Part shown: positions 1 to 64,000 of the stretch, piece by piece | Layout: each line of letters starts with the position of its first letter | How positions within the stretch are numbered: the first letter of the stretch is position 1 | IMG/VR virus record: IMGVR_UViG_3300010429_001737 | Source of the DNA: a virus | Lineage: Duplodnaviria > Heunggongvirae > Uroviricota > Caudoviricetes | Reading direction: 5' to 3' (one strand) | DNA: 64,000 nucleotides | Translations under genes and position numbers: made by a program | Notes under the pieces: generated by a model | The model's database searches: none | The model's input: the letters and a program-made list of their open reading frames with translations, nothing else | Told to the model about the DNA's origin: nothing

Positions 1-1
1 A

Positions 2-172
2 TCAATAATAAACGATTTAGATTTTGAAAATGAAGCAAAAGCTCATGGAATGACAGTAAAAGAATATCGTCGGTATTTAGAATTTGGAACAATTGAATTT
101 CCATTATTTTTGTTAAAAAGAAAATTAAAATTAATCGAAGAAGAGGAAGACGAAAAACTACCTTGGGACTAA
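2..172 (+). CDS. 3' end of an upstream gene (partial; open from the window edge to the stop at 170-172)
   Basis: Frame 2 is open from position 2 to TAA at 170-172, encoding ...EEEEDEKLPWD*. No start codon lies in the window. Confidence 0.35.
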   Translation, partial: SIINDLDFENEAKAHGMTVKEYRRYLEFGTIEFPLFLLKRKLKLIEEEEDEKLPWD

Positions 173-225
173 CATTTATATAGTATATAATGTATCATAT
201 TAAAATAAATATCAAATAAACAAAA

Positions 226-1500
226 ATGAGTGAAGAATATATGAACAGAGATGATGATTTTGAAGATGAAGACGAAGTTTCGAATGCTGTAAACGATATT
301 TCAAATCTTATGAATAATAACCAAACTCCTCCTGTTCCTAACGCATTTACTCGAAACTTTTTCGTTCCTGGTAGTGAAACAATAACTCCCCAAAGAATAA
401 GAGAATCACGACGAAGAGGCAGAAGAACTTCAACTGTTACACAAGTTCAACCTTCCGCATATTTAACGGGTGAAGCTTTTAGATATGGAAGATGGTTGGC
501 CCCTAGTTCACAAGATAGATGTGAAAGAATCATTGAAGAATTAAAAAAGAAGAATATTGATAAAGTGATTAATAGTGTGAAGCATTTTGCTTTTGTTGAT
601 TTAACGTTTTTTGAATTAACTATGATTATTAATCCTGTAATATCTGATGGTAGAAAGGGGCCTGGTGAAGGCGATACTATTCAGAGTAACGGCTATAAGA
701 TTGTTCTTCAAAAACCATACGATGCTTTTAACGAATCATGTGAAAGAATAAAATTTAAAGAAAAGGTAATTGCTGATTATTACAGAGCAAAGAATCTGAT
801 TATTTTATATTATAATCCATTTCCTTTTAGACCAAGGATAAAGGAATGTATAAACAATATAAATTTATTACCAACATTTACTAAGGTAGATAATTCTAAA
901 GAGTTTCAAAAAGTATTACTTCAGAAGAATGCATCTATGTTTGTTAATACTTTGAAAAAGAATTTAGATAGGCTTTCAACAGACCAAGAAAATTTAAGAA
1001 ACGAAATTGATAACTTTTCTAGAAGAATATTAGTTAATCATCAGACTATAAGAATGAATGTTAAATTAATAGAATCTACTGCTCAGATGATAAGCAATTT
1101 TACAGAAACATTCTTGAAAAATGTTGATGAAATAAAAGAATTACCATTTATTGAAAAAGTTGAAATAACTCAAGACGGTATTAAAGTAACATATGGCGAT
1201 ATTTATATTCATTATATGAATCATGATTATTACATTGGAAATTTTTATGTTCTTATTAAGCCAGATAGAATCGAATTTTATAACACTAACAACGCGAAAG
1301 ATAATTATGACCACCCTCATGTCACAAGACACAGCCCTTGTTTTGGTTCATATAATGAAGATGTTTATAAATTACTGGGAAATCTAGATTTAAAAAGACT
1401 ATGTTTTCTCTTGTATCAATATTTAAAATCATATAATCCACAGTCACCTTATCGTCAAATAACTTCATGGAAAGAAAAAACTAATAGAGGTGAAAAATGA
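226..1500 (+). CDS. hypothetical protein (424 aa), acidic N-terminus
   Basis: Long ORF whose stop overlaps the next gene's start (ATGA). No family recognised by eye. Confidence 0.6.
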   Translation: MSEEYMNRDDDFEDEDEVSNAVNDISNLMNNNQTPPVPNAFTRNFFVPGSETITPQRIRESRRRGRRTSTVTQVQPSAYLTGEAFRYGRWLAPSSQDRCERIIEELKKKNIDKVINSVKHFAFVDLTFFELTMIINPVISDGRKGPGEGDTIQSNGYKIVLQKPYDAFNESCERIKFKEKVIADYYRAKNLIILYYNPFPFRPRIKECINNINLLPTFTKVDNSKEFQKVLLQKNASMFVNTLKKNLDRLSTDQENLRNEIDNFSRRILVNHQTIRMNVKLIESTAQMISNFTETFLKNVDEIKELPFIEKVEITQDGIKVTYGDIYIHYMNHDYYIGNFYVLIKPDRIEFYNTNNAKDNYDHPHVTRHSPCFGSYNEDVYKLLGNLDLKRLCFLLYQYLKSYNPQSPYRQITSWKEKTNRGEK

Positions 1501-1715
1501 CTGAATTACAATTTGAATTTGATACAATGGAAGAGTTACAAGAAGCACAGAAACATTTAGAAGATTATCATGATTGTGAAAAATGTCATGGAAAAATAGT
1601 CGCTATAACAAGTGACCCGTTGGGCAATACTCATTGTGCATATTGTGGAGCAAAAGTTAAATATCCAAAAATGAAAAAAGAGGCATTCGAAAAATGGTTA
1701 AAGGAACTGAAATGA
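1497..1715 (+). CDS. small zinc-ribbon protein (2x CxxC)
   Basis: CEKCHGK...CAYCG gives a four-Cys zinc-ribbon. It is start/stop coupled to both neighbours and heads the Ubl/E1/JAB cassette. Confidence 0.5.
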   Translation: MTELQFEFDTMEELQEAQKHLEDYHDCEKCHGKIVAITSDPLGNTHCAYCGAKVKYPKMKKEAFEKWLKELK

Positions 1716-1945
1716 AAAACACTAAAGTTGAAATAAACGGAAAAGATGTAACAGAAGCAAAATGGTATGAAAAGTTGTTAATAGCATTAGCTATACCTTT
1801 TGTTATATTTTTCTTTCTAGCAATAGTTTTCTTAATATTAGGCATTGTTGTCGTTGTTATGGCTTTCTTAATAATTTTAGCATTTATTTTAATTCCAATT
1901 GCAATTATAGCAGCTCTATTGGGAGGTAAACGTGAAAAACATTAA
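1712..1945 (+). CDS. small membrane protein with two hydrophobic helices
   Basis: ATGA overlap with the preceding gene. Long hydrophobic core IALAIPFVIFFFLAIVFLILGIVVVVMAFLIILAFILIPIAIIAALLGG. Start chosen at the coupled ATG (1712) instead of the track start (1694). Confidence 0.45.
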   Translation: MKNTKVEINGKDVTEAKWYEKLLIALAIPFVIFFFLAIVFLILGIVVVVMAFLIILAFILIPIAIIAALLGGKREKH

Positions 1946-2558
1946 AGTATTTATTAGGCCATCTTTGTATCAGAAGTTAGATTTTATAGCGAAAAATTAT
2001 AAAATAGAGTTAGGTGGTTATTTAACCGGTGAAACTAAAAATGGTAACGTTTACTTATACGATATATTATTACCCGAACAGGCTATTTCAACCGTTCATG
2101 TTAATATTACACCTAGAGACCAAGTACTATTACGAAAGAAATATGGAGACAAGTGCAAGAAAATAATTGGTCATTGGCATTCACATCACGAAATGATGCC
2201 TCATTGGTCGAGTGAAGACGAAAGTAATATGCGTGAGATTATGGAAAATCAGAAATTCTTTGTTTTTATAGTATCAAGCGTTCATGGACATACTATTAGA
2301 TTAAGTATACGTGACCCTATAAATATTGATTTAGAGAACTGTGAATTGTGTCTAAAGTCGTTGTCTTGGGATATGTTTATGAATTCAGTAAATAAAATAC
2401 TCGGGAAGAACGATAGTAAATACACAGATAAAATGTTAACTGATTTTTCGTATGACGACTCATTCTCTGATGAAAAAGACGGATATTCCGAATATTGTAA
2501 CTCAGAAGAAACACCAAATTCAGAGAACAATTTAAATAGTAATAAGGATTATATGTAA
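1932..2558 (+). CDS. JAB/MPN+ (JAMM) zinc metalloprotease, a deubiquitinase-like peptidase
   Basis: E...GGYLTGE followed by HWHSHHEMMPHWSSED fits the JAMM signature E-x(n)-H-x-H-x7-S-x2-D. Confidence 0.7.
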   Translation: MKNIKVFIRPSLYQKLDFIAKNYKIELGGYLTGETKNGNVYLYDILLPEQAISTVHVNITPRDQVLLRKKYGDKCKKIIGHWHSHHEMMPHWSSEDESNMREIMENQKFFVFIVSSVHGHTIRLSIRDPINIDLENCELCLKSLSWDMFMNSVNKILGKNDSKYTDKMLTDFSYDDSFSDEKDGYSEYCNSEETPNSENNLNSNKDYM

Positions 2559-2559
2559 C

Positions 2560-3246
2560 ATGAAAAATGAGATAAGTTTTATGAGACAGAAAGATTTGTT
2601 CGACCCCGTTAATCAAAGATTTAAAATAGTTGTCTTTGGTGCTGGAAGTTTGGGTTCATTTATTACTCTAAATTTAGCTAAATTAGGTTTTAATGACATT
2701 GAAGTGTTTGATTTTGATACAGTTGAAAGCCATAATATTCCAAATCAGTTTTATAAATCTAGTAGCATAGGAGAATTTAAAGTCGAAGCATTAAAAGAAA
2801 TAGTAAAAGATTTTACAGACGTAGAAATAACTACCCATAATGTTAAAGTTGATGAAAAAACAGAAATTCCAATTGGCGAAGTTGTTTATATTATAACATT
2901 TGATACATTAGAAGCAAGAAAGTTGATTTATGAAAAAGTTAAAGATTTTAAGTGTATAGTTTTAGATGTAAGAGTTGGAGGGGAAGAATATGAGATAAAC
3001 ATTGTTGACACAATGAAAGAAAACGAATTATCAGCATGGAAAAAAAGATTTGACATTGAAGTAACAGATTTACCATGTGGGGCACGCTCTATTATTTATA
3101 CGGTAGTTAATATTGCATCTGAAGTAAGTAACATAGTTAAAAAAATAAATAACAATGAAAATTATCCAGGTCGTCTTTTAAGAACTATGAAAAATTACAA
3201 TATTTTAAACAATCTAAATCAAAAGGGAGGTAAAACATATGAGTAA
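2560..3246 (+). CDS. E1-like ThiF/MoeB/UbaA-family adenylyltransferase
   Basis: Rossmann motif VVFGAGSLGSFITLNLAKLG followed by DFDTVESHNIPNQF, which matches the ThiF consensus G-x-G-x-x-G...D-x-D-x-V-x-x-S-N-L-x-R-Q. A candidate catalytic Cys sits in DLPCGAR. Confidence 0.7.
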   Translation: MKNEISFMRQKDLFDPVNQRFKIVVFGAGSLGSFITLNLAKLGFNDIEVFDFDTVESHNIPNQFYKSSSIGEFKVEALKEIVKDFTDVEITTHNVKVDEKTEIPIGEVVYIITFDTLEARKLIYEKVKDFKCIVLDVRVGGEEYEINIVDTMKENELSAWKKRFDIEVTDLPCGARSIIYTVVNIASEVSNIVKKINNNENYPGRLLRTMKNYNILNNLNQKGGKTYE

Positions 3247-3460
3247 ACAAATAACAATCGTCGAAGGCTTGAACGGTGAAGAAAAAAGACTTACAGTGCC
3301 AGATAATTCACTTGTTTCAGACGCTTTAAGAGCTGCTGGTATAAGTGTTGGCAGTGGACGGTCAATTACTTCATTTAGTGATGCCGGTAACATAGAAGCT
3401 GGTGAGCTAGTTAGAGATGGGGAAACTTATCTTTTAACATCAAATCATCATAGCGGATAA
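3239..3460 (+). CDS. small beta-grasp ubiquitin-like protein (ThiS/MoaD/SAMP-like) ending in Gly
   Basis: 73 aa, overlapping the E1 gene. C-terminus ...NHHSG* ends in glycine. Its position right after E1 and JAB matches Ubl operon architecture. Confidence 0.5.
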   Translation: MSKQITIVEGLNGEEKRLTVPDNSLVSDALRAAGISVGSGRSITSFSDAGNIEAGELVRDGETYLLTSNHHSG

Positions 3461-3559
3461 AACTATTTAAACTTTTATTTTTTAAGTTAATTGAAGTAAG
3501 TTAAAGTAATTATTAAGTATTATTAAGACAATAAGTAAATCAAAGAAATAAGAAGAAAA

Positions 3560-3937
3560 ATGAAGAAACACAAGTATCAACTATGGAATAGAATACATAA
3601 TTCTTATAATAATTCGAAGAAGCAAACTCATATTAAAATTGATGATTCTGAAGTTGCTGGTTTTCCTTTTTCTGTATACGTAGTCTCTTCTTTTATTATT
3701 TTACTGGGAATCTTAGTCGTCGTAACTTTTAATATTAACTTAAACGGTATGACAGGTCATTCTGTTTTTTATGAACAGAATCAAGACTTAAATACTAGAG
3801 CTCATAATGTCATAGGTGTTTTGGTTAGTATGTTGTTTTGTGTTACTATAGTTTCCTTTTCTTTTGCTAAATTCTATAAAGATAAGTATAAAAAAGAAAA
3901 TTATAAACTCATGAAATTAAAAAAGAGGTTACAATGA
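3560..3937 (+). CDS. membrane protein (125 aa)
   Basis: Two hydrophobic segments. Coupled to the downstream gene by an ATGA overlap. Confidence 0.45.
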   Translation: MKKHKYQLWNRIHNSYNNSKKQTHIKIDDSEVAGFPFSVYVVSSFIILLGILVVVTFNINLNGMTGHSVFYEQNQDLNTRAHNVIGVLVSMLFCVTIVSFSFAKFYKDKYKKENYKLMKLKKRLQ

Positions 3938-4557
3938 AAAAAAATATTAAAAAAATAAATAACTTGGAAAAGGTTTTATATGGAAAAACTTATGCAAAAG
4001 AAAAATTGTATTTTAATAAAAATAAAATTCTACGACGACAGTGGTTTTCATTATTATTTTGTAATTTAATTTTATTAGTTTCTATAATAGTATTAATGCT
4101 GCATACGTATTACCAGCCTGCTACAGATGGCGTGGTTGTTGATTATGACGGGTTAACAATAAAAGAAAAGCAACATGTTCAAGATATCATGGCCGATGTA
4201 AAAAAAGAGTACTTAGAATATCAGAAGTCTATTATTTTTACAGATGATTTGATTAAACATATGAATTTTGTTCAAAAAACGGAATTATATCTTGATAGAG
4301 TTGATGGTTCTGATGTCTTAGGGTTTAACGGTAATGGTCATATTGTCGTTTTATACACTAATGACACTTTAGCATTAAAGAGAACAATATGTCATGAGTT
4401 ATTACACACTTTTTTTAAAACTTCTGATGGGGCCCACAAGATAATTTATGACGAAGAATATCTAATTCCATGTTTTAAAGAATCTGATTATTTTGCTGCT
4501 GCGCTAAATTTATATTATTACAAGAATAATAACGAGGGGCAAGAAGATGGAAGTTAG
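3934..4557 (+). CDS. membrane-anchored putative HExxH zinc metallopeptidase
   Basis: N-terminal TM helix LLFCNLILLVSIIVLML. HELLH motif at TICHELLHTFF. Confidence 0.4.
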   Translation: MKKNIKKINNLEKVLYGKTYAKEKLYFNKNKILRRQWFSLLFCNLILLVSIIVLMLHTYYQPATDGVVVDYDGLTIKEKQHVQDIMADVKKEYLEYQKSIIFTDDLIKHMNFVQKTELYLDRVDGSDVLGFNGNGHIVVLYTNDTLALKRTICHELLHTFFKTSDGAHKIIYDEEYLIPCFKESDYFAAALNLYYYKNNNEGQEDGS

Positions 4558-4714
4558 CGGTAAAGTTAAATTGTTGCGCGTTAAAGATAGTAACGGTGAA
4601 ATTATAGAAGCTATAGCTCTAGATGATTTGTTTGATTTTATTACAGAATTAAACATAAAAATTCCAGATGTTTATCAAAAATGGGAAGTATTAATGGGGG
4701 TAATTGGTAGATGA
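4547..4714 (+). CDS. small hypothetical protein (55 aa)
   Basis: ORF preceded by a GAGGGG ribosome-binding site. Its stop overlaps the start of the HNH gene (ATGA). Below the size cut-off of the ORF track. Confidence 0.25.
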   Translation: MEVSGKVKLLRVKDSNGEIIEAIALDDLFDFITELNIKIPDVYQKWEVLMGVIGR

Positions 4715-5049
4715 CTACTTATAATGTTAAAATTTTTACTAGAGAGTATGGTGTAGAATTACATGTTAGCGATAGTATATGTTTTCTATGTGGAGAACCT
4801 TTTAATTCTACAACACACAAAAAGACAAAACATCATTCTATTCCAAAGTTTCTAAAACCAAAATTTAATGTTGTTGTTCCAATAGGCAAATCGTGTCATC
4901 ATGAAATGAATAAAATCTTCGAACCTAAATTATTATATCACAAGAACAGTGTAAAAATGTTGATGGATAGTTTAACAAAAAATCATCTTAAAGTTATGAA
5001 TAAAGTTAAAAAAATTCATGACAATATTGACACAGAGGTGAAAAAATAA
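4711..5049 (+). CDS. HNH endonuclease
   Basis: CFLCGEP...TKHHSIPKF...GKSCHHEMN gives a CxxC...HH...CxxH arrangement typical of the HNH zinc-finger nuclease. Confidence 0.55.
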   Translation: MTTYNVKIFTREYGVELHVSDSICFLCGEPFNSTTHKKTKHHSIPKFLKPKFNVVVPIGKSCHHEMNKIFEPKLLYHKNSVKMLMDSLTKNHLKVMNKVKKIHDNIDTEVKK

Positions 5050-5050
5050 A

Positions 5051-5257
5051 ATGGACATCGACGTTATAAAAAGAAACATTGGAAAGCATTGTAAAATTAT
5101 TTTAAAAAATAATTATGAATACACAGCAGTGATACCAGACTTCAATGGTACTTCGTTTGAAATAAAGGATAAGTTTAATAAAACCACTATCATTGAATGT
5201 TCTTTCATTGCGTTTATACAAGTGCAAGATGAAAATCAGGAGGATTATAAACAATGA
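5051..5257 (+). CDS. hypothetical protein (68 aa)
   Basis: ORF coupled to the primase gene by an ATGA overlap. Confidence 0.4.
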   Translation: MDIDVIKRNIGKHCKIILKNNYEYTAVIPDFNGTSFEIKDKFNKTTIIECSFIAFIQVQDENQEDYKQ

Positions 5258-8200
5258 TTGATATTCCTGAAAATTTGAGAAAGGGTACTTATCGATTCGT
5301 TAGACTTGAGAAGGAAACCAAGCGGCCTGTTGACAAAAACTGGACTACTGAAAATAATTATGCATTCGATAGTCCTATTATAATTGACTGGATTGCTAAT
5401 GGCAATAATTATGGCTGTTGTGGAGGATTCGGAGGTTTAGTGATTTTAGATTTAGATAATATGGATTTTGTATATGAGATAGAAGATTTGTTACCATCAA
5501 CCTTTACAGTAGAAACTGGTTCTTCAAAAAGACATTATTATTTTGAAGTTGATAATCCTGAAAAGATAATTTTGGATAAAGACGGAAAACACATTGGAGA
5601 AATACAAGGTGCTGGCGCTCAATGTGTTGGGCCGGGTAGTATCCATCCTGTTACAAAAAAAGAATATAAGGTTATTAATGATATTCCAATAGCTAAGCTA
5701 GATACCCCTTTGATTAATTATATTAAGGAAAATTATTCAATAATGAAGAATTTTGAAACAAAAAGCCCGATGTGGAATAAATACCAGACGAATAGTATTT
5801 CTGACCAAATACGTTTAACTGATTTAATTGATACTAGTAAATTTAAAAAGACACCTGCCGGTGAATTGTATGGCAGTCATCCTATTCATGGTAGTTCTAC
5901 CGGGATGAACTTTTTTATTAATCCTGATAAGAATCTCTGGCACTGCTTTACAGGAAACCAAATTATTTTTACAGAGGCGGGAATGAAGAAAATAAAAGAT
6001 GTTGCTGTCGGTGAGAAAATATGGGGAACTAATAAAAGAATACAAAAAGTGAAGACGAAGTTTGCGAGGAAGTTTACTGGAAAAATGTATACAATTGATA
6101 CCAGTTATATACATCCGGCGATTAGAGTTACTGAAGGTCATCCGTTTTTAGTTGGAAGTTTGACATATAAACATCGTCGTTATTACAAAGATGATTTACA
6201 AAATGTAAAAATAAATTGGAAAAACGTTGAAAATATTGTTCCCGGAAAAGACTATTTAATGATAAAGAAAAGCTTTGGTAATTTGAATCAAATTGATATG
6301 AGACCGTTTAAGAATAAGAATCATCCATCTAGAGTTTCTGATGTTCTTTTATTAGACAAGGAGCTTGGCGAATTAATCGGATGGTGGCTAGCGGAAGGTA
6401 GCATTACAAAAACTAGTCATGGCTATCCTCGAATAAACTTTACACTATCATATTATGAAACAGAAAATATAAAAAGATTGCAATATTTATTGCAAAAAAA
6501 ATTAAAAGTTAAAGCGACGATTCGTAGATATAAGGACAGGGGAACCTCGATTATTCGAATAGGATGTGGTCCCTTTGCAAGATTTTTAGAACATTATTTT
6601 AGAAAAGGCGCTAAAAATAAACAACTTGGGATATTTGTTAATGCTAATCGTGATTTTCTTGATGGACTGACACAAAGTTATATTAAGGGTGATGGTCATG
6701 AATCTGTTAATAAACGCTCAGTTAGTTCTGTTTCGGAAAAATTGTGTCGTGAAATTCAGTTTGTTCTTTTACGACTCGGGTATAATTATAGAATGCCGAC
6801 TCCTCGACCAGCAAAGCAAAAGTTCGATAAAAAAAGAAACGTGTATTATAATTCAGCCCTAACGTGGCGAATTAATTATAATAAAGTAAAAAAACAAGAT
6901 AAGTTTTTTCAAAACGACGAATATATGTTTTTAGGTATAAATAAAATTACACATAGAACATGTCGTGAAATGGTATATAACCTAGAAACAGAAGACCATA
7001 CTTATCTTTTACCATTTATTACTCATAATTGTTTTCGTGATATGTCAGGGGGCGACTCTCTCGCGTGGATTGCGATTCAGGAAGGAATATGTCAATGTCA
7101 TGATTTTTCCGATGGTGGAAAAAAACTAAGAGGTAAAGATTTCTTAGATGTAATTAAAATAGCAAAAGAAAAGTATAACTTAAAAATCGATATGGACAAA
7201 GTCGCTAAGATGCCTCTAAAAACATGGGAGGATTACCAAATTTCACCAGTATTATTAGATAATTTATCTCTTGACGGTTTGGAATTAGTTTATTCTGAAG
7301 ATGTTAAGAATCTTAATGTTCCCGATGTTGAGTGGTTAGTTGATGAAATTATACCTATTAATTCATTTTATGTCTTTGCCGGAAGAAGCGGAGCATATAA
7401 AACATTGTCATCATTGCATATGGCTTTTTGTATTTCAGAAGGACTTCCTGTGTATGGGAAATATAAGACAAAACAAATGCCAGTTTTATATCTTAATGAA
7501 GAAAACACATGGGAAATATTTAAACCGATGGTTGAAAATGCTAGGAATGGGTTACGAACACAAGGGTCGAAGGAATTATCTTTTTCAACATTTCAGAATT
7601 TATCATTAGATATGGTTGATGTAAGTGGACGGGCAAAATTAGAGAAAATGATAATTAAATCTGGAGCCAAGGTAATATTTTTTGATTCTTTTAAGAGATA
7701 TATTAGGTTTGATGAAAATGATGCCAATAAAGTAAATGAATTTTTTAATTTTATACTTAAACCTCTTAGAATAAAATATGGATTAACAATTATAGTTCTA
7801 CATCATACAAAGAAAGAAAATCCTAACTCAAAATATACTGTAGATAAAAAGGACTTAATAAGGGGGTCTAGCGACTTAGTTAATATAGCTGATGGAATTT
7901 TATTTTTTGAAAAAGGAGTAAGACCTTTAACATATACTTTATATCAACTTAAATCTAGAGTATCAGAGGAATTCGACCCGAAGATGATAAAAATAATGTA
8001 TGATAAGGATGGGGGATTTGGTTTTGAAGAACTAACAAGTGCATCTAAAGATGTTGAAAAGTTAGCTACAGATGCCTGTGCAAATGAAATGTTTGAACAT
8101 ATTATGGCAACTAGTATGGGTGAGTTTAAAGCTGAAGTTATGCACGAAAGGTATGATGCAAAGTATAAAAAAGGCCCCGTAACAAGTGCGCTAAATAAAC

Positions 8201-8343
8201 TTCAGACTCAAGAAATATTGTTAAAGTCATCAAGAGGTATGCTTAAAGTAAATAAATTACATCCAACAGTTCAAGATTATGAAAACGGAAGAATAGATTT
8301 AGATAAATGTCAAAGGCTGTTAGATTCTGAAAATCCAGATTAA
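5254..8343 (+). CDS. DNA primase-polymerase fused to a RecA-family (AAA_25/DnaB-like) replicative helicase; intein-containing precursor
   Basis: The N-terminal prim-pol-like region (GCCGGFGGLVILDLD, HYYFEVDN) is followed by a zinc motif, HPIHGSSTG...NLWH-C. After intein removal this motif reads NLWHCFRDMSGGD. The C-terminus carries Walker A VFAGRSGAYKT, Walker B VIFFDSF and the RepA/DnaB-type IIVLHHTKK motif. Confidence 0.85.
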   Translation: MIDIPENLRKGTYRFVRLEKETKRPVDKNWTTENNYAFDSPIIIDWIANGNNYGCCGGFGGLVILDLDNMDFVYEIEDLLPSTFTVETGSSKRHYYFEVDNPEKIILDKDGKHIGEIQGAGAQCVGPGSIHPVTKKEYKVINDIPIAKLDTPLINYIKENYSIMKNFETKSPMWNKYQTNSISDQIRLTDLIDTSKFKKTPAGELYGSHPIHGSSTGMNFFINPDKNLWHCFTGNQIIFTEAGMKKIKDVAVGEKIWGTNKRIQKVKTKFARKFTGKMYTIDTSYIHPAIRVTEGHPFLVGSLTYKHRRYYKDDLQNVKINWKNVENIVPGKDYLMIKKSFGNLNQIDMRPFKNKNHPSRVSDVLLLDKELGELIGWWLAEGSITKTSHGYPRINFTLSYYETENIKRLQYLLQKKLKVKATIRRYKDRGTSIIRIGCGPFARFLEHYFRKGAKNKQLGIFVNANRDFLDGLTQSYIKGDGHESVNKRSVSSVSEKLCREIQFVLLRLGYNYRMPTPRPAKQKFDKKRNVYYNSALTWRINYNKVKKQDKFFQNDEYMFLGINKITHRTCREMVYNLETEDHTYLLPFITHNCFRDMSGGDSLAWIAIQEGICQCHDFSDGGKKLRGKDFLDVIKIAKEKYNLKIDMDKVAKMPLKTWEDYQISPVLLDNLSLDGLELVYSEDVKNLNVPDVEWLVDEIIPINSFYVFAGRSGAYKTLSSLHMAFCISEGLPVYGKYKTKQMPVLYLNEENTWEIFKPMVENARNGLRTQGSKELSFSTFQNLSLDMVDVSGRAKLEKMIIKSGAKVIFFDSFKRYIRFDENDANKVNEFFNFILKPLRIKYGLTIIVLHHTKKENPNSKYTVDKKDLIRGSSDLVNIADGILFFEKGVRPLTYTLYQLKSRVSEEFDPKMIKIMYDKDGGFGFEELTSASKDVEKLATDACANEMFEHIMATSMGEFKAEVMHERYDAKYKKGPVTSALNKLQTQEILLKSSRGMLKVNKLHPTVQDYENGRIDLDKCQRLLDSENPD
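5944..7029 (+). mobile_element. intein (about 362 aa) with a LAGLIDADG homing-endonuclease domain, inserted in the primase zinc motif
   Basis: Starts with CFTGNQIIFTE...VTEGHPFLV (N-terminal Hint blocks). Two LAGLIDADG-like motifs (LGELIGWWLAEGS and FLDGLTQSYIKGDGH). Ends with ITHN, and the next extein residue is Cys (CFRDM). In frame with the host ORF. Confidence 0.8.
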
Positions 8344-8345
8344 AT

Positions 8346-9143
8346 ATGAACCAAAAGAAGAACGAAGATAAAGCATATAGAAGAAAACGAAGGCAAATGT
8401 CACGCCACGGGAATCCCATTACTTATGCAGAACAATATCCGTACCCATGGAATAAAGGATTAACAATGGCTGATGACGAAAGATTGAAAGAACAAAGCAA
8501 ACGATTGAAAGAAACGGGAACGTGGAATAAAGGTTTAAAAAAACAAAATGATAAAAGAATAAAGAAAATTGCATTGGCATCAAGCGGAAAAAAGAATCAT
8601 TGGTTTGGAACACATGGGCCAAATTATGGTAATACAGGAAAAAAGAGTTTTATGTATGGAAAACGAAGACCCATAAACGTAAGAGAGAAAATAAGTAGAA
8701 GTTTAGTGGGTCGGTTTACTGGTCGAAATAGTCCGAATTTCGGTAGAGTACCGTCTCATGGAAAATCAGAATATGTAAAGACGTTAGGGCATTATGTTAG
8801 AAGCACATGGGAAAGAAATATTTGCTTACTTTTAAAGAATAATAAAATTACATATAGATATGAACCTGAGGTTTTCGATTTAGGATGTTTTTCATATTGC
8901 CCCGATATAATTTGTAAAAACAAAATTGTTATCGAAGTCAAAGGTTATTTTAGAAGAAATACTGACATTGAAAAGTTACGATTATTTAAAAAACAATTTC
9001 CTGGTTATCGGTTAATTCTTATCACATCAAAATCAATTCTAAAAAACAACGAAAGGGGTTTAGAGTTTATTGACCATCTTGTTAAATATGATGATTTTCT
9101 GGGATATACAAAAAACGATTTGAAAAAAATGCTAAGATGGTAA
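8346..9143 (+). CDS. putative PD-(D/E)xK nuclease with an N-terminal basic repeat (NUMOD-like) DNA-binding region; possibly a free-standing homing endonuclease
   Basis: The N-terminal half carries repeated basic G/K/N-rich modules (WNKGL...GKKNHWFG...GKKSFMYGKRRP...). The C-terminal half carries CPDIICKNKIVIEVKGY, consistent with a PD...E-x-K catalytic core. Confidence 0.4.
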   Translation: MNQKKNEDKAYRRKRRQMSRHGNPITYAEQYPYPWNKGLTMADDERLKEQSKRLKETGTWNKGLKKQNDKRIKKIALASSGKKNHWFGTHGPNYGNTGKKSFMYGKRRPINVREKISRSLVGRFTGRNSPNFGRVPSHGKSEYVKTLGHYVRSTWERNICLLLKNNKITYRYEPEVFDLGCFSYCPDIICKNKIVIEVKGYFRRNTDIEKLRLFKKQFPGYRLILITSKSILKNNERGLEFIDHLVKYDDFLGYTKNDLKKMLRW

Positions 9144-10531
9144 ACATAAACGATTTTCCGTTTTTATATGAATACCAAAAGGAAGGTGTGCTAGCTTTGC
9201 TTAACGGAAAACAATTGCTTTTAGATTCTGTCGGATTGGGAAAAAGCGTGCAATCTTTAGTATATTGTGAAATAATGAATTATCCAAAAGTTCTTATTGT
9301 TTGTCCAAGTCCGTTGAAAGAGAATTTTGCGAATGAAATTGCGAAATTTTTAAAAAAAGAATGTTTAATATTGGATGGAAATCTAGAAGAAAGGAAATCA
9401 ATATTCGAGAATTATAAGAAAAGTAATATTAGATATTTAATATGTAATTATGAAAAACTTCTTTCTCGAAACGAGTTTTTGTTTGATTTCTTTTTTCATT
9501 GTATAATATTAGACGAAATTCATAGGATAAAAAATTATAAAAGTAAAACTTATAAAAATGCCATAAAGTTAAAAACAGGATATAGAATCGGATTAACAGC
9601 TACCATGATAACTAATACTCCAATTGAAGCTTATGCCATTGTTAATTTTCTAAAACCTTATTATTTTAAATATAATGAATTTATGAATAAATATGCTGTT
9701 ATGGGGATTATATATCATGACTTTCGTCGTGACAGAGATGTTATCGGACCCGTTGCATGGAAAAATTTGGACGATTTATATGAAAAAATAAAACCATTGA
9801 TGATTAAAAGAAAAGCAGAAGATGTATTACCACAATTACCAGAAACGATTTATAAAAATTATTATGTCACTCTTTCATCTTATGAACAGGAAATTCATGA
9901 TTTCTACTTTAAGAAAATGAAAGAATGTTATGAAAAACGTGATGACCAAATGTTCTCGTATTTATCTCTAATGCAACAAGTGGCATGTGGATGCCGGATG
10001 ATAAAGGGAAGTTTGAGTGAGAATTTAATAAATATCGAAAAAGATGAAAATTCTAAGTTAAAAGTTTTAAAAGAAATATTGGAGGATTTGGGTGATGAAA
10101 GAGTTTTAATGTTTACGAAGTTTGAAAGAGTAACTAGAATTATCGCGGAAGAGATTGGAACAGATAAATGTTATGTAGTAACGGGTGATACAAAAAATAA
10201 AATTGCTGCAATCGAGGAATTCAAAAACAGTGATAAAAAATATCTTATTGCGACAGATTGTTTAGGTATGGGTGTAAATTTGGAATTCTTGCATATTCTG
10301 ATAAATTATGACTTGGGTTTTACCCCTGCAAAAATGATTCAACGTAGTGGGCGACTACAGCGTCTAACTCAAGTGAACAAAATGCTTGTAATTAATTTAA
10401 TTGCTCGTAACACATATGAGGATAAGATAGTTAAAATATTAGAGGGTAAACAGCGGTTGATAAACGAGTCTATAGAAGGGATATCATATGGATTAAGTGA
10501 CAAAGAAGTGATAAGAGAACTAGTAGGATAA
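9137..10531 (+). CDS. SNF2/SWI2-family (SF2) helicase
   Basis: Motif I LLLDSVGLGKSVQSL, DExH box ILDEIHRIKN, motif III GLTATMITN, and the C-terminal helicase motif MIQRSGRLQRLTQ. Confidence 0.8.
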   Translation: MVNINDFPFLYEYQKEGVLALLNGKQLLLDSVGLGKSVQSLVYCEIMNYPKVLIVCPSPLKENFANEIAKFLKKECLILDGNLEERKSIFENYKKSNIRYLICNYEKLLSRNEFLFDFFFHCIILDEIHRIKNYKSKTYKNAIKLKTGYRIGLTATMITNTPIEAYAIVNFLKPYYFKYNEFMNKYAVMGIIYHDFRRDRDVIGPVAWKNLDDLYEKIKPLMIKRKAEDVLPQLPETIYKNYYVTLSSYEQEIHDFYFKKMKECYEKRDDQMFSYLSLMQQVACGCRMIKGSLSENLINIEKDENSKLKVLKEILEDLGDERVLMFTKFERVTRIIAEEIGTDKCYVVTGDTKNKIAAIEEFKNSDKKYLIATDCLGMGVNLEFLHILINYDLGFTPAKMIQRSGRLQRLTQVNKMLVINLIARNTYEDKIVKILEGKQRLINESIEGISYGLSDKEVIRELVG

Positions 10532-10612
10532 TTTATGTGATAAAAGTAATAACATTTATAAAGATTAAAATTGTTAATTATTTAACATAAAAACACAAGG
10601 AGGAAAAAACAA

Positions 10613-10762
10613 ATGGTAGCAACTGAATGGCAAGCACACTTAAAGAAGACATATGCTGAAATGAAAAAGAAGAATAAAAATGTTAAATTAAGTGATGCAA
10701 TGAAGGCAGCAAAAAAGACCTATTGCCCAAAAAATAAGGATAAGAAGAAAAAGAAGAAGTAA
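10613..10762 (+). CDS. small lysine-rich basic protein (49 aa)
   Basis: AAGGAGG ribosome-binding site 8 nt upstream of the ATG. Lys-rich tail KNKDKKKKKK. Confidence 0.3.
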   Translation: MVATEWQAHLKKTYAEMKKKNKNVKLSDAMKAAKKTYCPKNKDKKKKKK

Positions 10763-10810
10763 TTTTTCGTTAATAACAATATTTAAATATTTAGCTTTTT
10801 TATTTTATTT

Positions 10811-10972
10811 ATGAAAATCGCAATAATCACAACGGAGAGAGGTTATCCAATCTTCGCAGTGAAGGGCGCGACGATTAATGCTGTGATTAAACGTTTCTTA
10901 CTTCGTTTTCCAGATTTTACAGAACGAGAATTTAAGAAACTTTATTCGATATCGTTTATCGATTTAATCTAA
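10811..10972 (+). CDS. small hypothetical protein (53 aa)
   Basis: ORF in the gene-poor spacer. No recognisable motif. Confidence 0.2.
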   Translation: MKIAIITTERGYPIFAVKGATINAVIKRFLLRFPDFTEREFKKLYSISFIDLI

Positions 10973-10991
10973 ACTGATGGTGGAAAAAGAA

Positions 10992-11141
10992 ATGAGTGAT
11001 ATACAAGAAACAGAAAAGAAAGAGATAAAGAGGACAAAATGTGAAAGATATTCAAGAATCGTAGGATATCTAAGGCCTTTAGAACAATGGAATGTGGGAA
11101 AACAAGCAGAGTGGCATGACAGAGTGATGTTTTCTGTTTAA
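10992..11141 (+). CDS. 49 aa protein resembling the C-terminal glycyl-radical domain of anaerobic ribonucleotide reductase (NrdD)
   Basis: TKCERYSRIVGYLRPLEQWNVGKQAEWHDRV mirrors the NrdD C-terminus (Cys of the zinc ribbon, an R-[IV]-x-G-Y-L glycyl-radical motif, W-N-x-G-K-Q-x-E). Far too short to be a complete NrdD. Confidence 0.4.
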   Translation: MSDIQETEKKEIKRTKCERYSRIVGYLRPLEQWNVGKQAEWHDRVMFSV

Positions 11142-11142
11142 A

Positions 11143-11167
11143 AATTAATAATAATATTTATAAACTC
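11143..11167 (+). promoter_or_regulatory. promoter variant AATTAATAATAATATTTATAAACTC
   Basis: Upstream of 11186. The TTTATAAACTCT core recurs at 63664 before the 63693 gene. Confidence 0.45.
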
Positions 11168-11185
11168 TGATTATTTAATTCATAT

Positions 11186-11410
11186 ATGAAATATGAAATA
11201 GTTGTATTTACAAAAAATAATAGAAAGAATTTTGAACTGATGCGTGGCGTAAGTAATGCCGTTGGAGAGATGTTTGTTGCAACTGGAACAAGAAGTACTC
11301 CTCTTGGATACATTATTTATGTTAATGGGACGCAGAATAATTATTTACAATTCAAAAGAAGGTATTTCAGAGAGATAAACAACCGTGAGTTAAGGATACG
11401 TGAAGTGTAG
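11186..11410 (+). CDS. hypothetical protein (74 aa)
   Basis: ORF preceded by a TTTATAAACTCTGATT promoter variant. Confidence 0.4.
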   Translation: MKYEIVVFTKNNRKNFELMRGVSNAVGEMFVATGTRSTPLGYIIYVNGTQNNYLQFKRRYFREINNRELRIREV

Positions 11411-11449
11411 AAATGTTTAAATATATTAAATTTATAATTTTATAGTAAA

Positions 11450-11689
11450 ATGGGCCACAAATTAAAAATTGCAGTTTTGGCAACGATTGTGTCATGGTTG
11501 ACGTTAGGTACTCTTGGTATTTGGACTAAAGTTCTGTTAATGAAGTATGATGCATTTTTTGTTGAATACATGAATATTATTTTCATCGTTTCGTCTATTC
11601 TTTTATTCATCTTTATTATTATATCGTTAATATCGATTAGGCTTCTGGTTAAAAATAATATAGCTGGAATTCCGTCTGCAATAAAATGA
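11450..11689 (+). CDS. small membrane protein
   Basis: Two hydrophobic helices. Coupled to the next ORF. Confidence 0.4.
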   Translation: MGHKLKIAVLATIVSWLTLGTLGIWTKVLLMKYDAFFVEYMNIIFIVSSILLFIFIIISLISIRLLVKNNIAGIPSAIK

Positions 11690-11913
11690 TAACGAAAACA
11701 AAATATCCTAAGGTATATGTTGCAAATGGCGTTTTACGAGTTGCTACGATGGATATTAATATTCATAATCAGGAAATAACTGCATATTCGGATAGACAAG
11801 CTAGGTTTCTTTTGGCGAAAGAAATAAAAGAATCTACTTTAAAGAAAATGGCTATACCCGGTATTATGGGCGCAATAACTCGTTCTAAAATAGATATTAG
11901 ATTAAAAAGATAA
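11686..11913 (+). CDS. hypothetical protein (75 aa)
   Basis: ORF with an ATGA overlap to the previous gene. Confidence 0.35.
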   Translation: MITKTKYPKVYVANGVLRVATMDINIHNQEITAYSDRQARFLLAKEIKESTLKKMAIPGIMGAITRSKIDIRLKR

Positions 11914-11943
11914 TTTTATATACTATATTCTAGTATCATTTTT

Positions 11944-12486
11944 ATGAAACAATTAGTCATTTTGTTAATGGTCTTTATGACTTTGACGACTGTTACTGCG
12001 AATACGATAAAGATGGATTCGTTTAATGTTTCTCTTGAGAATACTTGGGACTTAAACACGGAATACTCTTTGTTTATTTATACATACGGCATTAATGGTT
12101 CTAATGTCGATATCACGGATTTAAAAATAAGTATTTATGGAAACGTCTCTCTAGAGGAAAGTGATTTATATCGAAAAGACGTTGGTATATATTTTAAGAA
12201 TTATATTATTAATGCATCAAATAGCACTTCGTTCATGATAAATGTTACAGCTTACGATGGAAGTAAAGTATTAGAATTAACTAGAAACGTCTCGGTTTCT
12301 CAGAAGTCGTCTTTGGAGAGTGTTTATGAAACTACAAAGAAATATTTATATAATACTTATGATAAATTCATTAATAATATTCAAGAATTTTGGTTGGTAT
12401 GGGTGATTGTTATAATGGTCATGTTGACTGTTATCGTCTTTATCGATATGTTTTTAAAAGATAGGAAGAAGAACAATGAAAACTAA
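11944..12486 (+). CDS. secreted/anchored glycoprotein-like protein (signal peptide, C-terminal TM)
   Basis: N-terminal signal sequence MKQLVILLMVFMTLTTVTA, multiple NxS/T sequons and a C-terminal hydrophobic anchor. Confidence 0.5.
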   Translation: MKQLVILLMVFMTLTTVTANTIKMDSFNVSLENTWDLNTEYSLFIYTYGINGSNVDITDLKISIYGNVSLEESDLYRKDVGIYFKNYIINASNSTSFMINVTAYDGSKVLELTRNVSVSQKSSLESVYETTKKYLYNTYDKFINNIQEFWLVWVIVIMVMLTVIVFIDMFLKDRKKNNEN

Positions 12487-12865
12487 AAACTATTCATTGA
12501 TTATCATCGGAACTTTAGTGTTTTTAGTACTATATATGTTTGTTATAAATACGTTTTCATTGTACAGTTTTTCAGATATCTCAAGCGACGATTTGAGTAT
12601 TTCAAACAGCGCAGATATAAAAATAGGCGTTAGTGATAAAGTGGATATTAGTGTTAAACGGGAAAGATTTTATGGATATTACATTGAGAACACAGTCGGT
12701 AATAGATATTCAAAGGATTTATATTTATTCCGTTTGTTTAAAATTCCACTAGTTATGAACTCGTTTCAATTTATTTATGCTCATGTTATTGTATTAGTTT
12801 TAGTTTTAGTGTCACTTGTATTATCATCGGTAATATATTTTTCTGAAAGGAGGTATGAGAAATGA
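12476..12865 (+). CDS. membrane protein (129 aa)
   Basis: N- and C-terminal hydrophobic helices. Confidence 0.4.
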   Translation: MKTKNYSLIIIGTLVFLVLYMFVINTFSLYSFSDISSDDLSISNSADIKIGVSDKVDISVKRERFYGYYIENTVGNRYSKDLYLFRLFKIPLVMNSFQFIYAHVIVLVLVLVSLVLSSVIYFSERRYEK

Positions 12866-13014
12866 ACATCTATTTAAAAGTAGTTTTGGAAGTTTTAGGG
12901 GCATTTGGTTTTTATTTGATAACTGGAGATGGTAGTGAAAGTATAGCATTATTAACAATTATGCTATTTTTGACTTTTCAACACCCATTCGAGAAAAAGT
13001 CGAAAAACTAGTGA

Positions 13015-13038
13015 GATTAATAACAATATTTATAAACC
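13015..13038 (+). promoter_or_regulatory. class A promoter variant (GATTAATAACAATATTTATAAACC)
   Basis: Upstream of 13058. Confidence 0.5.
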
Positions 13039-13057
13039 CCAGATACTTATAACTAAT

Positions 13058-13603
13058 ATGGAACAAAAACATCAAGTTGTATTAGGCGTTCTTTTATTAA
13101 TGTTCAGTATCGGGGCTTTTGCATATGTTATTAATATTCCTGTTTCGGGTGATGCTAATTCTCAACCTATTAATTATCATGCTAATGTATGTGTATATAA
13201 AAATGGTGAATTATTAGAATGTAATCATAATCTTTTATATAATACTGGAAAAGAATCGATTGAACAAGTGTTAGGAAATGCTGGAAACCCAGGTCCTTTT
13301 CAAAATATCACATTATGTAATGCTACAGCTGGTTGTGGAACACCAGTAGCTGCTGGGAATGAGGATTTCACTGCATATACTAACTGCGGATTGGCAGCAG
13401 GGACAGGTGGTACTTATGCTTCTTTAGGAACTGGAAATTGGAGTATCTATAAAACTTTTACTTCGACATGTGATAATATAATAACAAATTCAACACGATT
13501 AACCAATTCATCTGGGTCTAGTTTTGCTGGTAATACGTTTACTCTAGTTACATTGCAATCGTCAGATTCTTTAACTATAAACTGGACAATATATGTTCAA
13601 TAA
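13058..13603 (+). CDS. secreted protein (181 aa)
   Basis: Signal peptide. Gly/Thr/Asn-rich with several NxT sequons. Preceded by the GATTAATAACAATATTTATAAACC promoter variant. Confidence 0.5.
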   Translation: MEQKHQVVLGVLLLMFSIGAFAYVINIPVSGDANSQPINYHANVCVYKNGELLECNHNLLYNTGKESIEQVLGNAGNPGPFQNITLCNATAGCGTPVAAGNEDFTAYTNCGLAAGTGGTYASLGTGNWSIYKTFTSTCDNIITNSTRLTNSSGSSFAGNTFTLVTLQSSDSLTINWTIYVQ

Positions 13604-13656
13604 GCATAATTATTAATTTAGGATACTTATTTAAATATGCTTTTATTAACTAATCT

Positions 13657-16600
13657 ATGGTTAAAAAACGTAGCTTATTATCACTAGTATTCTTATTTGT
13701 GCTTTCGTTAGTATTATTAGCTACAACGATATATTCTGACGATATTTCTATTGACAAAACGCCTAGAGAAATAAAATTTGATTATAATTCAATCACATAT
13801 AAAAATCCTGATAATACATATACATCGTCAATATATTTTGATGCAATAAATCTTGACAAAATTGTTAATGTTACAAATAAAGGTGATGATATAAACATTA
13901 AATGGAAGAATTATGAGGTTGATATTATATTAAACGTTAAAGAAAAAAATAAGGAAAAGATTAAAATTGGTGATTTAAAGAATTCAAATCTTGAGTATGT
14001 GAAAACGATAAAGGCTAAGGGCGATGAATATGAATTCTTTTGGTTGTTAAATGATACATCGAAGAAAAGTTTTGATTTAGAATATGTAACAATAGAAGTT
14101 GTAAATAAAACTCCAATGACTATAATAGCTGAAAATACTCAGATAATAATGGGAGATGGGTTATATATTGATTTAAACGATTTAGTCGATTCTAATTATA
14201 CGCTTTCAAAACTGAATGAGAAAGAGATTAAGGTTGAGTCTAATGCAATACTTGGTTCTACATTTGATACAGATTCAATATTATTAGACCCGACTGTTAG
14301 AATAAATGTGTCGATGGATAACTATATTAGGGGTGATACCGAGCAATTTAAATCATATAATTATGGAGCTGCAACTTCTGTTTCGATTAATTATCCTGGA
14401 ACACTAAGAACTTTAATGTATTTCCCGCTAACATCGATACCTGCTAATGCTTCTATTTCTGAAGCTTTATTATACTTAAGAGCTATTAACGGGCCAACAA
14501 CATCTGCTAATATTTCCACATACCCATTACTAAAATCTTGGAACGAAGGGACTTCTTCTGCCGGCGCTAATTCAGCATTTATAAATGGGTCTACTTGGAT
14601 GGAGAGATGGTATGGTGATAATAAAAATGATGGTTGTAGTGGAAGTACTGACCCGGACTGGTGTACAAACGGAACTGGTGTTTCTGACTATAATGCTTCG
14701 TTGCAAGTTAATAATGTTATTAGGGCAAATGCAGGAGGAACATGGGTAAATTTGTCGATGCTTACATATGTTAATAAATCAGTTCATGGAGAAATGGAAT
14801 GGTATGGGATTGTCTTTTGGACAAATACTTCTGCATCATCAGGATATCAGTTTGCTTCAAGACAATATACAACTGTAACGACATATAGGCCATATGTTAA
14901 TATTACTTATAGTTTACCAAGTCCAATAACTAATTTAATTTTTCCAGTTAATAATACTAATACATCTAATGGATTATTTAATTTTACATGTAATGCGTCG
15001 ATAGATTCTTCTTTACCAGGAACCAATATTACTAAGTTAGTTATTTTTTATTCTAATGATTCAGCCGGGGTAAATTGGAAAGGAAATATGACGTTTAATG
15101 AAACGAGTGGTATAACTGCTCCGAACAAAACAATTCAACAGAACTGGAGTACTACTTTAACGACAAATGGAGTATATTATTGGGGTTGCGCCGTGAATGT
15201 TTCGTATGGCGGCACAGATTCTAGTGGTCTTGTTCAACCAACAGCTCCGCTAAGATTCATCTTTGATAATATAGGTCCAAATGTAACATATCAAGCTCCA
15301 ACACCAGATGGTGGATATGTGTCGAGCGTTGTAATTAATGTTTCAGTTAATGATAGCTTGAATGCTATAGATACTTGTATATTACAATGGAATTCGACAA
15401 CAGCATTAACAAATTACACAATGACAAAGTCGACGGGATATTGTAATTATACAATGTCTGTTACAACAGGAACATATTATTTTAAAGTTTATGCTAATGA
15501 TTCACTTGGTAATTTAGGAAACGCAAGTCTAAGAAATTTTACGTTTGATAATACACCGCCTAGTATTAACGTTACTTATCCATTAAGTCGTGTTTACATG
15601 GATTTATATAGTTATTCTCTTGGATTAAATGTGACAGCATCTGATGTTGGTTCAAGTTTGCAGACATTTAAGTATTCTTTAAATGGAGCGGCTAATACAA
15701 CATTTACTCCTAATATAACATTAACAACATTAGTTCCTGGGTTAAATAACTTAACTGTCTATGTTAACGATTCAGCTGGAAATATTAATTCATCCTCTGT
15801 TAATTTTACTTTACGTTTTACTCCTAAGATAAATAATACAATAATTGGTAACAGTTCTACAAATTATTCACGATACAATTTAACAAACGGTTTAGTTGGA
15901 TGGTGGAAGTTTGATGAGATAACAAATAATATTGCTTATGATACAAGTTTATATAGAAATAATGCTACGTTATTTCAGAGTATGCAAAATTTGTTAGTTA
16001 ACGGTGATTTTGAAAGTGGAACATGGGCAAATGCCGGCGACTGTTGTTGTGCTTCTTGTTCATGTGTTGCCGGGTCAAATTGTTCTGCAGGCGGAGGTGG
16101 CAGTAATTGTACTTGTGCAAACGGCGGTACTTGTTATTATTTAGCTAATGTCGCGACAGATAAAATCAATGGTGATTATTCACTTAATCTTACTGGAAAT
16201 AAATCATGTGCCTGTAATAATAAAGCTATGAGTAGTTTTACAATTAATAAAACTTATACATTAAGTTTTTGGTATAAAGATGTTTCTGGTCCAGATAGTC
16301 CAAGATATTGTATGTGGATTTCGGGGAGAAATGTATGCGACCCTGCAGAGACGATTTCTGTGTCAGATAACAATTGGCATTATTATCAGAAATCGTTTAA
16401 AATTTTAGATGGCACTACTGCTGCAGCTTTGTATTTATATGGCGGTAATGGTGCAACAACAGAATCTACTAATTTGTATGATGATGTTAGAATTGTTGAA
16501 GGTCCTGGTTGGGACATTAATGGCAAAATTGGAAATGCATTATTTGTTGCTGTAAATAATGCAACAATACCACATATACCTGCGTATAATTTTACAGGTG

Positions 16601-19600
16601 GTTTTTCAATGTCATATTGGGTTAAATTTAATATGGATATGACCTCTTCAAATCCATCAGTTGCTCAAAGATTAGTTAATAAGAATAACCAATGGATTAA
16701 TTACATTGGCACAGATTCCCGTAACTTAAGATTTTATTTGAATAATGGTACAACATGGGAAGATATGTCTTTATGGTCAAGTAAAACAAGTTGGAATAAG
16801 GGCCAATGGTATTTAGTAACATATACAGTTAGTGCAAGAACAAATCCAACAATAACTCTTTATATTGATGGTTCACAAGATAGTACAACATCAAAAACAG
16901 GAACTTGGCAAACATCAAGAGGTAATATTACAATAGGGTATGCATCTGAATTTACCACAGGTGAATTAAATGGTACAATTGATGAATTAAGGTTTTATAA
17001 TTATTCGTTGACAGCAACACAAGTTAGAGATTTATACCAAGTTACAAATCCAACTTTTCAAGAGTCTTCAAATACAACCATTACAGTAACAATAATAGAT
17101 GAAGATTCACCGGCATCTAGTTTATACTACCAATGGTTTGTCGGTCCAGTTTCTGTATTATCTGGTTTAGCTCAGAGCGTATTTAATTATGTTTTCACTC
17201 AACCGAGTACTAATGTTTATTTGATAATAAACGATTCCAATAATTATCAAGTTTTTCAGAATTGGACAATAAATACAACTTACGATAATCCAACAATATC
17301 TTATGTTTTACCAACACCAAGTGATAGTAGTGTACAAACTGGCACAACTGTTACAATAAATGTTTCAGCAAATGATACATCAGGTATTGATAAATGTATA
17401 TTACAATGGAATTCAACTAGTTCGATAAACAATTATACGATGACCCGGAGTGGAATATATTGCAATTACACAGTTTCAATTGCTACACCCGGTTATTACT
17501 ACTTTAAGGTTTATGCTAATGATACACTAGGAAACTGGTTTAATGAATCGTTAAGAACTATTTTAAAAAATAGTCCTCCTGTACAACCAACTGTTACTAT
17601 TATCCCTGCTACTGCGTATAAAAATTCAACATTAAATTGTACAGCTAATACAACAGATGTGGACGGACACACAATATCATATTTTTATCAATTTCTAACA
17701 ACTAATGGTACTATTGTGCAAGATTATGGATATACTGCACCAACAGAATATTGTTATCAAGAAACAGCAAATATTTCGACAGCATGTGGTGGATTAGACA
17801 CTGGAAAATATTGGTATACTACAGACACCACAACTAATTATAATTATATTAATTATTCTAAGCCGTCTTTTGCTTCAAACAATAGCCTTTGGCATGTTAA
17901 ATATTCAAGAACGGCTAATGTTACAGTTAACTATACAATTCCATCAAGTTGTTGGGAACAAAGCACTTTAACAATGTATTTCTATCTGTCCGGAACATCG
18001 GGGTCTGCATCTAATATGCAATTTGGTTGTAAGAATGCAACGGGACTTGTTGCTATAGAAGGACCTTTTTCGTCAACGACTATTACTCGTACAACAACCG
18101 GTAGTCAGAGCGAATTATATGATGGCAATTGGGATAATGCGATAAGTTATTATAGTAATGTATGGTATCGGAACGCCGTTACAGCTGGGGGTGGCGTACC
18201 ACACGGAGTCTTTGAAGAAGCAATGTATTGGGCAAGAGAAGGAAGTTCTAATCTCTTTGATTGTAATGCCAGTTCACTGTGTGTCGCGGGTGAAAATATT
18301 ACATGTAATGTTAAAGCATATGATGGTTATGAAAATAGTACTGTAAATAATGCAACAAGACAGATTTCAGCATATGGAGCAACAACATCAACGTATGTCA
18401 TCGACCAAGCGTTAAACACTAATGTTGGTATAAATAGACGAGGTTCATATGGAAGAAGTAACTCTAATGCTTTAACTCTTATTATTAACATAAACAGGAA
18501 ATTACAAGATTTAACACAGTTTGTCGATTATTTTATTGTTTCTGTAACCATTGAGAACTCAGAAAATATGTTTAGAAGATTGAGTCAATCTATAAATATT
18601 AATGTTTTAACGAGTAGAATGTTAAACTTACAGAAAATTGTATCACAATCATTCTCGATTGATAACTTTGTTAATAAATTAAGAAGTGTTTTCAGTATGA
18701 CAACTCAATCAATTGCTCTTACAGAGAATATCGATTCAATCTTATCAGGTAAAAGGTTTACTACGCAGAATATTAATGTCGTGGATGATGTTGGTATAAA
18801 ATCAAATTTTAAGAGAAGTAATTTTTTATCAATGACAATAAACAATTTTGCTAATCGACTATTAAAATTATTTAGAATTGAAACACAAAGTATTTTATTA
18901 TATGAAAACGAATCAGATATTTTCTCTGGAAAAAGATTAGTTAATCAAAGTATTAATATTACAGATTCGACTTTCGACGTTTATTCTGGAAAAAGAATGA
19001 CATTTACTCAATTATCGGTTACAGCTTTGTCATCAGAATTTTCAAAATTCTTTAGAGTTTCTGATGATGAGGTTTCATTCTTTGATGATGTTACGTATAA
19101 TTTATTAAGGAGGAGGTTTGTGTATCAAAATTTGTCGTTTTTGGATACAACCGGTCGAGAGTATTTCGGAATTAGAAATATTGACCAAATTATCGTCTTT
19201 TCGTTGTCTTCATATAAGCCGTCGAGTCTTTACAATTCCGTGTCTTTAATGATAGGAGTGTCTGAATCGATTTATGAAAAAACAGCTATGAAAAGAGTTC
19301 TTGAGGATTTATTGGAATTCATAGACTCTATTAATAGAAAATTGTTTGGCAGTCGAGTTATAAACGATGTGATTAATGTTAATGAAGATATGTCAAGAAG
19401 AACACTATTATTAAGGTTACTTACTAATGGTATTTCAGTTGGAGATAGTGTTAATATTAGATTATTCGGAAGTCGGGTTATTAGTCAGGAAGTAAATATT
19501 AATGATGACATTTTTAGACAAAGTATAGTTTCAAAAGATATTACCGAACGGGTTAATATTTCTATCGTTAATAACAGAACATATTTAGGAAATAGAATAA

Positions 19601-21159
19601 CTATTGACTTTTTCTCAATAGACGATTTAATAAGATTGCGATTCATGGGTATCAGATATTTAAATCAAGATATAAATATATTCGCAATTAAGTTAACAGG
19701 AGGTTCGTCTATATTTCAGAGTATTATTGAATTACTTGAATTTAATGATTATGTTTCAAGAACAGCGATGTTGTCAAGAGTCTCACAAATTTCTTTGTTG
19801 TTTAACGATATTACTAATCGTATAGCATATATGTTTTTAGGACAGACTGTCACGATAGATTTTTCTGATTCTGTTGTTAGACAGGGGGACGTTCATGTTT
19901 TAATGAGTGACAACATTGAATTTGATGATTTTCTTTCACGAAGTCTAAATTTAATTAGAAATAGTTATAATGGGATTTATATAAATAATATTGTTAATCG
20001 TATAACTTACTTATTTGTCGATAACGGATTGGGCATAAATTTTTATGATAGCATCGAAAGACTCATTACAAGAAATGTCTTTGTTTCCCAAGATATAACA
20101 TTTTATGATAGTGTTGCAAGATTAAATGCATTTGTTCGAAATTTGTACCAAATCTTAGTCTTTAACGAAAATATCCCGGGGATTGATGTTCTATATCAAT
20201 TTTATCTTGAAGTGCGACAAGATATCTTTTTTACAGCTAACGCACAGACAATAAGTGATATTTCAAAAGAGTTTTATGATATAATTACGTTAAATAATGA
20301 TGTTGTCAGATTTGCTTTCGTTTCAAGAGGGGCTAGTGATTCAGTAGAAATCTTTGATAATATTGATACTATGTTAGACATATTTAGAAAACCAAATGAG
20401 ATTGTTTCTTTTAGTATTATTACGAACAGACTTTCAAGTATGACACTACATATTAATATCATTCTTGATATAAATGAGCTTAGTGATAGAATAGCTGAAA
20501 TATATCGTATAGTTTCCGTACCTTTTAATATCTTTGACTATAGAATTCGTACTTTTTTTGGGTTATCAAGTTTAAACGATTCATTTATTATTACAAGTGA
20601 AAACGGCAGGACATATTTCGGCAATAGGATAGTCGACGAAACATTTGACGTTGATATAATGACTTTGCGTATTGCAACTTTGTCAAGATTGATTGTTGAT
20701 AGTATTACAATCGTCACCGCAACAACTGTTACTGCGGTTTATGTTGTGTCTGAGTTTTTTGTAACAATTGTTCAACAAATAACTATTAATGATATTGTAT
20801 CTCGAGCGACAAATTTATATGTTATATTCATTGATGTTATTTCTGTTATTATATCTGTCGTGTCAGGAGGCGGTGGTATAATTGGGCCCGGAGGAGGGGG
20901 CGGCGGATTAGAGGTTTTAAAGAACATACCCGAAAAAATAATAGAAATAATTTCTAGTATTACCTTTTTCACTAGAGGCAACACAATGTTAGTTTTGGCT
21001 CTCTTGAGCGTAATGACTTTCATTTTGGTTCTTTCGTATTATAAATACGAGAAGAGAACCAAAAATAAGAAATATAGAGCGATTGTTATTATAATAATGG
21101 GGCTGTTAGTGATATCTATCGTCTTATGTTTAATATATTTGCTATACTATGTCACATGA
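13657..21159 (+). CDS. giant surface protein (2500 aa): signal peptide, Ig-like (DxAGN-type) domains, LamG/ConA-like domain, Cys-rich segment, about 40 degenerate 19-20 aa repeats, poly-Gly linker, two C-terminal TM helices
   Basis: Signal peptide MVKKRSLLSLVFLFVLSLVLLA. Repeated units of the form ...NYT.S.D...C...VYANDSLGN.... LamG hallmarks LVGWWKFDE ... DELRFYNYSLTATQVRDLY. GGGGIIGPGGGGGG is followed by hydrophobic helices. Extremely dense in NxS/T. Paralogous to the 38424 gene. Confidence 0.8.
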   Translation: MVKKRSLLSLVFLFVLSLVLLATTIYSDDISIDKTPREIKFDYNSITYKNPDNTYTSSIYFDAINLDKIVNVTNKGDDINIKWKNYEVDIILNVKEKNKEKIKIGDLKNSNLEYVKTIKAKGDEYEFFWLLNDTSKKSFDLEYVTIEVVNKTPMTIIAENTQIIMGDGLYIDLNDLVDSNYTLSKLNEKEIKVESNAILGSTFDTDSILLDPTVRINVSMDNYIRGDTEQFKSYNYGAATSVSINYPGTLRTLMYFPLTSIPANASISEALLYLRAINGPTTSANISTYPLLKSWNEGTSSAGANSAFINGSTWMERWYGDNKNDGCSGSTDPDWCTNGTGVSDYNASLQVNNVIRANAGGTWVNLSMLTYVNKSVHGEMEWYGIVFWTNTSASSGYQFASRQYTTVTTYRPYVNITYSLPSPITNLIFPVNNTNTSNGLFNFTCNASIDSSLPGTNITKLVIFYSNDSAGVNWKGNMTFNETSGITAPNKTIQQNWSTTLTTNGVYYWGCAVNVSYGGTDSSGLVQPTAPLRFIFDNIGPNVTYQAPTPDGGYVSSVVINVSVNDSLNAIDTCILQWNSTTALTNYTMTKSTGYCNYTMSVTTGTYYFKVYANDSLGNLGNASLRNFTFDNTPPSINVTYPLSRVYMDLYSYSLGLNVTASDVGSSLQTFKYSLNGAANTTFTPNITLTTLVPGLNNLTVYVNDSAGNINSSSVNFTLRFTPKINNTIIGNSSTNYSRYNLTNGLVGWWKFDEITNNIAYDTSLYRNNATLFQSMQNLLVNGDFESGTWANAGDCCCASCSCVAGSNCSAGGGGSNCTCANGGTCYYLANVATDKINGDYSLNLTGNKSCACNNKAMSSFTINKTYTLSFWYKDVSGPDSPRYCMWISGRNVCDPAETISVSDNNWHYYQKSFKILDGTTAAALYLYGGNGATTESTNLYDDVRIVEGPGWDINGKIGNALFVAVNNATIPHIPAYNFTGGFSMSYWVKFNMDMTSSNPSVAQRLVNKNNQWINYIGTDSRNLRFYLNNGTTWEDMSLWSSKTSWNKGQWYLVTYTVSARTNPTITLYIDGSQDSTTSKTGTWQTSRGNITIGYASEFTTGELNGTIDELRFYNYSLTATQVRDLYQVTNPTFQESSNTTITVTIIDEDSPASSLYYQWFVGPVSVLSGLAQSVFNYVFTQPSTNVYLIINDSNNYQVFQNWTINTTYDNPTISYVLPTPSDSSVQTGTTVTINVSANDTSGIDKCILQWNSTSSINNYTMTRSGIYCNYTVSIATPGYYYFKVYANDTLGNWFNESLRTILKNSPPVQPTVTIIPATAYKNSTLNCTANTTDVDGHTISYFYQFLTTNGTIVQDYGYTAPTEYCYQETANISTACGGLDTGKYWYTTDTTTNYNYINYSKPSFASNNSLWHVKYSRTANVTVNYTIPSSCWEQSTLTMYFYLSGTSGSASNMQFGCKNATGLVAIEGPFSSTTITRTTTGSQSELYDGNWDNAISYYSNVWYRNAVTAGGGVPHGVFEEAMYWAREGSSNLFDCNASSLCVAGENITCNVKAYDGYENSTVNNATRQISAYGATTSTYVIDQALNTNVGINRRGSYGRSNSNALTLIININRKLQDLTQFVDYFIVSVTIENSENMFRRLSQSININVLTSRMLNLQKIVSQSFSIDNFVNKLRSVFSMTTQSIALTENIDSILSGKRFTTQNINVVDDVGIKSNFKRSNFLSMTINNFANRLLKLFRIETQSILLYENESDIFSGKRLVNQSINITDSTFDVYSGKRMTFTQLSVTALSSEFSKFFRVSDDEVSFFDDVTYNLLRRRFVYQNLSFLDTTGREYFGIRNIDQIIVFSLSSYKPSSLYNSVSLMIGVSESIYEKTAMKRVLEDLLEFIDSINRKLFGSRVINDVINVNEDMSRRTLLLRLLTNGISVGDSVNIRLFGSRVISQEVNINDDIFRQSIVSKDITERVNISIVNNRTYLGNRITIDFFSIDDLIRLRFMGIRYLNQDINIFAIKLTGGSSIFQSIIELLEFNDYVSRTAMLSRVSQISLLFNDITNRIAYMFLGQTVTIDFSDSVVRQGDVHVLMSDNIEFDDFLSRSLNLIRNSYNGIYINNIVNRITYLFVDNGLGINFYDSIERLITRNVFVSQDITFYDSVARLNAFVRNLYQILVFNENIPGIDVLYQFYLEVRQDIFFTANAQTISDISKEFYDIITLNNDVVRFAFVSRGASDSVEIFDNIDTMLDIFRKPNEIVSFSIITNRLSSMTLHINIILDINELSDRIAEIYRIVSVPFNIFDYRIRTFFGLSSLNDSFIITSENGRTYFGNRIVDETFDVDIMTLRIATLSRLIVDSITIVTATTVTAVYVVSEFFVTIVQQITINDIVSRATNLYVIFIDVISVIISVVSGGGGIIGPGGGGGGLEVLKNIPEKIIEIISSITFFTRGNTMLVLALLSVMTFILVLSYYKYEKRTKNKKYRAIVIIIMGLLVISIVLCLIYLLYYVT
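18400..20800 (+). repeat. degenerate array of about 19-20 aa repeats (around 40 units) in the C-terminal third of the 13657 gene
   Basis: Recurring units of the form F.R...Q.I.I.D.....R, for example FRRLSQSININVLTSRMLN / LQKIVSQSFSIDNFVNKLR / SGKRLVNQSINITDSTFDVY. This segment is depleted in NxS/T compared with the rest of the protein. Confidence 0.45.
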
Positions 21160-21166
21160 AGTTTAA

Positions 21167-21203
21167 CAACAATATTTATATACGAGATTTTGTTATAAAA
21201 AAT
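21167..21203 (+). promoter_or_regulatory. leader/promoter shared by the giant-gene paralogs (..ATATTTATATACGAGATTTTGTTATAAAAAAT-ATG)
   Basis: Near-identical to 38393..38423 (AAATTTTATATACTGGGTTTTGTTATAAAGAAT-ATG). Both are followed by ATGAGAA and a signal peptide. Confidence 0.5.
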
Positions 21204-24200
21204 ATGAGAATAAGATACATTTTACTAGTTTTAATTATTTCTATTAACTTATGTTATTTTGTTAATGCGGCTGCAGTTCAGGATATTTTACACCTTTCTA
21301 TTCAAGTAGAAAATGAAAGTCATAGTGGATTGCTTGCTGGGACGTATAATTTTACTTTTAATATTACTTCTGACTCTGGATGTAATACTGTCGTGTATTC
21401 TAACAAAACTCAACTTACTACTAATGGTTTGGCTAAGGTATCATATTTTCTAGAAAACGTTACTTTAGATTTTCAGGACCAGTATTGGCTTTGTGTATAT
21501 AGAGATGGAGTTTTAACAAATGTTTCAAGAGTTGCGAGGGCTCCATATTCTTTTATGGCTAAAAATGTTACTTGGTCGGGCGTAATTGGAAAACCTAGTA
21601 ATTTGTCTCAATTTACAAATGATTTAGTGTTTGACCACAATGTTGATTTAACAGGTTTACAGGGGGGCTCGGCTGGTGAATATTATCATTTAACATCTGT
21701 TGAGGCACAAGCTGTCGTCGATAATTGGGATTTATGGGTCACAACTTCGACGAGTTCTCTTATTAATTATTATCTTAAAACAGATGTCTATAACAAAACA
21801 GAGGTGTATAACTCTACTTCAATTGATAATTTATTAACTAGTTATTTAACATCCACTTCGATTATTTCAAGTGACTATGTTAATAAAACATCCGGGACAT
21901 TTTTTGAAGGTTGGGACTTAACATCTATTATCGACGACATCAAGACATTAGTAGATGACCACACTACAGATATTGGTACTTTAGATACCAATAAATTAGA
22001 TATTACGGACCAAAGATATAATGATACTAATCTAATTAATAATGTAAACAGTTCAGTTTATTCAGATTTATATAATCATACTACTAATTATTCAAATCCT
22101 CATAATGTAACTGCCATACAAGTTGGTGCTGTCGATTTAACAAGTGACCAAGATATAAATGGGACTAAGAATTTTTTAAATATTCCTCTATTACCCGATT
22201 TAAACCCAACTCTTGATAATGAAGCTGTAAGAAAAGCTTACGTTGATGCTTTAGTCTTCGGGTTAATTTGGCAAGAAGAAATTAGCGGGAGAAACACAAC
22301 AGAACCTGTTTCACCAACATCAGGGGAGCGTTGGAGAGTATTGACCGGGGCAACTGGCAACTGGACCGGTTATGACGATAGATTAGCTGAATATAATGGC
22401 ACAACATGGGAATTTGATGGTGAACCCCAGGATGCATGGGCAGTATTAGATACTTCAGATAATACTCAGTGGAGATATAATGCATATGGAAGCGGTTGGA
22501 TTAAGATTGGGGCATCTTCTATTTATTCAACTGGTAATGGGTTGCAGTTAACAATTAATACATTTTCAATAAGATTAAGAACTGGAAATAGTGGGATGAA
22601 TTTTTCTGATTTAGGACTAGGAATAGATTTTGATTCTAATGTTTTACAGATAGTTGGTAATAAGTTAGGGATTTTACCGGGGGGTATTAACAACACTCAT
22701 CTTTCAGGTAATATTTCAAATGATAAATTGAATCAACTAACACAAAGTAATTTAGTTAATTATTCCGCTATAAATATGTCAGGTTCTGTTATATGTGACA
22801 TTGATGATGTAGATTGTATTACAACTCCTCCTGGTGACTGGATGGTTGCTACTTGGTATAATGGTTCAGTCGTCTGGGTTATTCCTAATTCAAGTGTAAG
22901 TAATCAAAGTCTTGGGTTCTTTGAATTAACTTTACATTCTCATCCTGCGTCGTCAGTTACATGGACTATTCCTACTACTGTTAGCGAATTTTATAACAAT
23001 GTAAAATATGCAAGAAGACAAGTAGATTTGTCATCTGCTTTAAATTATAGAATTTTTGTAAATCAATTAATAAATGGAAATGGAAATACAAGAGTTTGGG
23101 TTCAATATTCATTAAACAACGGAACGACTTGGGTAGATATGAATAATAGTGCAACATCAGGAGTGTTAAATATTTCTAAAATAAGTACTGCTAATTATAT
23201 TTTATATAACGGGTGGACGCCTGTGCCGCTAGGGGCAAAAAGAGATGTAACAGTAAGACTAGTTGGTACTGGAGGGTTTAATAATGCAACAACGGCTCCT
23301 ACTTTTAGACAAGTTGCAATTCAATTTCAAGTTCCGTTAGCTGGAGATTATAATATTACTTATAACACGATTTCAGGCGGTGGTGGAAGTGGAGTTTCGG
23401 CAATGATTAACTTAACAGACGTTAAGAACCAAAGTGGAAATTTTTATACAAATAAAAATATCCCAATTGCTAACGGAAGTACTTATGTTGTTAGACAATT
23501 AAATAGTTCTGATTTAGGTGATATCAATAATGTTGGAAAGAATGATGGCATGTGTTTGGTCTTTGATAATTCAACACAGAAGTTAATCTATTCTTATGTT
23601 TGCGGGGTTAATGGCTCTTCAACTGTTAATTTTTCTGTAACAGGATTTGACTTTGTTTCTTATCCCGGTGCACAATGGTCAAGTCAGCCTCTGGCTGAAA
23701 CAGAAGTATATGGCTCATCCGGTGTTTATATAAGACAGAAGAGAGATTTCACTAATGCAATTCAGTATAGAATTCATCTTTCTCTAAGTGTTTATGGTGC
23801 ACCTAACAGTACTATTTATTTGCAGTATAACAACTCAAATACAGGATACAAATGGTATAATTTGTCGACTACAACAGAAGCTAATCAGATTTCAGTTAAT
23901 GCTACAGGAACGACGTCACTTAGAACATCTGCATGGTATGATATACCAGTTGGGGCTAGAGCTGATACCAATATAAGAGTTGTGGGCAGAGGTGGGTTTG
24001 GGAATGCAACAAGTTCGCCATACTTTAGACAATTGAGAGTTGAATATAGAATACTCGGGCTTAATACATCAGTTATCTCGGGAAGTTCATATAATGAGAC
24101 TTATGACTCATGGTCATATAATCAAACGCTTGCGGCAAATACAACTATTTATAATGTTTATAACGATGTTTGGCGTTCAACATATAACGAAACTTATGCT

Positions 24201-24851
24201 ATATGGACATATAACCAAACTCTAGCTGGCAATAACATGTTCTTAAATCTCTCAGGAACTAATGCCAATCAGGATATTAATATTGGTTCTTACGCTATTT
24301 CAGCAAGTGGTAATAGTAAGTTTGGTGATTCTTTACGATATGCGACGTTTTCAGATTTAGATTTAACAGCATATGGTTATGGTCAATTTAAAACATTTAA
24401 AAGTGTTTCAGATTCCGCATTAGGAAATTTGTCGATATTCATGAATGGTCTTATCGTAGTTGGGGGAACTGAGAACGCCACAACTAATGAGGGTATGCCC
24501 TTTCTAACATTATTTGATGCATCATATGTTAATAGTGTTGATTTTATCTATAATGCGACTGAAAACTTCTTAACAATTACATCACCAATAGTCGTTGAAG
24601 GATATATTAATACATCAACTGGTAATGACATCTGCACTGGTGATGGAAAATGCTTAAGTCAATTAAATAATACTATTAATTATAGTTTATACGTTCCATA
24701 CGAAGGAGCTAATCAAAATGTTAATCTCTCTGGTTATAATGTAACAGCCTCAAACGTTAAACTTGTTGGAAACGGGACAATATCGAGGGAAGACGTTAAT
24801 ACGACAATGTTTATTTCGGATTCAGGAAATTTAATTATTCAATTTGCATAA
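21204..24851 (+). CDS. tail-fibre-like / receptor-binding protein (about 1215 aa)
   Basis: Start moved to MRIRYILLVLIISINLCYFVNAAAV, which is a signal peptide lying directly after the conserved leader TTTTGTTATAAAAAAT. NLSQFTNDLVFDHNVDLTGLQGGSAGEYYHLT and NYSNPHNVTAIQVGAV resemble conserved phage tail-fibre/collar motifs. Y/W-rich repeats YNETY..WSYNQTLA. Confidence 0.65.
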   Translation: MRIRYILLVLIISINLCYFVNAAAVQDILHLSIQVENESHSGLLAGTYNFTFNITSDSGCNTVVYSNKTQLTTNGLAKVSYFLENVTLDFQDQYWLCVYRDGVLTNVSRVARAPYSFMAKNVTWSGVIGKPSNLSQFTNDLVFDHNVDLTGLQGGSAGEYYHLTSVEAQAVVDNWDLWVTTSTSSLINYYLKTDVYNKTEVYNSTSIDNLLTSYLTSTSIISSDYVNKTSGTFFEGWDLTSIIDDIKTLVDDHTTDIGTLDTNKLDITDQRYNDTNLINNVNSSVYSDLYNHTTNYSNPHNVTAIQVGAVDLTSDQDINGTKNFLNIPLLPDLNPTLDNEAVRKAYVDALVFGLIWQEEISGRNTTEPVSPTSGERWRVLTGATGNWTGYDDRLAEYNGTTWEFDGEPQDAWAVLDTSDNTQWRYNAYGSGWIKIGASSIYSTGNGLQLTINTFSIRLRTGNSGMNFSDLGLGIDFDSNVLQIVGNKLGILPGGINNTHLSGNISNDKLNQLTQSNLVNYSAINMSGSVICDIDDVDCITTPPGDWMVATWYNGSVVWVIPNSSVSNQSLGFFELTLHSHPASSVTWTIPTTVSEFYNNVKYARRQVDLSSALNYRIFVNQLINGNGNTRVWVQYSLNNGTTWVDMNNSATSGVLNISKISTANYILYNGWTPVPLGAKRDVTVRLVGTGGFNNATTAPTFRQVAIQFQVPLAGDYNITYNTISGGGGSGVSAMINLTDVKNQSGNFYTNKNIPIANGSTYVVRQLNSSDLGDINNVGKNDGMCLVFDNSTQKLIYSYVCGVNGSSTVNFSVTGFDFVSYPGAQWSSQPLAETEVYGSSGVYIRQKRDFTNAIQYRIHLSLSVYGAPNSTIYLQYNNSNTGYKWYNLSTTTEANQISVNATGTTSLRTSAWYDIPVGARADTNIRVVGRGGFGNATSSPYFRQLRVEYRILGLNTSVISGSSYNETYDSWSYNQTLAANTTIYNVYNDVWRSTYNETYAIWTYNQTLAGNNMFLNLSGTNANQDINIGSYAISASGNSKFGDSLRYATFSDLDLTAYGYGQFKTFKSVSDSALGNLSIFMNGLIVVGGTENATTNEGMPFLTLFDASYVNSVDFIYNATENFLTITSPIVVEGYINTSTGNDICTGDGKCLSQLNNTINYSLYVPYEGANQNVNLSGYNVTASNVKLVGNGTISREDVNTTMFISDSGNLIIQFA

Positions 24852-24888
24852 TAGAATAATATATAAATAGTAAAGAATATAAGATAAT

Positions 24889-27723
24889 ATGGATGACATA
24901 AAAAAGAACAAAAAAACAAAACTCATTGTAATAAGTATGTTAGTAATATTATTAATAGGTATAAGTGTTTCTGTTTTTTATGTTTTTAATACTCAGAAAG
25001 ATACACAAGAACGGTTGTTGACAAATAACAGCGTTGTTGTTCAGAGTGTGATGAACAGTCAGACGACAAATGTTAATAAATCAGACGTTAAGAATGTTAT
25101 TAATACGATGAAAGTTCGAATACCAGACCCTCATATAAAAAACCCATTAACAAAGGTTAACCCTCGAACTTCATTTTTAAATAATACTGGACAAGAACAA
25201 GCTTATATAGACCATGAAGGTAATATTGGATTATTGCATAATTTAACTTCGACAAGTGGTTGGTTAAAAGGTTTCATTGAAGGTAAATATAATTCAACTT
25301 TTGGTGATAATATTTCTTATATGGAAATTAAACAACTGATGGGCGGGGATGGGGCATATTATACAGCAATTCATTCAAAATCTAATTCAACATTACCAGG
25401 CTTCGAAAATTTAACATCTATTCTTGGAAATTTTTTAATTTATGAAAATACTCCACAATTAATGTTCTGGGATTCTAGTAACCCGTCTGAACTTGGTAGA
25501 ATTATATATTCAAATAGCAATCTATTTACTATCGATAAAAGTTTACTTATCAATAATAATATTACTGTCTTGGGTAATAGTGGATTATTCGGGGCATCAG
25601 AACATACTATTTATTTAGATAATTATTTTTTTAACGGGTCATTAGTTTCTACACATGATGTATACACCAATGATTATTTTGAAATTGTGCCGGGTGTTGC
25701 TTCCGTGAATAAACTTAATGCTTTTGGCACAGAAATTTATGAAGAATCATCTAACCCGTATGATTTTATTTACGGTTTATCAAGTTCGGCAACTGTGCAT
25801 GGCGATTTAACTAATGATAATGTATATGGCATAATCGGCGAGGGTGTAGTCAGCGCGGGAGCAAACGTCTCAAATCTACATGGAATTGTGAGTTCAGTAA
25901 CTGTCGATGGCAATGCGACTAATGCTTATTCCCTAATAGTACAACGAAATATTGATGGCGGTGGAACAGTTGACAATAATTTATATGGGATATATCTCGA
26001 AGATTTTAGACCATCTGACTTAAGTGGAACCGTTAATCAAGGATATGCAATTTATTCAGCAGGTGGTGATGTCTATTTTGATGATACAGATGTGTTTACA
26101 ATATTAAATAGTTCTAATTCAGCTAACTTATGTTTAAACGGTGTTTGTTATTCTTCTCTGGCGAGTTCATCTTACAATGAAACTTATGCTCTTTATTCAT
26201 ATAATCAAACTACAGCTACATATAATCAATATGGACAGTGGTGGTATAATATGAGTGATGGTTCATATAACGAAACTTATGCTCTTTATTCATATAATCA
26301 AACTACTGGATATATACCATACACAGGCGCAAATCAGAACATAAATTTTGGAAATAATAATTTAACAGTTGGTTCCTCAAACACTTTATTTGTTAATGTT
26401 GATACAAATCAAGTTGGGATTGGGACAAACGTTATTAATGACACTTATATAATGAGAATCACAGGTAGCGTATTAATTGAAGGAAATTTAACTCTTTATG
26501 GCAATTCTTCACAGTTAAGTTTTCAAAATTTGTCAACTAATGGTTCTATAATTCCAGGGACTGATGATGCTTTTAATTTAGGTGATGTTGCAGCTCGTTG
26601 GAAGAATGGATATTTTAGTACTGATGTTTTTATAGCCGGAAACTCTGTTAAACAATGGATGTATAACCAAACATACTCTGGTTCGACTTACAATGCAACT
26701 TATGCAACATGGTTGCCAAATTATACAGCCTTTTCAAAATATTGGTATAATATGACTTATTCAGGAAGTACATACAATGCAACTTATGCTCTTTATTCAT
26801 ATAATCAAACAACACCAGCAATAACTTCTCTTAATTCTACATATGGAAAATGGTGGTATAATCAAACTATAGCTGCTAATACTTCAATAGTTAGTACATA
26901 TGGGAAGTGGTGGTATAATCAAACTATTGCTGCAAATACTTCAATTTATGGAGCTTATGGGAAGTGGTGGTATAATCAAACTATAGCTGCTAATACAAGT
27001 ATATTTAACGCTTACGGACGATGGTGGTATAATCAAACATCTGCAAATCAATATTGGAATGTAAGCGGTTCTAATATATTCCCACAAAGTTTGGGATATA
27101 ATGTTGGAATTGGGACAACAACACCTTCCTCAAAATTATCTGTCGTTGGAAATATAACTTCTTCAGATAGTATAAATGCATCTAAATTATGCATTGGTAG
27201 TGATTGTAGAACATCTTGGGCATCTGCCGGTGGAGCAAATAATACTTATATTAATCTTCCTGTTCAGTCAGCTAAGATTGGTCACATTGCTAATTCGGCA
27301 AGAATCAACGGCGGGACAAATAGATGGAGACTTGTGTATCAAAACGATACTGGACGAGCTGCTGAATGGCAATTTCAAATGCCAGATTCTTATAGTGCAT
27401 CTAGCACACTTAAGGCAGATATTATCTGGATAGAAAATACTAACACAGCAGGTAATGTTGTTTGGAATGTTAGTGTTATGGCATTAACAGCAGGAGATTC
27501 TGCTTCTATCGAAACCGATTCTTTTGATACTGCTAATACAGCAACAACTGCTGCTTCCGGAACAGCAAATTATCCAACTTTAACTACAATTACTTTAACA
27601 AATAAAGATAGTGTTGCAGCAAGTGATTTGGTAATCGTTAAACTTGTGAGAGATGGAAGTAGTGCAAGTGATACATTAAATGCTAATGCTGGAGTTATTA
27701 CATTCAGATTATATTGGAGTTAA
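24889..27723 (+). CDS. tail-fibre-like protein (944 aa) with 19-aa tandem repeats
   Basis: N-terminal TM. FNLGDVAARWKNGYFS resembles the tail-fibre ...G-x-x-x-x-RW-x-x-x-Y... motif. YNETYALYSYNQTT occurs three times. A 57-bp tandem repeat encodes YGKWWYNQTIAANTSI four times. Shares repeat cassettes with the preceding gene. Confidence 0.6.
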   Translation: MDDIKKNKKTKLIVISMLVILLIGISVSVFYVFNTQKDTQERLLTNNSVVVQSVMNSQTTNVNKSDVKNVINTMKVRIPDPHIKNPLTKVNPRTSFLNNTGQEQAYIDHEGNIGLLHNLTSTSGWLKGFIEGKYNSTFGDNISYMEIKQLMGGDGAYYTAIHSKSNSTLPGFENLTSILGNFLIYENTPQLMFWDSSNPSELGRIIYSNSNLFTIDKSLLINNNITVLGNSGLFGASEHTIYLDNYFFNGSLVSTHDVYTNDYFEIVPGVASVNKLNAFGTEIYEESSNPYDFIYGLSSSATVHGDLTNDNVYGIIGEGVVSAGANVSNLHGIVSSVTVDGNATNAYSLIVQRNIDGGGTVDNNLYGIYLEDFRPSDLSGTVNQGYAIYSAGGDVYFDDTDVFTILNSSNSANLCLNGVCYSSLASSSYNETYALYSYNQTTATYNQYGQWWYNMSDGSYNETYALYSYNQTTGYIPYTGANQNINFGNNNLTVGSSNTLFVNVDTNQVGIGTNVINDTYIMRITGSVLIEGNLTLYGNSSQLSFQNLSTNGSIIPGTDDAFNLGDVAARWKNGYFSTDVFIAGNSVKQWMYNQTYSGSTYNATYATWLPNYTAFSKYWYNMTYSGSTYNATYALYSYNQTTPAITSLNSTYGKWWYNQTIAANTSIVSTYGKWWYNQTIAANTSIYGAYGKWWYNQTIAANTSIFNAYGRWWYNQTSANQYWNVSGSNIFPQSLGYNVGIGTTTPSSKLSVVGNITSSDSINASKLCIGSDCRTSWASAGGANNTYINLPVQSAKIGHIANSARINGGTNRWRLVYQNDTGRAAEWQFQMPDSYSASSTLKADIIWIENTNTAGNVVWNVSVMALTAGDSASIETDSFDTANTATTAASGTANYPTLTTITLTNKDSVAASDLVIVKLVRDGSSASDTLNANAGVITFRLYWS
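26818..27045 (+). repeat. 57-bp (19-aa) tandem repeat, about 4 copies, inside the 24889 gene
   Basis: TATGG(A/G)AA(A/G)TGGTGGTATAATCAAACTAT(A/T)GCTGC(T/A)AATAC(T/A)...; it encodes YGKWWYNQTIAANTSI four times. Confidence 0.65.
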
Positions 27724-27724
27724 T

Positions 27725-29005
27725 ATGAAAAATAAATACTTAAGTTTTTGTATTATAAGTTTATTTTTAATATTAGCATTTAATAATGTCTCAGCAATGA
27801 TTCGGTTTCATGGTAATGATATGATGGATAGTAATTATGAATTAAGTGATTATGGAGTATCGTTAACTTATGAAACGACATCTTTCTATTTTTACGCATT
27901 TGATAATATAACTAGACAAACGTTACTGGTGTATAAGCCTCAGTTAGTTGCCTTTTATGATGGTGTTCATGAAATGTCTATCTATAACGGTTATTTTTAT
28001 ATATCTCATGAAGGTAATATTTTTGGAGGTGATGGTGAGTGGCGAACTCCAATTTCTGCTAACACAAGTTATTATATTGCTTGTGAGTATAATTTAAATT
28101 CAGCCGAAAGCTATAATCCAACATGTTATTTTAACGGTGGTGAAGTCACGATGACAGAAGTTTCTTCTCCAAGTGGATTATTAACATATCAGGGCGGGGG
28201 CATTCGTATTGGGTCTTCTAATAATATTAATCCATCGATAGGAAGTAATTATTTTAATGGTTATATGTCTGAACTTGCTATATGGAATACTACATTATCG
28301 GATGAAAACATGTTTAAATTAACATGGGGACGAGTTAAAGGAATGGCTTTAGACATTAACTCATCTAATTTGATTTTATATGCTCCGATGGATGAAGCAG
28401 AAGATGAAGGATATTTCAGTAATCAAGTTACTAATCTATTTCCTGATTCTGACGTTACAACGGATTGGAGTTATCCAGCGAGTCCAACATCACATGTTGC
28501 TCAGTTGGTCGACGGAAATATAAATACTTTTATACGTGCTAATTTTTCTGATGTGAATCAGTCTGATGTGTTTGGTGTTGATGATGTGATGTTTAATTCT
28601 AATTATGATTATGTTGGTGTTAAAGTAGAATTTGCCGGTAACGGGACATCAGGGACTGTTTTAGCGCAGTGGCTAATGCGTGTAAAAAAAGGAGCATCAT
28701 GGTTATCTTATGTAACAACTCCATACATGGGCATTGGCACCAGAACATATACAGCAATGAGTTTTTTTAGTAGTTCACCATGGACACAGAGTGAAGGTGA
28801 TGCCTTGCAGATTGAGGTTAATGCTTCTAATATGGATACCGGAGGTAGATGGCATATTAATGAAATGAATGTTACATGGTATCTTGAAAACGCTACTATA
28901 AAAGATTACATTTATGGAAATAATTTTCATAATGTAGTATTACCCGGGACACAAGGTTATGGCGAAATATATTTAAGTTATCCACAAGAGGTTGGTGTAT
29001 GGTAA
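27725..29005 (+). CDS. secreted LamG/ConA-like lectin-fold protein
   Basis: Start placed at MKNKYLSFCIISLFLILAFNNVSA, a signal peptide lying right after the previous stop. GGIRIGSS...FNGYMSELAIWNTTLSDENMFKL resembles the laminin-G hallmark. Confidence 0.55.
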   Translation: MKNKYLSFCIISLFLILAFNNVSAMIRFHGNDMMDSNYELSDYGVSLTYETTSFYFYAFDNITRQTLLVYKPQLVAFYDGVHEMSIYNGYFYISHEGNIFGGDGEWRTPISANTSYYIACEYNLNSAESYNPTCYFNGGEVTMTEVSSPSGLLTYQGGGIRIGSSNNINPSIGSNYFNGYMSELAIWNTTLSDENMFKLTWGRVKGMALDINSSNLILYAPMDEAEDEGYFSNQVTNLFPDSDVTTDWSYPASPTSHVAQLVDGNINTFIRANFSDVNQSDVFGVDDVMFNSNYDYVGVKVEFAGNGTSGTVLAQWLMRVKKGASWLSYVTTPYMGIGTRTYTAMSFFSSSPWTQSEGDALQIEVNASNMDTGGRWHINEMNVTWYLENATIKDYIYGNNFHNVVLPGTQGYGEIYLSYPQEVGVW

Positions 29006-29367
29006 TGGATTCCGAAGAATATATTAAAATGATAGTAGCAATATTTTTGTTAATTGTTGCTGCTGTTGCAATTATATTTCAGATTTATGGAGTCAGTGCA
29101 GACACGGTGTATGTAACATATGGTGGTGATACAGAAACGGTTATTACATCAAGCCAATATCTTGTTGACCCTTTTTCTAGTTTCATTCCTACTGGTGAAG
29201 CTATTAATATAAGTGAGATTATTCAGGAAGGTGGGACAACATTTATACCTTTTTTTCCACCTGAGTTTGATTATAGAATTTTTATGTATTTTCTAGTTGC
29301 TATGTTGTCTGTAGTTGTGTTTTTAATAGTTCTCTTCGGGTATAGAAAACGAGGCTCTAAGAAATAG
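28999..29367 (+). CDS. membrane protein (122 aa)
   Basis: Hydrophobic helices at both ends. Confidence 0.45.
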   Translation: MVMDSEEYIKMIVAIFLLIVAAVAIIFQIYGVSADTVYVTYGGDTETVITSSQYLVDPFSSFIPTGEAINISEIIQEGGTTFIPFFPPEFDYRIFMYFLVAMLSVVVFLIVLFGYRKRGSKK

Positions 29368-29413
29368 AAACCTTTATATATTATTAATTATTGTTTATTA
29401 TTAATTAACAAAA

Positions 29414-29596
29414 ATGCCAAGACGAAAATTACCAGGCGAAGAGAAAAAACGACCAGTAACTGTTTCTGTTGACCCGTCGATTAAATATGAATATGAAATG
29501 ATAGCAGTGAAATTAGGGTCCAGTTTTTCAAAGGAGATTCAGAAACATATGATTAGATTTATAAAAAAACATAAGAACGACAATGATAAAAAATAA
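29414..29596 (+). CDS. putative ribbon-helix-helix (CopG/Arc-like) DNA-binding protein
   Basis: RPVTVSVDPSIKYEYEMIAVKLGSSFSKEIQKHMIRFIKK fits a beta-strand then two helices. Small and basic. Confidence 0.4.
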   Translation: MPRRKLPGEEKKRPVTVSVDPSIKYEYEMIAVKLGSSFSKEIQKHMIRFIKKHKNDNDKK

Positions 29597-31043
29597 ATTA
29601 TTAATTTTTGTAATGGTGTTTGTGTTTGCTATAACACTCATAAATGCAAACGGTTTGCGGGTAATCGAATCTAGTGTATACGTTAACAAAACCATAGGAC
29701 AAGACAAAAATATTACGATTACAATTGCTAATGAAGAACCCGTGAATTTTCTTAATTTAACTCTTGAAGATTCGTCGATTGTTAAGATGCCGATGATTGC
29801 ATCGATTGCAAGTGGCACAAACATGAGTGTTACTTTAACAGTAAAAACAGATGAAGATATTGTATCTAGTTTTAGAATAAAAGGATTTTACGAAACGAAT
29901 ATTGGAGAAACAAATGCTTTATATGAAGTTAACTTTTCTAAACCTCTTCCTGATTTGAACGGTATGAGTCGATGCGACTTTAGTATTATTAAAAGTGACA
30001 GTGTTAAGTGGTATAACTATGCATTTTCAACTGCTTGTATGAGACAGTTACCAGGAGAACATCCTGTAGACGGAGGCGATATTGCAAGGGGAAATTCGTT
30101 TACTAAGAAATTTACTGAAGCTGGTTCTTTTTCTTATGCCTTTTATATGTGTAATTTAGCAAATATTCCTATTTCTAATACATGCACAATAACAATTTTG
30201 CCAACTACAGGTTTAATAAATGACCCCAATAAAGATGCCATATTGAATTTGAATATTAAGGTAAGTTATGAACCTACAATTATTAATTATTCTTTTTCAA
30301 ATACTAATATGCGGATGGGCTTTTTAGATACTCAAGAAGGAGTTATTTCGATTACTAATATTGGAAATAAAGTAGCAAGAAACATTAAGCTGACCGGTGA
30401 TTCATGGTTTACATTTTCTGCTAACAATTTTGATTTAAGCCCGGGTGTAACTAAACCAATCTTATATACAATCACTCCTCAGATATACATGACTATTGAT
30501 ACTAACAAGACATATAATAAGACGGTAACTATAACAGGAAACTTTCCTACTGCTTCGCAGGACTTTCAAGTATATGTTGATTATGCGTTAATCGGGTCCG
30601 GGGATAACTCGACAGGTGATTTACAAACATTATTAGAAAAGTTCTGTAAAGACCATCCTAAAAGTCAATTTTGTGACCCCGAACCACAAATTGTATATCG
30701 AGATACAAACCGTTCTGATTATGCTTCTAACGTAACAATTACTCAAGCTCAATTTAGAGATATATGGATTCATTTATTTGAATCAGATGAAGCTCGACAA
30801 ACACTAGATAATTATATTAAAGAAAATATCGATTTACTTAGAAATCAGTCTAATAGTAATACAGAAATAATCGCAAGGGTCGATTCAACAATGACTCAAC
30901 AGAAAGAAGACCAAGAAACAGCATTAAAGGGTGTTATTATATTTGTCATCATTGTTTTAATTTTAGTATGCTGTGGTGTCATTGGAATGTTGATTTATAT
31001 CAAAAGAAAACAAAATAGAGCCGAAGGGCTACGGAGATTTTAA
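29583..31043 (+). CDS. secreted protein with C-terminal TM anchor (486 aa)
   Basis: Signal peptide MIKNKLLIFVMVFVFAITLINA. C-terminal helix VIIFVIIVLILVCCGVIGMLIYI followed by KRKQNR. Confidence 0.55.
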   Translation: MIKNKLLIFVMVFVFAITLINANGLRVIESSVYVNKTIGQDKNITITIANEEPVNFLNLTLEDSSIVKMPMIASIASGTNMSVTLTVKTDEDIVSSFRIKGFYETNIGETNALYEVNFSKPLPDLNGMSRCDFSIIKSDSVKWYNYAFSTACMRQLPGEHPVDGGDIARGNSFTKKFTEAGSFSYAFYMCNLANIPISNTCTITILPTTGLINDPNKDAILNLNIKVSYEPTIINYSFSNTNMRMGFLDTQEGVISITNIGNKVARNIKLTGDSWFTFSANNFDLSPGVTKPILYTITPQIYMTIDTNKTYNKTVTITGNFPTASQDFQVYVDYALIGSGDNSTGDLQTLLEKFCKDHPKSQFCDPEPQIVYRDTNRSDYASNVTITQAQFRDIWIHLFESDEARQTLDNYIKENIDLLRNQSNSNTEIIARVDSTMTQQKEDQETALKGVIIFVIIVLILVCCGVIGMLIYIKRKQNRAEGLRRF

Positions 31044-31691
31044 ATGAAAGAAGAATTAGCGCGTAGTGAAAAATTGGTAAGGATTTTTTCCGCAATCTTA
31101 GCTGTGTTTTTTATTATAGTATTGGTTATGATAAAAATAGCTAACCCCGAGTTTAAACTAGGGTTAATGTTATTAATATGTGGGATTATAATCGTTTTCT
31201 TCTTATCGATAATTATTGGTTATCATTTTTTACAAAAAAGAAAAAACAGAGATGTTGTAAAAGAACCTGGTTTAACAGATAAAATGCCACAACCGATAAC
31301 TTTAGGCCAGTGTCATTCTTTGGTAAAAGAAATATTGGAAGACCCAAAATATGCTGAGTATGTGCCATGTCCTGATTCTGAAACATGTGAATTGTGGGGA
31401 AAATCTCTGAAATCGAATATTTATACGTATATCGGGTCTGGCATATATAGTGGAGACAAGTATTGTGTTGTTATAAATAGACATTACCCGAACGAATTAA
31501 CTTCGGTTTTGATTAACCCGACAAAACATGAAATCCATAGAGCAAAGAATTATTGTGCAAAAAGCCCAACTGATGAACCTGAATTTGAAGAAACTCTAAG
31601 ACGAAACCCGTTATTAGGAACTGAAGAAGTTATTAGACGTCCTGTAAAGAAAGAAGAAGAATCTAAAGAAAAGAAAAAGGAGGAATTATAA
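31044..31691 (+). CDS. membrane protein (215 aa)
   Basis: Two N-terminal TM helices. Lys/Glu-rich C-terminal tail. Confidence 0.5.
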   Translation: MKEELARSEKLVRIFSAILAVFFIIVLVMIKIANPEFKLGLMLLICGIIIVFFLSIIIGYHFLQKRKNRDVVKEPGLTDKMPQPITLGQCHSLVKEILEDPKYAEYVPCPDSETCELWGKSLKSNIYTYIGSGIYSGDKYCVVINRHYPNELTSVLINPTKHEIHRAKNYCAKSPTDEPEFEETLRRNPLLGTEEVIRRPVKKEEESKEKKKEEL

Positions 31692-31692
31692 A

Positions 31693-32349
31693 ATGGCAAT
31701 AAGCGCAGGATGGTACTTTGTTATGGGTATCGCGTTTGTATTATTAACAGGATTAGTATTATGGTTAGTCATTGAAATATATAGGACTAAGAAACAATTA
31801 GTTGACACTCCTCTAGCTTTGAACTTTGTTGCTCATTTGTCTGACGGAAGATTCATTGGAAACGAAGAAAAAGTTAGTAAAGGAAGAAATGGTAGATACG
31901 TTATTTCATTAGACCCTAAAGATATAGATATAAGAAATGAGAAAGAAGTTAAGCCTGTTACAGTAATAGTAGATAATAATAAATTAATTTCAGTTCCGCG
32001 TGGGTCATTATCAAGAGAACGAAATGTTAATTTTTATTTACCACCTAACGCAAATGATATTCCTGATGCACTAAAAGACACACTGATTGGACGAGCAATG
32101 ATGTGGGCAACTGAACTTAAGAATTACGAAAAAACAGTTATCGAGATTTTAAGAGAAGGTGGTGAAAGGAAGGACTTAATGTTAAAGAAGATTGGTGATG
32201 GAGAAATTTCAAAAGAATTTATTAGTTTTCAAGAAGGCCTTGTTTCTGATTATTTACAGAAAGTTGTTAGCCCAAAAGACGTTAAGGGGGAAAGAGCTGG
32301 TAATATTAGCTTAAGTGCTGGTGCTTCTCCTAGCTCTAATATGCCATGA
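31693..32349 (+). CDS. N-terminally anchored protein (218 aa)
   Basis: Single N-terminal TM helix. Coupled to neighbours. Confidence 0.5.
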   Translation: MAISAGWYFVMGIAFVLLTGLVLWLVIEIYRTKKQLVDTPLALNFVAHLSDGRFIGNEEKVSKGRNGRYVISLDPKDIDIRNEKEVKPVTVIVDNNKLISVPRGSLSRERNVNFYLPPNANDIPDALKDTLIGRAMMWATELKNYEKTVIEILREGGERKDLMLKKIGDGEISKEFISFQEGLVSDYLQKVVSPKDVKGERAGNISLSAGASPSSNMP

Positions 32350-33131
32350 ATAAATATGTTATAATATTCGGAGTATTAATTGTTATTACGGCAGCTATTA
32401 TAATCGGTTTATATTTTTTCTATGAAAAACCTGAACAAGAAAAGCCTCCTGAGATGCATAATCTAAGTATTCGTTTTTATAACAATGTAACAAAAAGTCA
32501 AGTTGATTCTGATTATATTATTTCTAGAATTTCATTAAGTGATATTTATAAACAAGGTCGCAGTACTAAAAACGATTTCGTTCGAGAATTAATACCTGTT
32601 AACACTACTTTTAGAGTTTTAAATAATAATAAAAATAATCAGTCATATTATACAAATTATCAAGATTTTTATGATGTTCTTGGTGTTGGGAAGATATTTA
32701 GAATTGAAATCCCATTAACGAAAGTTGGTGAATTGACAATTGAAAAAAATAGTGTTTGGAACATCGAAAATCCAGATAATCCATTTGTTTTATTTGTTAA
32801 ATCGACAGGTGAAGTTAGAAACATTGGTTTTTGTCTTCGATGGTCTGACAACATTGTTAGTGTGACTGAAGACCATTATAAAGTTTCAGAAGTTCCAACA
32901 AGATACAAAGATAAAGTAGACAGATGTTATGATACTAGTCAAACTCTTAATAATAATAGTTTAGCGATTTTTTTAAAATATAAAACATTTGGCAACTTGG
33001 ATATTGACGATTATATAAAGGTTATTGTCATCGACGGTGATGTTCAATATGGTAACGTTAATGAGGTTGTAAGAGAGGATGGCGATGGCAACGATATTGC
33101 ATTGCCGGATGTTGAGTATATTATAAAATAA
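32346..33131 (+). CDS. N-terminally anchored protein (261 aa)
   Basis: N-terminal TM helix. ATGA overlap. Confidence 0.5.
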   Translation: MNKYVIIFGVLIVITAAIIIGLYFFYEKPEQEKPPEMHNLSIRFYNNVTKSQVDSDYIISRISLSDIYKQGRSTKNDFVRELIPVNTTFRVLNNNKNNQSYYTNYQDFYDVLGVGKIFRIEIPLTKVGELTIEKNSVWNIENPDNPFVLFVKSTGEVRNIGFCLRWSDNIVSVTEDHYKVSEVPTRYKDKVDRCYDTSQTLNNNSLAIFLKYKTFGNLDIDDYIKVIVIDGDVQYGNVNEVVREDGDGNDIALPDVEYIIK

Positions 33132-33174
33132 AATTAACAATAAACTATATAAACCATAAAAACATCAGAATAAT

Positions 33175-34068
33175 ATGAAGTTTACAAAGTTGAAATTCTC
33201 ACCTGACCAGAGAAATGTTTTTAGAACATTTATGTTAGCTGCAGTGTTAACGTTTATTATGGTTTCTGTTTCTCAAACAATTGGTCTTGCTGGCACAGGA
33301 TTTACTGAAGATGCTGTTCAGAGACAATTTTTCTTTTATGTTGCTCCTGGCATTGGGTTTTTAATAGGAATAATTTTGTTAATGATTATCGAAGTTATGA
33401 TTAAGAAAGGTGATGACAAATATGGAGATTCGTTGTGTTTTAACTCTCCTGGTGAAACACCGGGTCTGCCATTTAAAATATTCGAAAATCCATTTAAGTT
33501 GTTTTTAATTTCAATGATATTGTTTAGTATTTTAGGAATATATAGTGCAGTTACAAAACAATCGTTTACAGGTATGGGCGTTTTAAGACAACAATTTACA
33601 GTTGTTGGCAGTGTATTATATAATTTTGCGTTAATCCCAGCATCTGAAAACCTAGGAGCAGCTTTCTTCTTTGCATTTACTTTATTCTTATGGCGATACA
33701 CTTGTAGAAAGTTCAATGTAAGTGATATCAGTTTTATGTTAGTTGCAATGTTAATCGCTGTAATAACATTCGGCGCTTATGGATATGCAAATCATTTACT
33801 TAGGTACGGAGCATCTGATGTTTCAATTAAGACTGTTATATTTTTCTGGTCTGCTGGCGGATTGATAACAGTATTAACGGGGTCATTTATACCTTTTTGG
33901 GTAATGCATGCTGATAATAACCTTTTTGTTGATTTAGGTAGACATTTTTCAAGTGACTTAGTAGTATATTATACAATAGCTGGAATCGTTGTTATGATTA
34001 TAACATATGTATTGTTGTTTATTAGAAGAAACGGAAAGAAACATCGTAGATGGACAGTTACAAATTAA
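33175..34068 (+). CDS. polytopic integral membrane protein (297 aa, at least 7 TM)
   Basis: Multiple hydrophobic helices across its whole length. Confidence 0.5.
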   Translation: MKFTKLKFSPDQRNVFRTFMLAAVLTFIMVSVSQTIGLAGTGFTEDAVQRQFFFYVAPGIGFLIGIILLMIIEVMIKKGDDKYGDSLCFNSPGETPGLPFKIFENPFKLFLISMILFSILGIYSAVTKQSFTGMGVLRQQFTVVGSVLYNFALIPASENLGAAFFFAFTLFLWRYTCRKFNVSDISFMLVAMLIAVITFGAYGYANHLLRYGASDVSIKTVIFFWSAGGLITVLTGSFIPFWVMHADNNLFVDLGRHFSSDLVVYYTIAGIVVMIITYVLLFIRRNGKKHRRWTVTN

Positions 34069-34085
34069 CAATAATATTTAAATAG
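34063..34085 (+). promoter_or_regulatory. class A promoter variant (AATTAACAATAATATTTAAATAG)
   Basis: Upstream of 34106. Confidence 0.5.
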
Positions 34086-34105
34086 TCTGGTTTATTAAGT
34101 AAACT

Positions 34106-34993
34106 ATGAAAAAGGCTAAGAAGAAAAAACTATATGTAATTACCTCTGTTGTATTAGTTTTGTTAACATTTATAATTATATTTTCATATTCAATGGGCAC
34201 TAGAGAAACATCGTTCGGTGGTGAAGTCGCTGTTTATCTTGATTGTGATTCTGCAATTCAAAAATATACGCACGGTGCAAACATCGGTGAATGTTTTGTC
34301 TATGTATTAAATAATCAAGAAACATTATATTATGTTAAGAATATTGTTGAAAAAACAAATTCTAGAGGAGAGACTTCATGTCAGATTGAATCATCAGGAA
34401 GTTCTTCATTAATATATACATGCGATGTTGCTTATAAAAAAGATGGTTCGACGGTTCAAATATGTAAAAATGATTTAGAATGTCCTAGTCAGAATTGTGT
34501 TAATTGGATGTGTAAAGCTGGTGAACCTAGAACATGTAATGTTTTTAATTCAACTAAATGTATTTCAGATACTGAATACGAGACATGTTTAAAGAGTGGA
34601 ATGTGGAGTGGGATATTACATTGTAGAAGTGATGAGAAATGTGTTAATAGTAAATGTCAGAAACCTATATGCACAGTTGGCGAAGAAAAATGTTTAAATG
34701 GTATTGGGTTTGAATGCATTGACGATGGGTGGACTTGGCAACAAATCGAGAAGCCGGAATGTGTAGTAGAAGACACTGGAAGTGGTGATACTAAAGATTC
34801 TCCCGAAGAGGATTCTTGTCCAGGAGACAAAATTCAATGTTCAGATGGTTCATGCCTGGATTCATGTACTCAAACTGGAGCAAGTCTACAATCATCATTG
34901 ATAGCTGGTAGCATCGGGGCTGGCATTGTTGCTATAATAATATTAATAGTTTGGTTAGTGAGAAAGAAAATGTTACTTAGGTCGTTTAAATAA
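34106..34993 (+). CDS. Cys-rich secreted protein with C-terminal TM anchor
   Basis: Signal anchor, about 30 Cys in CxxxC/CxC patterns, C-terminal helix GSIGAGIVAIIILIVWLV. Canonical class A promoter variant upstream. Confidence 0.55.
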   Translation: MKKAKKKKLYVITSVVLVLLTFIIIFSYSMGTRETSFGGEVAVYLDCDSAIQKYTHGANIGECFVYVLNNQETLYYVKNIVEKTNSRGETSCQIESSGSSSLIYTCDVAYKKDGSTVQICKNDLECPSQNCVNWMCKAGEPRTCNVFNSTKCISDTEYETCLKSGMWSGILHCRSDEKCVNSKCQKPICTVGEEKCLNGIGFECIDDGWTWQQIEKPECVVEDTGSGDTKDSPEEDSCPGDKIQCSDGSCLDSCTQTGASLQSSLIAGSIGAGIVAIIILIVWLVRKKMLLRSFK

Positions 34994-35002
34994 ATGTTTT
35001 AT

Positions 35003-35026
35003 AATTAACAATAATATTTATAAAGG
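35003..35026 (+). promoter_or_regulatory. class A promoter-like motif AATTAACAATAATATTTATAAAGG
   Basis: One of at least seven near-identical copies, all 20-30 nt upstream of a start codon (or of a ribosome-binding site plus start). The TTTATAAA core is TATA-box-like, with an A-rich BRE-like element 5' of it. Confidence 0.6.
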
Positions 35027-35053
35027 ATTAATTCTTATACTTAATATTTAAAA

Positions 35054-37258
35054 ATGACGAAAAGATTATCAAAGAAACAGAGAAAAAATATTATCTATGG
35101 CGGAATCGGACTTGGTGCAATTTTGATATTAGTCATTGGGTTTTTTCTTATGGGTGGCTCTACTGGATTTATTTTGTTATGGGGTTCATTATCACAAACA
35201 CAATTGACTGGTGCAGATTCATGTTACGTTACTGATAGTGGGTCGACAACTACTGCAAAAGTTTGTTCTGGTGAATGTACGATGTCAGCACAATTAAATT
35301 GTAATACTATTACAGAAACGAATTTACGTGTAGTATTTAGAACAAATGCTCAGTATGGGAAGTATAATCAAAATGGAGTTTGGATTGCATTTGATAGAAA
35401 CGGTGACGGTGCATTAGAATCTTATACTTGGGGTGAAGCGCGGTTAATTTCTTATGATGGCTGGGAAGGAAATTATAAGACTGTTAAGAAATATGATGCG
35501 TTTGACCCAATAGTAACATTTCCGAAAGACGGTATACATGTTGGATATGATACTGTTAACAAAGTTGTGTATGTATGGAAAGATGGAGAAACTCAACAGA
35601 TAGCTGATACTTGTTGTCGTCAAATGTGTGAAGGTCCGTCTGGTCCAAGATGTTGTGCTGGTGCAGGGTATACTTGTTATAAGTCTCTATATACGTATTA
35701 TGTATATAAAATATCAGACGATGGTGTTACTTCTATTTACCCAACAGACCCATATAAATCAAATAATCAAGAAATGACAGAGGGTGATGTTAATACTTAT
35801 AAATGTGATGTTCCTGTTTACATAAATAATGTTGAAAAAGAAAGATTGTCCTATAGTGATAAAGTTCCTGGTATTAGAACTTCGTCAACATATTCTTTAA
35901 CAACAGGACAAGAGTTCAAATTTGATGGTAAGATTTTTTATACAATGAAGGATACGTCTAGGGCATGTAGTGTTGATGTATGTAATCCAGAAAAAACCGG
36001 AGTCATTAGTTGTAAAACTGATAGCAATGGATGTAAAGTTAAAAGTTCAACTGTAGAGTTGTGTTCAGGGGGCGCGAAATGTTTTGATTCACCAACTGGA
36101 GCATCATGTGAGTCTCCTATTTCAACAACTGTTGTTTTCTTAGCTGACAATGGTGAACAAACTACTGGGTTTGCCTCTGGACAAAACATTCATACTCAAG
36201 TGTCTGTATCTTCATCTAAAATTTCAAGTGCTACTGGAACATACGTTATAGTTGATTCTGATGGTAATGCTGTTTCTCCTGTTCAAAATAAGATTTTAGA
36301 TTTCAGTAAACCGAATAATTTTAAATTAGATTTTTCTCCTATTTCGACTAACGGAGAATATTATCTTAAAGTAACTTATACATATAGCGGACAGGAGAGT
36401 TCGACAAAGAAGTTCAGATTCAACATTGCTAATCAATTGTATGTTAATATTAAAACTTCTTCAATAGGTTCAAAGTTACAAGTTGGCTCTCCAATAACAA
36501 TCGAAATCAGAACTTCATCAGACGAAGAGGGTCGAGTAGCTGTTGCTGCTACAACAACTCCTACTGCCACAGCTACTATTAATGGTAAAGCTGTTAGCGT
36601 AAGTGATTGTAAACAAGAAACTACTGGTATTTATACATGTGTAACTACTGTTAACGAGGCCGGAACTCTATCAATAAAAGCTAGAGCCGAAAGATTTGGA
36701 TATATAGCTGAAAAAACAATTTCAGTTGGTGTTGATACTGCAGAAATATTCATTGAATTTTTAAATATAGATAATTATAAAAGAGGAGTTGATATTAACT
36801 CAAATAATATTATAGAATTTACAACTAAGAATTTAGCGCAGCAGCTGTTAGCTACGACAAATGAAGTTGAAATAATAAGACCGGGGCAAGCAATCGGAAG
36901 TGGGACTAAATTAACACCTAGCGGTTCAAACGGAAATTACAAGTTTACATTTTCTCCAACTTCAGAAGAAGGTGGATGGACAATTTATGTAAGAAGTGAA
37001 GCTCCAGGTTATGATAAGAAAGAAACTTTGCCTCAAATAATTAACGTTGCTCCTGGCAATATTCCAACTGAATGTGCATCAGATGATGAATGTTCATCCG
37101 GACAATTATGTATAAACGGTAGTTGTAGTGACCCAACTCCTAATTATCTGAAATATATCTTAATTGTAATAGGTATAATAGTTGTTGTAATAATAATTAT
37201 ATTAGTATTCAGATTCATTAAAAATAAAAAAACATCGACCGAGATGATTCCAATTTAA
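35054..37258 (+). CDS. large membrane-anchored surface protein (734 aa)
   Basis: N-terminal TM, Cys-rich modules, Thr/Ser-rich stalk, C-terminal helix IVIGIIVVVIIIILVF. Class A promoter 28 nt upstream of the ATG. Confidence 0.6.
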   Translation: MTKRLSKKQRKNIIYGGIGLGAILILVIGFFLMGGSTGFILLWGSLSQTQLTGADSCYVTDSGSTTTAKVCSGECTMSAQLNCNTITETNLRVVFRTNAQYGKYNQNGVWIAFDRNGDGALESYTWGEARLISYDGWEGNYKTVKKYDAFDPIVTFPKDGIHVGYDTVNKVVYVWKDGETQQIADTCCRQMCEGPSGPRCCAGAGYTCYKSLYTYYVYKISDDGVTSIYPTDPYKSNNQEMTEGDVNTYKCDVPVYINNVEKERLSYSDKVPGIRTSSTYSLTTGQEFKFDGKIFYTMKDTSRACSVDVCNPEKTGVISCKTDSNGCKVKSSTVELCSGGAKCFDSPTGASCESPISTTVVFLADNGEQTTGFASGQNIHTQVSVSSSKISSATGTYVIVDSDGNAVSPVQNKILDFSKPNNFKLDFSPISTNGEYYLKVTYTYSGQESSTKKFRFNIANQLYVNIKTSSIGSKLQVGSPITIEIRTSSDEEGRVAVAATTTPTATATINGKAVSVSDCKQETTGIYTCVTTVNEAGTLSIKARAERFGYIAEKTISVGVDTAEIFIEFLNIDNYKRGVDINSNNIIEFTTKNLAQQLLATTNEVEIIRPGQAIGSGTKLTPSGSNGNYKFTFSPTSEEGGWTIYVRSEAPGYDKKETLPQIINVAPGNIPTECASDDECSSGQLCINGSCSDPTPNYLKYILIVIGIIVVVIIIILVFRFIKNKKTSTEMIPI

Positions 37259-37260
37259 AA

Positions 37261-38376
37261 ATGAATAATAAGATTTTGCCTCTAATATTTATATCTTTGT
37301 TATTAGTTTTTACTGTATCTGCTCATATGCCTTTAACACATTGGGTTGATTTAGAGAAAGCCATTGATAAGGCGAGTGGGTCAACATTAGATTTATATGA
37401 TGCTTGTAAGAACCATCTTGATTTATGTTATGCCGGAGACACGTTAACAGATGTTTCTGTTATGTATTATTATACTTATTTTAAAAGATATTCTATAACA
37501 CATAGTCCAACTTTCTGTAGAGCATTAATTGACCAAGCAAGAGGAGAAGAAGAATTAGCATGTGCAGTTGGAGCTTGCATACATCAGGCCCAAGATTTAC
37601 CTTCGCATACACAAATGGTACCTTATGCAATCGAACATACATTTTTACCAAATCAAATCATACATCCGTTTGCAGAACAACATGAAGATAATATAGTAAA
37701 TAAACAAAACCCCGGTGCAAATGCAATTGCAATGGGAAAACTTGAAAGTTATAAAACATGTTCAGATTTATATAAAAGAGTGTTATCAGGAGAAAAAGAT
37801 TATAAAGGTATAGATTTAGATTCATTATTTGAAGCTTTCATTGCTCAGGTCCAAACGTCAGGATATAAAGGCATTTCATTTGGTAGAATTATGACAATTC
37901 CTTTCGCAATAGTAGCTGCGTATTTTGCCTTTATGGCGTTCTTTTTAACATTAATGATATTGATAGTTTTCAAGAAACTTGTTTATAGTGATAGAAGAAA
38001 GTGGTATCATTGGTTAACAGTGTCTGGTATTTTAATAGTCTTATTAATCATGGGAGGATTAGCGTTCGCATTTGCAGCTGGAGCTGGAATGACAACATTC
38101 CAATGGTTGATTTCACCAATAAGTAATTTTGTCCCAATCGGCGACGTTTCAAGTATTCAACAACAGACAATCGATAATACAGCTAATGTTCTGATTTATG
38201 GAGAAGCTTTCTTAGAGGGAAAAGACGCTTCCGGTATAAAATATCTCGAGGCTTCGAATGCTAAGATTATGACTCCATTGGTTGTAATATTAACAATTTT
38301 GATAGTTGCAACAATTTTACTGATATGGTTAAATTTAAGAACGCCGAAAAAACAGACCTCGTCATTTAGTATCTAG
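37261..38376 (+). CDS. membrane-anchored protein with a possible zinc-dependent phospholipase C / S1-P1 nuclease-like N-terminal domain
   Basis: After the signal peptide, H-x-x-THW...AIDKA and IHQAQDLPSH (H-x3-D-x3-H) loosely resemble the zinc-ligand motifs of PLC/P1 nuclease (HLWIVNRAIDI ... H-x3-D-x5-H). At least three C-terminal TM helices. Confidence 0.35.
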   Translation: MNNKILPLIFISLLLVFTVSAHMPLTHWVDLEKAIDKASGSTLDLYDACKNHLDLCYAGDTLTDVSVMYYYTYFKRYSITHSPTFCRALIDQARGEEELACAVGACIHQAQDLPSHTQMVPYAIEHTFLPNQIIHPFAEQHEDNIVNKQNPGANAIAMGKLESYKTCSDLYKRVLSGEKDYKGIDLDSLFEAFIAQVQTSGYKGISFGRIMTIPFAIVAAYFAFMAFFLTLMILIVFKKLVYSDRRKWYHWLTVSGILIVLLIMGGLAFAFAAGAGMTTFQWLISPISNFVPIGDVSSIQQQTIDNTANVLIYGEAFLEGKDASGIKYLEASNAKIMTPLVVILTILIVATILLIWLNLRTPKKQTSSFSI

Positions 38377-38392
38377 TGATATTATGTGACAA

Positions 38393-38423
38393 ATTTTATA
38401 TACTGGGTTTTGTTATAAAGAAT
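38393..38423 (+). promoter_or_regulatory. leader/promoter of the second giant gene (paralogous to 21167..21203)
   Basis: See the 21167 entry. Confidence 0.5.
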
Positions 38424-41400
38424 ATGAGAAATATATTTAAAAGTAATAAGATTTTCATATTCACGTTATTAATAATAACGATTTTTCTGATGACTGTTGT
38501 TTATGCTCTGAATAATTATGCTGTTTTTTATGTACCAAACAGTGCGAATGATACTTATATATCTAGCGTTTTATCAGAGAGGAATGATAATTTTGGGACA
38601 GAATCTTTGTTATGTATAAGTGGTCAGTCAGCGTCGATTCAAAACGCAATGATATATTTTAATTTTTCGGGTTTACCCGCTAATGCAACTATTACTAGTG
38701 CATCATTAAGTCTTTATGGCTCATCGGGTTCAACTGGTAGAAATGTTTTTATTTATTATGCATCTAATGACTGGGATGGTAGTGCAGCAACTTGGTTTTT
38801 AAGAAAACCCGGTGTTAATTGGACGACAGCCGGTGGAGACTATGACACACTAATATCTACAGGGACATATGTCAGTGGAAGAAAAAATTATGATGTTACA
38901 AACGCTATTAGAAATTTTGTTAATGGCACAAGAACTAATTATGGATTTTTTTTAACATCAGATTATAATCTTGGCGATTTGTGTTTTAATCAAATGGATT
39001 CTTTGGGTAGTAATTATGACCCGATTCTAAATGTAACCTGGGATTATCCATATCCTGCAACTGCTTTGATTACACCAGCTAATGGGTCAACTCAATCTTC
39101 TAGAACTGTAAACTTTGCTTGTAACATAACATTCAACGGGATAGATTCTAATGCAAATATAACTCAGGCTGATATTATGTATTTTAATGATTCAAGTATG
39201 GATGGTGACTCTCTAGTTGATTATATTAGTTTTAATACTACAAACGGGATTACTCCTCCTAATAAAACACTATATACTAATTGGACAACAACAGTGCCAT
39301 ATGATGGTACTTTTTATTGGTCTTGTTACTATGATATTGTATATGAAAATGGAAATGGATTTGGACTCTGGGCAGATAAAGATGCTCAATTCACTGTTGA
39401 CTCAGTGCCTCCTACAGTTACTTTTCAAACACCTACTCCTGTAAATGGTTCACGAAATATAACTAATTCAGCTACTATCAATGTAACAGTTTCTAGTGCA
39501 TCGTCGTTGGATACTTGCACTTTACAATGGAACGCAACTACAACGTTAACAAATTATACTATGACTAAAAGTGGAACGACATGTAATTACACAATTGCTA
39601 CTACTGATGGAACCACATATTATTTTAAAGTATTTGCTAATACATCAATTGGTAATTTGGGAAACACTAGTTTGAGAACCTTTAGAGAAAACGCAGAGCC
39701 AACAAATCCTAATATCGCGTTAACTCCATCCACAGCATATAAGAATACAACGTTAACATGTTCGGGCTCAGCAAGTTCAGATGCAGACGGTGACTCTGTA
39801 TCTTATTATTATCAATTTAATGATACAACTAGTATCATACAAGCTTATTCTACTACTAATACTTTTAATTGTAGTGCTTATGCAGCTTGTGCTAAGGGCG
39901 ACACAATATATTGTAATGTTAAAGCGTATGATTCATATGAATATAGTAACATTAATACAACAAGTGTTACTATATCAAACTCTCCTCCTGTTATTGTATC
40001 TTGGAATGTTTCTAATTCAACATGGAGTATATCCAGCGGGACAAACTTTTCTCTATATGAGAATGCAACTAACGGGACATATATTTTTAATGTAACTAGT
40101 GTTTCTGATGGTGATAGTGATACTGTTTTGTATGATTTTTACATCGACGGTTCGAGAAAATCTACTAGTTATACTCAGATATGGTATTCTTGGGTTCTTG
40201 GGTCTTATGCTGTTGGATATCATAATGTAACTGTATATGTTAACGACTCGTCAAATGCAATAACTAGTAAATATTGGAACGTGACTATTGTCGATAGTAT
40301 TAAACCATCTGTTACTGTCACGTCACCTATTATAAATAAATATTATAATTATAATACATCAATCAATCTTAACTACACAGCCACAGACACTCATAAACAA
40401 GCATGTTGGTTTAATATTGATAATGGAGCTAATACAACTATAACAAATTGTCTAAATACAACTTTTAATGTTTCTCAGGGTTCTCATACTGTAAAATTAT
40501 ATGTTAATGATACTTCTAACAACGTTAATATAACAAGTATCTCATTTACTGCTGATTCTATAAATCCTCAAGTAGCAATTGTTTATCCTACAAATATAAC
40601 ATATCAAACTGCCGTAACAGCAATAAATTACACAGTAAGTGATACTAATATACAAGCTTGTAAATATTCGACTAATGGTGGTATAACAAATACAACTATA
40701 ACATGTGGCACTAATATTACTGGCTTATCAGCATCACAAGGTTCAAACACATGGACAGTTTATGTTAATGACTCCGCTGGTAATAGTAATTCTTCTAGTA
40801 TTACTTTTTCTATGGACACACAAGCACCAACTATAACAATATCAATTCCACCATCCGATAATATTTGGTATAATTATAACACTAATGTTAACTTTACTGC
40901 TACGGATACTAATTTACAAGCATGTTGGTGGACAAATAACAGTGGAGTGAGTAATCATACTTTAGCAACGTGCGGAACTAATGTTACAGGACAGGTTTGG
41001 GATTCTGGAACTAATACTGTAAAAGTATATGCAAATGATTCCTTTGGTAATGTTAATTCAGCAACAAGAATTTTTAAGATAGATATGATAAAACCACAGA
41101 TAAATGTAACATATCCAGTGAACGGAAGCAACTTATTAACAGCATCTCTCACTCTGAATTACACAGTAAGTGATACTAATATACAAGCTTGTAAATATTC
41201 TTTAAATAGTGGTTTAACTAACACAACTATAACATGTGGAAATAATGTTAGTGGTTTAACTGCTGCTCAAGGTACTAACATCTGGACGGTTTATGTTAAT
41301 GATTCAGCTGGGAATGTGAATTCGTCGAGTACAACATTTTCTGTTGATAGTCAAGTTCCAACTGTATCTATTGTAATTCCGACAGCAAATGGGTTATGGT

Positions 41401-44400
41401 TTAATTATCAAACTAATGTTAATTATACAGCTTCTGATGTAAACCTTCAAGCATGTTGGTATACAAATGATAGTGGTTTAATAAATACTACTGTTACATG
41501 TGGAACTAATATAACAGGTAAAACTTGGCCACAAGGATTAAATACTGTAACTGTTTATGCAAACGACTCTTATGGTGGGATAGGTTCAGCAACAAGAACG
41601 TTTAACATTGATACTATTAACCCGTTATTATCAATTGTTTATCCGCTAAGTGGAGCAAACTTCTCTACTACTACAATTGGTGTTAACTATACAGTAAGTG
41701 ATACTAATCTGAACACTTGTAAATGGACTAAAAACGGAGGTTCAACTAATACAACATTAACGTGTGGAACTAATATTACTTCTACGTTTACTGAAGGATT
41801 AAATACTGTAATAATATATGTGAATGACAGTGCAAACAATCAAAATTCTACTAATGTAACTTTTAGAGTTGATACAATCGGACCTATTTTAAATGTAACT
41901 TCACCTGGCAATAATCTTAGATTTAGAGACCAATACGATTATAAAGTTTTATTAAATGTTAGTGCAGCAGACGCCGGAGTCGGTGTAATTGGAAGTTATT
42001 GGTATTCTTTAAATGGAGCAACGAATGTTACATTTACGTCACCTACATATGTAACAGCTCAACTGAACAATAATACTATAAAGATATATGTAAACGATTC
42101 TCTAGGAAACACAGTAAATTCTTCTTTAATATTATTTAATTTGACTTTTACACCAACAATCACGGATATCAATATTTCTAATGCAAGCAATAGTTATTCT
42201 AGAAACTCAACGCTAGCTAATTTGATAGGTTGGTGGAAATTTGATGAAAACCATTTAAATATTTCGTATGATAGTTCTAGTAACAGAATAAACGGGTCAT
42301 TAGTTGGCGGGAATATATTAGCTTCCTTTGAAAATGGAGTAGATGGTTTTGCATTAGATTGTGGTGGTAGTCCAACATATACAAATGTTACAGGGTTAAT
42401 AGGCGACAGAGGTGTTTTATTATATTCAACGGGTGGAGATGGATTAGCATGTATGAACTCACCATATATAACTGATAAACCTGTTGCTCCGAATTATACT
42501 ATATTTTATTATGGAAAAGGCTGGGCTCGTGTCGGAATTTGGAACGGAAGTAAATATGTTTCTTATGTTGAAGATGTTGAAACTGGTTGTAGAACAAATT
42601 GCGGAGCCAACGACATTCCTACTACATGTAATGGTGGAGCGGCTTATACAGATTGGAAATTATTTAAAGTTGTAGCTTGTGAAAATGCATCTACATCACC
42701 TCAGCTTTGGGCATATGCTCGGCATGCTTCAAGAGGTATTGAAAATGGGTCATATTTTGATTTTATAACAGAAGGGCCAATTTGGTATAGCAAAGGTAAA
42801 ATCGGGAATGCAATTGTATTTGACGGGCATCAAAATTATGTAAGTATGCCGATGAGTGTAACAAGTCCTTATAGTTTTGCTACTAATAATTTTTCGATAT
42901 CTTTATGGTTTAAAACTAATCAGTCAACTGGCACTTTATTTATGGTTGGAAATAATAGTCAAGATTATTATTCTATGTATATGAACGGGGGTAGATTATA
43001 TTTTAACTATTCTACAGGGGATGTTCAAAGTATGAATTCTTCTACATTATATAATGATAACAGATGGCATCATGCCGTAGGAATTAGAAATGGTGTTAGA
43101 ACTGGTTTACTTTATGTCGATAATGTATTAGTTGCTGAAGATTCAGATAATGGTGGAAGCTTAACAGGGATAGATATTTTATCTAACACATTTTACATTG
43201 GACGAGATTATTCGGGAACCAGTTATTACAACGGGATGGTTGATGAGTTTAGAATATATAATACTAATCTAAGTGTCACAGACGTTAGTAATATATATTT
43301 AGCAACAAATCCAACATTCGAAGAATATTCAACTCTTGATGTTTCTGTAACTACGGCTGATACTGATACTAGTTTAGGTTCATTGTTTTATTCTTGGTAT
43401 GTAGAAGGAGTTAGTGTTTTAACAGGCACTGCTGAGACCCTTTTAACTTGGATATTTGATAAAAGAAGTTCAGTGGTTGAAGTTTATATAAATGACACCA
43501 ATGGGTATCAAACATATCAATCGTGGAACGTTAGTACTACTTTTATAAACCCAACGATTAATTTTACTTCGCCAACACCTGACAATAACACAATAACACG
43601 AACAACTAGTTTTATCGTTAATTTTACAGGAACTGAAGCTAATCGGAACTCTGGTTGGATTACAATGAATAATGTAAATTACACTGCAACTTGTACAGGA
43701 ACTTCTCCGTATGTTTGCAATAGAACGTTTACTGGATTAACTGAAGGAATGTATAATTATACAGCTTACGTAAACGATAGTGTCGGTAATCAAAATAATA
43801 CAGAAACTCGAAGATATGTCGTTGATTTAAGCGGTCCGAATTTTGTATTTAATTGGCAATCACCCGCTGATATAACAACTAATAACACCTTCGGTAGATA
43901 CATTAACATATCATACAATATAACAGACGCATGGTCTAATATTAATGCATCTACTGTTATTTTTTATTATAAAGGCAATTCCAGTTCAAGTAATGTTCAG
44001 TATTATCAAAACGGCTCAGCTCATAGTGGCTGGTTTTCTCCTGCGGAGTTTACTTCAAACGTAAGTAACACATGGCGATTTGATTTAAGTGACAATTATA
44101 TTTTGCCTGCTACTTATAATTTCGGTGAAGTGACTATGGAGAACACAGTTCATAGTGTTAATACTCTTTCTGGAAGTAATAATTACGTATGGATTGAATT
44201 ATTAAATGTTTCGAACACAAAGAATTATTCATTCTTCGAAGTAATGGCAAATTCTACGGCAGTAGCTGGAAACCTTAGAGTTTATTATTGTAATTCATCT
44301 TATTCAACGGGCAATCCTGTATTAAGTAGTAACTGTATTCAATTTAATACTTTGTCTGCAACACAAACATTTAATCATGTTCATACAACAAATTCAGCTC

Positions 44401-47400
44401 ATCAGATTATCTCGATGCCTATTAATATTGCATCTGGAAGTATTGGTTCGGTTAGAGTAACTTCGACGTCATATTTTTTATTACGAGGAACATTCGGAAC
44501 ATGGTATGTATATAACATTGCGAATACTTCAAGAACAAATGCTATAAAAACAACTGCAAATAATGGAAATGCATGGACTTCACAAACATATACTGTTGAT
44601 TCTCACCTGCATCAGTTTGACGGGAGTGATGCATTTAGATATTATGTATGTGCAAATGATACATCGGGAAATACCAATTGTTCAAGCGAAAGAAGTGATA
44701 TTTTCGATTACGCTAATTTACCGCCCTCAGCCCCTGTCATAATTAATCCACAACAAGGAAACTACAGTGGAAATATCACTATTAATTACACAGCCGCTGT
44801 TTCGCCTAATGCTTATGCTATTAGTTTTTATAATATTACATTATATAATGCTACAGATGAAACACTAGTTACAACTATCAGAACTAATAATTCAAATAAT
44901 CTAAGTTATATTTGGAATAGTGCTGGTGTTGGTGATTGGAATTATACTATTCATGTAAAGGCATGTGATATCAACGGATATTGTTCAATTGGAATGAGTG
45001 AAGAATTAGTTATAGAAAATACCGCGCCGAATGGCACGTTATTAACTCCATTAAATGATTCCATTACTTCTAATGTCTCAGTTAATTTTACAGCAAACGT
45101 TAGTGACAGTTTAACCGGAGTTAAAAATGCAACATTGAATGTTTATAAAAGTGGAACTCTATTTAATCAAAGTACCATAACATTATCAAGTGAACTTCAA
45201 GCAACAATTGGAATAATTGTTACATTAGTCGACGGCGTATATGATTGGTTTTATACTATATTTGATATGGCTGGAAATTCTTTTACAACTACAAACAATA
45301 CATTAACAATTGATACAATTTCTCCAGTAATAACAATTCATGCTCCAATTTCTAAAAACTATAATGTTAATGTTAGTTTGCCATTGAATTATAGTGTATC
45401 TGATTTGCATACACAAGCGTGTTGGTGGAATCTTGATGGTGATAGTAACAATACTATAACATGTGGAACTAATACGACATTTAATACGTCTTCTGGTGAA
45501 GAACATATATTATATTTTTACGCAAACGATTCAGCCGGAAATGTTGGTGTTAGTAATGTATCATTTACTACAAATCTTGGTCCACCATCCATTTCACTTG
45601 ATTATCCAACTGATGCTCAATGGGTCAATTCGGGCCTTAATTTGTTATTAAAGTACACGGCAGTAGATGAAGATGGCATTAGTGAATGTCAGTTGTGGTT
45701 GAAAAATGGAGTATGGCATTTGAATAATACCCAATATTCTCCGACTTCGGGACAACAGTACAATTTCACTCTTAATTTAACAGATAGTAGTTATGAATGG
45801 AACGTATGGTGTAATGATAGTGGAAACAATGGAGGATGGGGAAATCCATTATCAAATAACTCATTTATTATTGACTCAGCATATCCACAAATTTCGTTTG
45901 GAGATAATGTGTTAGCTAGTGAGTCAAATGTCTCAGCAGATTCAATATTTGTTAATGTTAGTGTAGTAGAAATAAATGAAGCTAATATTACATTTTATTT
46001 ATATAATGAAAGTTATTATCCAATAAATGTAACTACATCAACATCTAATTTAAGATATATTAATTACACTAGTTTGGATGATGGGTTATATAGATATAAC
46101 GTTACAATTACTGATTTAGCAAATAATAGAAATTCAACAGAGACTCGTGTTATACGATTAGATAATGAAGCTCCTACTTTCATTATTGATTCACCCGGAG
46201 CATTTACTGCATATCCATACAACAACAGCATTGGTTTAAATGTATCTGTAACAGATAATTACATAGGGACTGATACTTGTTTTTATAATATTTACGACGA
46301 GTTTGGATTATTAACAATTGACAATTCAACAATTCCTTGTATTAGTAATACTACATTTAGTTTACCAGACGGAGATGTTGACTATTTTATTACATTATAT
46401 GCAAATGATACAATAGGTAATTCGTTTGACACATCGTTTATGTTTAGAATAAGAACTGTTAAACCAGCTGTTAACTTGCAAAACCCATCGCTTAATCAAT
46501 ATATTAATAGAACAACAAATATTCAATTCAACTTCACCGTTAGTAATAGAGATATTGCATTTGATACCTGTCAACTCTGGGGAAATTGGACAGACATTTG
46601 GCATTTAAACCAAAGCGTAAATAGTATAACAAAGGATGTCGTTAAGAATTTTCCATCGTTACTTAATTTAAGTGAAGCTTCTTACAGTTATAATGTATGG
46701 TGTAATGATACTCTTAATAATAGTGATTTCGGAGCTAGCAACTATACATTTACACTAGATGTAACTTATCCAAGTGTTAATATTACAACAGTGAGCGGGA
46801 CAACATTTTCGTCTACTACATTTTCTCTTGGTTACAATATTAGTGATTTACATATGGGAACATGTGGTTATAAAATTGACGATGGTAGTTGGGTAGATAC
46901 TTTAACATGTAACGAATCATCAAAATCATTAACGTTAACAGCGGGAACATATAATATCTCTGTTAGAGGAATAGATTTAGCCGGAAATACAAACTCTAGC
47001 ACAATAACAATTACAACAACAGCTCCATCTGGACAACAAGGCGGTGGTGGAGGTGGAACTACTACACCGAAAGGAAACCGAAGTTGGGAAATGACTACCG
47101 AAACAGGAACACAGAAATATGAGTTAACAATGGTTAAGGGTGGTATCAGAAATCGAGAAATACATTTTACAAATAGTGAAGCAAACGAAACATTCGTTAA
47201 AGTTTCTTGTGAAGGAGATTTGTGTAAGTATATAACGTTAAGTGATACGGATATCACATTACCCGTTGGAATGGATATCGTGACAGTAATCGATATGACT
47301 ATAAAATTACCAGTCGACTTGGATGACGGTACATATGTTAATAATATTCGTGGGATTGACCAAGATAATCAAAACAAGATAGTTACTGTAGAAATAACAA

Positions 47401-47621
47401 TAGGCAAATCGGGATTACCTATCGAGGTATTTTCTAAATTAGGGGCAACAAAGAATATTGCCGGATTGAAAGTTCCATATATCCTATTTTCTATATTATC
47501 AGCAGCTTTAGTGTTTATAGCTTGTAACTTTTTCTTATTCAGAAAATTGAGAATTGGATTAGCTCTTGCGATAGTATTTGCAATAATCGCTTTCTTTGGT
47601 ATTTTATTAGTGATTCCATAA
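38424..47621 (+). CDS. giant surface protein (about 3065 aa): paralog of the 13657 gene with more than 10 Ig-like repeats, LamG domain, poly-Gly linker and C-terminal TM helices
   Basis: Start set at MRNIFKSNKIFIFTLLIITIFLMTVVYA, directly after the shared leader TTTTGTTATAAAGAAT. Tandem units of the form ...NYTVSDTN.QACK....TCGTNITG...VYVNDSAGN..... LIGWWKFDE ... DEFRIYNTNLSVTDVSNIY (LamG). QQGGGGGGTTTP and a C-terminal hydrophobic tail. Confidence 0.8.
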   Translation: MRNIFKSNKIFIFTLLIITIFLMTVVYALNNYAVFYVPNSANDTYISSVLSERNDNFGTESLLCISGQSASIQNAMIYFNFSGLPANATITSASLSLYGSSGSTGRNVFIYYASNDWDGSAATWFLRKPGVNWTTAGGDYDTLISTGTYVSGRKNYDVTNAIRNFVNGTRTNYGFFLTSDYNLGDLCFNQMDSLGSNYDPILNVTWDYPYPATALITPANGSTQSSRTVNFACNITFNGIDSNANITQADIMYFNDSSMDGDSLVDYISFNTTNGITPPNKTLYTNWTTTVPYDGTFYWSCYYDIVYENGNGFGLWADKDAQFTVDSVPPTVTFQTPTPVNGSRNITNSATINVTVSSASSLDTCTLQWNATTTLTNYTMTKSGTTCNYTIATTDGTTYYFKVFANTSIGNLGNTSLRTFRENAEPTNPNIALTPSTAYKNTTLTCSGSASSDADGDSVSYYYQFNDTTSIIQAYSTTNTFNCSAYAACAKGDTIYCNVKAYDSYEYSNINTTSVTISNSPPVIVSWNVSNSTWSISSGTNFSLYENATNGTYIFNVTSVSDGDSDTVLYDFYIDGSRKSTSYTQIWYSWVLGSYAVGYHNVTVYVNDSSNAITSKYWNVTIVDSIKPSVTVTSPIINKYYNYNTSINLNYTATDTHKQACWFNIDNGANTTITNCLNTTFNVSQGSHTVKLYVNDTSNNVNITSISFTADSINPQVAIVYPTNITYQTAVTAINYTVSDTNIQACKYSTNGGITNTTITCGTNITGLSASQGSNTWTVYVNDSAGNSNSSSITFSMDTQAPTITISIPPSDNIWYNYNTNVNFTATDTNLQACWWTNNSGVSNHTLATCGTNVTGQVWDSGTNTVKVYANDSFGNVNSATRIFKIDMIKPQINVTYPVNGSNLLTASLTLNYTVSDTNIQACKYSLNSGLTNTTITCGNNVSGLTAAQGTNIWTVYVNDSAGNVNSSSTTFSVDSQVPTVSIVIPTANGLWFNYQTNVNYTASDVNLQACWYTNDSGLINTTVTCGTNITGKTWPQGLNTVTVYANDSYGGIGSATRTFNIDTINPLLSIVYPLSGANFSTTTIGVNYTVSDTNLNTCKWTKNGGSTNTTLTCGTNITSTFTEGLNTVIIYVNDSANNQNSTNVTFRVDTIGPILNVTSPGNNLRFRDQYDYKVLLNVSAADAGVGVIGSYWYSLNGATNVTFTSPTYVTAQLNNNTIKIYVNDSLGNTVNSSLILFNLTFTPTITDINISNASNSYSRNSTLANLIGWWKFDENHLNISYDSSSNRINGSLVGGNILASFENGVDGFALDCGGSPTYTNVTGLIGDRGVLLYSTGGDGLACMNSPYITDKPVAPNYTIFYYGKGWARVGIWNGSKYVSYVEDVETGCRTNCGANDIPTTCNGGAAYTDWKLFKVVACENASTSPQLWAYARHASRGIENGSYFDFITEGPIWYSKGKIGNAIVFDGHQNYVSMPMSVTSPYSFATNNFSISLWFKTNQSTGTLFMVGNNSQDYYSMYMNGGRLYFNYSTGDVQSMNSSTLYNDNRWHHAVGIRNGVRTGLLYVDNVLVAEDSDNGGSLTGIDILSNTFYIGRDYSGTSYYNGMVDEFRIYNTNLSVTDVSNIYLATNPTFEEYSTLDVSVTTADTDTSLGSLFYSWYVEGVSVLTGTAETLLTWIFDKRSSVVEVYINDTNGYQTYQSWNVSTTFINPTINFTSPTPDNNTITRTTSFIVNFTGTEANRNSGWITMNNVNYTATCTGTSPYVCNRTFTGLTEGMYNYTAYVNDSVGNQNNTETRRYVVDLSGPNFVFNWQSPADITTNNTFGRYINISYNITDAWSNINASTVIFYYKGNSSSSNVQYYQNGSAHSGWFSPAEFTSNVSNTWRFDLSDNYILPATYNFGEVTMENTVHSVNTLSGSNNYVWIELLNVSNTKNYSFFEVMANSTAVAGNLRVYYCNSSYSTGNPVLSSNCIQFNTLSATQTFNHVHTTNSAHQIISMPINIASGSIGSVRVTSTSYFLLRGTFGTWYVYNIANTSRTNAIKTTANNGNAWTSQTYTVDSHLHQFDGSDAFRYYVCANDTSGNTNCSSERSDIFDYANLPPSAPVIINPQQGNYSGNITINYTAAVSPNAYAISFYNITLYNATDETLVTTIRTNNSNNLSYIWNSAGVGDWNYTIHVKACDINGYCSIGMSEELVIENTAPNGTLLTPLNDSITSNVSVNFTANVSDSLTGVKNATLNVYKSGTLFNQSTITLSSELQATIGIIVTLVDGVYDWFYTIFDMAGNSFTTTNNTLTIDTISPVITIHAPISKNYNVNVSLPLNYSVSDLHTQACWWNLDGDSNNTITCGTNTTFNTSSGEEHILYFYANDSAGNVGVSNVSFTTNLGPPSISLDYPTDAQWVNSGLNLLLKYTAVDEDGISECQLWLKNGVWHLNNTQYSPTSGQQYNFTLNLTDSSYEWNVWCNDSGNNGGWGNPLSNNSFIIDSAYPQISFGDNVLASESNVSADSIFVNVSVVEINEANITFYLYNESYYPINVTTSTSNLRYINYTSLDDGLYRYNVTITDLANNRNSTETRVIRLDNEAPTFIIDSPGAFTAYPYNNSIGLNVSVTDNYIGTDTCFYNIYDEFGLLTIDNSTIPCISNTTFSLPDGDVDYFITLYANDTIGNSFDTSFMFRIRTVKPAVNLQNPSLNQYINRTTNIQFNFTVSNRDIAFDTCQLWGNWTDIWHLNQSVNSITKDVVKNFPSLLNLSEASYSYNVWCNDTLNNSDFGASNYTFTLDVTYPSVNITTVSGTTFSSTTFSLGYNISDLHMGTCGYKIDDGSWVDTLTCNESSKSLTLTAGTYNISVRGIDLAGNTNSSTITITTTAPSGQQGGGGGGTTTPKGNRSWEMTTETGTQKYELTMVKGGIRNREIHFTNSEANETFVKVSCEGDLCKYITLSDTDITLPVGMDIVTVIDMTIKLPVDLDDGTYVNNIRGIDQDNQNKIVTVEITIGKSGLPIEVFSKLGATKNIAGLKVPYILFSILSAALVFIACNFFLFRKLRIGLALAIVFAIIAFFGILLVIP
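40300..41910 (+). repeat. in-frame tandem array of Ig-like domain repeats (about 264 bp units in an alternating A/B pattern, giving a super-period of about 530 bp) inside the 38424 gene
   Basis: DNA-level recurrence: ACAGTAAGTGATACTAATATACAAGCTTGTAAATATTC appears at about 40630 and again at about 41160, with a diverged copy at about 41690. Protein-level recurrence: NYTVSDTN.QAC...TCGTN.TG...VYVNDSAGN. Confidence 0.6.
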
Positions 47622-47644
47622 ATTAATAATAATATTTATAAAGA
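47621..47644 (+). promoter_or_regulatory. class A promoter-like motif (AATTAATAATAATATTTATAAAGA)
   Basis: Copy upstream of the 47664 gene. Confidence 0.55.
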
Positions 47645-47663
47645 CTTAATGCGTTGTTTATCT

Positions 47664-48881
47664 ATGAAAAAAGCTATTATAATAAGCGTAATACTCGGTA
47701 TAATAGTATTATTGATAATCGGTGTTATGATGTATAGTTCGACTTCTAATATTGTTCAACAAAGTAGTTTTTCATCTGGAGTAAGTCTTGGAAATATTAA
47801 TGCTAAGTTTACTATTCCAACATCATATTCAGTTACTCAAACTGTTTTAACTGGAACAGGTGAATGTCGAAATATGCCAGGTGGAGGTCAGGTTTGTTGT
47901 GATAACGATGGATGGGTGTTGTGCGACGACGGTAGTGGTGGATATGATTGTCATTATGGTAGTTGTAGTAACACAGATAATTTTCGATGTGATGTTCCTG
48001 GTCATGTTAGATGTGGAAACACTAATACGTGTGGGCCGAGTCATGAATTCTGTGAAAATTGGTTAAACGGGGATAAATCTTGTAATTCAGATAGGAGTAG
48101 ATGTTGTAATAATGGCGGCTGGATAATTGATTATAGTGCGATGTTGTGTTGTCCACCTGCGGTACCTTTTTATGCTGGAGCAAATTCATGTGTAGAATAT
48201 CCTACTCAAAATAGTGATAATTTCTATACTCGTAACTCAGAATGTAAAGCTTATGCTGTAGAAGACCCAAATACTCATAATCGACAAAGTATTTACACTG
48301 AAGAAGTTTGTAGTGGAACAACTTATAAAAAATGTGCAATAGGCAGTGTTTCTTCAAATCCACAATTTTATAATAAATGGTATATTAATGCTGTTACAGT
48401 TGGAAAATGTGGGATAGATTGTTTAAAAAATTCTGATTGCCCAGACACAGGACCAGACAGTATTATTAGTATAAATGGAGAAAAGCATTGTAATGGCGTT
48501 GTTTTGATGCAAAAATCAGAAAGAGGAATATGTAATAATAACAAATGTTCTACTCAGATATTCGATGAGATTTTAGAAACATGTGACTATCAATGTGGAG
48601 AACTTTGTACTCCAGATGACGAAGTCTGTTTGGACAGTGGCGTTGGTTGTATTTCATTTTCATGTGTTCAAAATTCAACTATGTGTTCATCAAACAATCA
48701 AAGTGTTTTAATGTGTGATAATAATTCTTATGTCACTAAAGAATTATGTAATAATGGTTGTGAGGCTGGTAAATGTAAACCTGATAAACGAATTTACTTG
48801 TATGCTGGAATATTCTTTTTCATAGTTGCAGCATTAATCTTTGGAGTCATAGGTTATAAGTTTTTGTTTAAGAGAAAATGA
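47664..48881 (+). CDS. Cys-rich membrane-anchored protein
   Basis: Start chosen at MKKAIIISV, 20 nt after the class A promoter (the track ORF begins 15 nt earlier). More than 45 Cys. C-terminal TM helix. Confidence 0.55.
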   Translation: MKKAIIISVILGIIVLLIIGVMMYSSTSNIVQQSSFSSGVSLGNINAKFTIPTSYSVTQTVLTGTGECRNMPGGGQVCCDNDGWVLCDDGSGGYDCHYGSCSNTDNFRCDVPGHVRCGNTNTCGPSHEFCENWLNGDKSCNSDRSRCCNNGGWIIDYSAMLCCPPAVPFYAGANSCVEYPTQNSDNFYTRNSECKAYAVEDPNTHNRQSIYTEEVCSGTTYKKCAIGSVSSNPQFYNKWYINAVTVGKCGIDCLKNSDCPDTGPDSIISINGEKHCNGVVLMQKSERGICNNNKCSTQIFDEILETCDYQCGELCTPDDEVCLDSGVGCISFSCVQNSTMCSSNNQSVLMCDNNSYVTKELCNNGCEAGKCKPDKRIYLYAGIFFFIVAALIFGVIGYKFLFKRK

Positions 48882-50050
48882 AAAAACGAAAGAAAAAAGA
48901 TAAAAAAATATATTACATCATAGCTGTTGTATCAATATTACTCATTAGCATTTTATCTTTTTATTTTGCATATAATAGTGGAGTATTACAAGCTTATTTT
49001 CTTAATGAAGAAGATGGATTATTTCACTACACAGATAATCCGCCATTAAATCCTGATTGTCGAACAGAAACATGGGTAACAGAAAATGGATATTTGTTTA
49101 GCCAAGAATCTACTCTTAAGACAGCAAAAAGTGATTTTAAAATCATTTCACACGCTCAACAATATCAAACATGTGGAGGTGGAACCGCTATTATTACTTA
49201 TTCATTTGACGTATATTGTAATAATAAATTAATTGACTCTATGTCTTTAATTCCTAACGCAGCTTACTGTGGAGCAAATCCGGCTATAGACCAAAGAAAA
49301 TATCGAGCATATGATGATTCATGTAATGTTTATAAAACACCAGATGCTTTTATAACTAAGTTTCCCGGCACGGACATCGTTATTAAAGAAGAGAACCCTG
49401 GAAATTTATTACCCGGGGGAAAAAGCGGGTTAATTGCTAATTTCGGTATAGGTGGAACTGAACCTACAGATTTTAGCGTTAGATGTCCTTCATATCATAA
49501 GGTTCATAATTATCGAATAGTGTATCCTGAAGATTTAATTGTTATTAGAGCAAGTGAACTAGAATCATTATACACTGACACTAATAATATAAGTTTTAAA
49601 GTTAAAATTGAAAATAAAGATAATAAAAATGTCATTGGAAAATTAAAAGTACTATATTCTACTGACACATTGTTAGGCGAAAAATTAAGTGACCAGAATT
49701 ATACATTAACTCTTCCACCCGGTGAAAGTTCAATTAACATTGAAATCTTATTGAATAGTAAGGTAACCGGGACTGTAAAGATAACTCCTGTTTTTCAGGT
49801 ATTAAGAAGTACTAATGACTTTACAAATTTAAACGGAGATAAAATATTTGAAGATAAAAATAAATTAAAGGGTATTACTTCACATAAATATGTCATCATG
49901 TCTGAGTATTCAGGTGAAACATATAACGTTAAAATCGATAATAATACTTGGGATTTACAAATAATTAAATACGGTATTATATTTATATTAGGTATAACTG
50001 CTATTTCTATAGTCGTTATAGTCTTCGTTTTAAAGAAATTAATAGGCTAA
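48878..50050 (+). CDS. membrane-anchored secreted protein (390 aa)
   Basis: N- and C-terminal TM helices. ATGA overlap with the previous gene. Confidence 0.55.
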   Translation: MKKRKKKDKKIYYIIAVVSILLISILSFYFAYNSGVLQAYFLNEEDGLFHYTDNPPLNPDCRTETWVTENGYLFSQESTLKTAKSDFKIISHAQQYQTCGGGTAIITYSFDVYCNNKLIDSMSLIPNAAYCGANPAIDQRKYRAYDDSCNVYKTPDAFITKFPGTDIVIKEENPGNLLPGGKSGLIANFGIGGTEPTDFSVRCPSYHKVHNYRIVYPEDLIVIRASELESLYTDTNNISFKVKIENKDNKNVIGKLKVLYSTDTLLGEKLSDQNYTLTLPPGESSINIEILLNSKVTGTVKITPVFQVLRSTNDFTNLNGDKIFEDKNKLKGITSHKYVIMSEYSGETYNVKIDNNTWDLQIIKYGIIFILGITAISIVVIVFVLKKLIG

Positions 50051-50066
50051 CCATAGTGATTTAAAT

Positions 50067-50090
50067 AATTAACAATAATATTTATAAAGG
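50067..50090 (+). promoter_or_regulatory. class A promoter-like motif
   Basis: Exact copy upstream of 50110. Confidence 0.6.
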
Positions 50091-50109
50091 CTTAAATTGT
50101 AGTATATGT

Positions 50110-51801
50110 ATGAGAAATAAAGATAAGAAGAAGCTGATGTATGTTGGGTTATTTTCAATTGGAATTCTGTTAGTTTTGGGTGTTATAATTTTTGCTATGT
50201 CAAAAATTGAACAACATTCTTACACGACAGGAGCTGTTGAATATATAGAATCTCCAGTATTTGGATATTATGAGTGCAGTGCAGCTGGTAAGTCTATTAA
50301 AAGTAATCCTGTTACTATATATAATACGCAAGGAACTTATGATGTTTTACGTTGTTCTCCTTATACAGAAGAATGTACATTTTCTATTATCGGCGAATCA
50401 ACTAGTATTTTAGGAAGAAGAGTTGCTTATCGAATTTGTCCTTCTTATGATACTTCTACGAATATGTGTGATTTAGAAAGATATCTCGGGGCCGGAGATG
50501 TTCCTTGGTTTAGTGACGGCGGTGTTAATAGGATTAATATTCCTGGCACATATACTTATCAAAACAAAATCTTAGTTAAATATCAAGAATGTTTAGGTAT
50601 TTCTTATGGAACTACTTGTGCAGGTGTTTGGAAAGAGAAAGGTAGTGTTGCAAAATGGTATCAAACATATACCCCTTTCATTTTATGGTATACTTCTCCG
50701 TTAACAGGAAGACATGAGTATACTTCATTAATTGAAGGTTGTAAGTTCCCAGCAAGTGATACTTATGCTAATGGCTATTTGATGCCTGGTGTAGACAAGT
50801 TAATAAATGCTTTGACAGATGTTAAGGGTCAGTCATTGACACAGACTTCAACATCCTTAACAGAATTAGAACCACATAAAACTAGAAACGTCATTGAAGC
50901 ATTTATTCCTCTTAATGTAAATAATGTTCAGTTTGTAACTTATAATGGACAACAAGGATATTGTTTAAATAGAAATATTTATAAAATTGCAACAGTAACT
51001 ACTAAAACGGGCACTTCTAAAATAGTTGATACAACTTATAACAATATTATAGCTGGTCCTTCAAATGGAATAGAATGTTGTCCACAAGATAAAGAACCAA
51101 CAAGAAAGTGCTCGACTGATTATAAATGGCATCCAATTGACAATGCAGAATGTAGCTATTATAATCCATGTCAAGGTGTTGATTGGTATCCAGGTGGTCC
51201 AAAAACATTGATTAAGTATAATTGTATAAGTGGTAAGTGTGTAAAAGATAGTAAAGTTGTAGAATGTACAAATAATGATGATTGCATCGGCAATCCAAAC
51301 GGAGGCGTTTGTGATACATTATTATGGAAATGTAGTAGTATTACACCACCATTACCAAATGGCACATGTCCTGATTTTTGTAAAAAAGACTTGGATTGTT
51401 TTAATTGTGGAGATAACTTTAAATGTAGTGGAGCTGGTTGGTTTTCAGATGGAGTATGCAAAAAAACAGATAATAACGGGAAACTACCTTGCGAATCTTG
51501 TACTAAGTGGGCGATGAATATATTTAAGAGTGATGCTGATAAATGTGAAGCTCAGAGTATTATTCGAACTACTTATAATGGATTTTGGGACTACATTAAC
51601 CCGTTAAATTGGATTAAAAGTGGGATTGATATTACAGGAATAACAAATATGAACATTATGTGTCCAATATTCTTCTTAATCGTTGGAATATTACTATTTA
51701 TATTATTCCTAATAACTATGATTGCTATATTATTAATTACCGGTAGTGCACTTTTAGTAAAAAAATTATTTTCTCGAAGCTCTAACAAACGAAAAAAATG
51801 A
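50110..51801 (+). CDS. Cys-rich membrane-anchored protein (563 aa)
   Basis: Class A promoter 20 nt upstream. N-terminal TM, Cys-rich C-terminal half, C-terminal TM. Confidence 0.55.
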   Translation: MRNKDKKKLMYVGLFSIGILLVLGVIIFAMSKIEQHSYTTGAVEYIESPVFGYYECSAAGKSIKSNPVTIYNTQGTYDVLRCSPYTEECTFSIIGESTSILGRRVAYRICPSYDTSTNMCDLERYLGAGDVPWFSDGGVNRINIPGTYTYQNKILVKYQECLGISYGTTCAGVWKEKGSVAKWYQTYTPFILWYTSPLTGRHEYTSLIEGCKFPASDTYANGYLMPGVDKLINALTDVKGQSLTQTSTSLTELEPHKTRNVIEAFIPLNVNNVQFVTYNGQQGYCLNRNIYKIATVTTKTGTSKIVDTTYNNIIAGPSNGIECCPQDKEPTRKCSTDYKWHPIDNAECSYYNPCQGVDWYPGGPKTLIKYNCISGKCVKDSKVVECTNNDDCIGNPNGGVCDTLLWKCSSITPPLPNGTCPDFCKKDLDCFNCGDNFKCSGAGWFSDGVCKKTDNNGKLPCESCTKWAMNIFKSDADKCEAQSIIRTTYNGFWDYINPLNWIKSGIDITGITNMNIMCPIFFLIVGILLFILFLITMIAILLITGSALLVKKLFSRSSNKRKK

Positions 51802-52103
51802 AAAAAAAATATATTGAATTTATGAAAAAACATTGGGACATAATACTATCATATGTTGCACCATTAGTTGGATTTTTGTTTACAATAATCGCGGCCAAAA
51901 ACTGTACTGCTGGCTTAGCTTGTCTGGGCACATTAGTTTTTGCTGTCATTGGTATTATCATAGGCGGAAGTTGTTTAATTATCTCAATCGCAAGAACATT
52001 AGTCATTAAGAAAATGAGAAAAAACATCGGAAGATGGGTTGCAATAATAATTCCAATCATCATTTACTTAATTATATATGGAATTGGTGGTGCTATTCAC
52101 TAA
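51798..52103 (+). CDS. small polytopic membrane protein
   Basis: Three hydrophobic helices. ATGA overlap. Confidence 0.45.
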   Translation: MKKKYIEFMKKHWDIILSYVAPLVGFLFTIIAAKNCTAGLACLGTLVFAVIGIIIGGSCLIISIARTLVIKKMRKNIGRWVAIIIPIIIYLIIYGIGGAIH

Positions 52104-52104
52104 C

Positions 52105-53280
52105 ATGAAAAAATATATTTTAATATTATTAGGAATATTATTAATTAGCTCTGTCTTTGCTTATACAACTGTTAATACAATACCAAAAGATATGACCTGG
52201 GAGCAATATAAACAGGCAGTTGAAGACGGAAACAGAGAAAACATTGTCCAAACAATGTTAACAGGTGGTATATTATTAACGGGTTCAGGTTACAAATCTT
52301 GTGAAAAAACATGCACAAGTAATGTTATTCAATATGAATGTAATCCGTGTTCATCTGGCGAAGTGTCATCCGGTTGTGGAATATTTGCAGATTCAATCGG
52401 GGGCGGGACTAATTATCAGTCGGCGACTTCATATTGTAGTACTCCCTTTCTAAAATACAACTGGTATAACAAACAATGTTATTGCACTAGTCCTAATCCA
52501 ACTTGCTCAGGTGGAGCTAGTCCAGGAACTTATAAGTGTGAAAGCAGCACAAGATATTTATGTTCATCAGGCGGCGTCTGGAATGTTGTTGAATCATGTA
52601 CTTATGGCTGTAGTGGCAGTAATTGTGGACAGCAACAATGTCAATCTCATGCATCCAAACAATGTTCTAACGGCCAAGTTTATTGGTATAATTCATGTAA
52701 CCAAAGAGAAGAAATTGCTATACAATGTAATGCAAACGAAAAATGTGAAAACGCTCAATGTGTTGGCAATTGTAATGAAGGGTGGATTGGCAGTAAAACA
52801 TGTGAAGGATTAGAAGTAAAACAACAATTTCAACTAATCGATTGCACATCTGAAAAAAGAACAGTTGTCGTTTGTGATGTTGCACAAAATCAAAAGTGTG
52901 ATAACGGCGAATGTGTTTCGAATGTTTGCAATTGCCCAGACCCAACTCCATGGTCTGATTGTTTAAATGGTAAGATGACCAGAACTATTTACGAATGCAG
53001 TGCATCTTGTTCATCAAAATTAGAAGAGAAACCATGTGGCTGTAATATTAATGACCAATGTGACGAAAACCAAGTTTGTACAGAAGGCACATGTACCGCT
53101 TTAAAATGTAATTCTGATGAAGTAATAAGTAATCATGAATGTATAAAGGTGAATCCAATTAACTGGTGGGTTGTTATCGGTATCATAGTTGGCGGACTCA
53201 TAATATTTGGTATTCTTTTCATGCTTGTTATAACGGTAGGAGCTATGTTTTTTAAGAAGAAAAAATCTAAAAATAGATAA
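52105..53280 (+). CDS. Cys-rich membrane-anchored protein
   Basis: Start at MKKYILILLGILLISSVFA, immediately after the previous stop. Many CxxxxC modules. C-terminal TM helix. Confidence 0.55.
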   Translation: MKKYILILLGILLISSVFAYTTVNTIPKDMTWEQYKQAVEDGNRENIVQTMLTGGILLTGSGYKSCEKTCTSNVIQYECNPCSSGEVSSGCGIFADSIGGGTNYQSATSYCSTPFLKYNWYNKQCYCTSPNPTCSGGASPGTYKCESSTRYLCSSGGVWNVVESCTYGCSGSNCGQQQCQSHASKQCSNGQVYWYNSCNQREEIAIQCNANEKCENAQCVGNCNEGWIGSKTCEGLEVKQQFQLIDCTSEKRTVVVCDVAQNQKCDNGECVSNVCNCPDPTPWSDCLNGKMTRTIYECSASCSSKLEEKPCGCNINDQCDENQVCTEGTCTALKCNSDEVISNHECIKVNPINWWVVIGIIVGGLIIFGILFMLVITVGAMFFKKKKSKNR

Positions 53281-53491
53281 ATAATTACAATGGATATATC
53301 ACTAGCATTAATGGTTGTTAATGTTGTAAGAAATAGTTTATACTGTGTCATAAACTATCTAAAAGAAATTATCTAAATGTTGTCTAAGCTTCTATAACAA
53401 AGTTTAAATACTAGGTTTTATATTATTCTTAATCTAAATAAAACAAAGTAGTTACAAAAATGCTTATACAATTGAAAGGAGGTAACATAAA

Positions 53492-54589
53492 ATGAGGCAG
53501 TTATTAGCAATATCGTTAATTGCAGCTTTGGTGATTTCTAGTGTTAGTTTTGCGTTTGCAGGACCTGTGCAACAGATACCATTAATAGGCGGCGGAAACG
53601 GCCCTATTTACACAGAAGACAAGTTTACTCCATTAGTATTTCTTAACCAGGACGGTGGAAGAGTTTTGATTGATGACCCATATGGATTTATGAATAATGG
53701 TAATATCGAAACAAGAGAGAATAACTATGCTTTTACTGGTGAACAGATTTCATGGAGAGTATTGGTTTGGGATAAAAACGGCGTTCCTGAAAAAATAGAA
53801 GATGTTTTCAGTGGGTGGACTAATCAAACTAATGGACCAGCTGACCCTGAGATACAGAGTAATTGTTTCTATTCAGATGAACAATTACAAGATGGTCAAA
53901 ATTTAGCTCAAGCTGGTTATTCTAACGTAAGAAGACCTGGCGACCAAGAATCTCAAATATCATTTAATGATGATACAATGGGAATATATGACTGTGTTTT
54001 AACAATTGAACCAACATGTCATGGACAAAAATGGTTAGGAGTTAAAGCAGTTGATATAGATGGTTATTCGAGCACAATGCAAGAGGCAGAATCTTGGTTC
54101 TGTAACCCAGCTTTAGATTTGACAGTTAGTGGGACAATCGATTTTGGAATCTTAGGACCGGGTGAACAAGGAGCATCAACAGTAAGCGTTGAGAATTCAG
54201 CTGAAGATGGCAGTGGAACTCAAGTAGTTTTGTCTATCTCAGGAACTGATTTCTATGACTCTTCATCAAGCGGAGGCGTTTGTCCAACAACAAACCAACT
54301 TAGCTTACATGGAGACGAAGATGCATTTACTTATGGGTTCTGGTATTCAGCAGTTCAAGGTGCTAATATAATTGGTAACAAAAGAATTCCATACGGAACA
54401 TCTTTTGTAAATTCAGACCCTGTTTTTAGTCAGTCAACATCTGCTGTGGACTGGAGAGATTGGGGCGGACCATTTGTATTAATGTCACCGGGTGCAGAAA
54501 CATCTTTAACATTACACCTAGGTTTACCACAACCATGTAATGGTCAGTTTGATACAGGAAGAATCGACCTTTGGGCATTAGCTATTTAA
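53492..54589 (+). CDS. highly expressed secreted protein (365 aa)
   Basis: Strong GAAAGGAGGT ribosome-binding site 8 nt upstream. Signal peptide. Lower Asn/sequon content than its neighbours. An oligo-T tract follows the stop. Confidence 0.65.
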   Translation: MRQLLAISLIAALVISSVSFAFAGPVQQIPLIGGGNGPIYTEDKFTPLVFLNQDGGRVLIDDPYGFMNNGNIETRENNYAFTGEQISWRVLVWDKNGVPEKIEDVFSGWTNQTNGPADPEIQSNCFYSDEQLQDGQNLAQAGYSNVRRPGDQESQISFNDDTMGIYDCVLTIEPTCHGQKWLGVKAVDIDGYSSTMQEAESWFCNPALDLTVSGTIDFGILGPGEQGASTVSVENSAEDGSGTQVVLSISGTDFYDSSSSGGVCPTTNQLSLHGDEDAFTYGFWYSAVQGANIIGNKRIPYGTSFVNSDPVFSQSTSAVDWRDWGGPFVLMSPGAETSLTLHLGLPQPCNGQFDTGRIDLWALAI

Positions 54590-54598
54590 AATAAAGAC

Positions 54599-54632
54599 AT
54601 TTTTAATTTTTTATTTTCCTTTATTTTTGTTA
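54599..54632 (+). terminator. oligo-T tract downstream of the highly expressed 53492 gene (archaeal-type intrinsic terminator candidate)
   Basis: TTTTTAATTTTTTATTTTCCTTTATTTTTGTT immediately after the stop codon. Confidence 0.4.
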
Positions 54633-54664
54633 TCATAAATAAGTTACACTAAGGAATAGAAACA

Positions 54665-54689
54665 TTTATATACTAGATTATGTTATATA
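54665..54689 (+). promoter_or_regulatory. class B promoter-like motif TTTATATACTAGATTATGTTATATA
   Basis: Near-identical copy at 61651..61675. A perfect palindromic relative lies at 61916..61938. Confidence 0.5.
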
Positions 54690-54705
54690 ATTTATCATAA
54701 ATACA

Positions 54706-55509
54706 ATGAAACGAACAATAACATTAATAATACTGAGTATTTTCTTACTAAGTTTAGTAAGCGCTGAATTAAGAGTATATGTCGGTAATCCACAAATGAC
54801 TTTTAATAATCCAGAAACTACTATTATACCTAATTATATTGAACTATCCAATAAAAACGATTTCTCTATAAACATTGAAATAGCATTCCCTGAAAATGTA
54901 ACGTTTTTTGAAAATAATATATCAATGTTGCCAGGTGAAAATGTTTCAATAGACTATGCTATTATGCTTAATGACGATAAACAAAACGTAACATTTACAA
55001 TCCCTGTGACATTTAACGGTGAAAATCAGTCGTTTACTGTGCCTCAAACAATAATAGTAAAATATTTCAATGATACTGTTATTAATACTACTAACCACAC
55101 ACAACAAAATAATTCTGTTCCTAACTCGGGCGGCGGCACTTCAGCATCAGTTGGAGTATCTGATTCTGTGTCCGTAACATATATAAATAATTCACATAAT
55201 GTAACAACATCAGTATCTAACGAATCTATAACTACATTAACAACTGAAGCTAGTGATACTCAAGATACAAACTCTTCAGTTGATGAAACATATACACCAG
55301 AATATCCAATTGTTAATTGGTTAACTGTAACAGTGTTTACAATCATAGTTATCTTAGTAATTGCGTATTTAATATATCATTTCAGAAAAAAGAAAAGACT
55401 TGAGAAAGAACAAGATGAGAAACTTAGAGAAAACGAAAGAGAAGTTAATAATTCAGAATTCTTTGATGAAAAAGAAGAACCTAATGAAAGTGATAAATCC
55501 ATAAATTAA
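54706..55509 (+). CDS. secreted protein with C-terminal TM and acidic tail
   Basis: Class B promoter upstream. Signal peptide. NxS/T-rich. TM followed by a KKKRLEKEQDEK tail. Confidence 0.55.
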   Translation: MKRTITLIILSIFLLSLVSAELRVYVGNPQMTFNNPETTIIPNYIELSNKNDFSINIEIAFPENVTFFENNISMLPGENVSIDYAIMLNDDKQNVTFTIPVTFNGENQSFTVPQTIIVKYFNDTVINTTNHTQQNNSVPNSGGGTSASVGVSDSVSVTYINNSHNVTTSVSNESITTLTTEASDTQDTNSSVDETYTPEYPIVNWLTVTVFTIIVILVIAYLIYHFRKKKRLEKEQDEKLRENEREVNNSEFFDEKEEPNESDKSIN

Positions 55510-55527
55510 CAATAATATTTATAAAGG
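55504..55527 (+). promoter_or_regulatory. class A promoter-like motif
   Basis: Exact copy upstream of 55548. Confidence 0.6.
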
Positions 55528-55547
55528 GTAAATTCGTATATATTTTA

Positions 55548-56279
55548 ATGAAAACTATCTTATCACTGAGTATAGCATTATTATTAATCATAGGTTCGTT
55601 ATCATTTGTAAATGCCGCATCATCTAATATCATAGAAGACAAAAAATGCTCTGAACTAGGTGGTACTTGTATACAAGGCATCGTAGCAGATGATTCTTTT
55701 TGTAAATACAGAATATTATCCGTCTTTTCTAAAACACCTTTATGTAAAAAACAACCACAATATTCATGTAATGGAGAAATCAAATATACAGCAGATTGCC
55801 GAGGTTATTGTTGTGTTCCAACAACACCTTCTGATGAATTAATTACTTGTTCGACAAACCAAGAATGCTATGATGAATATAAAAGTTGTTATTATCATTG
55901 TACAAATAACAAATGTGCTCAAATATTCACTATAGCACCATTGCCTAATTACCCTAACTGTGAAAATGAAGTTAAATGCACAACACCGGGTGAAAGAAAA
56001 TGCCAAAATAACGTCGTTATGGAATGTCAAACCCTTCCCTGTGCAACATTATGGTGTGCAGCAAAAGGTAATTGTAATTGTCCAATGCAATGGAAAAACA
56101 TAGAAGTATGTAAAGATGCTAACGTATGTAAAGATGGCCGATGCGTTCCAACAACACCTTCTGGTGAATGCGAATCATATGAAAAAGCTTTTTCAGTAGA
56201 AGGGAATAAATATTGTGTTAAAACAGATGCTGTTCAACAAATCTTATACTTATTAGATAAATTCGGAAGAAAGATATAA
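55548..56279 (+). CDS. Cys-rich secreted protein (243 aa)
   Basis: Class A promoter 21 nt upstream. Signal peptide. About 36 Cys. Confidence 0.55.
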   Translation: MKTILSLSIALLLIIGSLSFVNAASSNIIEDKKCSELGGTCIQGIVADDSFCKYRILSVFSKTPLCKKQPQYSCNGEIKYTADCRGYCCVPTTPSDELITCSTNQECYDEYKSCYYHCTNNKCAQIFTIAPLPNYPNCENEVKCTTPGERKCQNNVVMECQTLPCATLWCAAKGNCNCPMQWKNIEVCKDANVCKDGRCVPTTPSGECESYEKAFSVEGNKYCVKTDAVQQILYLLDKFGRKI

Positions 56280-57097
56280 TGAAAAACAAATTAATATTAG
56301 TCGGTGTCGTAGTAATGTTATTAATAGCTTTAGTCGGAGGAATCGTTTATTTGGCATTCCATAATAATTCTGCAATTGCTATTGAGGGTTATTATGATGC
56401 GAATGGAAACAGAATAGATAAGTCACAAGTTATGATTAACGGACAAAGCGGGGTCCAATATATCAAATTAAAAGTTATGGCTACTAATAAAGATAATATA
56501 AATCTTGATTTTGAAATAATAGAAGCTTCACCTGCTGAATTTGAAGACGTTTTAACTCTTAATTCTAAACAAACAGCTAATCCTGGTAATTCAGTAACCT
56601 GGGTTTCTGGATTAATTGATTTAAATCCGTTTGCCGACACAACAACTGATTTCTGTGCTAATGTTAGAGCATCTGCAACTGGAAGACAAAGTGCAGATAA
56701 AAATAATTGTTTATCATTAACAATTGCACAAGACCCAACATCTAACTTTGAAGTATCTGTCGGACCAGAAAGTACTTCTAATGACCCTGAAACACCACCT
56801 CTACCACCGGAAGAAGACGAGACTCCAGAAGAACCTAATGTAGACTTTCAAACTAACGCTGTCTTTGGTTCATATAGTAATTATAAAAGTGGAACATGGG
56901 TAAGGGTAGATGCTAATAACGATAATGTCTTAGAACAGTTCACATATTCATCTTTAATAACAGCAGGAGCTTGTCCTGGAACAGCTAAAACAACAACACC
57001 AGAAGGATACGTTGTTAAAATCTATACAGGTTCATCTGGAACTAATAGTGTCACAATATGTAACCCATCTGGAGCTGGTTACAAGAGGTATGCTTAA
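56279..57097 (+). CDS. N-terminally anchored protein (272 aa)
   Basis: TM helix. Pro/Glu-rich linker PETPPLPPEEDETPEEP. Confidence 0.5.
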   Translation: MKNKLILVGVVVMLLIALVGGIVYLAFHNNSAIAIEGYYDANGNRIDKSQVMINGQSGVQYIKLKVMATNKDNINLDFEIIEASPAEFEDVLTLNSKQTANPGNSVTWVSGLIDLNPFADTTTDFCANVRASATGRQSADKNNCLSLTIAQDPTSNFEVSVGPESTSNDPETPPLPPEEDETPEEPNVDFQTNAVFGSYSNYKSGTWVRVDANNDNVLEQFTYSSLITAGACPGTAKTTTPEGYVVKIYTGSSGTNSVTICNPSGAGYKRYA

Positions 57098-57316
57098 ATG
57101 AAAAACAAATTTATGAAATATTTGAAAACAGGATTTAAATTAGCTTTAGTTCTATTCCTAGGGTCACTTATTATGTTTATTCCTTTGTTAATACTTAAAG
57201 TTATATTTATTGTCTCTATTTTAACATACGTATTATTAATGATTCCCTTCGTTATAATAAGTCTTATTGTCGACGGATGGCTAATAATTAAATATAAAAA
57301 CTGGATATTCAAATGA
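57098..57316 (+). CDS. small membrane protein
   Basis: Two TM helices. Coupled. Confidence 0.4.
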   Translation: MKNKFMKYLKTGFKLALVLFLGSLIMFIPLLILKVIFIVSILTYVLLMIPFVIISLIVDGWLIIKYKNWIFK

Positions 57317-57501
57317 AAACTAAAACAAGAAACTTAATTGGTAGTGTATTAATTTATTTAGGTTTACTTGTTATCTTTTTAAGTAACTTATATGGATATT
57401 TTATATCACCGTCAGTTTCAACACTTAAAGGCATATTGATTATAAACATCTTATCTGCTTCTATTATATTATTTGGCGGATTATGGGGAATGAGAAGATG
57501 A
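57313..57501 (+). CDS. small membrane protein
   Basis: Two TM helices. Coupled. Confidence 0.4.
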   Translation: MKTKTRNLIGSVLIYLGLLVIFLSNLYGYFISPSVSTLKGILIINILSASIILFGGLWGMRR

Positions 57502-57887
57502 AACTTAAAAAATATTTTAAAAAAGTAGACATAAGCAAGGTATTAGTTGCAGCATTGTTTGCTGGCGCTTTCACATTTGTTTACAATTTAATAATGCTAT
57601 TTATCAATGGTTCTAGTAATCCAGCTTTTGTTTTAGCAACTGGGTTTTTTGTTGACGGAGTATTTATTTCATTTTTAGCTTTAATCTTAGTTAACTTATT
57701 TATCAAATTTAAATTTGGATTAAATAGTTATACTATTTTAGCTGTAATAGGAGGTATGATATTAGAAGTCGTCGGATTCTTAATATTTAGCACATTAACC
57801 TCACCAATATTATTGTTATCAGTTGCTATGATTAAACTTATTATCATGGTTCTCGCAATCTACGCTTCTGATAAGATAATAAAATGA
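57483..57887 (+). CDS. polytopic membrane protein (134 aa)
   Basis: Four hydrophobic helices. Confidence 0.4.
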   Translation: MGNEKMKLKKYFKKVDISKVLVAALFAGAFTFVYNLIMLFINGSSNPAFVLATGFFVDGVFISFLALILVNLFIKFKFGLNSYTILAVIGGMILEVVGFLIFSTLTSPILLLSVAMIKLIIMVLAIYASDKIIK

Positions 57888-58126
57888 AAAAGAAGAAATG
57901 GATAAGAAAGGCATTGAGTAATAAAAAACAAGGAGCATTATCTCGTCAACTTGGCATTCCAGTAGAGGAAAATATACCAATTAGCGTTCTTACAGTAATT
58001 AGAGACTCACCTATTAACAGCGAAGCATATATTACTTATAAGGGAAAAACAAAAAAGATGAAGGTTACACCTCTCTTAAAAAGAAGAGCTGTTTTAGCTT
58101 TAACATTAAAAAGGATAAGAAAATGA
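57884..58126 (+). CDS. small basic protein with a possible helix-turn-helix
   Basis: KQGALSRQLGIPV resembles an HTH. Highly basic. Confidence 0.35.
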   Translation: MKKKKWIRKALSNKKQGALSRQLGIPVEENIPISVLTVIRDSPINSEAYITYKGKTKKMKVTPLLKRRAVLALTLKRIRK

Positions 58127-60228
58127 AAAAACGAAATAAACTAATAATCGCAGGAACAACATTATCAGTATTATCGATAATAATCTTTATTTTGTTATAT
58201 ACTACATTTTCTACAAGTATTTCTCAAGGAATCTACGTTCAAACATATTCTCAAGCCGAAATTGATGACTTTTGTTCAGGAACTAATGAGTTTTGGTCTG
58301 TTAATTCAATAACAGTCAATTCACCAGCTATGTCAAGTTTACCTAGTAATTCGATAATATGTAATGTTCAATCACAATCTGGTAATGCATATTTCTATTA
58401 TTATCTTAAAGGTGTCGGTTCAGTAAATAATGATATTCATGTAAATAAATTTTACAAGGGTACAACTCCTTCAGTTATAAGTGGTATGCCTTTTAAATGT
58501 TCAAAAGGTTTATATGATAACATGTGTATTGTTTTACGAGAAGACGGAAACTATTTAACTTCAACATCTCAATATACTTCAGCTAATACAGAATTCGGAA
58601 CATTTGTCGTAGTATCAGAAATGCAAGGGACTTCTTCGACATTAACCTATTCAACACCTCTTAATCAGGATGCAGTATTAGAACAAAAAATTAAACAAAT
58701 TGAATCACTAACAACTACGATTAATGAAAAAACATCTATTATTAATACATTAAGTGCTACTGTAACTGAAAAAGCTAATATTATAAGTGGTTTGCAAGTT
58801 TCTCTAGAAGAAAAAGCTAATATTATCGAAGGCTTAAACATGAATTTAGCAGATAAGGCAAAAATTATAGACGAATTAAACTTAAACTTAGTTGACCAAG
58901 CAAGAACAATATCCCAATTAGAGTCAAACATTGCTAATCAGGCAACATTAATAAACAATCTTAATCTTAAGGTTTCTGACCAGGCTACATTAATAAATAA
59001 CTTAAATCTTAATATTGCTCAACAAGCGGATTTGATAAACCACTTAAACGTTACGTTACAAGAAAAAGCTCAATTAATAACTCAATTGAATCTTAATATA
59101 AACGAACAGAAAGCTATTATTGACAAATTAAACTTAAAAACAAATGAACTAGGAGTTATGATAAACAATTTAAATCTTAAATTATCAGACCAAGTAAACT
59201 ATATTAAGCAGTTAGAACTCAATATACAAGAACAAGGTGATATCATTAACCAGTTAGAATTAACAGTAGCCGAAAAAGCAAGTTTAATCAATCAACTAAA
59301 TCTTAACATAAACGAACAGGCTAAATTAATTAACAACTTAAATCTAAGGCTAGAAGAGAAAATAGCACTAGTAAAACAATTAAATATTACTAATGAAGAA
59401 CAAGCTCAGTTAATAGAACAAATGAAAGACAGTTTTTCTGAGCAGGCTAATGTAATTAGTTCACTTCAACAAACTATCCAAGAAGATGCTCAAGATATAA
59501 AAGCATTAGAATTAAGTCTTTATAATGAAGGACAGATTATCACACAATTGAAACTGGCTAACGATAAACAAGCTCAACTTGTAATAGCATTAACAAATAA
59601 GGTTAATGAACAAGCCCAGATTATCAATGGGATGAATATTACATTACAACAACAAGCAGAAATCATTAAGAATATGGGACTAAATGTTGGAGACCAAATC
59701 GAATTAGTAAAGCAATTAACTAGTAAAGTTAGTGAGCAAGGAGTAATAATAGCTAATCTTAATTTAAAAATTGATGATGATGTTAAAACCATAAAGCAGT
59801 TACAATTATCTATCGCAGACCAAGCTCAGATTATAAAAGCATTAAATTTAAATATTAATGAACAAGCACAAATAATTAAACAATTACAATTGTCTAATGA
59901 AGACTCTATTAAACTAATAAATGAATTAAAACTTAAGGCTGATGATTATGCTAAATTAATCGATGAACTGAATTTAACATTAGAAGATAAGAATCAAATA
60001 ATCACTGGATTACAACTAACATTAGAAGAGAAAGAAGCTTTAATTAACTCATTAAATATATCACAAACAGAAAAGGATGAGTTAATAGCACAGTTAAGAG
60101 GTGAAGTTATTAGATATCCATATTATTTATGGGGAATAATCGCTGTATTAGGTATTGCATTTTTGATAATTTTAGTTTACACCATTAAACTATCGAGAAC
60201 TAAAAAGAATACTGTTTGGAACATATAA
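58123..60228 (+). CDS. membrane-anchored coiled-coil protein built from about 30 tandem 14-residue (two-heptad) repeats
   Basis: N-terminal TM, a globular domain, then the repeat [LI]I(N/T)(N/Q)LNL.(I/L)..Q(A)x with a 42-bp DNA period from about 58700 to 60100. C-terminal TM helix WGIIAVLGIAFLIILVY. Confidence 0.6.
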   Translation: MKKRNKLIIAGTTLSVLSIIIFILLYTTFSTSISQGIYVQTYSQAEIDDFCSGTNEFWSVNSITVNSPAMSSLPSNSIICNVQSQSGNAYFYYYLKGVGSVNNDIHVNKFYKGTTPSVISGMPFKCSKGLYDNMCIVLREDGNYLTSTSQYTSANTEFGTFVVVSEMQGTSSTLTYSTPLNQDAVLEQKIKQIESLTTTINEKTSIINTLSATVTEKANIISGLQVSLEEKANIIEGLNMNLADKAKIIDELNLNLVDQARTISQLESNIANQATLINNLNLKVSDQATLINNLNLNIAQQADLINHLNVTLQEKAQLITQLNLNINEQKAIIDKLNLKTNELGVMINNLNLKLSDQVNYIKQLELNIQEQGDIINQLELTVAEKASLINQLNLNINEQAKLINNLNLRLEEKIALVKQLNITNEEQAQLIEQMKDSFSEQANVISSLQQTIQEDAQDIKALELSLYNEGQIITQLKLANDKQAQLVIALTNKVNEQAQIINGMNITLQQQAEIIKNMGLNVGDQIELVKQLTSKVSEQGVIIANLNLKIDDDVKTIKQLQLSIADQAQIIKALNLNINEQAQIIKQLQLSNEDSIKLINELKLKADDYAKLIDELNLTLEDKNQIITGLQLTLEEKEALINSLNISQTEKDELIAQLRGEVIRYPYYLWGIIAVLGIAFLIILVYTIKLSRTKKNTVWNI
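58700..60100 (+). repeat. 42-bp (14-aa) tandem repeat array encoding the coiled-coil region of the 58123 gene
   Basis: LINNLNLKVSDQAT / LINNLNLNIAQQAD / LINQLNLNINEQAK and similar, about 30 units. Confidence 0.6.
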
Positions 60229-60229
60229 A

Positions 60230-60475
60230 ATGAAAAAACAGACTAAAAGAAGATTAATTTATTTTGGTGTTGGGTTAACAGTAGCGTTAATCGTATTCTT
60301 TATTTATAATTACTTTTTTCCAATTGAGATATCAATGACCGAGATGTCCGCAATAGGAACAGGAACGGAGACTCAAGCTGTCTCACCAGAGATTGTCAGT
60401 AGTATAATCGGCGCTTTAGGTGGAATAGTTGGCGTTGTTATTGAAAGTATGATATATACCAAACATCGAAGATAA
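60230..60475 (+). CDS. small membrane protein
   Basis: TM helices at both ends. Confidence 0.4.
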   Translation: MKKQTKRRLIYFGVGLTVALIVFFIYNYFFPIEISMTEMSAIGTGTETQAVSPEIVSSIIGALGGIVGVVIESMIYTKHRR

Positions 60476-60505
60476 TTTTATATACTTATTATTATTATAC
60501 TATTC

Positions 60506-60817
60506 ATGAACTTTAAAGAGAAAATCAAAAAGAATTGGGATGTATATATTCTAATCGGGTTATTAGGAAGTATTTTCTTGTTCTATTTAGCATTAGAATT
60601 ATGTACCGCTGATGTATCATGTTTAGGTTATATTATACCGATACTTATTTCCTTTCAAGTAACTATGCCGTTCTTTGTCATAGCTATAATTAGAAACATC
60701 AGAAATAAAACATTAGGCCATTGGAGATGGATTGTTATAGGTATAATTGTGATTTTATATATCTATGTTTTCTTAGCAGATTTTCGGGTATATAATCCGC
60801 TAATATGGTTCAAATAA
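60506..60817 (+). CDS. small polytopic membrane protein
   Basis: Three TM helices. Confidence 0.4.
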   Translation: MNFKEKIKKNWDVYILIGLLGSIFLFYLALELCTADVSCLGYIIPILISFQVTMPFFVIAIIRNIRNKTLGHWRWIVIGIIVILYIYVFLADFRVYNPLIWFK

Positions 60818-60851
60818 CAAAGTTTATATATTTCTTTTTGTTACATAGTTT

Positions 60852-61130
60852 ATGACATTATTAGACCTAGACAAGATAAGCAACATGACCGAAGCTCAAT
60901 TTGTTTCATATGCTCATAATGCTACTGCATTCCCATCATTATTGATTTTATGGTTCTTTACAATGTTAGTTCTATTCTTAGTAGGTTTCTTCAGTGTTAG
61001 TAACAAAGAAAAGTTTTTAACTATATTCTTTTTTACATTCATTGCAAGTGGAATAGTGTTATGTTTTCTGTTATTTTTGCCAAACACGACTCAAGTAGTT
61101 ATTACCTTCTTTAAAGATTTGTTTTTCTGA
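60852..61130 (+). CDS. small membrane protein
   Basis: Two TM helices. Confidence 0.4.
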   Translation: MTLLDLDKISNMTEAQFVSYAHNATAFPSLLILWFFTMLVLFLVGFFSVSNKEKFLTIFFFTFIASGIVLCFLLFLPNTTQVVITFFKDLFF

Positions 61131-61135
61131 AATAA

Positions 61136-61159
61136 AATTAACAATAATATTTATAAAGG
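61136..61159 (+). promoter_or_regulatory. class A promoter-like motif
   Basis: Exact copy upstream of the ribosome-binding site and start at 61214. Confidence 0.6.
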
Positions 61160-61213
61160 TCTAATTCTTTGTATACTTATGACATTTATACAAGTGAAAG
61201 GAGGTATCGTATA

Positions 61214-61567
61214 ATGGCAAAGAAAAATCAAATTGGAGCAATATTAGCAGTAATTGCTCTATTGGCAGTATTGCTGTTAGGAATCGTAGAAGCCTCTGGT
61301 ATAATCTCAGTATCAAGTTTCAATACGTGGATTGTTTTAGCAATCATCGCTGTTGGTGCTGTACTAGGATTTTTGAACGTTAAAGACGGCGAATCTCTAC
61401 CATTCATGGTTGCTGCATTAGTAATTGCATCAGCTTTAACAGGATTAGCTGCATTACCATTTGTAGGAGACTGGTTACAAGTAATCTTCGGAAGATTAGC
61501 ATTGTTAATCTGGCCTGCTGCATTAGTCGTAGCTGGTATGGTATTCTGGAAAAAAATAAAGAATTAA
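61214..61567 (+). CDS. highly expressed small polytopic membrane protein (117 aa, Ala/Leu/Val-rich)
   Basis: Class A promoter followed by a perfect GAAAGGAGGT ribosome-binding site 8 nt before ATG 61214. The upstream extension in the ORF track is probably not translated. Four hydrophobic helices. Locally higher GC. Oligo-T tract after the stop. Confidence 0.6.
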   Translation: MAKKNQIGAILAVIALLAVLLLGIVEASGIISVSSFNTWIVLAIIAVGAVLGFLNVKDGESLPFMVAALVIASALTGLAALPFVGDWLQVIFGRLALLIWPAALVVAGMVFWKKIKN

Positions 61568-61607
61568 TTGTTATATTTTTTCTATTTTTTATTTTCTTTA
61601 TTTTCAG
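61568..61607 (+). terminator. oligo-T tract downstream of the 61214 gene
   Basis: TTGTTATATTTTTTCTATTTTTTATTTTCTTTATTTTCAG. Confidence 0.4.
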
Positions 61608-61614
61608 TATAAGT

Positions 61615-61634
61615 GTGTAACTAGCTAGTTACAC
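61615..61634 (+). promoter_or_regulatory. perfect 20-bp palindrome GTGTAACTAGCTAGTTACAC
   Basis: Lies between the oligo-T tract after the 61214 gene and the class B promoter. A half-site, GTTACAC, recurs at about 54643 in the equivalent position before the other class B copy. Confidence 0.4.
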
Positions 61635-61650
61635 TAATTCTATAGCAATG

Positions 61651-61675
61651 TTTATATACTAGATTATGTTATATA
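61651..61675 (+). promoter_or_regulatory. class B promoter-like motif, followed by the AAAAGGAGGT ribosome-binding site
   Basis: Same 25-mer as at 54665. Drives the 61711 gene. Confidence 0.5.
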
Positions 61676-61710
61676 TTTTATGATATATAACATAAAAGGA
61701 GGTTTTATCA

Positions 61711-61902
61711 ATGGGTATAAAATTTAAGTGCAATGATTGTGGAAAGACTGTTGAATTTCCAGACACTCCAAACGCTGACACAGACCCCTACCAAAAGATA
61801 GCTTTTGGTATATATTCGACACTAGCAAATATTGGTCTTTGTCAAGAATGCGAAAAAGCAAGAAAAGAGAACAAGGAAGAATTAGTCCACAATTACGCAT
61901 AA
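61711..61902 (+). CDS. small zinc-ribbon protein (CxxC...CxxC)
   Basis: CNDCGKT ... CQECEKA. Class B promoter and AAAAGGAGGT ribosome-binding site upstream. Confidence 0.5.
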   Translation: MGIKFKCNDCGKTVEFPDTPNADTDPYQKIAFGIYSTLANIGLCQECEKARKENKEELVHNYA

Positions 61903-61915
61903 ACAAAGAAACCTT

Positions 61916-61938
61916 TATATACTAGAATCTAGTATATA
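61916..61938 (+). promoter_or_regulatory. perfect 23-bp palindrome TATATACTAGA-A-TCTAGTATATA (class B core; candidate operator/TATA)
   Basis: 11-nt arms around a central A. Followed by the GAAAGGAGGT ribosome-binding site and ATG 61971. Confidence 0.5.
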
Positions 61939-61970
61939 TTTTATGATAAAACAAATGAAAGGAGGTCACA

Positions 61971-62204
61971 ATGAATAAGTATTTTAAGTATGGATTATAT
62001 ATGCAAATACCGACAGCCGGCATATTAGGCGCATTTGTCCTATATTGGCTAATTAATAACGTTAATCTATTATCGCTATTAAGTGGTATATTTTTTGCTG
62101 CAATAGCTCTATACTTTATAGCTTCGTTCGTTCTATTAATAGTTGGTGCATTCGTAGAGGCTGATAGAAAGAAGAAGGAAGCAGAAAACGGTGAATATTA
62201 TTAA
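61971..62204 (+). CDS. small membrane protein, possible partner of the SPFH protein
   Basis: Palindromic class B promoter and GAAAGGAGGT ribosome-binding site. Two TM helices. Overlaps the SPFH gene start. Confidence 0.45.
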   Translation: MNKYFKYGLYMQIPTAGILGAFVLYWLINNVNLLSLLSGIFFAAIALYFIASFVLLIVGAFVEADRKKKEAENGEYY

Positions 62205-63081
62205 AATGGAACAAATTACTTTACTAATAATAATCGCCTGTGCTTTCTTTGGTGTTATAGTAGCCTTATTAGCCTTTCTCAGAGTTGTTCCTCAATATAC
62301 ACGAGGAGTTAAATTAACATTCGGACGATATAGTGGATTAATGGAACCAGGTCTTAATTTCATAGTTCCTATTGTTCAAACATATGAACTTGTCGATATA
62401 AGACAGCGAACAATTGATATGCCACCTCAAGAAGTTATGACAAAGGATAATGTAAACTTGAAAATAGACGGAGTTGTTTTCTATAACGTAATTAACCCAA
62501 AGGATGCTTTCTTAAATGTATCTGATTTGCGTTCTCAGATAGAGGACAAAGCAACTTCTGAACTAAAGGAAGTTCTTAGCACTAGAACAATGTCAGAAGC
62601 TTTATCCCAGAGAGAAAACATTGCTAACGAATTAATGAAAAAACTAGAAGGAGCTGTAAACGACGAAGATGCACCTAATGATAAGACAAAGGCATGGGGC
62701 GTTACTATAAAAAGTGTTCAGATAAACAATATAGAATTGCCAAAGGAATTAACTCGAGCTATGGCTAAACAAGCTGAAGCAGAGAGAGAGAAAGAAGCTA
62801 GAAAGACTAAAGCTGTTGGAGAAGAAGAAGCTTCAAAGAAGTTCGAAGAAGCTGCTCAAATTTATAACAGAAACCCAGCTGCGTTAAGACTAAGAGAGTT
62901 ACAAACATTCCAAGAAATCGGTGTAGAACATAACAGTTTAATGATTGTAATCCCATCTAGTATGTCAAGTGGTAATGCGAACTGGACAATCCCGTTAGGA
63001 AGACAAGAGATGACAGAGCAAGAAAATAAAGCCAGAAAAGAGCAACTCCAGAAGAATAGAAACCGGCTAGAATGTAAGTAA
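62191..63081 (+). CDS. SPFH/band-7 (stomatin/prohibitin/HflKC-like) domain protein
   Basis: N-terminal TM. RGVKLTFGRYSGLMEPGLNFIVPIVQTYELVDIRQRTIDMPPQEVMTKDNVNLKIDGVVFYNV...WGVTIKSVQINNIELPKELTRAMAKQAEAEREKEA is a classic stomatin core with a coiled-coil tail. Confidence 0.8.
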   Translation: MNIIKMEQITLLIIIACAFFGVIVALLAFLRVVPQYTRGVKLTFGRYSGLMEPGLNFIVPIVQTYELVDIRQRTIDMPPQEVMTKDNVNLKIDGVVFYNVINPKDAFLNVSDLRSQIEDKATSELKEVLSTRTMSEALSQRENIANELMKKLEGAVNDEDAPNDKTKAWGVTIKSVQINNIELPKELTRAMAKQAEAEREKEARKTKAVGEEEASKKFEEAAQIYNRNPAALRLRELQTFQEIGVEHNSLMIVIPSSMSSGNANWTIPLGRQEMTEQENKARKEQLQKNRNRLECK

Positions 63082-63082
63082 A

Positions 63083-63121
63083 TTTTTATTTTTTCCTTTT
63101 TATTTTTATTTTTTCTTTATT
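63083..63121 (+). terminator. oligo-T tract downstream of the SPFH gene
   Basis: AATTTTTATTTTTTCCTTTTTATTTTTATTTTTTCTTTATT, followed directly by a class A promoter. Confidence 0.4.
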
Positions 63122-63124
63122 AAA

Positions 63125-63148
63125 AATTAACAATAATATTTATAAAGG
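63125..63148 (+). promoter_or_regulatory. class A promoter-like motif
   Basis: Exact copy upstream of the 63176 mini-gene. Confidence 0.6.
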
Positions 63149-63175
63149 ATGATTTCTTAATACTAATAAGAAAAA

Positions 63176-63295
63176 ATGGCTGGAAAAATAATTGTTAAGA
63201 ACGCAGTAAGAAGAGAACCTGGATTTCTCTATTATGTCGACGGTAGTGGTAATGTTTGTAAAGCCAAAATGAAACGAGGTAGAAAGAAAAAATGA
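63176..63295 (+). CDS. small basic protein (39 aa)
   Basis: Class A promoter 28 nt upstream. MAGKIIVKNAVRREPGFLYYVDGSGNVCKAKMKRGRKKK. Below the track size cut-off. Confidence 0.35.
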   Translation: MAGKIIVKNAVRREPGFLYYVDGSGNVCKAKMKRGRKKK

Positions 63296-63384
63296 AAAGA
63301 AGATTTTTAAAAAAATACAAACCCGGAAAAGCAGCCAAAAAAAGAAAGGCTTTAGATGAATTAAAACGAAGGAGAAAACAATGA
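63292..63384 (+). CDS. tiny basic protein (30 aa)
   Basis: ATGA-coupled to the preceding mini-gene. Extremely Lys/Arg-rich. Confidence 0.2.
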   Translation: MKRRFLKKYKPGKAAKKRKALDELKRRRKQ

Positions 63385-63509
63385 GTAAAAAAATGGATTG
63401 GGTTAATGCAGAAATGAAAAGACAACTTAGTGGCAAGTCTCTTACTCCTAAGCAAAGACAAAAAATCATGAAAGTTATATGGAAGGAGGCTAGGAGAAAA
63501 TTTGATTAA
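63381..63509 (+). CDS. small basic protein (42 aa)
   Basis: ATGA-coupled. MSKKMDWVNAEMKRQLSGKSLTPKQRQKIMKVIWKEARRKFD. Confidence 0.25.
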   Translation: MSKKMDWVNAEMKRQLSGKSLTPKQRQKIMKVIWKEARRKFD

Positions 63510-63585
63510 AATGACTTTTTATATCATAATAAAAAATATTCATGGAGGTTTGAAAAATGGCTAAGAAAAAGAAAAAAAGATAAAA

Positions 63586-63602
63586 GCAGAGAATCCCTCT
63601 GC
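63586..63602 (+). terminator. short hairpin GCAGAG-aatcc-CTCTGC followed by a T-rich stretch
   Basis: 6-bp stem and 5-nt loop after the basic mini-gene cluster. A weak terminator candidate. Confidence 0.25.
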
Positions 63603-63692
63603 CTTTATCGACAAACCTCATTATTTAATCTTTTAAAATTATTTATTTTTAATTATAGTAAAATTTATAAACTCTAATTCTATTATATTTTA

Positions 63693-63908
63693 ATGAAAAC
63701 GCATATCACTCATTTATACAATACTTTATACCGAGATGCTCAGAATGCGTCTAATCTAAAGGCTTTAAAAATCATAGAATACCGAAGTAAAAACTACATT
63801 AAAAACGCAGAAAACAGCGGTATATCATCTTCTAATAAGAAGTTTTTACTAAGAAAACACAAGCGATTATTAAAGATACTAAGTGAGAAAAGGAAATCAA
63901 TTTCTTAA
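63693..63908 (+). CDS. hypothetical basic protein (71 aa)
   Basis: Preceded by a TTTATAAACTCTAATT promoter variant, which is also found at 11155. Confidence 0.4.
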   Translation: MKTHITHLYNTLYRDAQNASNLKALKIIEYRSKNYIKNAENSGISSSNKKFLLRKHKRLLKILSEKRKSIS

Positions 63909-64000
63909 GTATACCTAAAATAAGACCATTTAATAGCTCAAAATTAAGCCATAAATGCCTTATAATGAAGATTTTTTATTCACCCTTAGGTTTTCTATGG

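What the first reader, a model, noticed from the sequence alone, without database searches (positions are those of the whole stretch)
1497..3460. Compact ubiquitin-like conjugation cassette on a virus-like element: zinc ribbon, membrane protein, JAB/MPN+ protease, E1-like protein and a Gly-terminated beta-grasp protein
Five translationally coupled genes encode the minimal parts of a prokaryotic Ubl system. The E1 has the ThiF motifs GxGxxG and DxDxVexSN. The JAMM protease has HxHx7Sx2D with the upstream Glu. The last gene is a 73 aa protein ending in Gly. No CD-NTase or E2 is visible, so this is neither CBASS nor a classic Bil layout. It is closer to an archaeal SAMP/UbaA/JAMM (sampylation) set, or to the phage-borne Ubl/JAB pairs implicated in tail assembly. 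Here the cassette sits immediately upstream of the replication module of a tailed-virus-like element. A virus-encoded complete Ubl-E1-JAB system could modify virion or host proteins, or subvert host Ubl-based defence. The beta-grasp protein ends in ...HHSG rather than the usual GG, and the partner zinc ribbon and TM protein are unusual.
Basis: partly seen in the sequence, partly recalled or inferred. Interest (0 to 1): 0.8.

Follow-up and report, generated by a model that had tools for sequence, protein, structure and literature searches.

The report
Virus-borne ubiquitin-like conjugation operon with E2
A virus-like element carries what looks like a complete ubiquitin-style protein-tagging kit (tag, E1 activator, E2-like carrier, JAB protease); the E2-like gene lies just upstream of the flagged region and defines a large family with no database annotation that I could find.

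Summary
Window 1497-3460 holds five tightly packed + strand genes. These include a Prok-JAB protease with an intact JAMM motif, a 228-aa ThiF-type E1 and a 73-aa protein ending in Gly.

The interpretation needs three corrections.

(1) An E2 candidate is present. The 424-aa gene directly upstream (226-1500; its stop overlaps the next start) ends in a domain modelled at high confidence. That domain resembles UBC E2 enzymes, and an invariant HPH...Cys aligns with the E2 HPN...Cys.

(2) The conserved unit is four genes: Ubl, E2-like, JAB and E1. E2-like, JAB and E1 are present in all 17 independent loci. The Ubl is found wherever sequence upstream of the E2-like gene is available (14 loci). The zinc ribbon and the membrane protein have no homologue in any other locus.

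(3) The set is therefore not an E2-less sampylation set. In parts and usual gene order it parallels Bil operons, but it fails Bil membership: the E1 is a single domain, and the E2 family has no Pfam, NCBIfam, PHROG or PADLOC match.

The Ubl family profile matches Pyrococcus SAMP2 (E 2.5e-6). Close relatives sit among viral replication genes. One relative is a Ubl-E2 fusion. The biological role and the targets are unknown.

The parts
226..1500 (+). E2-like protein (424 aa). Residues 1-75 are disordered. Then come an N-terminal alpha/beta domain (about 80-212), a long coiled coil (224-304) and a C-terminal UBC-like domain (311-420) carrying H363-P-H365 and Cys372.
1497..1715 (+). 72-aa zinc-ribbon protein (CxxC...CxxC). 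It is a lineage-specific insertion, not a conserved part of the system.
   Evidence: The motif is read from the sequence. Family hits are all below threshold. It has no homologue in any other locus.
1694..1945 (+). 83-aa membrane protein (probably two transmembrane helices). It is a lineage-specific insertion.
   Evidence: The hydrophobic stretch is read from the sequence. The only hit is a sub-threshold holin-like match. It has no homologue in other loci.
1932..2558 (+). JAB/JAMM metalloprotease (208 aa) with an acidic, probably disordered tail. Active-site residues are E26, H83, H85, S93 and D96.
   Evidence: Pfam Prok-JAB E 5e-10. PADLOC CBASS-type JAB models score down to 2.7e-11. It is conserved upstream of E1 in all related loci.
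2560..3246 (+). Minimal single-domain ThiF-type E1 (228 aa). Conserved residues are the R9-Q10 arginine finger, G27xGxxG32, D51xD53, K74, D115, R120 and an invariant Cys173.
   Evidence: Pfam ThiF E 1.4e-19. PDB hits include UBA3, UBA2, MccB, MoeB and Cap2. 120 homologues of 134-282 aa (mostly 215-255 aa) were found. Invariant columns come from the alignment.
3239..3460 (+). Ubiquitin-like modifier (73 aa) of the SAMP2/ThiS type. It is encoded in mature form and ends at the invariant Gly73.
   Evidence: The family profile matches P. furiosus SAMP2 (5lda_B) at E 2.5e-6 and PF1061 at 6e-6 over the full length, ending at the terminal GG. Family members hit Pfam ThiS, SAMP2 and DUF348. Gly73 is invariant in the alignment. 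The single-sequence model is low confidence but has beta-beta-alpha-beta-beta order.

Best explanation
Window 226-3460 is one operon that encodes a self-contained ubiquitin-like protein-conjugation cascade. It belongs to a large family of Ubl / E2-like / JAB / E1 modules carried by viruses and other mobile elements. I found no description of this family.

Proposed mechanism (all steps inferred):
1. The ThiF-type E1, presumably a dimer, adenylates the C-terminal Gly73 of the 73-aa SAMP2-like modifier.
2. The modifier probably moves as a thioester to the invariant Cys173 of the E1.
3. It then moves to the invariant Cys372 in the UBC-like C-terminal domain of the 424-aa E2-like protein.
4. That protein, through its variable N-terminal domain and coiled coil, chooses the target and transfers the modifier to a lysine without a separate E3.
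5. The JAB protease trims modifier precursors in relatives that have C-terminal tails or Ubl-E2 fusions, and/or removes the modifier from targets. Here the modifier is already mature, so deconjugation or regulation is the more likely job.

What is shown:
- the domain families;
- the invariant residues;
- the fold resemblance of the E2-like domain;
- the conserved gene set.

What is inferred:
- every chemical step;
- the absence of an E3;
- target choice by the E2-like protein.

The biological purpose is not established. The module sits among early/replication genes in this element and in its closest relatives. I therefore favour a role in the element's own infection cycle (modifying host or viral proteins, possibly against host defence) over a passenger defence system.
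For: Components:
- JAB and ThiF score above the Pfam cut-offs.
- The Ubl family profile matches SAMP2.
- H365 and C372 are invariant in 101 family members. E1 Cys173 and the adenylation residues are invariant in 35.

Context:
- In 17 independent loci anchored on the E1, all have E2-like and JAB genes upstream on the same strand. A Ubl is found in the 14 loci where sequence upstream of the E2-like gene is available.
- In relatives the Ubl carries 1-15 extra residues after the invariant Gly, or is fused to the E2-like protein (...GNQVSG|SLSF...). This is the arrangement that JAB enzymes process in Bil and Bub systems.
- Some loci carry 2-5 E2-like paralogues, as expected if this protein sets target specificity.
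- No rhodanese, cysteine desulfurase or cofactor-synthesis gene accompanies the module.
Against: - No biochemical data exist.
- No sequence profile links the E2-like family to any Pfam E2 family or to BilB.
- The 73-aa protein could not be modelled confidently.
- The E1 family has NIPNQF where, from memory, canonical E1/MoeB/ThiF enzymes have SNLxRQ. One ATP-contacting Arg is therefore replaced, which leaves adenylation chemistry unproven.
- The best NCBIfam matches of the E1 are short ThiF sulfur-carrier activators, though they score far below the cut-offs.
- The viral nature of this contig is not proven.
Confidence: 0.72

Rival explanations
1. The same four-part conjugation machinery acts as a passenger defence or competition system (Bil-like), not as part of the element's own cycle. 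The mobile element would carry it to tag and disable competing viruses' proteins, as Bil tags a phage tail fibre.
For: The usual gene order Ubl-E2-JAB-E1 equals that of BilABCD. All characterised bacterial relatives (CBASS type II, Bil) are anti-phage systems. Some family members sit in cargo-like regions of integrative or conjugative elements, next to TraG, DUF932, PIN, SymE or integrase and ParB genes. The JAB and E1 hit PADLOC CBASS models.
Against: The closest relatives (58-62% E1 identity) and this window place the module among replication and nucleotide-metabolism genes: PolB, PrimPol-helicase, thymidylate synthase, QueD/QueE. Pattern scans of 185,579 species genomes found only two loci, both on short contigs of archaeal MAGs. 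No CapH/CapP or CapW-type regulator was seen next to it.
Confidence: 0.2
2. The module is a sulfur-carrier pathway. The E1 adenylates the ThiS-like protein, which becomes a thiocarboxylate and donates sulfur for a modified nucleotide, cofactor or metabolite. JAB unmasks the Gly, as in CysO/Mec+, and the 424-aa protein is a sulfur relay or an unrelated enzyme.
For: The E1's best NCBIfam matches are ThiF sulfur-carrier adenylyltransferases (E 3e-22, 79 bits). Ubl family members hit ThiS and MoaD models. JAB-ThiS-E1 sulfur-assimilation clusters exist (Iyer et al. 2006). One relative lies near QueD/QueE nucleotide-modification genes.
Against: All ThiF and MoeB matches are far below the curated cut-offs (79 bits against 159). 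No locus contains a rhodanese domain, cysteine desulfurase or acceptor enzyme. The obligatory partner has a UBC-like domain with an HPH...Cys motif. E2-like paralogue expansion and Ubl-E2 fusion fit protein conjugation, not sulfur transfer.
Confidence: 0.06
3. One reading: an E2-less sampylation-type set (Ubl + E1 + JAB). The E1 alone would conjugate the Ubl, the zinc-ribbon and membrane proteins would be functional partners, and the 424-aa gene would be unrelated.
For: Archaeal sampylation works without an E2 (established knowledge). The Ubl is SAMP2-like. The E1 is a single domain like UbaA (weak NCBIfam UbaA hit, E 5.8e-9, far below cut-off).
Against: The 424-aa gene is translationally coupled to the block. 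Its family co-occurs with E1 and JAB in all 17 loci and carries an invariant His/Cys pair in a UBC-like domain. The zinc ribbon and membrane protein occur only on this contig.
Confidence: 0.04

Closest known systems
Type I / Type II BilABCD (bacterial ISG15-like) operons
   Same: They share the four parts (Ubl, E2, JAB peptidase, E1) and, in most relatives, the gene order Ubl-E2-JAB-E1. There is no E3. The Ubl has an invariant Gly followed by a short removable tail. Both are found on mobile DNA.
   Different: BilD is a multidomain E1 (inactive plus active adenylation domains and a mobile Cys domain), whereas this E1 is a single domain of about 217-240 aa. The E2-like protein has no detectable sequence similarity to BilB. 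It keeps an HPx motif that the 6c and 6d (Bil-type) E2-like proteins are reported to lack, and it carries an extra N-terminal domain and coiled coil. The Ubl is SAMP2/ThiS-like. The module lies in viral replication regions. In this window the Ubl lies after E1 and is already mature.
Archaeal sampylation (SAMP1-3 / UbaA / JAMM1)
   Same: The Ubl profile's best solved match is P. furiosus SAMP2, in the entry where it is bound to its JAMM protease. Both have a single-domain E1 and a JAMM deconjugase. Two relatives lie in archaeal MAGs.
   Different: Sampylation has no E2, and its genes are chromosomal housekeeping genes. Here an E2-like protein is always present and the genes form one mobile operon. 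The E1 scores far below the UbaA cut-off (35.7 against 450 bits).
Type I Bub (6E.1) operons
   Same: One relative (L018) encodes a Ubl-E2 fusion, like BubAB, which a JAB domain cleaves.
   Different: Bub E1 and E2 use Tyr and Ser oxyesters and always include the DUF6527 serine protease BubE. Here both catalytic positions are invariant Cys, and no DUF6527 hit was found.
Type II CBASS Cap2/Cap3
   Same: The JAB and E1 domains hit the PADLOC and NCBIfam Cap3 and Cap2 models.
   Different: There is no CD-NTase and no E2-E1 fusion. The substrate is a dedicated Ubl. All scores are far below the curated cut-offs.
Canonical eukaryotic/archaeal UBC E2 enzymes
   Same: The C-terminal domain has the UBC order of elements. 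Its motifs YYIGxF, HPH and Cys align with YxGGxF, HPN and the catalytic Cys.
   Different: His replaces the catalytic-loop Asn. The last UBC helices are shortened. The domain is fused to a coiled coil and an N-terminal domain. There is no Pfam UQ_con hit.
JAB-ThiF gene pairs of crAss-like and Fipvunavirus phages (crAss001 gp77/gp76; Fpv3 gp53/gp52)
   Same: The E1s are homologous (24-34% identity). A JAB protein lies directly upstream, preceded by a 420-444-aa protein, next to primase and UDG genes.
   Different: The upstream proteins (gp78, gp54) are not detectably E2-like with my profiles. They share GYMHSH...C.G rather than HPH...C.G. No Ubl gene was found.

Membership tests
ThiF/E1 superfamily | Pfam ThiF domain above the gathering score, with the nucleotide-binding GxGxxG, the Asp of the DxD motif and the Mg-binding Asp | tested here: met
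   PF00899 scores 70.7 bits against a cut-off of 28.1. G27/G29/G32, D51/D53, K74, D115 and R120 are invariant.
JAB/JAMM (MPN+) metalloproteases | The E ... HxHx7Sx2D motif and a Pfam Prok-JAB score above cut-off | tested here: met
   PF14464 scores 39.7 bits against 25. E26, H83, H85, S93 and D96 are read from the sequence.
Ubiquitin-like beta-grasp modifiers (ThiS/MoaD/SAMP) | A beta-grasp fold with a C-terminal Gly available for adenylation | tested here: inconclusive
   The family profile matches SAMP2 and PF1061 at E 2.5e-6 and 6e-6, ending at the terminal Gly. Two of 8 family members hit Pfam ThiS and two hit SAMP2. The window protein alone hits nothing, and its model has pLDDT 51 with beta-beta-alpha-beta-beta order.
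UBC-fold E2 enzymes | The UBC fold, with the catalytic Cys after an HPN-type loop | tested here: inconclusive
BilABCD (Type I/II) | Four genes Ubl, E2, JAB and E1, usually in that order | tested here: met
   All four parts are present here. The order Ubl-E2L-JAB-E1 is seen in most related loci. In the window the Ubl follows E1.
BilABCD (Type I/II) | [quoted passage not shown] | tested here: not met
   The E1 is 228 aa, with one ThiF domain covering residues 20-216. Family members are 134-282 aa, mostly 215-255 aa.
BilABCD (Type I/II) | An E2 homologous to BilB (CEHH / 6C-6D type) | tested here: not met
   hhalign of the E2-like profile against E. aridi BilB gives E 0.61. PADLOC gives no hit for the 424-aa protein.
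Bub (6E) operons | A DUF6527 serine protease, and Ser/Tyr in place of the catalytic Cys residues | tested here: not met
   The window's six proteins have no DUF6527 hit. Cys173 (E1) and Cys372 (E2-like) are invariant.
Type II CBASS | A CD-NTase gene and a Cap2 E2-E1 fusion | tested here: not met
   No CD-NTase was found among the neighbours. E1 and E2-like are separate genes. The Cap3 model scores 21 bits against a cut-off of 200.
Archaeal sampylation (UbaA/SAMP/JAMM) | E2-independent conjugation by a UbaA-type E1 | tested here: not met
   An E2-like gene is obligatorily linked. The UbaA model scores 35.7 bits against 450. E2 independence itself cannot be tested in silico.
PRTRC (ParB-related, ThiF-related cassette) | NCBIfam PRTRC_ThiF and PRTRC proteins A-F above their cut-offs | tested here: not met
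   PRTRC_ThiF scores 37.6-49.3 bits against 144.75. PRTRC_A scores 15.5 against 101.8 for one relative only. Other components have no hits.
Phage tail-assembly Ubl/JAB pair (lambda TAPI/TAPK type) | A Ubl next to a JAB+NlpC/P60 protein inside a tail gene cluster, with no E1 | tested here: not met
   An E1 is present. There is no NlpC/P60 domain. The neighbours are replication genes. The JAB has only a weak hit to a PHROG tail family (E 7e-4).

The most novel reading that the evidence does not exclude
This is a fifth, undescribed lineage of prokaryotic ubiquitination-like systems, after CBASS-II, Bil I/II and Bub I/II. It is carried mainly by viruses of uncultivated archaea and bacteria and is used offensively during infection. 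Its E2 is closer in motif logic (YxxGxF, HPx, Cys) to canonical eukaryotic and archaeal UBC enzymes than any bacterial defence E2. That would make viruses a reservoir, or even a conduit, for the E2 fold on the way to the eukaryotic ubiquitin system. Syntenic remnants occur in cultivable crAss-like and Flavobacterium phages, which would make the biology directly testable.
Probability: 0.3. Interest if true: 0.85.

Novelty: new variant of a known kind. Interest (0 to 1): 0.62.

Why it matters
Ubiquitin-like conjugation in prokaryotes has so far been characterised as host anti-phage defence (CBASS type II, Bil) or as archaeal housekeeping (sampylation).

Here the whole cascade is encoded by virus-like elements, inside their replication modules. 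It belongs to a family with hundreds of members and no annotation in the libraries I searched. If active, it would show the invader using protein tagging. It would also supply a compact E1/E2/Ubl/JAB set for biochemistry, and add a UBC-like E2 lineage with an HPx-Cys active site to the debate on where the eukaryotic ubiquitin machinery came from.

The variable N-terminal domains and the paralogue expansions of the E2-like protein suggest a built-in way to switch targets.

Tried and rejected
- Word-indexed homology searches with the 73-aa and the 424-aa proteins returned only the query itself. The exhaustive HMMER search was needed to find the E2-like family.
A narrower E1 alignment worked.
- The afdb50 fold library was unavailable.
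- The BFVD viral fold search gave one unnamed viral homologue (E 4e-5) and no link to crAss001 gp78.
- I tested whether crAss001 gp78, Fpv3 gp54 or the Xanthomonas phage 892-aa protein belong to the E2-like family. My HMMs did not detect them, so this remains only a lead.
- PRTRC, Bil, Bub, CBASS and lambda-type tail Ubl/JAB memberships were tested and not met.
- The promoter and terminator scan was uninformative.
- Attempts to find capsid, terminase or portal genes, or a host signal, failed.
- Literature searches for virus-encoded Ubl/E1/E2/JAB systems found none in the held library. The nearest item is the Borg deSAMPylase expansion, which involves JAMM proteases only.


Full report
**1. What is in the sequence**

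Window 1-5300 carries only + strand genes, packed with overlaps. The five flagged ORFs exist exactly as described: 1497-1715, 1694-1945, 1932-2558, 2560-3246 and 3239-3460. Neighbouring genes overlap by 22, 14 and 8 nt or are 1 nt apart. Several are preceded by GGAGG-like ribosome-binding sites. The same gene calls appear on an independently assembled 108.6-kb ENA contig and on two short contigs from other samples.

- The 208-aa protein is a Prok-JAB domain above Pfam's cut-off (E 5e-10). Its motif is E26 ... H83-x-H85-x7-S93-x2-D96 (and read from the sequence).
- The 228-aa protein is a ThiF-family E1 (E 1.4e-19). Its closest solved relatives are the NEDD8 and SUMO E1 catalytic subunits, MccB, PaaA, MoeB, UBA5 and Cap2.
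- The 72-aa protein has a CxxC...CxxC zinc ribbon.
- The 83-aa protein is a small membrane protein.
- The 73-aa protein ends ...HHSG.

The factual core of the observation therefore holds.

**2. The missing E2**

The 424-aa ORF at 226-1500 lies outside the flagged coordinates. Its TGA overlaps the ATG of the zinc-ribbon gene, so it belongs to the same translationally coupled string. It has no hit in Pfam, PADLOC, PHROGs or NCBIfam.

An exhaustive HMMER search found 879 cluster representatives at E <= 0.001. In an alignment of 101 of them, H365 and C372 are invariant. G338, P364, G374, L392, L400, Y403 and W415 are nearly invariant.

The AlphaFold2 model built on that alignment is confident: mean pLDDT 86.9, and above 90 for residues 80-420. 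It shows:
- an N-terminal alpha/beta domain;
- a coiled coil of about 80 residues;
- a C-terminal domain with a helix, a four-strand meander, the HPH loop, Cys372 and two helices, which is the order of elements of the UBC fold.

The P-values are 0.001-0.0025.

Against this, Foldseek gave no significant PDB hit and no sequence profile reaches any E2 family. I rate the E2 assignment as probable, not proven.

**3. The conserved unit**

The E1 has 120 listed homologues, mostly 215-255 aa, at 36-64% identity. I fetched the neighbourhoods of E1 homologues from metagenomic contigs, IMG/VR contigs and GTDB genomes. I then scanned all ORFs with HMMs built here for the four families.

- All 17 independent loci with upstream sequence have an E2-like gene and a JAB gene upstream of the E1 on the same strand.
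- A Ubl of 67-86 aa is found in all 14 loci where the sequence upstream of the E2-like gene is available.
- The usual order is Ubl, E2-like, JAB, E1.

Variants:
- the Ubl is fused to the E2-like protein in L018 (...GNQVSG|SLSF...);
- the Ubl has a 15-residue tail in L019;
- the Ubl lies between the E2-like and JAB genes in L016;
- some loci carry 2-5 E2-like paralogues (L007, L014, L025);
- unrelated small genes or homing endonucleases are inserted in some loci (L007, L018-L020, L023).

The window is a variant in two ways: the Ubl follows the E1, and it stops exactly at the invariant Gly. The zinc-ribbon and membrane proteins have no homologue in any other locus, so they are local insertions rather than system components.

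**4. The Ubl**

Alone, the 73-aa protein hits nothing, and its single-sequence model is poor (pLDDT 51, although the order is beta-beta-alpha-beta-beta). An 8-member family profile matches P. furiosus SAMP2 (5lda_B, E 2.5e-6) and PF1061 (6e-6) over the full length, ending at the terminal Gly. Family members hit Pfam ThiS, SAMP2 and DUF348. Only the last Gly is invariant, so HHSG is unremarkable within this family.

**5. The E1**

The invariant residues include the N-terminal R-Q arginine finger, GxGxxG, DxD, K74, D115, R120 and Cys173. There is no separate Cys domain, no ubiquitin-fold domain and no rhodanese domain. The family has NIPNQF where, from memory, canonical enzymes have SNLxRQ. This is a caveat for the chemistry.

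**6. Context**

- The closest relatives lie among PolB, thymidylate kinase and synthase, SHMT, QueD/QueE, RNA ligase and PolA-UDG genes.
- Others lie in IMG/VR viral contigs.
- Some lie in integrative or conjugative contexts with TraG, DUF932, PIN and SymE, or integrase and ParB.
- The only two hits in 185,579 species genomes are short contigs of a Woesearchaeota MAG and a Methanosarcinales MAG.
- In this window the module lies 1.8 kb upstream of an intein-containing PrimPol-helicase, an endonuclease I-like protein and an SNF2 helicase.
- I could not find capsid, portal or terminase genes, or a host signal. 'Tailed virus' is therefore unverified. 'Virus-like mobile element' is reasonable.

**7. 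Comparison with known systems**

- Bil. BilABCD operons have the same parts and order. Their Ubl also has a conserved Gly plus a removable tail, and they have no E3. However, BilD is a multidomain E1, and BilB shows no similarity to the E2-like family.
- Bub. Bub systems use Ser/Tyr oxyesters and a DUF6527 protease. Here both catalytic positions are Cys.
- CBASS type II needs a CD-NTase and a Cap2 fusion.
- Sampylation lacks an E2.
- PRTRC models score far below their cut-offs.
- The lambda-type TAPI/TAPK pair lacks an E1.

The module therefore works like a Bil-type cascade but is not a member of any named family that I could test.

The held literature contains no description of a virus-encoded complete Ubl/E1/E2/JAB system. 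The nearest item is the expansion of JAMM 'deSAMPylases' in Borgs. Earlier comparative-genomics papers outside the library may have noted the family. I cannot exclude that.

**8. Verdict**

It is a four-component Ubl conjugation module of a large unannotated family carried by viruses and other mobile elements, and this copy has private insertions and a pre-matured Ubl. The mechanism is inferred from homology, invariant residues and context. The biological role is open; I favour a function in the element's own cycle over passenger defence. I classify it as a new variant of a known kind, with interest 0.62.

Noticed in passing
window 5254-8343: A PrimPol / CHC2 zinc finger / AAA_25 helicase fusion is interrupted by an intein carrying a LAGLIDADG homing endonuclease.
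   Followed up: no
window 3560-4557: Directly after the Ubl gene come a two-TM 125-aa protein and a 207-aa protein with an N-terminal TM segment and a CHELLH (HExxH) motif. The latter has a weak Peptidase_M78/IrrE hit (E 0.009). Neither has a homologue in the other loci, so any link to the Ubl module is unknown.
   Followed up: partly
window 13657-47621: There are giant ORFs of 2500, 1241, 944 and 3081 aa, with only lectin-, Ig- and DUF2793-like fragments recognisable. No capsid, portal or terminase gene was found in the 64 kb, so the kind of element is unsettled.
   Followed up: partly
L014 1-4366; L025 2892-4633; L007 1689-3232: The E2-like gene is expanded in tandem. L014 has five copies, only two of which carry HPH...C.G. 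L025 has two copies with Cys-rich N-termini. L007 has one full copy plus one copy of the C-terminal domain only. This suggests alternative target adaptors or inactive UEV-like partners.
   Followed up: partly
L018 3584-5056; L019 3613-3873; L016 3637-3846: L018 has a Ubl-E2-like fusion protein. In L019 the Ubl has a 15-residue tail after the invariant Gly. In L016 the Ubl lies between the E2-like and JAB genes. The position and maturation state of the Ubl therefore vary across the family.
   Followed up: yes
L021 (crAss001 gp78-gp76), L001 (Flavobacterium phage Fpv3 gp54-gp52): Cultivable crAss-like and Fipvunavirus phages carry a syntenic trio next to primase and UDG genes: a 420-444-aa protein, a JAB protein and ThiF. 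ThiF is annotated 'thiamine biosynthesis protein'. The first proteins share GYMHSH...C.G, are not detectably E2-like, and no Ubl was seen.
   Followed up: partly
window 3239-3460: The Ubl gene has 39% GC, against 26-32% for all its neighbours. This may reflect amino-acid composition or a separate acquisition, which would fit its unusual position after the E1.
   Followed up: no
window 2560-3246 and alignment A4: The whole E1 family has NIPNQF where, from memory, canonical E1/MoeB/ThiF enzymes have SNLxRQ, so a phosphate-contacting Arg is replaced by Asn. It also lacks the CxxC zinc site pairs of MoeB and ThiF.
   Followed up: no
window 62191-63081: An SPFH/Band 7 protein (Pfam E 7.6e-42; PHROG 200 'lipoprotein') is encoded on the element.
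   Followed up: no

What the first reader, a model, noticed from the sequence alone, without database searches (positions are those of the whole stretch)
5944..7029. LAGLIDADG intein inserted exactly in the zinc-binding motif of a primase-polymerase/helicase fusion
The 1029 aa replication protein reads NLWH | CFTGNQ...(362 aa)...ITHN | CFRDMSGGD. Removing the insert restores a CF..GGD zinc-knuckle-like primase motif. The insert has N-terminal Hint blocks (VTEGHPFLV), two LAGLIDADG motifs and a terminal HN followed by a +1 Cys. So the essential replication enzyme depends on protein splicing. The homing endonuclease may still be active, and HNH and PD-(D/E)xK nucleases flank the gene, which makes this a hotspot of selfish elements.
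Basis: seen in the sequence. Interest (0 to 1): 0.55.

Follow-up and report, generated by a model that had tools for sequence, protein, structure and literature searches.

The report
Intein splitting a viral primase zinc motif
A 362-residue self-splicing intein with a homing endonuclease sits exactly at a zinc-ligand cysteine of a primase-helicase from a likely DPANN-archaeal virus or mobile element; it is a textbook intein at an insertion site I found no report of.

Summary
ORF 5254-8343 (+) encodes a 1029-aa protein. Nucleotides 5944-7029 (aa 231-592) are an in-frame insert missing from every intein-free homologue examined: about 55 metagenomic proteins and 16 loci read at DNA level, 13 of them from named genomes. 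All read NLWH-CFR without a break.

The insert has the class-1 intein hallmarks: Cys1, block B TxxH, terminal His-Asn and +1 Cys. It also has two LAGLIDADG motifs with both catalytic acids. An AlphaFold model (pLDDT 86) matches solved endonuclease-bearing inteins (TliVMA, E 2.7e-20).

The spliced extein aligns to the DnaG-type zinc-binding domain. The +1 Cys corresponds to the third zinc ligand.

New here: the window is one of at least 17 clusters whose related inteins interrupt this zinc motif, at three points about 25 residues apart.

The downstream nuclease (T7 endonuclease I-like plus NUMOD3) is supported. The upstream "HNH" is not.

Verdict: a new member of a known kind. Splicing, endonuclease activity and zinc binding are inferred, not shown.

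The parts
5254..8343 (+). Gene for the 1029-aa precursor: Prim-Pol (AEP) domain + DnaG-type zinc-binding motif (split by the intein) + AAA_25 RecA-like ATPase
   Evidence: ORF. Pfam: Prim-Pol aa 13-149 (48 bits, cut-off 22.8) and AAA_25 aa 688-856 (82 bits). N-terminal match to pRN1 ORF904 prim-pol structures.
5254..5943 (+). N-extein (aa 1-230): Prim-Pol domain and first half of the zinc motif, HPIHGSSTGMNFFINPDKNLWH (putative ligands H209 and H212)
   Evidence: H209, H212, G213, S214, T216-F220 and W229 are invariant in alignment A1. Aligns to [11 protein letters not shown]...FH of DnaG zinc-binding domain 1D0Q.
5944..7029 (+). Intein, 362 aa (protein aa 231-592), class-1 type with an embedded LAGLIDADG endonuclease
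   Evidence: Boundaries. Profiles. AF2 model pLDDT 86, pTM 0.84. Foldseek: TliVMA intein 7qsu E 2.7e-20, TM 0.69, then PI-SceI, PI-PkoII and PI-PfuI.
5944..6153 (+). N-terminal splicing region: block A (Cys1, CFTGNQIIFTEAG) through block B (VTEGHPFLV, with T63 and H66)
   Evidence: TIGR01445 covers intein aa 1-70 at 25.8 bits, cut-off 24.5. C1, T63 and H66 are invariant in 11 related inteins.
6364..6699 (+). LAGLIDADG homing-endonuclease core: motif 1 LGELIGWWLAEGS (acid E151), conserved K226, motif 2 FLDGLTQSYIKGDGH (acid D250)
   Evidence: Pfam LAGLIDADG_3 E 9e-14 with 2 stretches. G146, G152, K226, D250 and G251 are invariant, and position 151 is E or D in 11/11. This domain matches I-DmoI structures, TM 0.64-0.69 normalised to the target. 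Coordinates.
6973..7029 (+). C-terminal splicing region: blocks F and G, VYNLETEDHTYLLPFITHN (penultimate His361, terminal Asn362)
   Evidence: H361 and N362 are invariant. The profile aligns through the terminal HN of the TliVMA intein. Note Asn where TliVMA has the block-F Asp.
7030..8343 (+). C-extein (aa 593-1029): +1 Cys593 (third zinc-ligand position), Asp596 (fourth position), GGD, then linker and AAA_25 ATPase
   Evidence: C593, F594, R595 and G599-D601 are invariant in A1. C593 aligns to the first Cys of HCFGCG in 1D0Q. The fourth position in 55 intein-free homologues is C 26, H 25, D 3, K 1.
8346..9143 (+). Neighbouring 265-aa nuclease: N-terminal NUMOD3 repeats + C-terminal T7 endonuclease I-like domain. 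A possible free-standing mobile nuclease, not part of the intein.
   Evidence: Pfam Phage_endo_I 29.4 bits (cut-off 29.1) and NUMOD3 20.9 bits (cut-off 20.4). PHROG endonuclease E 1e-14. A 30%-identical homologue sits elsewhere in related contig L001.

Best explanation
Nucleotides 5944-7029 encode a canonical class-1 intein carrying a double-motif LAGLIDADG homing endonuclease. It is inserted in frame between His230 and Cys593 of a Prim-Pol / DnaG-type zinc-binding domain / RecA-like ATPase replication protein. The genome is probably that of a virus or other mobile element of a low-GC DPANN archaeon.

**Inferred mechanism.**
1. The precursor is translated as one 1029-aa chain.
2. Cys231 (intein Cys1) undergoes an N-S acyl shift.
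3. Cys593 (+1) attacks the thioester.
4. Asn592 cyclises, helped by His591, and releases the intein.
5. An S-N shift joins His230 to Cys593.

This rebuilds the contiguous motif HPIHGSSTGMNFFINPDKNLWH-CFRD-MSGGD. That motif is a variant (H-H-C-D) of the DnaG CHC2 zinc ribbon. In DnaG-type primases this domain is known to contribute to template recognition during priming; that role is assumed here, not tested.

The freed intein would act as a site-specific endonuclease. It would cut intein-free alleles of the same motif-coding DNA during co-infection, and be copied in by recombinational repair (homing).

**Shown here:** precise insertion, all catalytic-residue signatures, the predicted fold, and a family of related inteins at the same motif.

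**Inferred:** actual splicing, endonuclease activity, zinc binding, and dependence of priming on splicing.
For: **Precise insertion**
- A single clean 362-column gap in 12 homologues, flanked by invariant W229 and C593-F-R.
- About 55 intein-free homologues have the motif contiguous.
- 16 loci read at DNA level, 13 from named genomes plus three copies of the groundwater contig, are all contiguous at the site.

**Intein signatures**
- Cys1, T63/H66, H361-N362 and +1 Cys, all invariant among 11 related inteins.
- TIGR01445 above its cut-off.
- Pfam Intein_splicing spans intein aa 7-361 and model positions 1-154/155.
- A profile of the family hits PI-PkoII at E 1e-15 and the TliVMA intein at E 1.3e-15, through the terminal HN.

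**Fold**
- AF2 pLDDT 86, pTM 0.84.
- Foldseek top hits are all endonuclease-bearing inteins, from E 2.7e-20 to 9e-12.

**Endonuclease**
- LAGLIDADG_3 at E 9e-14.
- The acids E151 and D250 plus K226 are conserved.

**Zinc motif**
- CHC2 score rises from 16.3 to 22.0 bits after in-silico splicing.
- 1D0Q DnaG zinc-binding domain matched at E 2e-4, with the alignment running across the splice junction.
- The fourth ligand position is C or H in 51 of 55 homologues.

**Homing-type distribution**
- 16 of the best 150 intein relatives lie in homologous Prim-Pol proteins and interrupt the same motif.
- The distribution is sporadic.
- One allele (P0172, 252 aa) has half of its endonuclease deleted.
Against: - No experiment: splicing, cleavage and zinc binding are unobserved.
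- Pfam Intein_splicing (28.6 bits) is below its gathering score (35.8), and Pfam Zn_ribbon_DnaG (22.0) is below its own (24.9).
- The residue aligned to the block-F Asp of the TliVMA intein is Asn, in this protein and in most alleles. This could alter splicing kinetics.
- The fourth zinc-ligand position is Asp here, a minority state (3 of 55).
- The closest intein relative is only 38% identical, and intein GC equals extein GC. There is therefore no sign of recent homing, and the endonuclease could be inactive despite keeping its motifs.
- Host and virus identity are inferred only from relatives binned in DPANN MAGs. No capsid or terminase gene was recognised.
Confidence: 0.9

Rival explanations
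1. The intein splices, but its homing endonuclease is no longer functional. It would then be a fixed, vertically inherited passenger late in the homing cycle. The element still has to splice, but it is no longer mobile.
For: - Intein GC (31.7%) and codon usage cannot be told apart from the extein.
- The nearest relative is only 38% identical, so no recent transfer is visible.
- A related site-a allele (P0172) has already lost half of its endonuclease.
- Only one protein cluster carries this exact allele.
Against: - Both LAGLIDADG catalytic acids, the conserved Lys and the Gly residues are retained. They are invariant across 11 alleles that are only 28-38% identical, which suggests purifying selection on the nuclease.
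- The endonuclease domain is modelled with pLDDT mostly above 90.
Confidence: 0.35
2. Splicing is conditional. The +1 Cys is itself a zinc ligand, and Cys1 lies next to it in the precursor. Zn2+ binding or a Cys1-Cys+1 disulfide could then hold the precursor unspliced, making primase maturation a zinc- or redox-controlled switch rather than a constitutive event.
For: - The insertion is exactly at a zinc-ligand position.
- Both nucleophiles are Cys.
- Three separate insertion points all fall next to ligand residues of the same motif.
- Stress-responsive splicing of a DnaB intein has been published (PMC6195587, abstract seen).
- Zinc inhibition of several inteins is known to me from memory only; I did not verify it here.
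Against: - Nothing in the sequence requires regulation.
- Inteins generally sit in conserved functional motifs because those sites are good homing targets and resist imprecise deletion.
- No experimental data bear on this.
Confidence: 0.12
3. The insert is a degenerate, non-splicing Hint/LAGLIDADG domain kept as a permanent part of the protein, or the gene is an inactivated pseudogene copy of the primase.
For: - Pfam Intein_splicing is below its gathering score.
- Block-F Asp is replaced by Asn.
- The fourth zinc ligand is the minority Asp.
Against: - Every residue directly involved in the four splicing steps is present and invariant in the allele family.
- The reading frame is intact over 3090 nt, and extein motifs that are invariant in homologues are retained.
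- The Asn at that block-F position is shared by most of the 11 related inteins in different host proteins, so it is a family trait rather than decay.
- No second primase or intein copy was found in the 64-kb window.
Confidence: 0.05

Closest known systems
Archaeal endonuclease-bearing class-1 inteins with solved structures: TliVMA/PhoVMA inteins (7QSU, 7QSS, 7QST), PI-PkoII (2CW7), PI-PfuI (1DQ3), PI-SceI (1VDE)
   Same: - Same bipartite architecture: a Hint splicing domain split by a double-motif LAGLIDADG endonuclease.
- Cys1, TxxH, terminal HN and a +1 nucleophile.
- The profile matches at E about 1e-15.
- The predicted fold matches at E 2.7e-20 to 9e-12, TM 0.59-0.71.
   Different: - Only 11-18% identity over the structural alignments.
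- A single-sequence phmmer search against PDB found no intein at all.
- The host protein (Prim-Pol with a DnaG-type zinc motif) and the insertion site differ.
- Asn replaces the block-F Asp.
- At 362 aa it is at the short end of this set (targets are 361-537 residues).
Inteins in bacterial DnaG and actinobacteriophage DnaG-like/TOPRIM primases (Novikova et al. 2016, PMC4760082; Kelley et al. 2016, PMC5050341; bioRxiv 10.1101/2025.01.02.630785)
   Same: An intein interrupting a primase. This fits the general bias of inteins toward replisome proteins and nucleic-acid-binding motifs.
   Different: - Those hosts are bacterial-type TOPRIM primases. Here the catalytic domain is an archaeo-eukaryotic Prim-Pol, and only the zinc-binding domain is DnaG-like.
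- The 2016 survey drew the archaeal primase as a protein with no inteins.
- I could not determine where the DnaG inteins are inserted, so identity of site is untested.
Multiple closely spaced intein sites in one motif region, as in haloarchaeal MCM with sites a-d (PMC10643990)
   Same: Several distinct insertion points lie close together in one conserved replication protein, and each is occupied only sporadically (abstract). Here three points lie about 25 residues apart in one zinc motif.
   Different: - A different protein and a zinc ribbon rather than an ATPase domain.
- No protein here was seen with two of the sites occupied at once.
- Relationships among the site a, b and c inteins are unresolved in my NJ tree.
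pRN1 ORF904-type Prim-Pol / helicase replication proteins of archaeal plasmids and viruses
   Same: N-terminal Prim-Pol domain (Pfam 48 bits; matches 1RNI and 3M1M at E 1e-3 to 4e-3) fused to a C-terminal NTPase.
   Different: - The zinc element here is a separate DnaG-like ribbon downstream of the Prim-Pol domain.
- The ATPase is AAA_25 (RecA-like). Among the relatives I scanned with Pfam, two of the eight intein-bearing ones carry D5-type modules; others with D5 or MCM modules appear in the precomputed list.

Membership tests
Intein (class 1 protein-splicing element) | In-frame insertion at a conserved site, absent from orthologues, with extein sequence contiguous when it is removed | tested here: met
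   Clean 362-column gap in 12 homologues. About 55 intein-free proteins and 16 loci read at DNA level are contiguous at NLWH-CFR.
Intein (class 1 protein-splicing element) | Nucleophile at intein position 1 (Cys/Ser) and at +1 (Cys/Ser/Thr) | tested here: met
   Cys231 and Cys593. Both are invariant among alleles and homologues.
Intein (class 1 protein-splicing element) | Block B TxxH and block G penultimate His plus terminal Asn | tested here: met
   T63 and H66 in VTEGHPFLV, and H361-N362. All are invariant in alignment A2.
Intein (class 1 protein-splicing element) | Block F conserved Asp (F:4; residue numbering recalled from memory) | tested here: not met
   VYNLET has Asn where the TliVMA intein has Asp in the profile alignment. 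Asn occupies this position in most of the 11 related inteins. From memory, this residue is common but not universal among functional inteins, so this is a variant feature rather than a disqualifier.
Intein (class 1 protein-splicing element) | Hint fold / curated profile match | tested here: met
   TIGR01445 scores 25.8 bits against a cut-off of 24.5. Pfam Intein_splicing scores 28.6, below its gathering score of 35.8, but spans the whole insert. The AF2 model (pLDDT 86) matches solved inteins at E 2.7e-20.
Intein (class 1 protein-splicing element) | Demonstrated protein splicing | not testable with these tools
   Needs expression plus SDS-PAGE or mass spectrometry.
LAGLIDADG homing endonuclease (monomeric, double-motif) | Two LAGLIDADG motifs, each with a catalytic acidic residue before the final Gly | tested here: met
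   LIGWWLAEG (E151) and SYIKGDG (D250). Acidic in 11/11 alleles. Pfam LAGLIDADG_3 E 9e-14 with 2 stretches.
LAGLIDADG homing endonuclease (monomeric, double-motif) | Fold shared with solved double-motif LAGLIDADG endonucleases | tested here: met
   The endonuclease part of the model matches I-DmoI and I-Tsp061I at E about 1e-6, TM 0.6-0.69 normalised to the target.
LAGLIDADG homing endonuclease (monomeric, double-motif) | Site-specific cleavage of the intein-free allele | not testable with these tools
   Needs purified protein and a DNA substrate.
DnaG-type CHC2 zinc-binding domain (PF01807) | Profile match at the curated threshold | tested here: inconclusive
   22.0 bits in the spliced extein against a cut-off of 24.9, up from 16.3 in the precursor. 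1D0Q is matched at E 2e-4. Most homologues carry a precomputed PF01807 hit.
DnaG-type CHC2 zinc-binding domain (PF01807) | Cys-His-Cys-Cys ligand set | tested here: not met
   The aligned positions are His209, His212, Cys593 and Asp596. The family uses H-H-C-(C/H), and Asp occurs in 3 of 55. It is a variant ligand set, and metal binding is untested.
Archaeo-eukaryotic Prim-Pol (PF09250) | Profile match above the curated threshold | tested here: met
   48-49 bits against a cut-off of 22.8, aa 13-149. Matches pRN1 ORF904 structures.

The most novel reading that the evidence does not exclude
The DnaG-like zinc ribbon of mobile-element Prim-Pol proteins is a recurrent intein target. It has three insertion points, each next to a metal-ligand position. 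In the window protein the splicing nucleophile Cys+1 is also a zinc ligand. Primase maturation could therefore be gated by zinc or redox state, making this a conditional-splicing switch on viral DNA priming rather than a purely selfish passenger.
Probability: 0.1. Interest if true: 0.6.

Novelty: new member of a known kind. Interest (0 to 1): 0.3.

Why it matters
It adds an archaeal-type Prim-Pol replication protein, and specifically its DnaG-like zinc ribbon, to the list of intein hosts. A 2016 survey drew the archaeal primase as intein-free (PMC4760082).

This motif is invaded at three neighbouring points in at least 17 metagenomic protein clusters. None of the five I looked up carries a source name. 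That gives a natural system for studying competition between neighbouring inteins and site choice.

The splice junction also marks the +1 Cys as functionally indispensable. This supports the view that the H-H-C-(C/H/D) element is a real metal site in these uncharacterised primases.

Practically, gene callers and annotators will mislabel such 1000-aa proteins unless the intein is removed. A small, divergent Cys/Cys intein from a low-GC genome could also interest protein engineers. None of this changes how inteins are understood.

Tried and rejected
- **Word-index homologue search with the intein alone** returned nothing, not even the parent protein. That reflects a limit of the index, not absence: the exhaustive HMMER search found 2612 relatives.
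- **Single-sequence phmmer against PDB** gave no intein hit. A profile of 11 alleles was needed.
- **Single-sequence AlphaFold** was unusable (pLDDT 38). It was repeated with alignment A2 (pLDDT 86).
- **Exact-sequence look-up of the window protein's contig** failed. The IMG/VR scan also found nothing. The source sample of the window therefore remains unidentified, and context came from the 54%-identical relative and from MAG titles.
- **Recent horizontal acquisition of the intein**: rejected as untestable or unsupported, because there is no GC or codon-usage break.
- **Site-a and site-b inteins as a single clade that slid by three codons**: the NJ tree with 100 bootstraps does not resolve the deep nodes, so I do not claim it.
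- **Upstream 112-aa ORF as an HNH nuclease**: it shows a CxxC...HH..P...N...CHH pattern by eye, but has no Pfam hit at E<=0.1 and no PHROG hit at E<=1e-3. I left it unassigned.
- **Additional inteins in the window**: none found with Pfam on the large ORFs or with the family HMM on all six frames.
- **Cluster look-up for source names**: none carry a name.
Full report
**1. Observation**

The window carries an uninterrupted ORF at 5254-8343 (+) encoding 1029 aa. The reported strings are present. NLWH is followed by CFTGNQ at residue 231, and ITHN ends at residue 592, followed by CFRDMSGGD. The proposed insert is therefore aa 231-592 = nt 5944-7029 = 362 aa, exactly as reported. Block B (VTEGHPFLV), the two LAGLIDADG motifs (LGELIGWWLAEGS and FLDGLTQSYIKGDGH) and the block F/G stretch VYNLETEDHTYLLPFITHN were located at intein aa 62-70, 141-153, 238-252 and 344-362.

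**2. Is it an insertion?**

A search with the in-silico spliced 667-aa extein found 61 homologues besides the window's own protein. The closest are 651-720 aa long and 52-55% identical.

- In a 13-sequence alignment the 362 residues form one clean gap in all 12 homologues. The gap is bracketed by invariant W229 on one side and invariant C593-F594-R595 and G599-G600-D601 on the other.
- A motif scan showed the contiguous string HPxHGSxxGxNF(x8)WH-CFR[C/H/D]xxGG in about 55 homologues, and no other insert at this point.
- At DNA level, 16 loci are all uninterrupted at the site. Thirteen come from named species-representative genomes: Pacearchaeota, Aenigmatarchaeota, Parvarchaeota and Iainarchaeum MAGs, plus a few bins labelled bacterial. 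The other three are copies of one groundwater contig.

**3. Is it an intein?**

Sequence profiles:
- Pfam gives LAGLIDADG_3 at E 9e-14 with two stretches. It also gives Intein_splicing at 28.6 bits. That is below the 35.8 gathering score, but the match spans intein aa 7-361 against model positions 1-154/155, which is the split arrangement expected when an endonuclease is nested in a Hint domain.
- NCBIfam TIGR01445 (intein N-terminal splicing region) scores 25.8 bits, above its 24.5 cut-off.

Relatives:
- The word-index search with the intein alone returned nothing.
- The exhaustive HMMER search of 1.84 billion representatives found 2612 proteins at E<=1e-3 and 477 at E<=1e-10. Most match the whole insert as an internal block of a larger protein.
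- In an alignment of 11 of these (A2), the invariant positions include Cys1, Thr63 and His66 (TxxH), Gly146, Gly152, Lys226, Asp250, Gly251, His361 and Asn362.
- The A2 profile hits PI-PkoII (E 1e-15) and the Thermococcus litoralis VMA intein (E 1.3e-15). The latter alignment runs through the terminal HN.

Structure:
- AlphaFold with the single sequence failed (pLDDT 38).
- With A2 it gave pLDDT 86 and pTM 0.84.
- Foldseek against the PDB returned only endonuclease-bearing inteins at the top: TliVMA 7QSU (E 2.7e-20, TM 0.69), PhoVMA, PI-SceI, PI-PkoII and PI-PfuI. These were followed by free-standing I-DmoI matches for the nuclease domain.

Independent delimitation: tblastn against GenBank phage records matched no part of the extein. 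Five of the six records matched aa 231-593/594 and the sixth aa 217-594. The matched segments lie within an NrdD gene, a portal gene and a hypothetical-protein gene, and I take them to be inteins.

One deviation: the residue aligned to the block-F Asp of TliVMA is Asn. Most related alleles share this.

**4. What is interrupted?**

The extein has three parts:
- a Prim-Pol (AEP) domain at aa 13-149 (49 bits; matches pRN1 ORF904 structures);
- a DnaG-like zinc ribbon;
- an AAA_25 RecA-like ATPase (83 bits).

The Pfam CHC2 zinc-ribbon score rises from 16.3 bits (precursor, truncated at residue 236) to 22.0 bits (spliced, extending across the junction). It remains just under the 24.9 cut-off.

phmmer against the PDB aligns YGSHPIHGSSTGMNFFINPDKNLWHCFRDMSGGDSLAWI to [38 protein letters not shown] of the Bacillus stearothermophilus DnaG zinc-binding domain (1D0Q, E 2e-4). 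By that alignment the CHC2 ligand positions correspond to His209, His212, Cys593 and Asp596. The intein therefore sits immediately before the third ligand, and that ligand doubles as the +1 splicing nucleophile. The assignment of those residues as ligands in 1D0Q rests on the name of the Pfam family and on my own knowledge.

Among 55 intein-free homologues the fourth position is Cys in 26, His in 25, Asp in 3 and Lys in 1. This is consistent with a metal site, and the window's Asp is a minority state. Zinc binding itself is inferred.

**5.

Of the 150 best intein relatives, 16 reside in proteins homologous to the window's N-extein. All of them interrupt this same zinc motif, at three points:
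- **Site a**, WH|C...HN|C(F/Y)R, before the third ligand: the window plus P0063, P0067, P0068, P0071, P0073, P0074, P0093, P0172 and a CHC2-type variant, P0064.
- **Site b**, CFR|C...HN|CxxGGG, before the fourth ligand: P0065, P0066, P0069, P0072, P0082.
- **Site c**, HG|C...HN|S(S/T)TG(M/I)NF, just after the second ligand: P0087, P0090.

In each case the joined exteins reproduce the intein-free consensus.

Two of the eight hosts I scanned carry D5_N/DUF5906 or Pox_D5 modules rather than AAA_25. What the scanned hosts share is Prim-Pol plus, where detected, the zinc ribbon.

Eleven of the twelve best non-self hits are site-a or site-b inteins. A neighbour-joining tree pairs the window with P0063 (71% bootstrap) and groups subsets of a, b and c, but it does not resolve the deep nodes. 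I therefore do not claim site switching.

P0172's intein is only 252 aa and lacks the second half of the endonuclease. That is the kind of decay expected in a homing cycle.

The five intein-bearing proteins I looked up carry no source name.

**6. Context**

*Composition.* GC is 31.7% for the intein against 31.7-33.2% for the exteins, and codon usage is not distinct. There is no sign of recent import.

*Genome type.*
- All ORFs of at least 150 aa in the region listed (21-64 kb) are on the + strand.
- There are giant Laminin_G_3 proteins, and no capsid or terminase gene is recognisable.
- The closest intein-free homologue lies on 26-69 kb groundwater contigs. These carry many small ORFs plus PolB, ThyA, RNA ligase, YopX and the same primpol-SNF2 neighbourhood.
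- More distant relatives are binned in DPANN MAGs.

I infer a virus or other mobile element of a low-GC DPANN archaeon. This is not shown.

*Neighbouring nucleases.*
- The downstream 265-aa ORF (8346-9143) is a NUMOD3 + T7 endonuclease I-like nuclease.
- In the relative, a 115-aa ORF occupies that slot, and a 30%-identical NUMOD3 nuclease lies elsewhere. This is compatible with a mobile free-standing nuclease.

*Other inteins.* None was found in the window.

**7. Mechanism and rivals**

The best explanation (confidence about 0.9 for 'a bona fide intein that must splice to rebuild the zinc ribbon') is the canonical four-step class-1 pathway using Cys231, Cys593, Asn592 and His591. It would be followed, if the nuclease is active, by homing into intein-free alleles during co-infection.

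Rivals:
- **Inactive nuclease (0.35).** The motifs are conserved, but no recent mobility is visible.
- **Conditional, Zn- or redox-gated splicing (about 0.1).** Attractive because Cys+1 is a ligand, but no data support it.
- **Non-splicing relic (0.05).** Contradicted by retention of every catalytic residue across 28-38%-identical alleles.

**8. Comparison with what is known, and novelty**

Inteins in primases have been reported for bacterial DnaG and for actinobacteriophage TOPRIM/DnaG-like primases (PMC4760082, PMC5050341, bioRxiv 10.1101/2025.01.02.630785). The 2016 survey drew the archaeal primase as intein-free. My full-text searches found no report of an intein in a Prim-Pol protein or in its zinc ribbon. 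GenBank phage and archaeal-virus records contain no relative of this extein. Closely spaced multiple insertion sites are known from haloarchaeal MCM (PMC10643990).

The element is thus an ordinary kind of thing: a class-1 LAGLIDADG intein in a conserved motif of a replication protein. What I could not find described are its host protein and its insertion site, and it belongs to a small metagenomic family that uses three neighbouring sites. I rate it a new member of a known kind, with interest about 0.3.

Noticed in passing
window 1932-3460: Three consecutive genes: Prok-JAB deubiquitinase-like (1932-2558), ThiF/E1-like (2560-3246) and a 73-aa ORF with no Pfam hit that ends in ...HHSG (3239-3460). 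This may be a ubiquitin-like conjugation cassette carried by the element.
   Followed up: partly
window 8346-9143; L001 19206-19991: A 265-aa NUMOD3 + T7 endonuclease I-like nuclease lies between the primase and the SNF2 helicase. In the related groundwater contig that slot holds a 115-aa ORF, and a 30%-identical NUMOD3 nuclease sits between the dUTPase-like gene and ThyA instead. This suggests a mobile free-standing nuclease gene.
   Followed up: partly
P0048 (1080 aa) versus P0056 (727 aa): A related Prim-Pol/D5-type protein carries a different LAGLIDADG intein in its helicase Walker A motif (GMNGK|SVVTGE...VTHN|SKYLELL). Its intein-free counterpart reads GMNGKTKFLELM.
   Followed up: partly
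P0066, P0067, P0068, P0071, P0073, P0074, P0172: Several site-a and site-b inteins carry a Cys-rich insert of about 30 aa just after block B (e.g. CPLCNKPYESYISCKPNCPRRKKDGKHNC), possibly a small zinc ribbon inside the Hint domain. The window's intein lacks it.
   Followed up: no
P0172: This site-a intein is only 252 aa. It keeps LAGLIDADG motif 1 but has lost the second half of the endonuclease, so it looks like a decaying allele of the same family.
   Followed up: no
window 13657-21159, 21126-24851, 38376-47621: Giant ORFs of 2500, 1241 and 3081 aa, two of them with Laminin_G_3/concanavalin-like domains. All ORFs of at least 150 aa listed between 21 and 64 kb are on the + strand. No capsid or terminase gene was recognised by Pfam or PHROGs, so the nature of the element (virus, plasmid or other) is open.
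   Followed up: partly
window about 7375-7400 (protein aa 708-717): The AAA_25 Walker A is deviant: AGRSGAYKT has no Gly before the Lys. G710 and K716 are invariant across homologues.
   Followed up: no
It has no Pfam or PHROG hit. It is conserved (61% over 44 aa) in the related contig, but at a different distance from the primase.
   Followed up: partly
L006, L012, L013, L014, L016: Some relatives of this Prim-Pol/zinc-ribbon protein lie on contigs binned as bacteria (Kiritimatiellia, Gammaproteobacteria, Mollicutes, 'Bacterium R3-B46'). This could reflect mis-binning of mobile elements or a broader host range.
   Followed up: no

What the first reader, a model, noticed from the sequence alone, without database searches (positions are those of the whole stretch)
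10992..11141. Free-standing 49-aa ORF mimicking the NrdD glycyl-radical C-terminus
MSDIQETEKKEIKRTKCERYSRIVGYLRPLEQWNVGKQAEWHDRVMFSV carries the hallmark C-terminal elements of class III (anaerobic) ribonucleotide reductase: a zinc-ribbon Cys, the R-I/V-x-G-Y-L glycyl-radical motif and W-N-x-G-K-Q-x-E. It is only 49 aa long and sits alone in a 650-bp gene-poor spacer. I see three possible explanations. (a) It is a spare-part glycyl-radical module analogous to GrcA/YfiD but for NrdD, able to rescue an oxygen-cleaved host NrdD. (b) It is the remnant of an nrdD gene destroyed by rearrangement. (c) It is the 3' exon of an nrdD gene split by an intron or mobile element whose 5' part lies outside the window. 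Option (a) would be a new viral auxiliary function.
Basis: partly seen in the sequence, partly recalled or inferred. Interest (0 to 1): 0.65.

Follow-up and report, generated by a model that had tools for sequence, protein, structure and literature searches.

The report
Stand-alone NrdD glycyl-radical tail gene
A virus-like element carries only the 49-residue radical-bearing tail of the anaerobic ribonucleotide reductase, a piece its probable hosts already make as a separate small protein, so it looks like a replaceable radical subunit that keeps DNA-precursor synthesis running, a kind of part so far validated for only one other enzyme.

Summary
The 49-aa ORF (window 10992-11141, +) is real. 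It matches the last 32 positions of Pfam NRDD (E=3e-9).

It is neither a remnant nor an exon. It belongs to a large family of stand-alone NrdD glycyl-radical "tails" that I could not find described in the searchable literature.

- **Cellular context.** In DPANN archaea and CPR bacteria nrdD is natively split. The body ends just after the zinc ribbon, a 38-86-aa tail cistron follows, then nrdG. Of the 120 closest Woesearchaeota-type bodies, 119 lack the tail.
- **This copy.** It is 85-88% identical to Woesearchaeota tails. It sits alone among small genes next to the replication module of a ~108.6-kb virus-like element. No NrdD body or NrdG was found in the ~73 kb I could read.
- **Other viruses.** In IMG/VR, 78 of the 80 best-matching viral loci carry a tail with no body or activase; two of those are motif-broken. 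The archaeal virus ANMV-1 does the same.
- **Selection.** Viral tails are under the same purifying selection as cellular ones (dN/dS about 0.15).

Best explanation: an element-encoded, exchangeable glycyl-radical subunit that docks on the host's tail-less NrdD body and is activated by host NrdG. It is a functional analogue of GrcA/YfiD, not a homologue. This is biochemically unproven, and ~36 kb of the element is unseen.

The parts
10992..11141 (+). 49-aa ORF (MSDIQETEKKEIKRTKCERYSRIVGYLRPLEQWNVGKQAEWHDRVMFSV plus stop): stand-alone NrdD glycyl-radical tail
   Evidence: ORF list and sequence. Called as a gene on ENA contig ERZ795055 NODE_92 with a PF13597 hit. Pfam NRDD E=3.2e-9 to the profile's C-terminal end.
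11031..11132 (+). Conserved 34-codon core, R14-F47 (RTKCERYSRIVGYLRPLEQWNVGKQAEWHDRVMF). This segment is shared without gaps by viral tails, cellular split tails and fused NrdDs.
   Evidence: Alignments A1 and A2. Core is 88% and 85% identical to Woesearchaeota tails L091 and L095. pN 0.05-0.15 against pS 0.52-0.86 versus the nearest relatives.
11064..11066 (+). GGA codon of Gly25, the predicted glycyl-radical site in R-I-V-G-Y
   Evidence: Invariant in 44 and in 81 aligned homologues. Aligns with the RITGY of solved NrdD 8p23.
10979..10983 (+). GGTGG, a Shine-Dalgarno-like motif 8 nt upstream of ATG 10992
   Evidence: Read directly from the sequence. Cellular tail cistrons have similar GGAGG/GAGGT/GGTG motifs in 18 of 39 junctions. 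Function is inferred.
10977..10991 (+). Possible 5-codon N-terminal extension (MVEKE) from an in-frame upstream ATG
   Evidence: ORF list. Not used by the gene callers. It lies in the variable N-terminal part of the family.

Best explanation
The ORF encodes a functional, separately translated glycyl-radical subunit ('tail') of class III ribonucleotide reductase. It was captured from a DPANN-type host whose NrdD is naturally made in two pieces.

Proposed mechanism:
1. The host makes a roughly 680-aa NrdD body: ATP-cone, catalytic barrel and Zn ribbon, but no radical glycine.
2. The element-encoded 49-aa tail docks into the barrel in place of, or in addition to, the host's own 40-55-aa tail.
3. 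Host NrdG (radical-SAM activase) abstracts a hydrogen from Gly25.
4. The glycyl radical generates the thiyl radical that reduces NTPs to dNTPs for replication of the element.

The tail is the oxygen-labile, sacrificial part of the enzyme, and it costs only 150 bp. Carrying it is therefore a cheap way to keep RNR capacity up during infection.

Shown here: homology, conservation, free-standing position, the native split in cellular relatives, and recurrence in viruses.

Inferred: docking on the host body, activation by host NrdG, the benefit to the element, and the identity of the host.
For: **1. NrdD C-terminal homology with every family-invariant residue present** (E18, S21, R22, V24, G25, Y26, R28, P29, W33, K37, E40, R44).

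**2. A tail can work in trans in nature.**
- 43 of the 80 best GTDB species genomes have the order nrdD body / 38-86-aa tail cistron / nrdG.
- Junction gaps run from -62 to +187 nt, in all three relative frames (12 of 39 in the same frame). Own start codons were taken in all 39; SD-like motifs precede 18.
- 119 of the 120 closest Woesearchaeota-type bodies lack the Gly motif.

**3. The window tail carries the lineage-specific CERYSR signature.**
- It is 85-88% identical to Woesearchaeota tails.
- Its nearest database relatives P0010, P0005 and P0002 sit in split nrdD operons: body-tail-nrdG with nrdR upstream for P0010, nrdR...body-tail for P0005, and tail-nrdG on a short contig for P0002.
- GC is 0.32, against 0.34-0.36 in those host contigs.

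**4. No body or activase near this copy.** tblastn and --max HMM searches of the window plus flanks (about 73 kb) find nothing better than E=0.45.

**5. The arrangement recurs.**
- 272 IMG/VR stretches encode a relative.
- 78 of the best 80 loci have no body or NrdG within about 6 kb either side.
- The whole 38.5-kb ANMV-1 record has only a 144-aa GRD protein.
- A profile search finds 4816 cluster representatives, and the best 150 are all 45-166 aa.

**6. Purifying selection equals that on working enzymes.** Median dN/dS is 0.146 for viral free-standing tails, 0.174 for cellular split tails and 0.170 for fused NrdDs.

**7. Location.** The gene lies about 460 nt downstream of a PrimPol-helicase / endonuclease / SNF2 replication module.
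Against: - There is no expression, binding or activity data.
- About 36 kb of the ~108.6-kb element could not be retrieved, so an unlinked body or nrdG cannot be excluded.
- The host is inferred only from tail similarity and GC content.
- No capsid or terminase was recognised in the window, so 'virus' rather than another mobile element is unproven for this contig.
- An AlphaFold model of the peptide alone was mediocre (pLDDT 71) and helical where NrdD has the Gly loop. It gives no structural support.
- A tail that binds the body but blocks it would conserve many of the same residues.
- The literature check covers open-access papers only.
Confidence: 0.6

Rival explanations
1. The tail partners with an element-encoded NrdD body (and perhaps NrdG) located in the ~36 kb of the genome that was not available. 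The element would then carry a complete but dispersed split class III RNR.
For: Two of 80 IMG/VR loci (L045, L076) do carry body, tail and nrdG. Methanobacterium virus PhiF1 carries a full nrdD. Part of the element is unseen.
Against: Wherever a body is present, in cells or viruses, it is immediately adjacent to the tail. Here there is none within at least 11 kb upstream and 61 kb downstream. None of the 120 closest bodies sits on a contig of this size; only the best 120 of 8000 are listed, so this is a weak negative. ANMV-1 lacks one in its entire record.
Confidence: 0.1
2. The tail is a takeover or inhibitory factor. It could occupy the host body, or titrate NrdG, without supporting catalysis. 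That could throttle host dNTP synthesis, exclude competitors, or re-tune regulation.
For: A small peptide that competes with a dissociable host subunit is a plausible hijack. Binding-surface residues would be conserved either way. No activity data exist.
Against: The radical Gly and its R-x-x-G-Y context are invariant. The pattern and strength of constraint are indistinguishable from cellular tails and fused enzymes. An element that replicates ~109 kb of DNA gains from dNTP supply. The gene sits beside the replication genes.
Confidence: 0.12
3. It is a hitch-hiking fragment spread by homing endonucleases that target the conserved nrdD 3' end. It would be retained without a function of its own.
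For: NUMOD3 homing-endonuclease genes occur in 20 of 59 distinct viral loci, sometimes directly next to the tail. A NUMOD3/endonuclease-I gene lies at window 8346-9143. nrd genes are classic endonuclease targets (PMC3653736).
Against: Those endonuclease genes are multi-copy and scattered in the same loci. The window's endonuclease gene did not join that cluster and is about 1.8 kb away. Saturated silent sites with dN/dS of about 0.15, and retained start codons, show long-term selection on the protein. Only 2 of 80 copies are visibly broken: L044 has a stop and L082 has GF.
Confidence: 0.05
4. It is a decaying remnant or a 3' exon of an nrdD gene destroyed or split by rearrangement, an intron or an intein.
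For: T4 and other phages have intron- or endonuclease-split nrdD (PMC3653736). Inteins are present in related cellular nrdD bodies and in this element's primase-helicase.
Against: There is no Rfam hit in the window at gathering threshold, or at E<=1 around the locus. The ORF has its own ATG and an SD-like motif. Flanking DNA is filled by unrelated small genes. Purifying selection is evident. The ORF starts at the same boundary as cellular tail cistrons.
Confidence: 0.03

Closest known systems
GrcA/YfiD of E. coli and Y06I of phage T4 (autonomous glycyl radical cofactors, 'spare parts' for pyruvate formate-lyase)
   Same: A small stand-alone protein consisting essentially of a glycyl-radical loop (R-x-x-G-Y). 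It is thought to be activated by the parent enzyme's activase and to insert into a large catalytic partner. A virus-encoded version exists in T4.
   Different: There is no detectable homology beyond the 7-residue motif (hhalign probability 0.3%), and no PF01228 hit. This protein derives from NrdD, not PFL. It is 49 aa against about 127 aa. Its likely partner is a body that is tail-less by gene structure rather than an O2-cleaved enzyme. Reviews state that spare parts are validated only for PFL (PMC8683613; PMC13450708).
[quoted passage not shown]
   Same: Homologous to the last ~32 residues, with the same invariant residues.
   Different: It lacks the ATP-cone, the 10-stranded barrel, the catalytic Cys loop and the Zn ribbon. 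It is a separate gene with no nrdD or nrdG neighbour.
Tail cistrons of split nrdD operons in DPANN archaea and CPR bacteria (seen here; not found described in the searchable literature)
   Same: Same start boundary just upstream of K-C-E-R/V-Y-S-R, same length class (38-86 aa), 85-88% identity to Woesearchaeota copies, and a shared CERYSR signature.
   Different: Cellular tails lie between the body and nrdG. This one is unlinked, on a mobile element.
ANMV-1 'nrdD' (AJP62049, 144 aa), published as an oxygen-sensitive ribonucleotide reductase
   Same: An archaeal-virus gene encoding only an NrdD glycyl-radical domain, with no body or nrdG in the record. It was read as a full RNR in PMC4372165.
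   Different: ANMV-1's protein keeps a full C-x2-C...C-x2-C zinc ribbon and an N-terminal extension (architecture C). The window protein is the minimal tail (architecture A).
Other split RNRs: NrdJa/NrdJb class II; intron-, intein- or endonuclease-split nrdA/nrdD of phages
   Same: They show that RNR catalytic subunits tolerate being made in pieces.
   Different: Those splits keep both pieces in one genome, usually adjacent. Here only the radical-bearing piece is present.

Membership tests
Class III RNR catalytic subunit NrdD (PF13597 / TIGR02487) | Sequence match to the family profile above the curated cut-off | tested here: met
   PF13597: 36.4 bits against a cut-off of 26.2, but only profile positions 531-562 of 562. 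TIGR02487: 36.6 bits against an equivalog cut-off of 326, so it fails as a full-length enzyme.
Class III RNR catalytic subunit NrdD (PF13597 / TIGR02487) | Radical glycine in the R-x-x-G-Y context near the C-terminus | tested here: met
   R22-I-V-G25-Y26. Invariant across 44 and 81 homologues.
Class III RNR catalytic subunit NrdD (PF13597 / TIGR02487) | Catalytic alpha/beta barrel with the thiyl-radical Cys loop (and usually an ATP-cone) | tested here: not met
   The protein is 49 aa. There is no barrel-encoding sequence anywhere in the window or its retrievable flanks.
Class III RNR catalytic subunit NrdD (PF13597 / TIGR02487) | C-terminal four-ligand zinc ribbon preceding the Gly loop | tested here: not met
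   Only one Cys (C17) is present. In split relatives the C-x2-H...C-x2-C motif is on the body.
Class III RNR catalytic subunit NrdD (PF13597 / TIGR02487) | Linked nrdG activase gene | tested here: not met
   No NrdG-like ORF was found (best HMM E=0.45) in about 73 kb.
Tail subunit of split NrdD (DPANN/CPR type, defined here) | Short ORF (38-86 aa) starting a few residues before K-C-E-x-Y-S-R-x-V-G-Y and ending about 25 residues after the Gly | tested here: met
   49 aa with the same boundaries. 85-88% core identity to L091, L095 and L007.
Tail subunit of split NrdD (DPANN/CPR type, defined here) | Position between the nrdD body and nrdG | tested here: not met
   It is flanked by unrelated small ORFs and lies downstream of an SNF2 helicase.
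Tail subunit of split NrdD (DPANN/CPR type, defined here) | Forms an active enzyme with a tail-less body and NrdG | not testable with these tools
   Needs reconstitution or a multimer model.
GrcA/YfiD autonomous glycyl radical cofactor (IPR011140, PF01228-type) | Homology to the PFL-type glycyl radical domain | tested here: not met
   No PF01228 hit at E<=10.
GrcA/YfiD autonomous glycyl radical cofactor (IPR011140, PF01228-type) | Free-standing small protein carrying only the radical loop, unlinked to the parent enzyme gene | tested here: met
GrcA/YfiD autonomous glycyl radical cofactor (IPR011140, PF01228-type) | Restores activity to a parent enzyme that lacks a working radical domain | not testable with these tools
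   Biochemical assay required.
Intron- or mobile-element-split phage nrdD (T4 sunY type) | Self-splicing intron or intein between exons, with the upstream exon present | tested here: not met
   Rfam: zero hits in the window. No upstream nrdD sequence.

The most novel reading that the evidence does not exclude
Stand-alone NrdD glycyl-radical tails would be a widespread class of virus- and mobile-element-encoded auxiliary genes, unrecognised in the literature I could search. They would sit on top of an equally unrecognised fact: in large DPANN and CPR clades class III RNR is a two-protein enzyme whose radical-bearing 5-kDa subunit is an exchangeable cartridge. Viruses would supply their own cartridge to host RNR. 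This would be the first 'spare-part' glycyl-radical system outside pyruvate formate-lyase.
Probability: 0.5. Interest if true: 0.85.

Novelty: new variant of a known kind. Interest (0 to 1): 0.72.

Why it matters
Two recent papers from the glycyl-radical field say spare-part proteins are validated only for pyruvate formate-lyase. They leave open whether such proteins exist for other glycyl radical enzymes (PMC8683613; PMC13450708). This locus and its relatives give a concrete, testable candidate for class III RNR.

- **A natural experimental system.** A two-piece NrdD (body, tail and NrdG in one operon) shows that the radical domain can work in trans. Dozens of virus-borne tails lack a partner gene.
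- **Annotation and host inference.** Short 'nrdD' calls in viral genomes are not reductases. The 144-aa ANMV-1 protein was published as an oxygen-sensitive RNR.
- **Oxygen tolerance.** Oxygen-sensitive dNTP synthesis in ultra-small anaerobes may be repaired by swapping a 5-kDa subunit.
- **Host linking.** A host-derived marker gene could help connect uncultured viruses to DPANN or CPR hosts.

Tried and rejected
- **Looked for a full nrdD or nrdG in the window.** Pfam on the large ORFs, tblastn with five NrdD and two NrdG queries, and --max HMM searches of six-frame translations all found nothing.
- **Tried to read the rest of the ~108.6-kb element.** Look-ups from window-end genes added about 8.2 kb downstream (L172) and about 0.8 kb upstream (L174). 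The single JGI metagenome scan returned only a distant relative (L176). About 36 kb remains unseen.
- **Used a Woesearchaeota body as a query.** The aim was to see whether any close body sits on a ~108.6-kb contig. None did among the best 120. This is a weak negative, because only the best 120 of 8000 are listed.
- **Intron or exon idea.** Rfam at gathering threshold on the window, and at E<=1 on 9500-12500, gave no hits. The promoter and terminator scan was not above shuffled expectation.
- **AlphaFold of the peptide with an 81-sequence alignment.** pLDDT was 71 and the model was helical, so it was judged uninformative. I did not run a fold search on it.
- **Homology to GrcA.** Rejected.
- **Recoding as the cause of cellular 'splits'.** Readthrough or frameshift is rejected because gaps and frames vary freely. 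Own start codons were taken at all 39 junctions and SD-like motifs precede 18.
- **Classification error found and fixed.** My first classification counted some in-frame-stop splits (for example L113) as full-length. I corrected this by anchoring on the Gly motif. L089's 'body' call was an artefact, removed by the HMM check.
- **Virus hallmark search.** PHROGs and Pfam on 30 window proteins found no capsid or terminase.
- **Cultured phages.** Only ANMV-1 (tail-type) and PhiF1 (full nrdD) matched.

Full report
**The observation.** An in-frame ATG at 10977 would add five residues. The protein matches the extreme C-terminus of Pfam NRDD (PF13597, E=3.2e-9, 36.4 bits against a cut-off of 26.2, profile 531-562 of 562). 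It also matches NCBIfam NrdD models (best E=2e-9) and, weakly, residues 708-737 of the solved Prevotella copri NrdD 8p23. The radical glycine is Gly25 in R-I-V-G-Y (codon 11064-11066). So the core observation is confirmed.

Two details are off. First, the ORF is not alone in a gene-poor spacer. It is one of six closely packed same-strand small ORFs that gene callers on the public contig also call. Second, the 'zinc-ribbon Cys' label is unverified, because in the closest relatives the C-x2-H...C-x2-C ribbon is on a different polypeptide.

**A family of short proteins.** A search of 5.8 billion proteins returned 43 hits. All were 39-83 aa, 58-87% identical, and carried the consensus RTKCExYSRIVGYLRPxxQWNxGKQAEWxDRKxF. 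A profile of these, run against 1.84 billion cluster representatives, gave 4816 hits at E<=1e-3 and 2089 at E<=1e-10. The best 150 were all 45-166 aa. No dedicated model exists in Pfam, NCBIfam or PHROGs. Only the tail end of full-length NrdD models matches.

**Cellular relatives: nrdD is natively split.** For P0037 and P0009, the short protein lies between a large nrdD (ATP-cone plus NRDD, here with an intein) and nrdG. The body ends just after ...SICPKHGY...YCPKCD. The tail begins M..RTKCERYSR, preceded by GGAGG- or GGGGGTGA-type ribosome-binding motifs.

A scan of one genome per GTDB species gave 594 hits. Among the best 80:
- 43 are split (body / tail / nrdG);
- 25 are fused;
- 10 are free-standing;
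- 2 are ambiguous.

The split ones are Woese-, Pace- and Micrarchaeota and Nanoarchaeota/Nanobdellota, Dojka- and Saccharibacteria, other Patescibacteria, Bipolaricaulota and others. In 39 measurable junctions the gap runs from -62 to +187 nt, and the two cistrons share a frame in 12 of 39, which is the chance expectation. SD-like motifs precede 18. This rules out readthrough, frameshifting and assembly error as the cause. With the Woesearchaeota body of L091 as query, 119 of the 120 closest bodies (at least 74% identical; named Pacearchaeota or Nanoarchaeota where named) lack the Gly motif. Only one (P0245) is fused. In this clade the two-protein enzyme is therefore the rule.

**Origin of the window copy.** Its 34-residue core is 88% and 85% identical to the Woesearchaeota tails L091 and L095, and 85% to L007. 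It shares their CERYSR signature, where other lineages have CEVYSR. The nearest database relatives P0010, P0005 and P0002 all sit in split nrdD operons: P0010 shows nrdR-body-tail-nrdG, P0005 shows nrdR...body-tail with no nrdG in the locus, and P0002 shows tail-nrdG on a 2-kb contig. P0004 (87%) is another free-standing copy with unrelated neighbours. GC content is similar: 0.32 against 0.34-0.36. The copy is not recent. Against its nearest relatives silent sites are saturated (pS 0.52-0.86) while pN is 0.05-0.15.

**What is, and is not, around it.** The window is almost entirely + strand, about 31% GC, and has no tRNA. Upstream lie a PrimPol-helicase with a LAGLIDADG intein, a NUMOD3/endonuclease-I protein and an SNF2 helicase. 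Downstream are small membrane-like ORFs and giant Laminin_G_3 proteins. The source is a ~108.6-kb contig (ENA ERZ795055 NODE_92).

No NrdD body or NrdG is detectable by tblastn, or by --max HMM search of six-frame translations (best E=0.45-0.58). These searches covered the window, 8.2 kb downstream (L172) and 0.8 kb upstream (L174). Rfam finds nothing in the window, so there is no intron signature.

I could not retrieve the remaining ~36 kb. No capsid or terminase was recognised in the window. 'Virus' is therefore likely but unproven for this particular element.

**The same arrangement in other viruses.** IMG/VR holds 272 stretches encoding a relative. Of the best 80 loci, 75 are intact free-standing ORFs (about 40-225 aa by first ATG; five have no in-frame ATG) and 2 have a broken motif. 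By HMM, only L045 and L076 carry a body and NrdG. About 743 kb of flanking DNA was examined. Neighbours include terminase, Bro-N/KilAC and 3D-domain genes, so these include bona fide tailed phages.

The GenBank archaeal virus ANMV-1 has a 144-aa 'anaerobic ribonucleoside triphosphate reductase' that is only a Zn ribbon plus the Gly loop. Nothing else NrdD- or NrdG-like occurs in its 38.5-kb record. Its authors read it as an oxygen-sensitive RNR (PMC4372165).

I saw three main architectures:
- **A:** the minimal tail (this window; DPANN and CPR).
- **B:** a tail with an NGDLxLDNGxxIP N-extension (many phages; Bipolaricaulota, Thermotogae, Caldisericota).
- **C:** Zn ribbon plus tail, 110-200 aa (ANMV-1; L072, L078, L083; Desulfobacterota genomes).

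**Selection.** On the ungapped 34-codon core, 59 distinct viral free-standing copies give pN/pS of 0.28 and a median dN/dS of 0.146. Cellular split tails give 0.174 and fused NrdDs 0.170, with the same residues conserved. This rejects the remnant hypothesis and makes a hitch-hiking fragment unlikely. That holds even though NUMOD3 homing-endonuclease genes are common, multi-copy and sometimes adjacent in those phage loci.

**Mechanism.** The most economical reading is an element-encoded copy of the host's dissociable radical subunit. It would dock in the host's tail-less NrdD barrel and be activated by host NrdG and SAM. It would then initiate nucleotide reduction, keeping dNTP supply up when host tail synthesis stops or tails are destroyed by oxygen. 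From established glycyl-radical chemistry, O2 cleaves the chain at the radical glycine. In a two-piece enzyme only the 5-kDa subunit would be lost.

Shown here: homology, conservation, autonomy of the gene, natural trans-function in relatives, and recurrence in viruses. Inferred: docking, activation, benefit and host identity.

Rivals are listed separately:
- an unlinked element-encoded body in the unseen DNA;
- an inhibitory or takeover tail;
- an endonuclease-borne passenger;
- a remnant or exon.

**Comparison with known systems.** Functionally it resembles GrcA/YfiD and T4 Y06I. It is not a member of that family: there is no PF01228 hit, and hhalign aligns only the 7-residue motif at probability 0.3%. 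It is homologous to the NrdD C-terminus but fails every other defining feature of the enzyme (barrel, ribbon, linked nrdG). Split RNRs are known (NrdJa/NrdJb; intron- or endonuclease-split phage nrdD/nrdA), but those keep both parts.

Literature searches for split, truncated or partial nrdD phrases found nothing. So did searches for NrdD with DPANN or Patescibacteria terms and for glycyl-radical domains acting in trans. Two papers state that spare parts are validated only for PFL, and that it is undetermined whether they exist for other glycyl radical enzymes. The search covers open-access papers and bioRxiv only.

**Verdict.** Option (a) is supported in modified form. Options (b) and (c) are not. 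I rate it a new variant of a known kind (an autonomous glycyl-radical protein, but for class III RNR, virus-borne, and rooted in a natively split enzyme). Interest is 0.72, and confidence in the proposed mechanism is 0.6.

Noticed in passing
L091-L170 (for example L091 2944-5138), L002, L007, L177, L178: nrdD is natively split into body and tail cistrons in many DPANN and CPR genomes. 119 of the 120 closest Woesearchaeota-type bodies lack the radical glycine. I found no description of this in the searchable literature.
   Followed up: yes
L175 (KP703175.1) 25525-25959, minus strand: The published ANMV-1 'nrdD' is a 144-aa Zn-ribbon plus glycyl-loop protein, not a reductase. The paper used it to infer an oxygen-sensitive RNR and an anaerobic host.
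   Followed up: yes
L139, L154, L160, L163 (Desulfobacterota and Thermodesulfobacteriota genomes), match at about 5001-5100: Free-standing 110-200-aa Zn-ribbon plus Gly-loop ORFs with no nrdD body or nrdG within 5 kb. These may be chromosomal GrcA-like proteins for NrdD, or prophage genes.
   Followed up: partly
L010-L089, for example L028 5303-5944, L036 5263-5928 and 6264-6884, L064 6264-6902: NUMOD3 homing-endonuclease genes are multi-copy in 20 of 59 distinct phage loci and sometimes directly flank the tail gene. They may use the conserved Gly-loop DNA as a homing target.
   Followed up: partly
L044 about 6001-6120; L082 about 6001-6111: Two viral copies look degenerate. L044 has an in-frame stop inside the motif, and L082 has G-F instead of G-Y.
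   Followed up: no
window 5254-8343 (+): A PrimPol plus AAA_25 helicase protein is interrupted by an intein with a LAGLIDADG endonuclease domain. Related cellular nrdD bodies (L002, L007) also carry inteins.
   Followed up: partly
window 1932-3246 (+): Adjacent Prok-JAB (1932-2558) and ThiF/E1-like (2560-3246) genes: a ubiquitin-like conjugation pair on the mobile element.
   Followed up: no
window 13657-21159, 21126-24851, 24889-27723 and 38376-47621 (+): Very large ORFs (2500, 1241, 944 and 3081 aa). They are rich in N-x-S/T sequons, with Laminin_G_3 (on the 2500-aa ORF, per the precomputed contig hits) and DUF2793 (on the 1241-aa ORF) as the only recognisable domains. No capsid or terminase was recognised in the window, so the particle type is unknown.
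   Followed up: partly
window 58123-60228 (+): A 701-aa protein with an N-terminal signal or TM segment, a long run of about 11-residue LNLNI.EQA.LI-type coiled-coil repeats, and a C-terminal TM segment.
   Followed up: no
window 62191-63081 (+): A Band_7/SPFH (prohibitin-like) protein encoded by the element. In a related short contig (L173) it appears as two ORFs.
   Followed up: no
window 54706-55509 (+): A Pfam RIFIN / Plasmodium_Vir hit right at threshold. It is probably compositional (low-GC, Lys/Asn-rich membrane protein) rather than homology.
   Followed up: no
L073, L080, L089 (viral); L145, L150 (cellular): A fourth tail variant (MxCKxKTEVYSRVVGYYRP...) sits at the N-terminus of a 150-190-aa protein with a Cys-rich C-terminal extension in viruses. 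The short form occurs next to nrdD bodies in cells.
   Followed up: no
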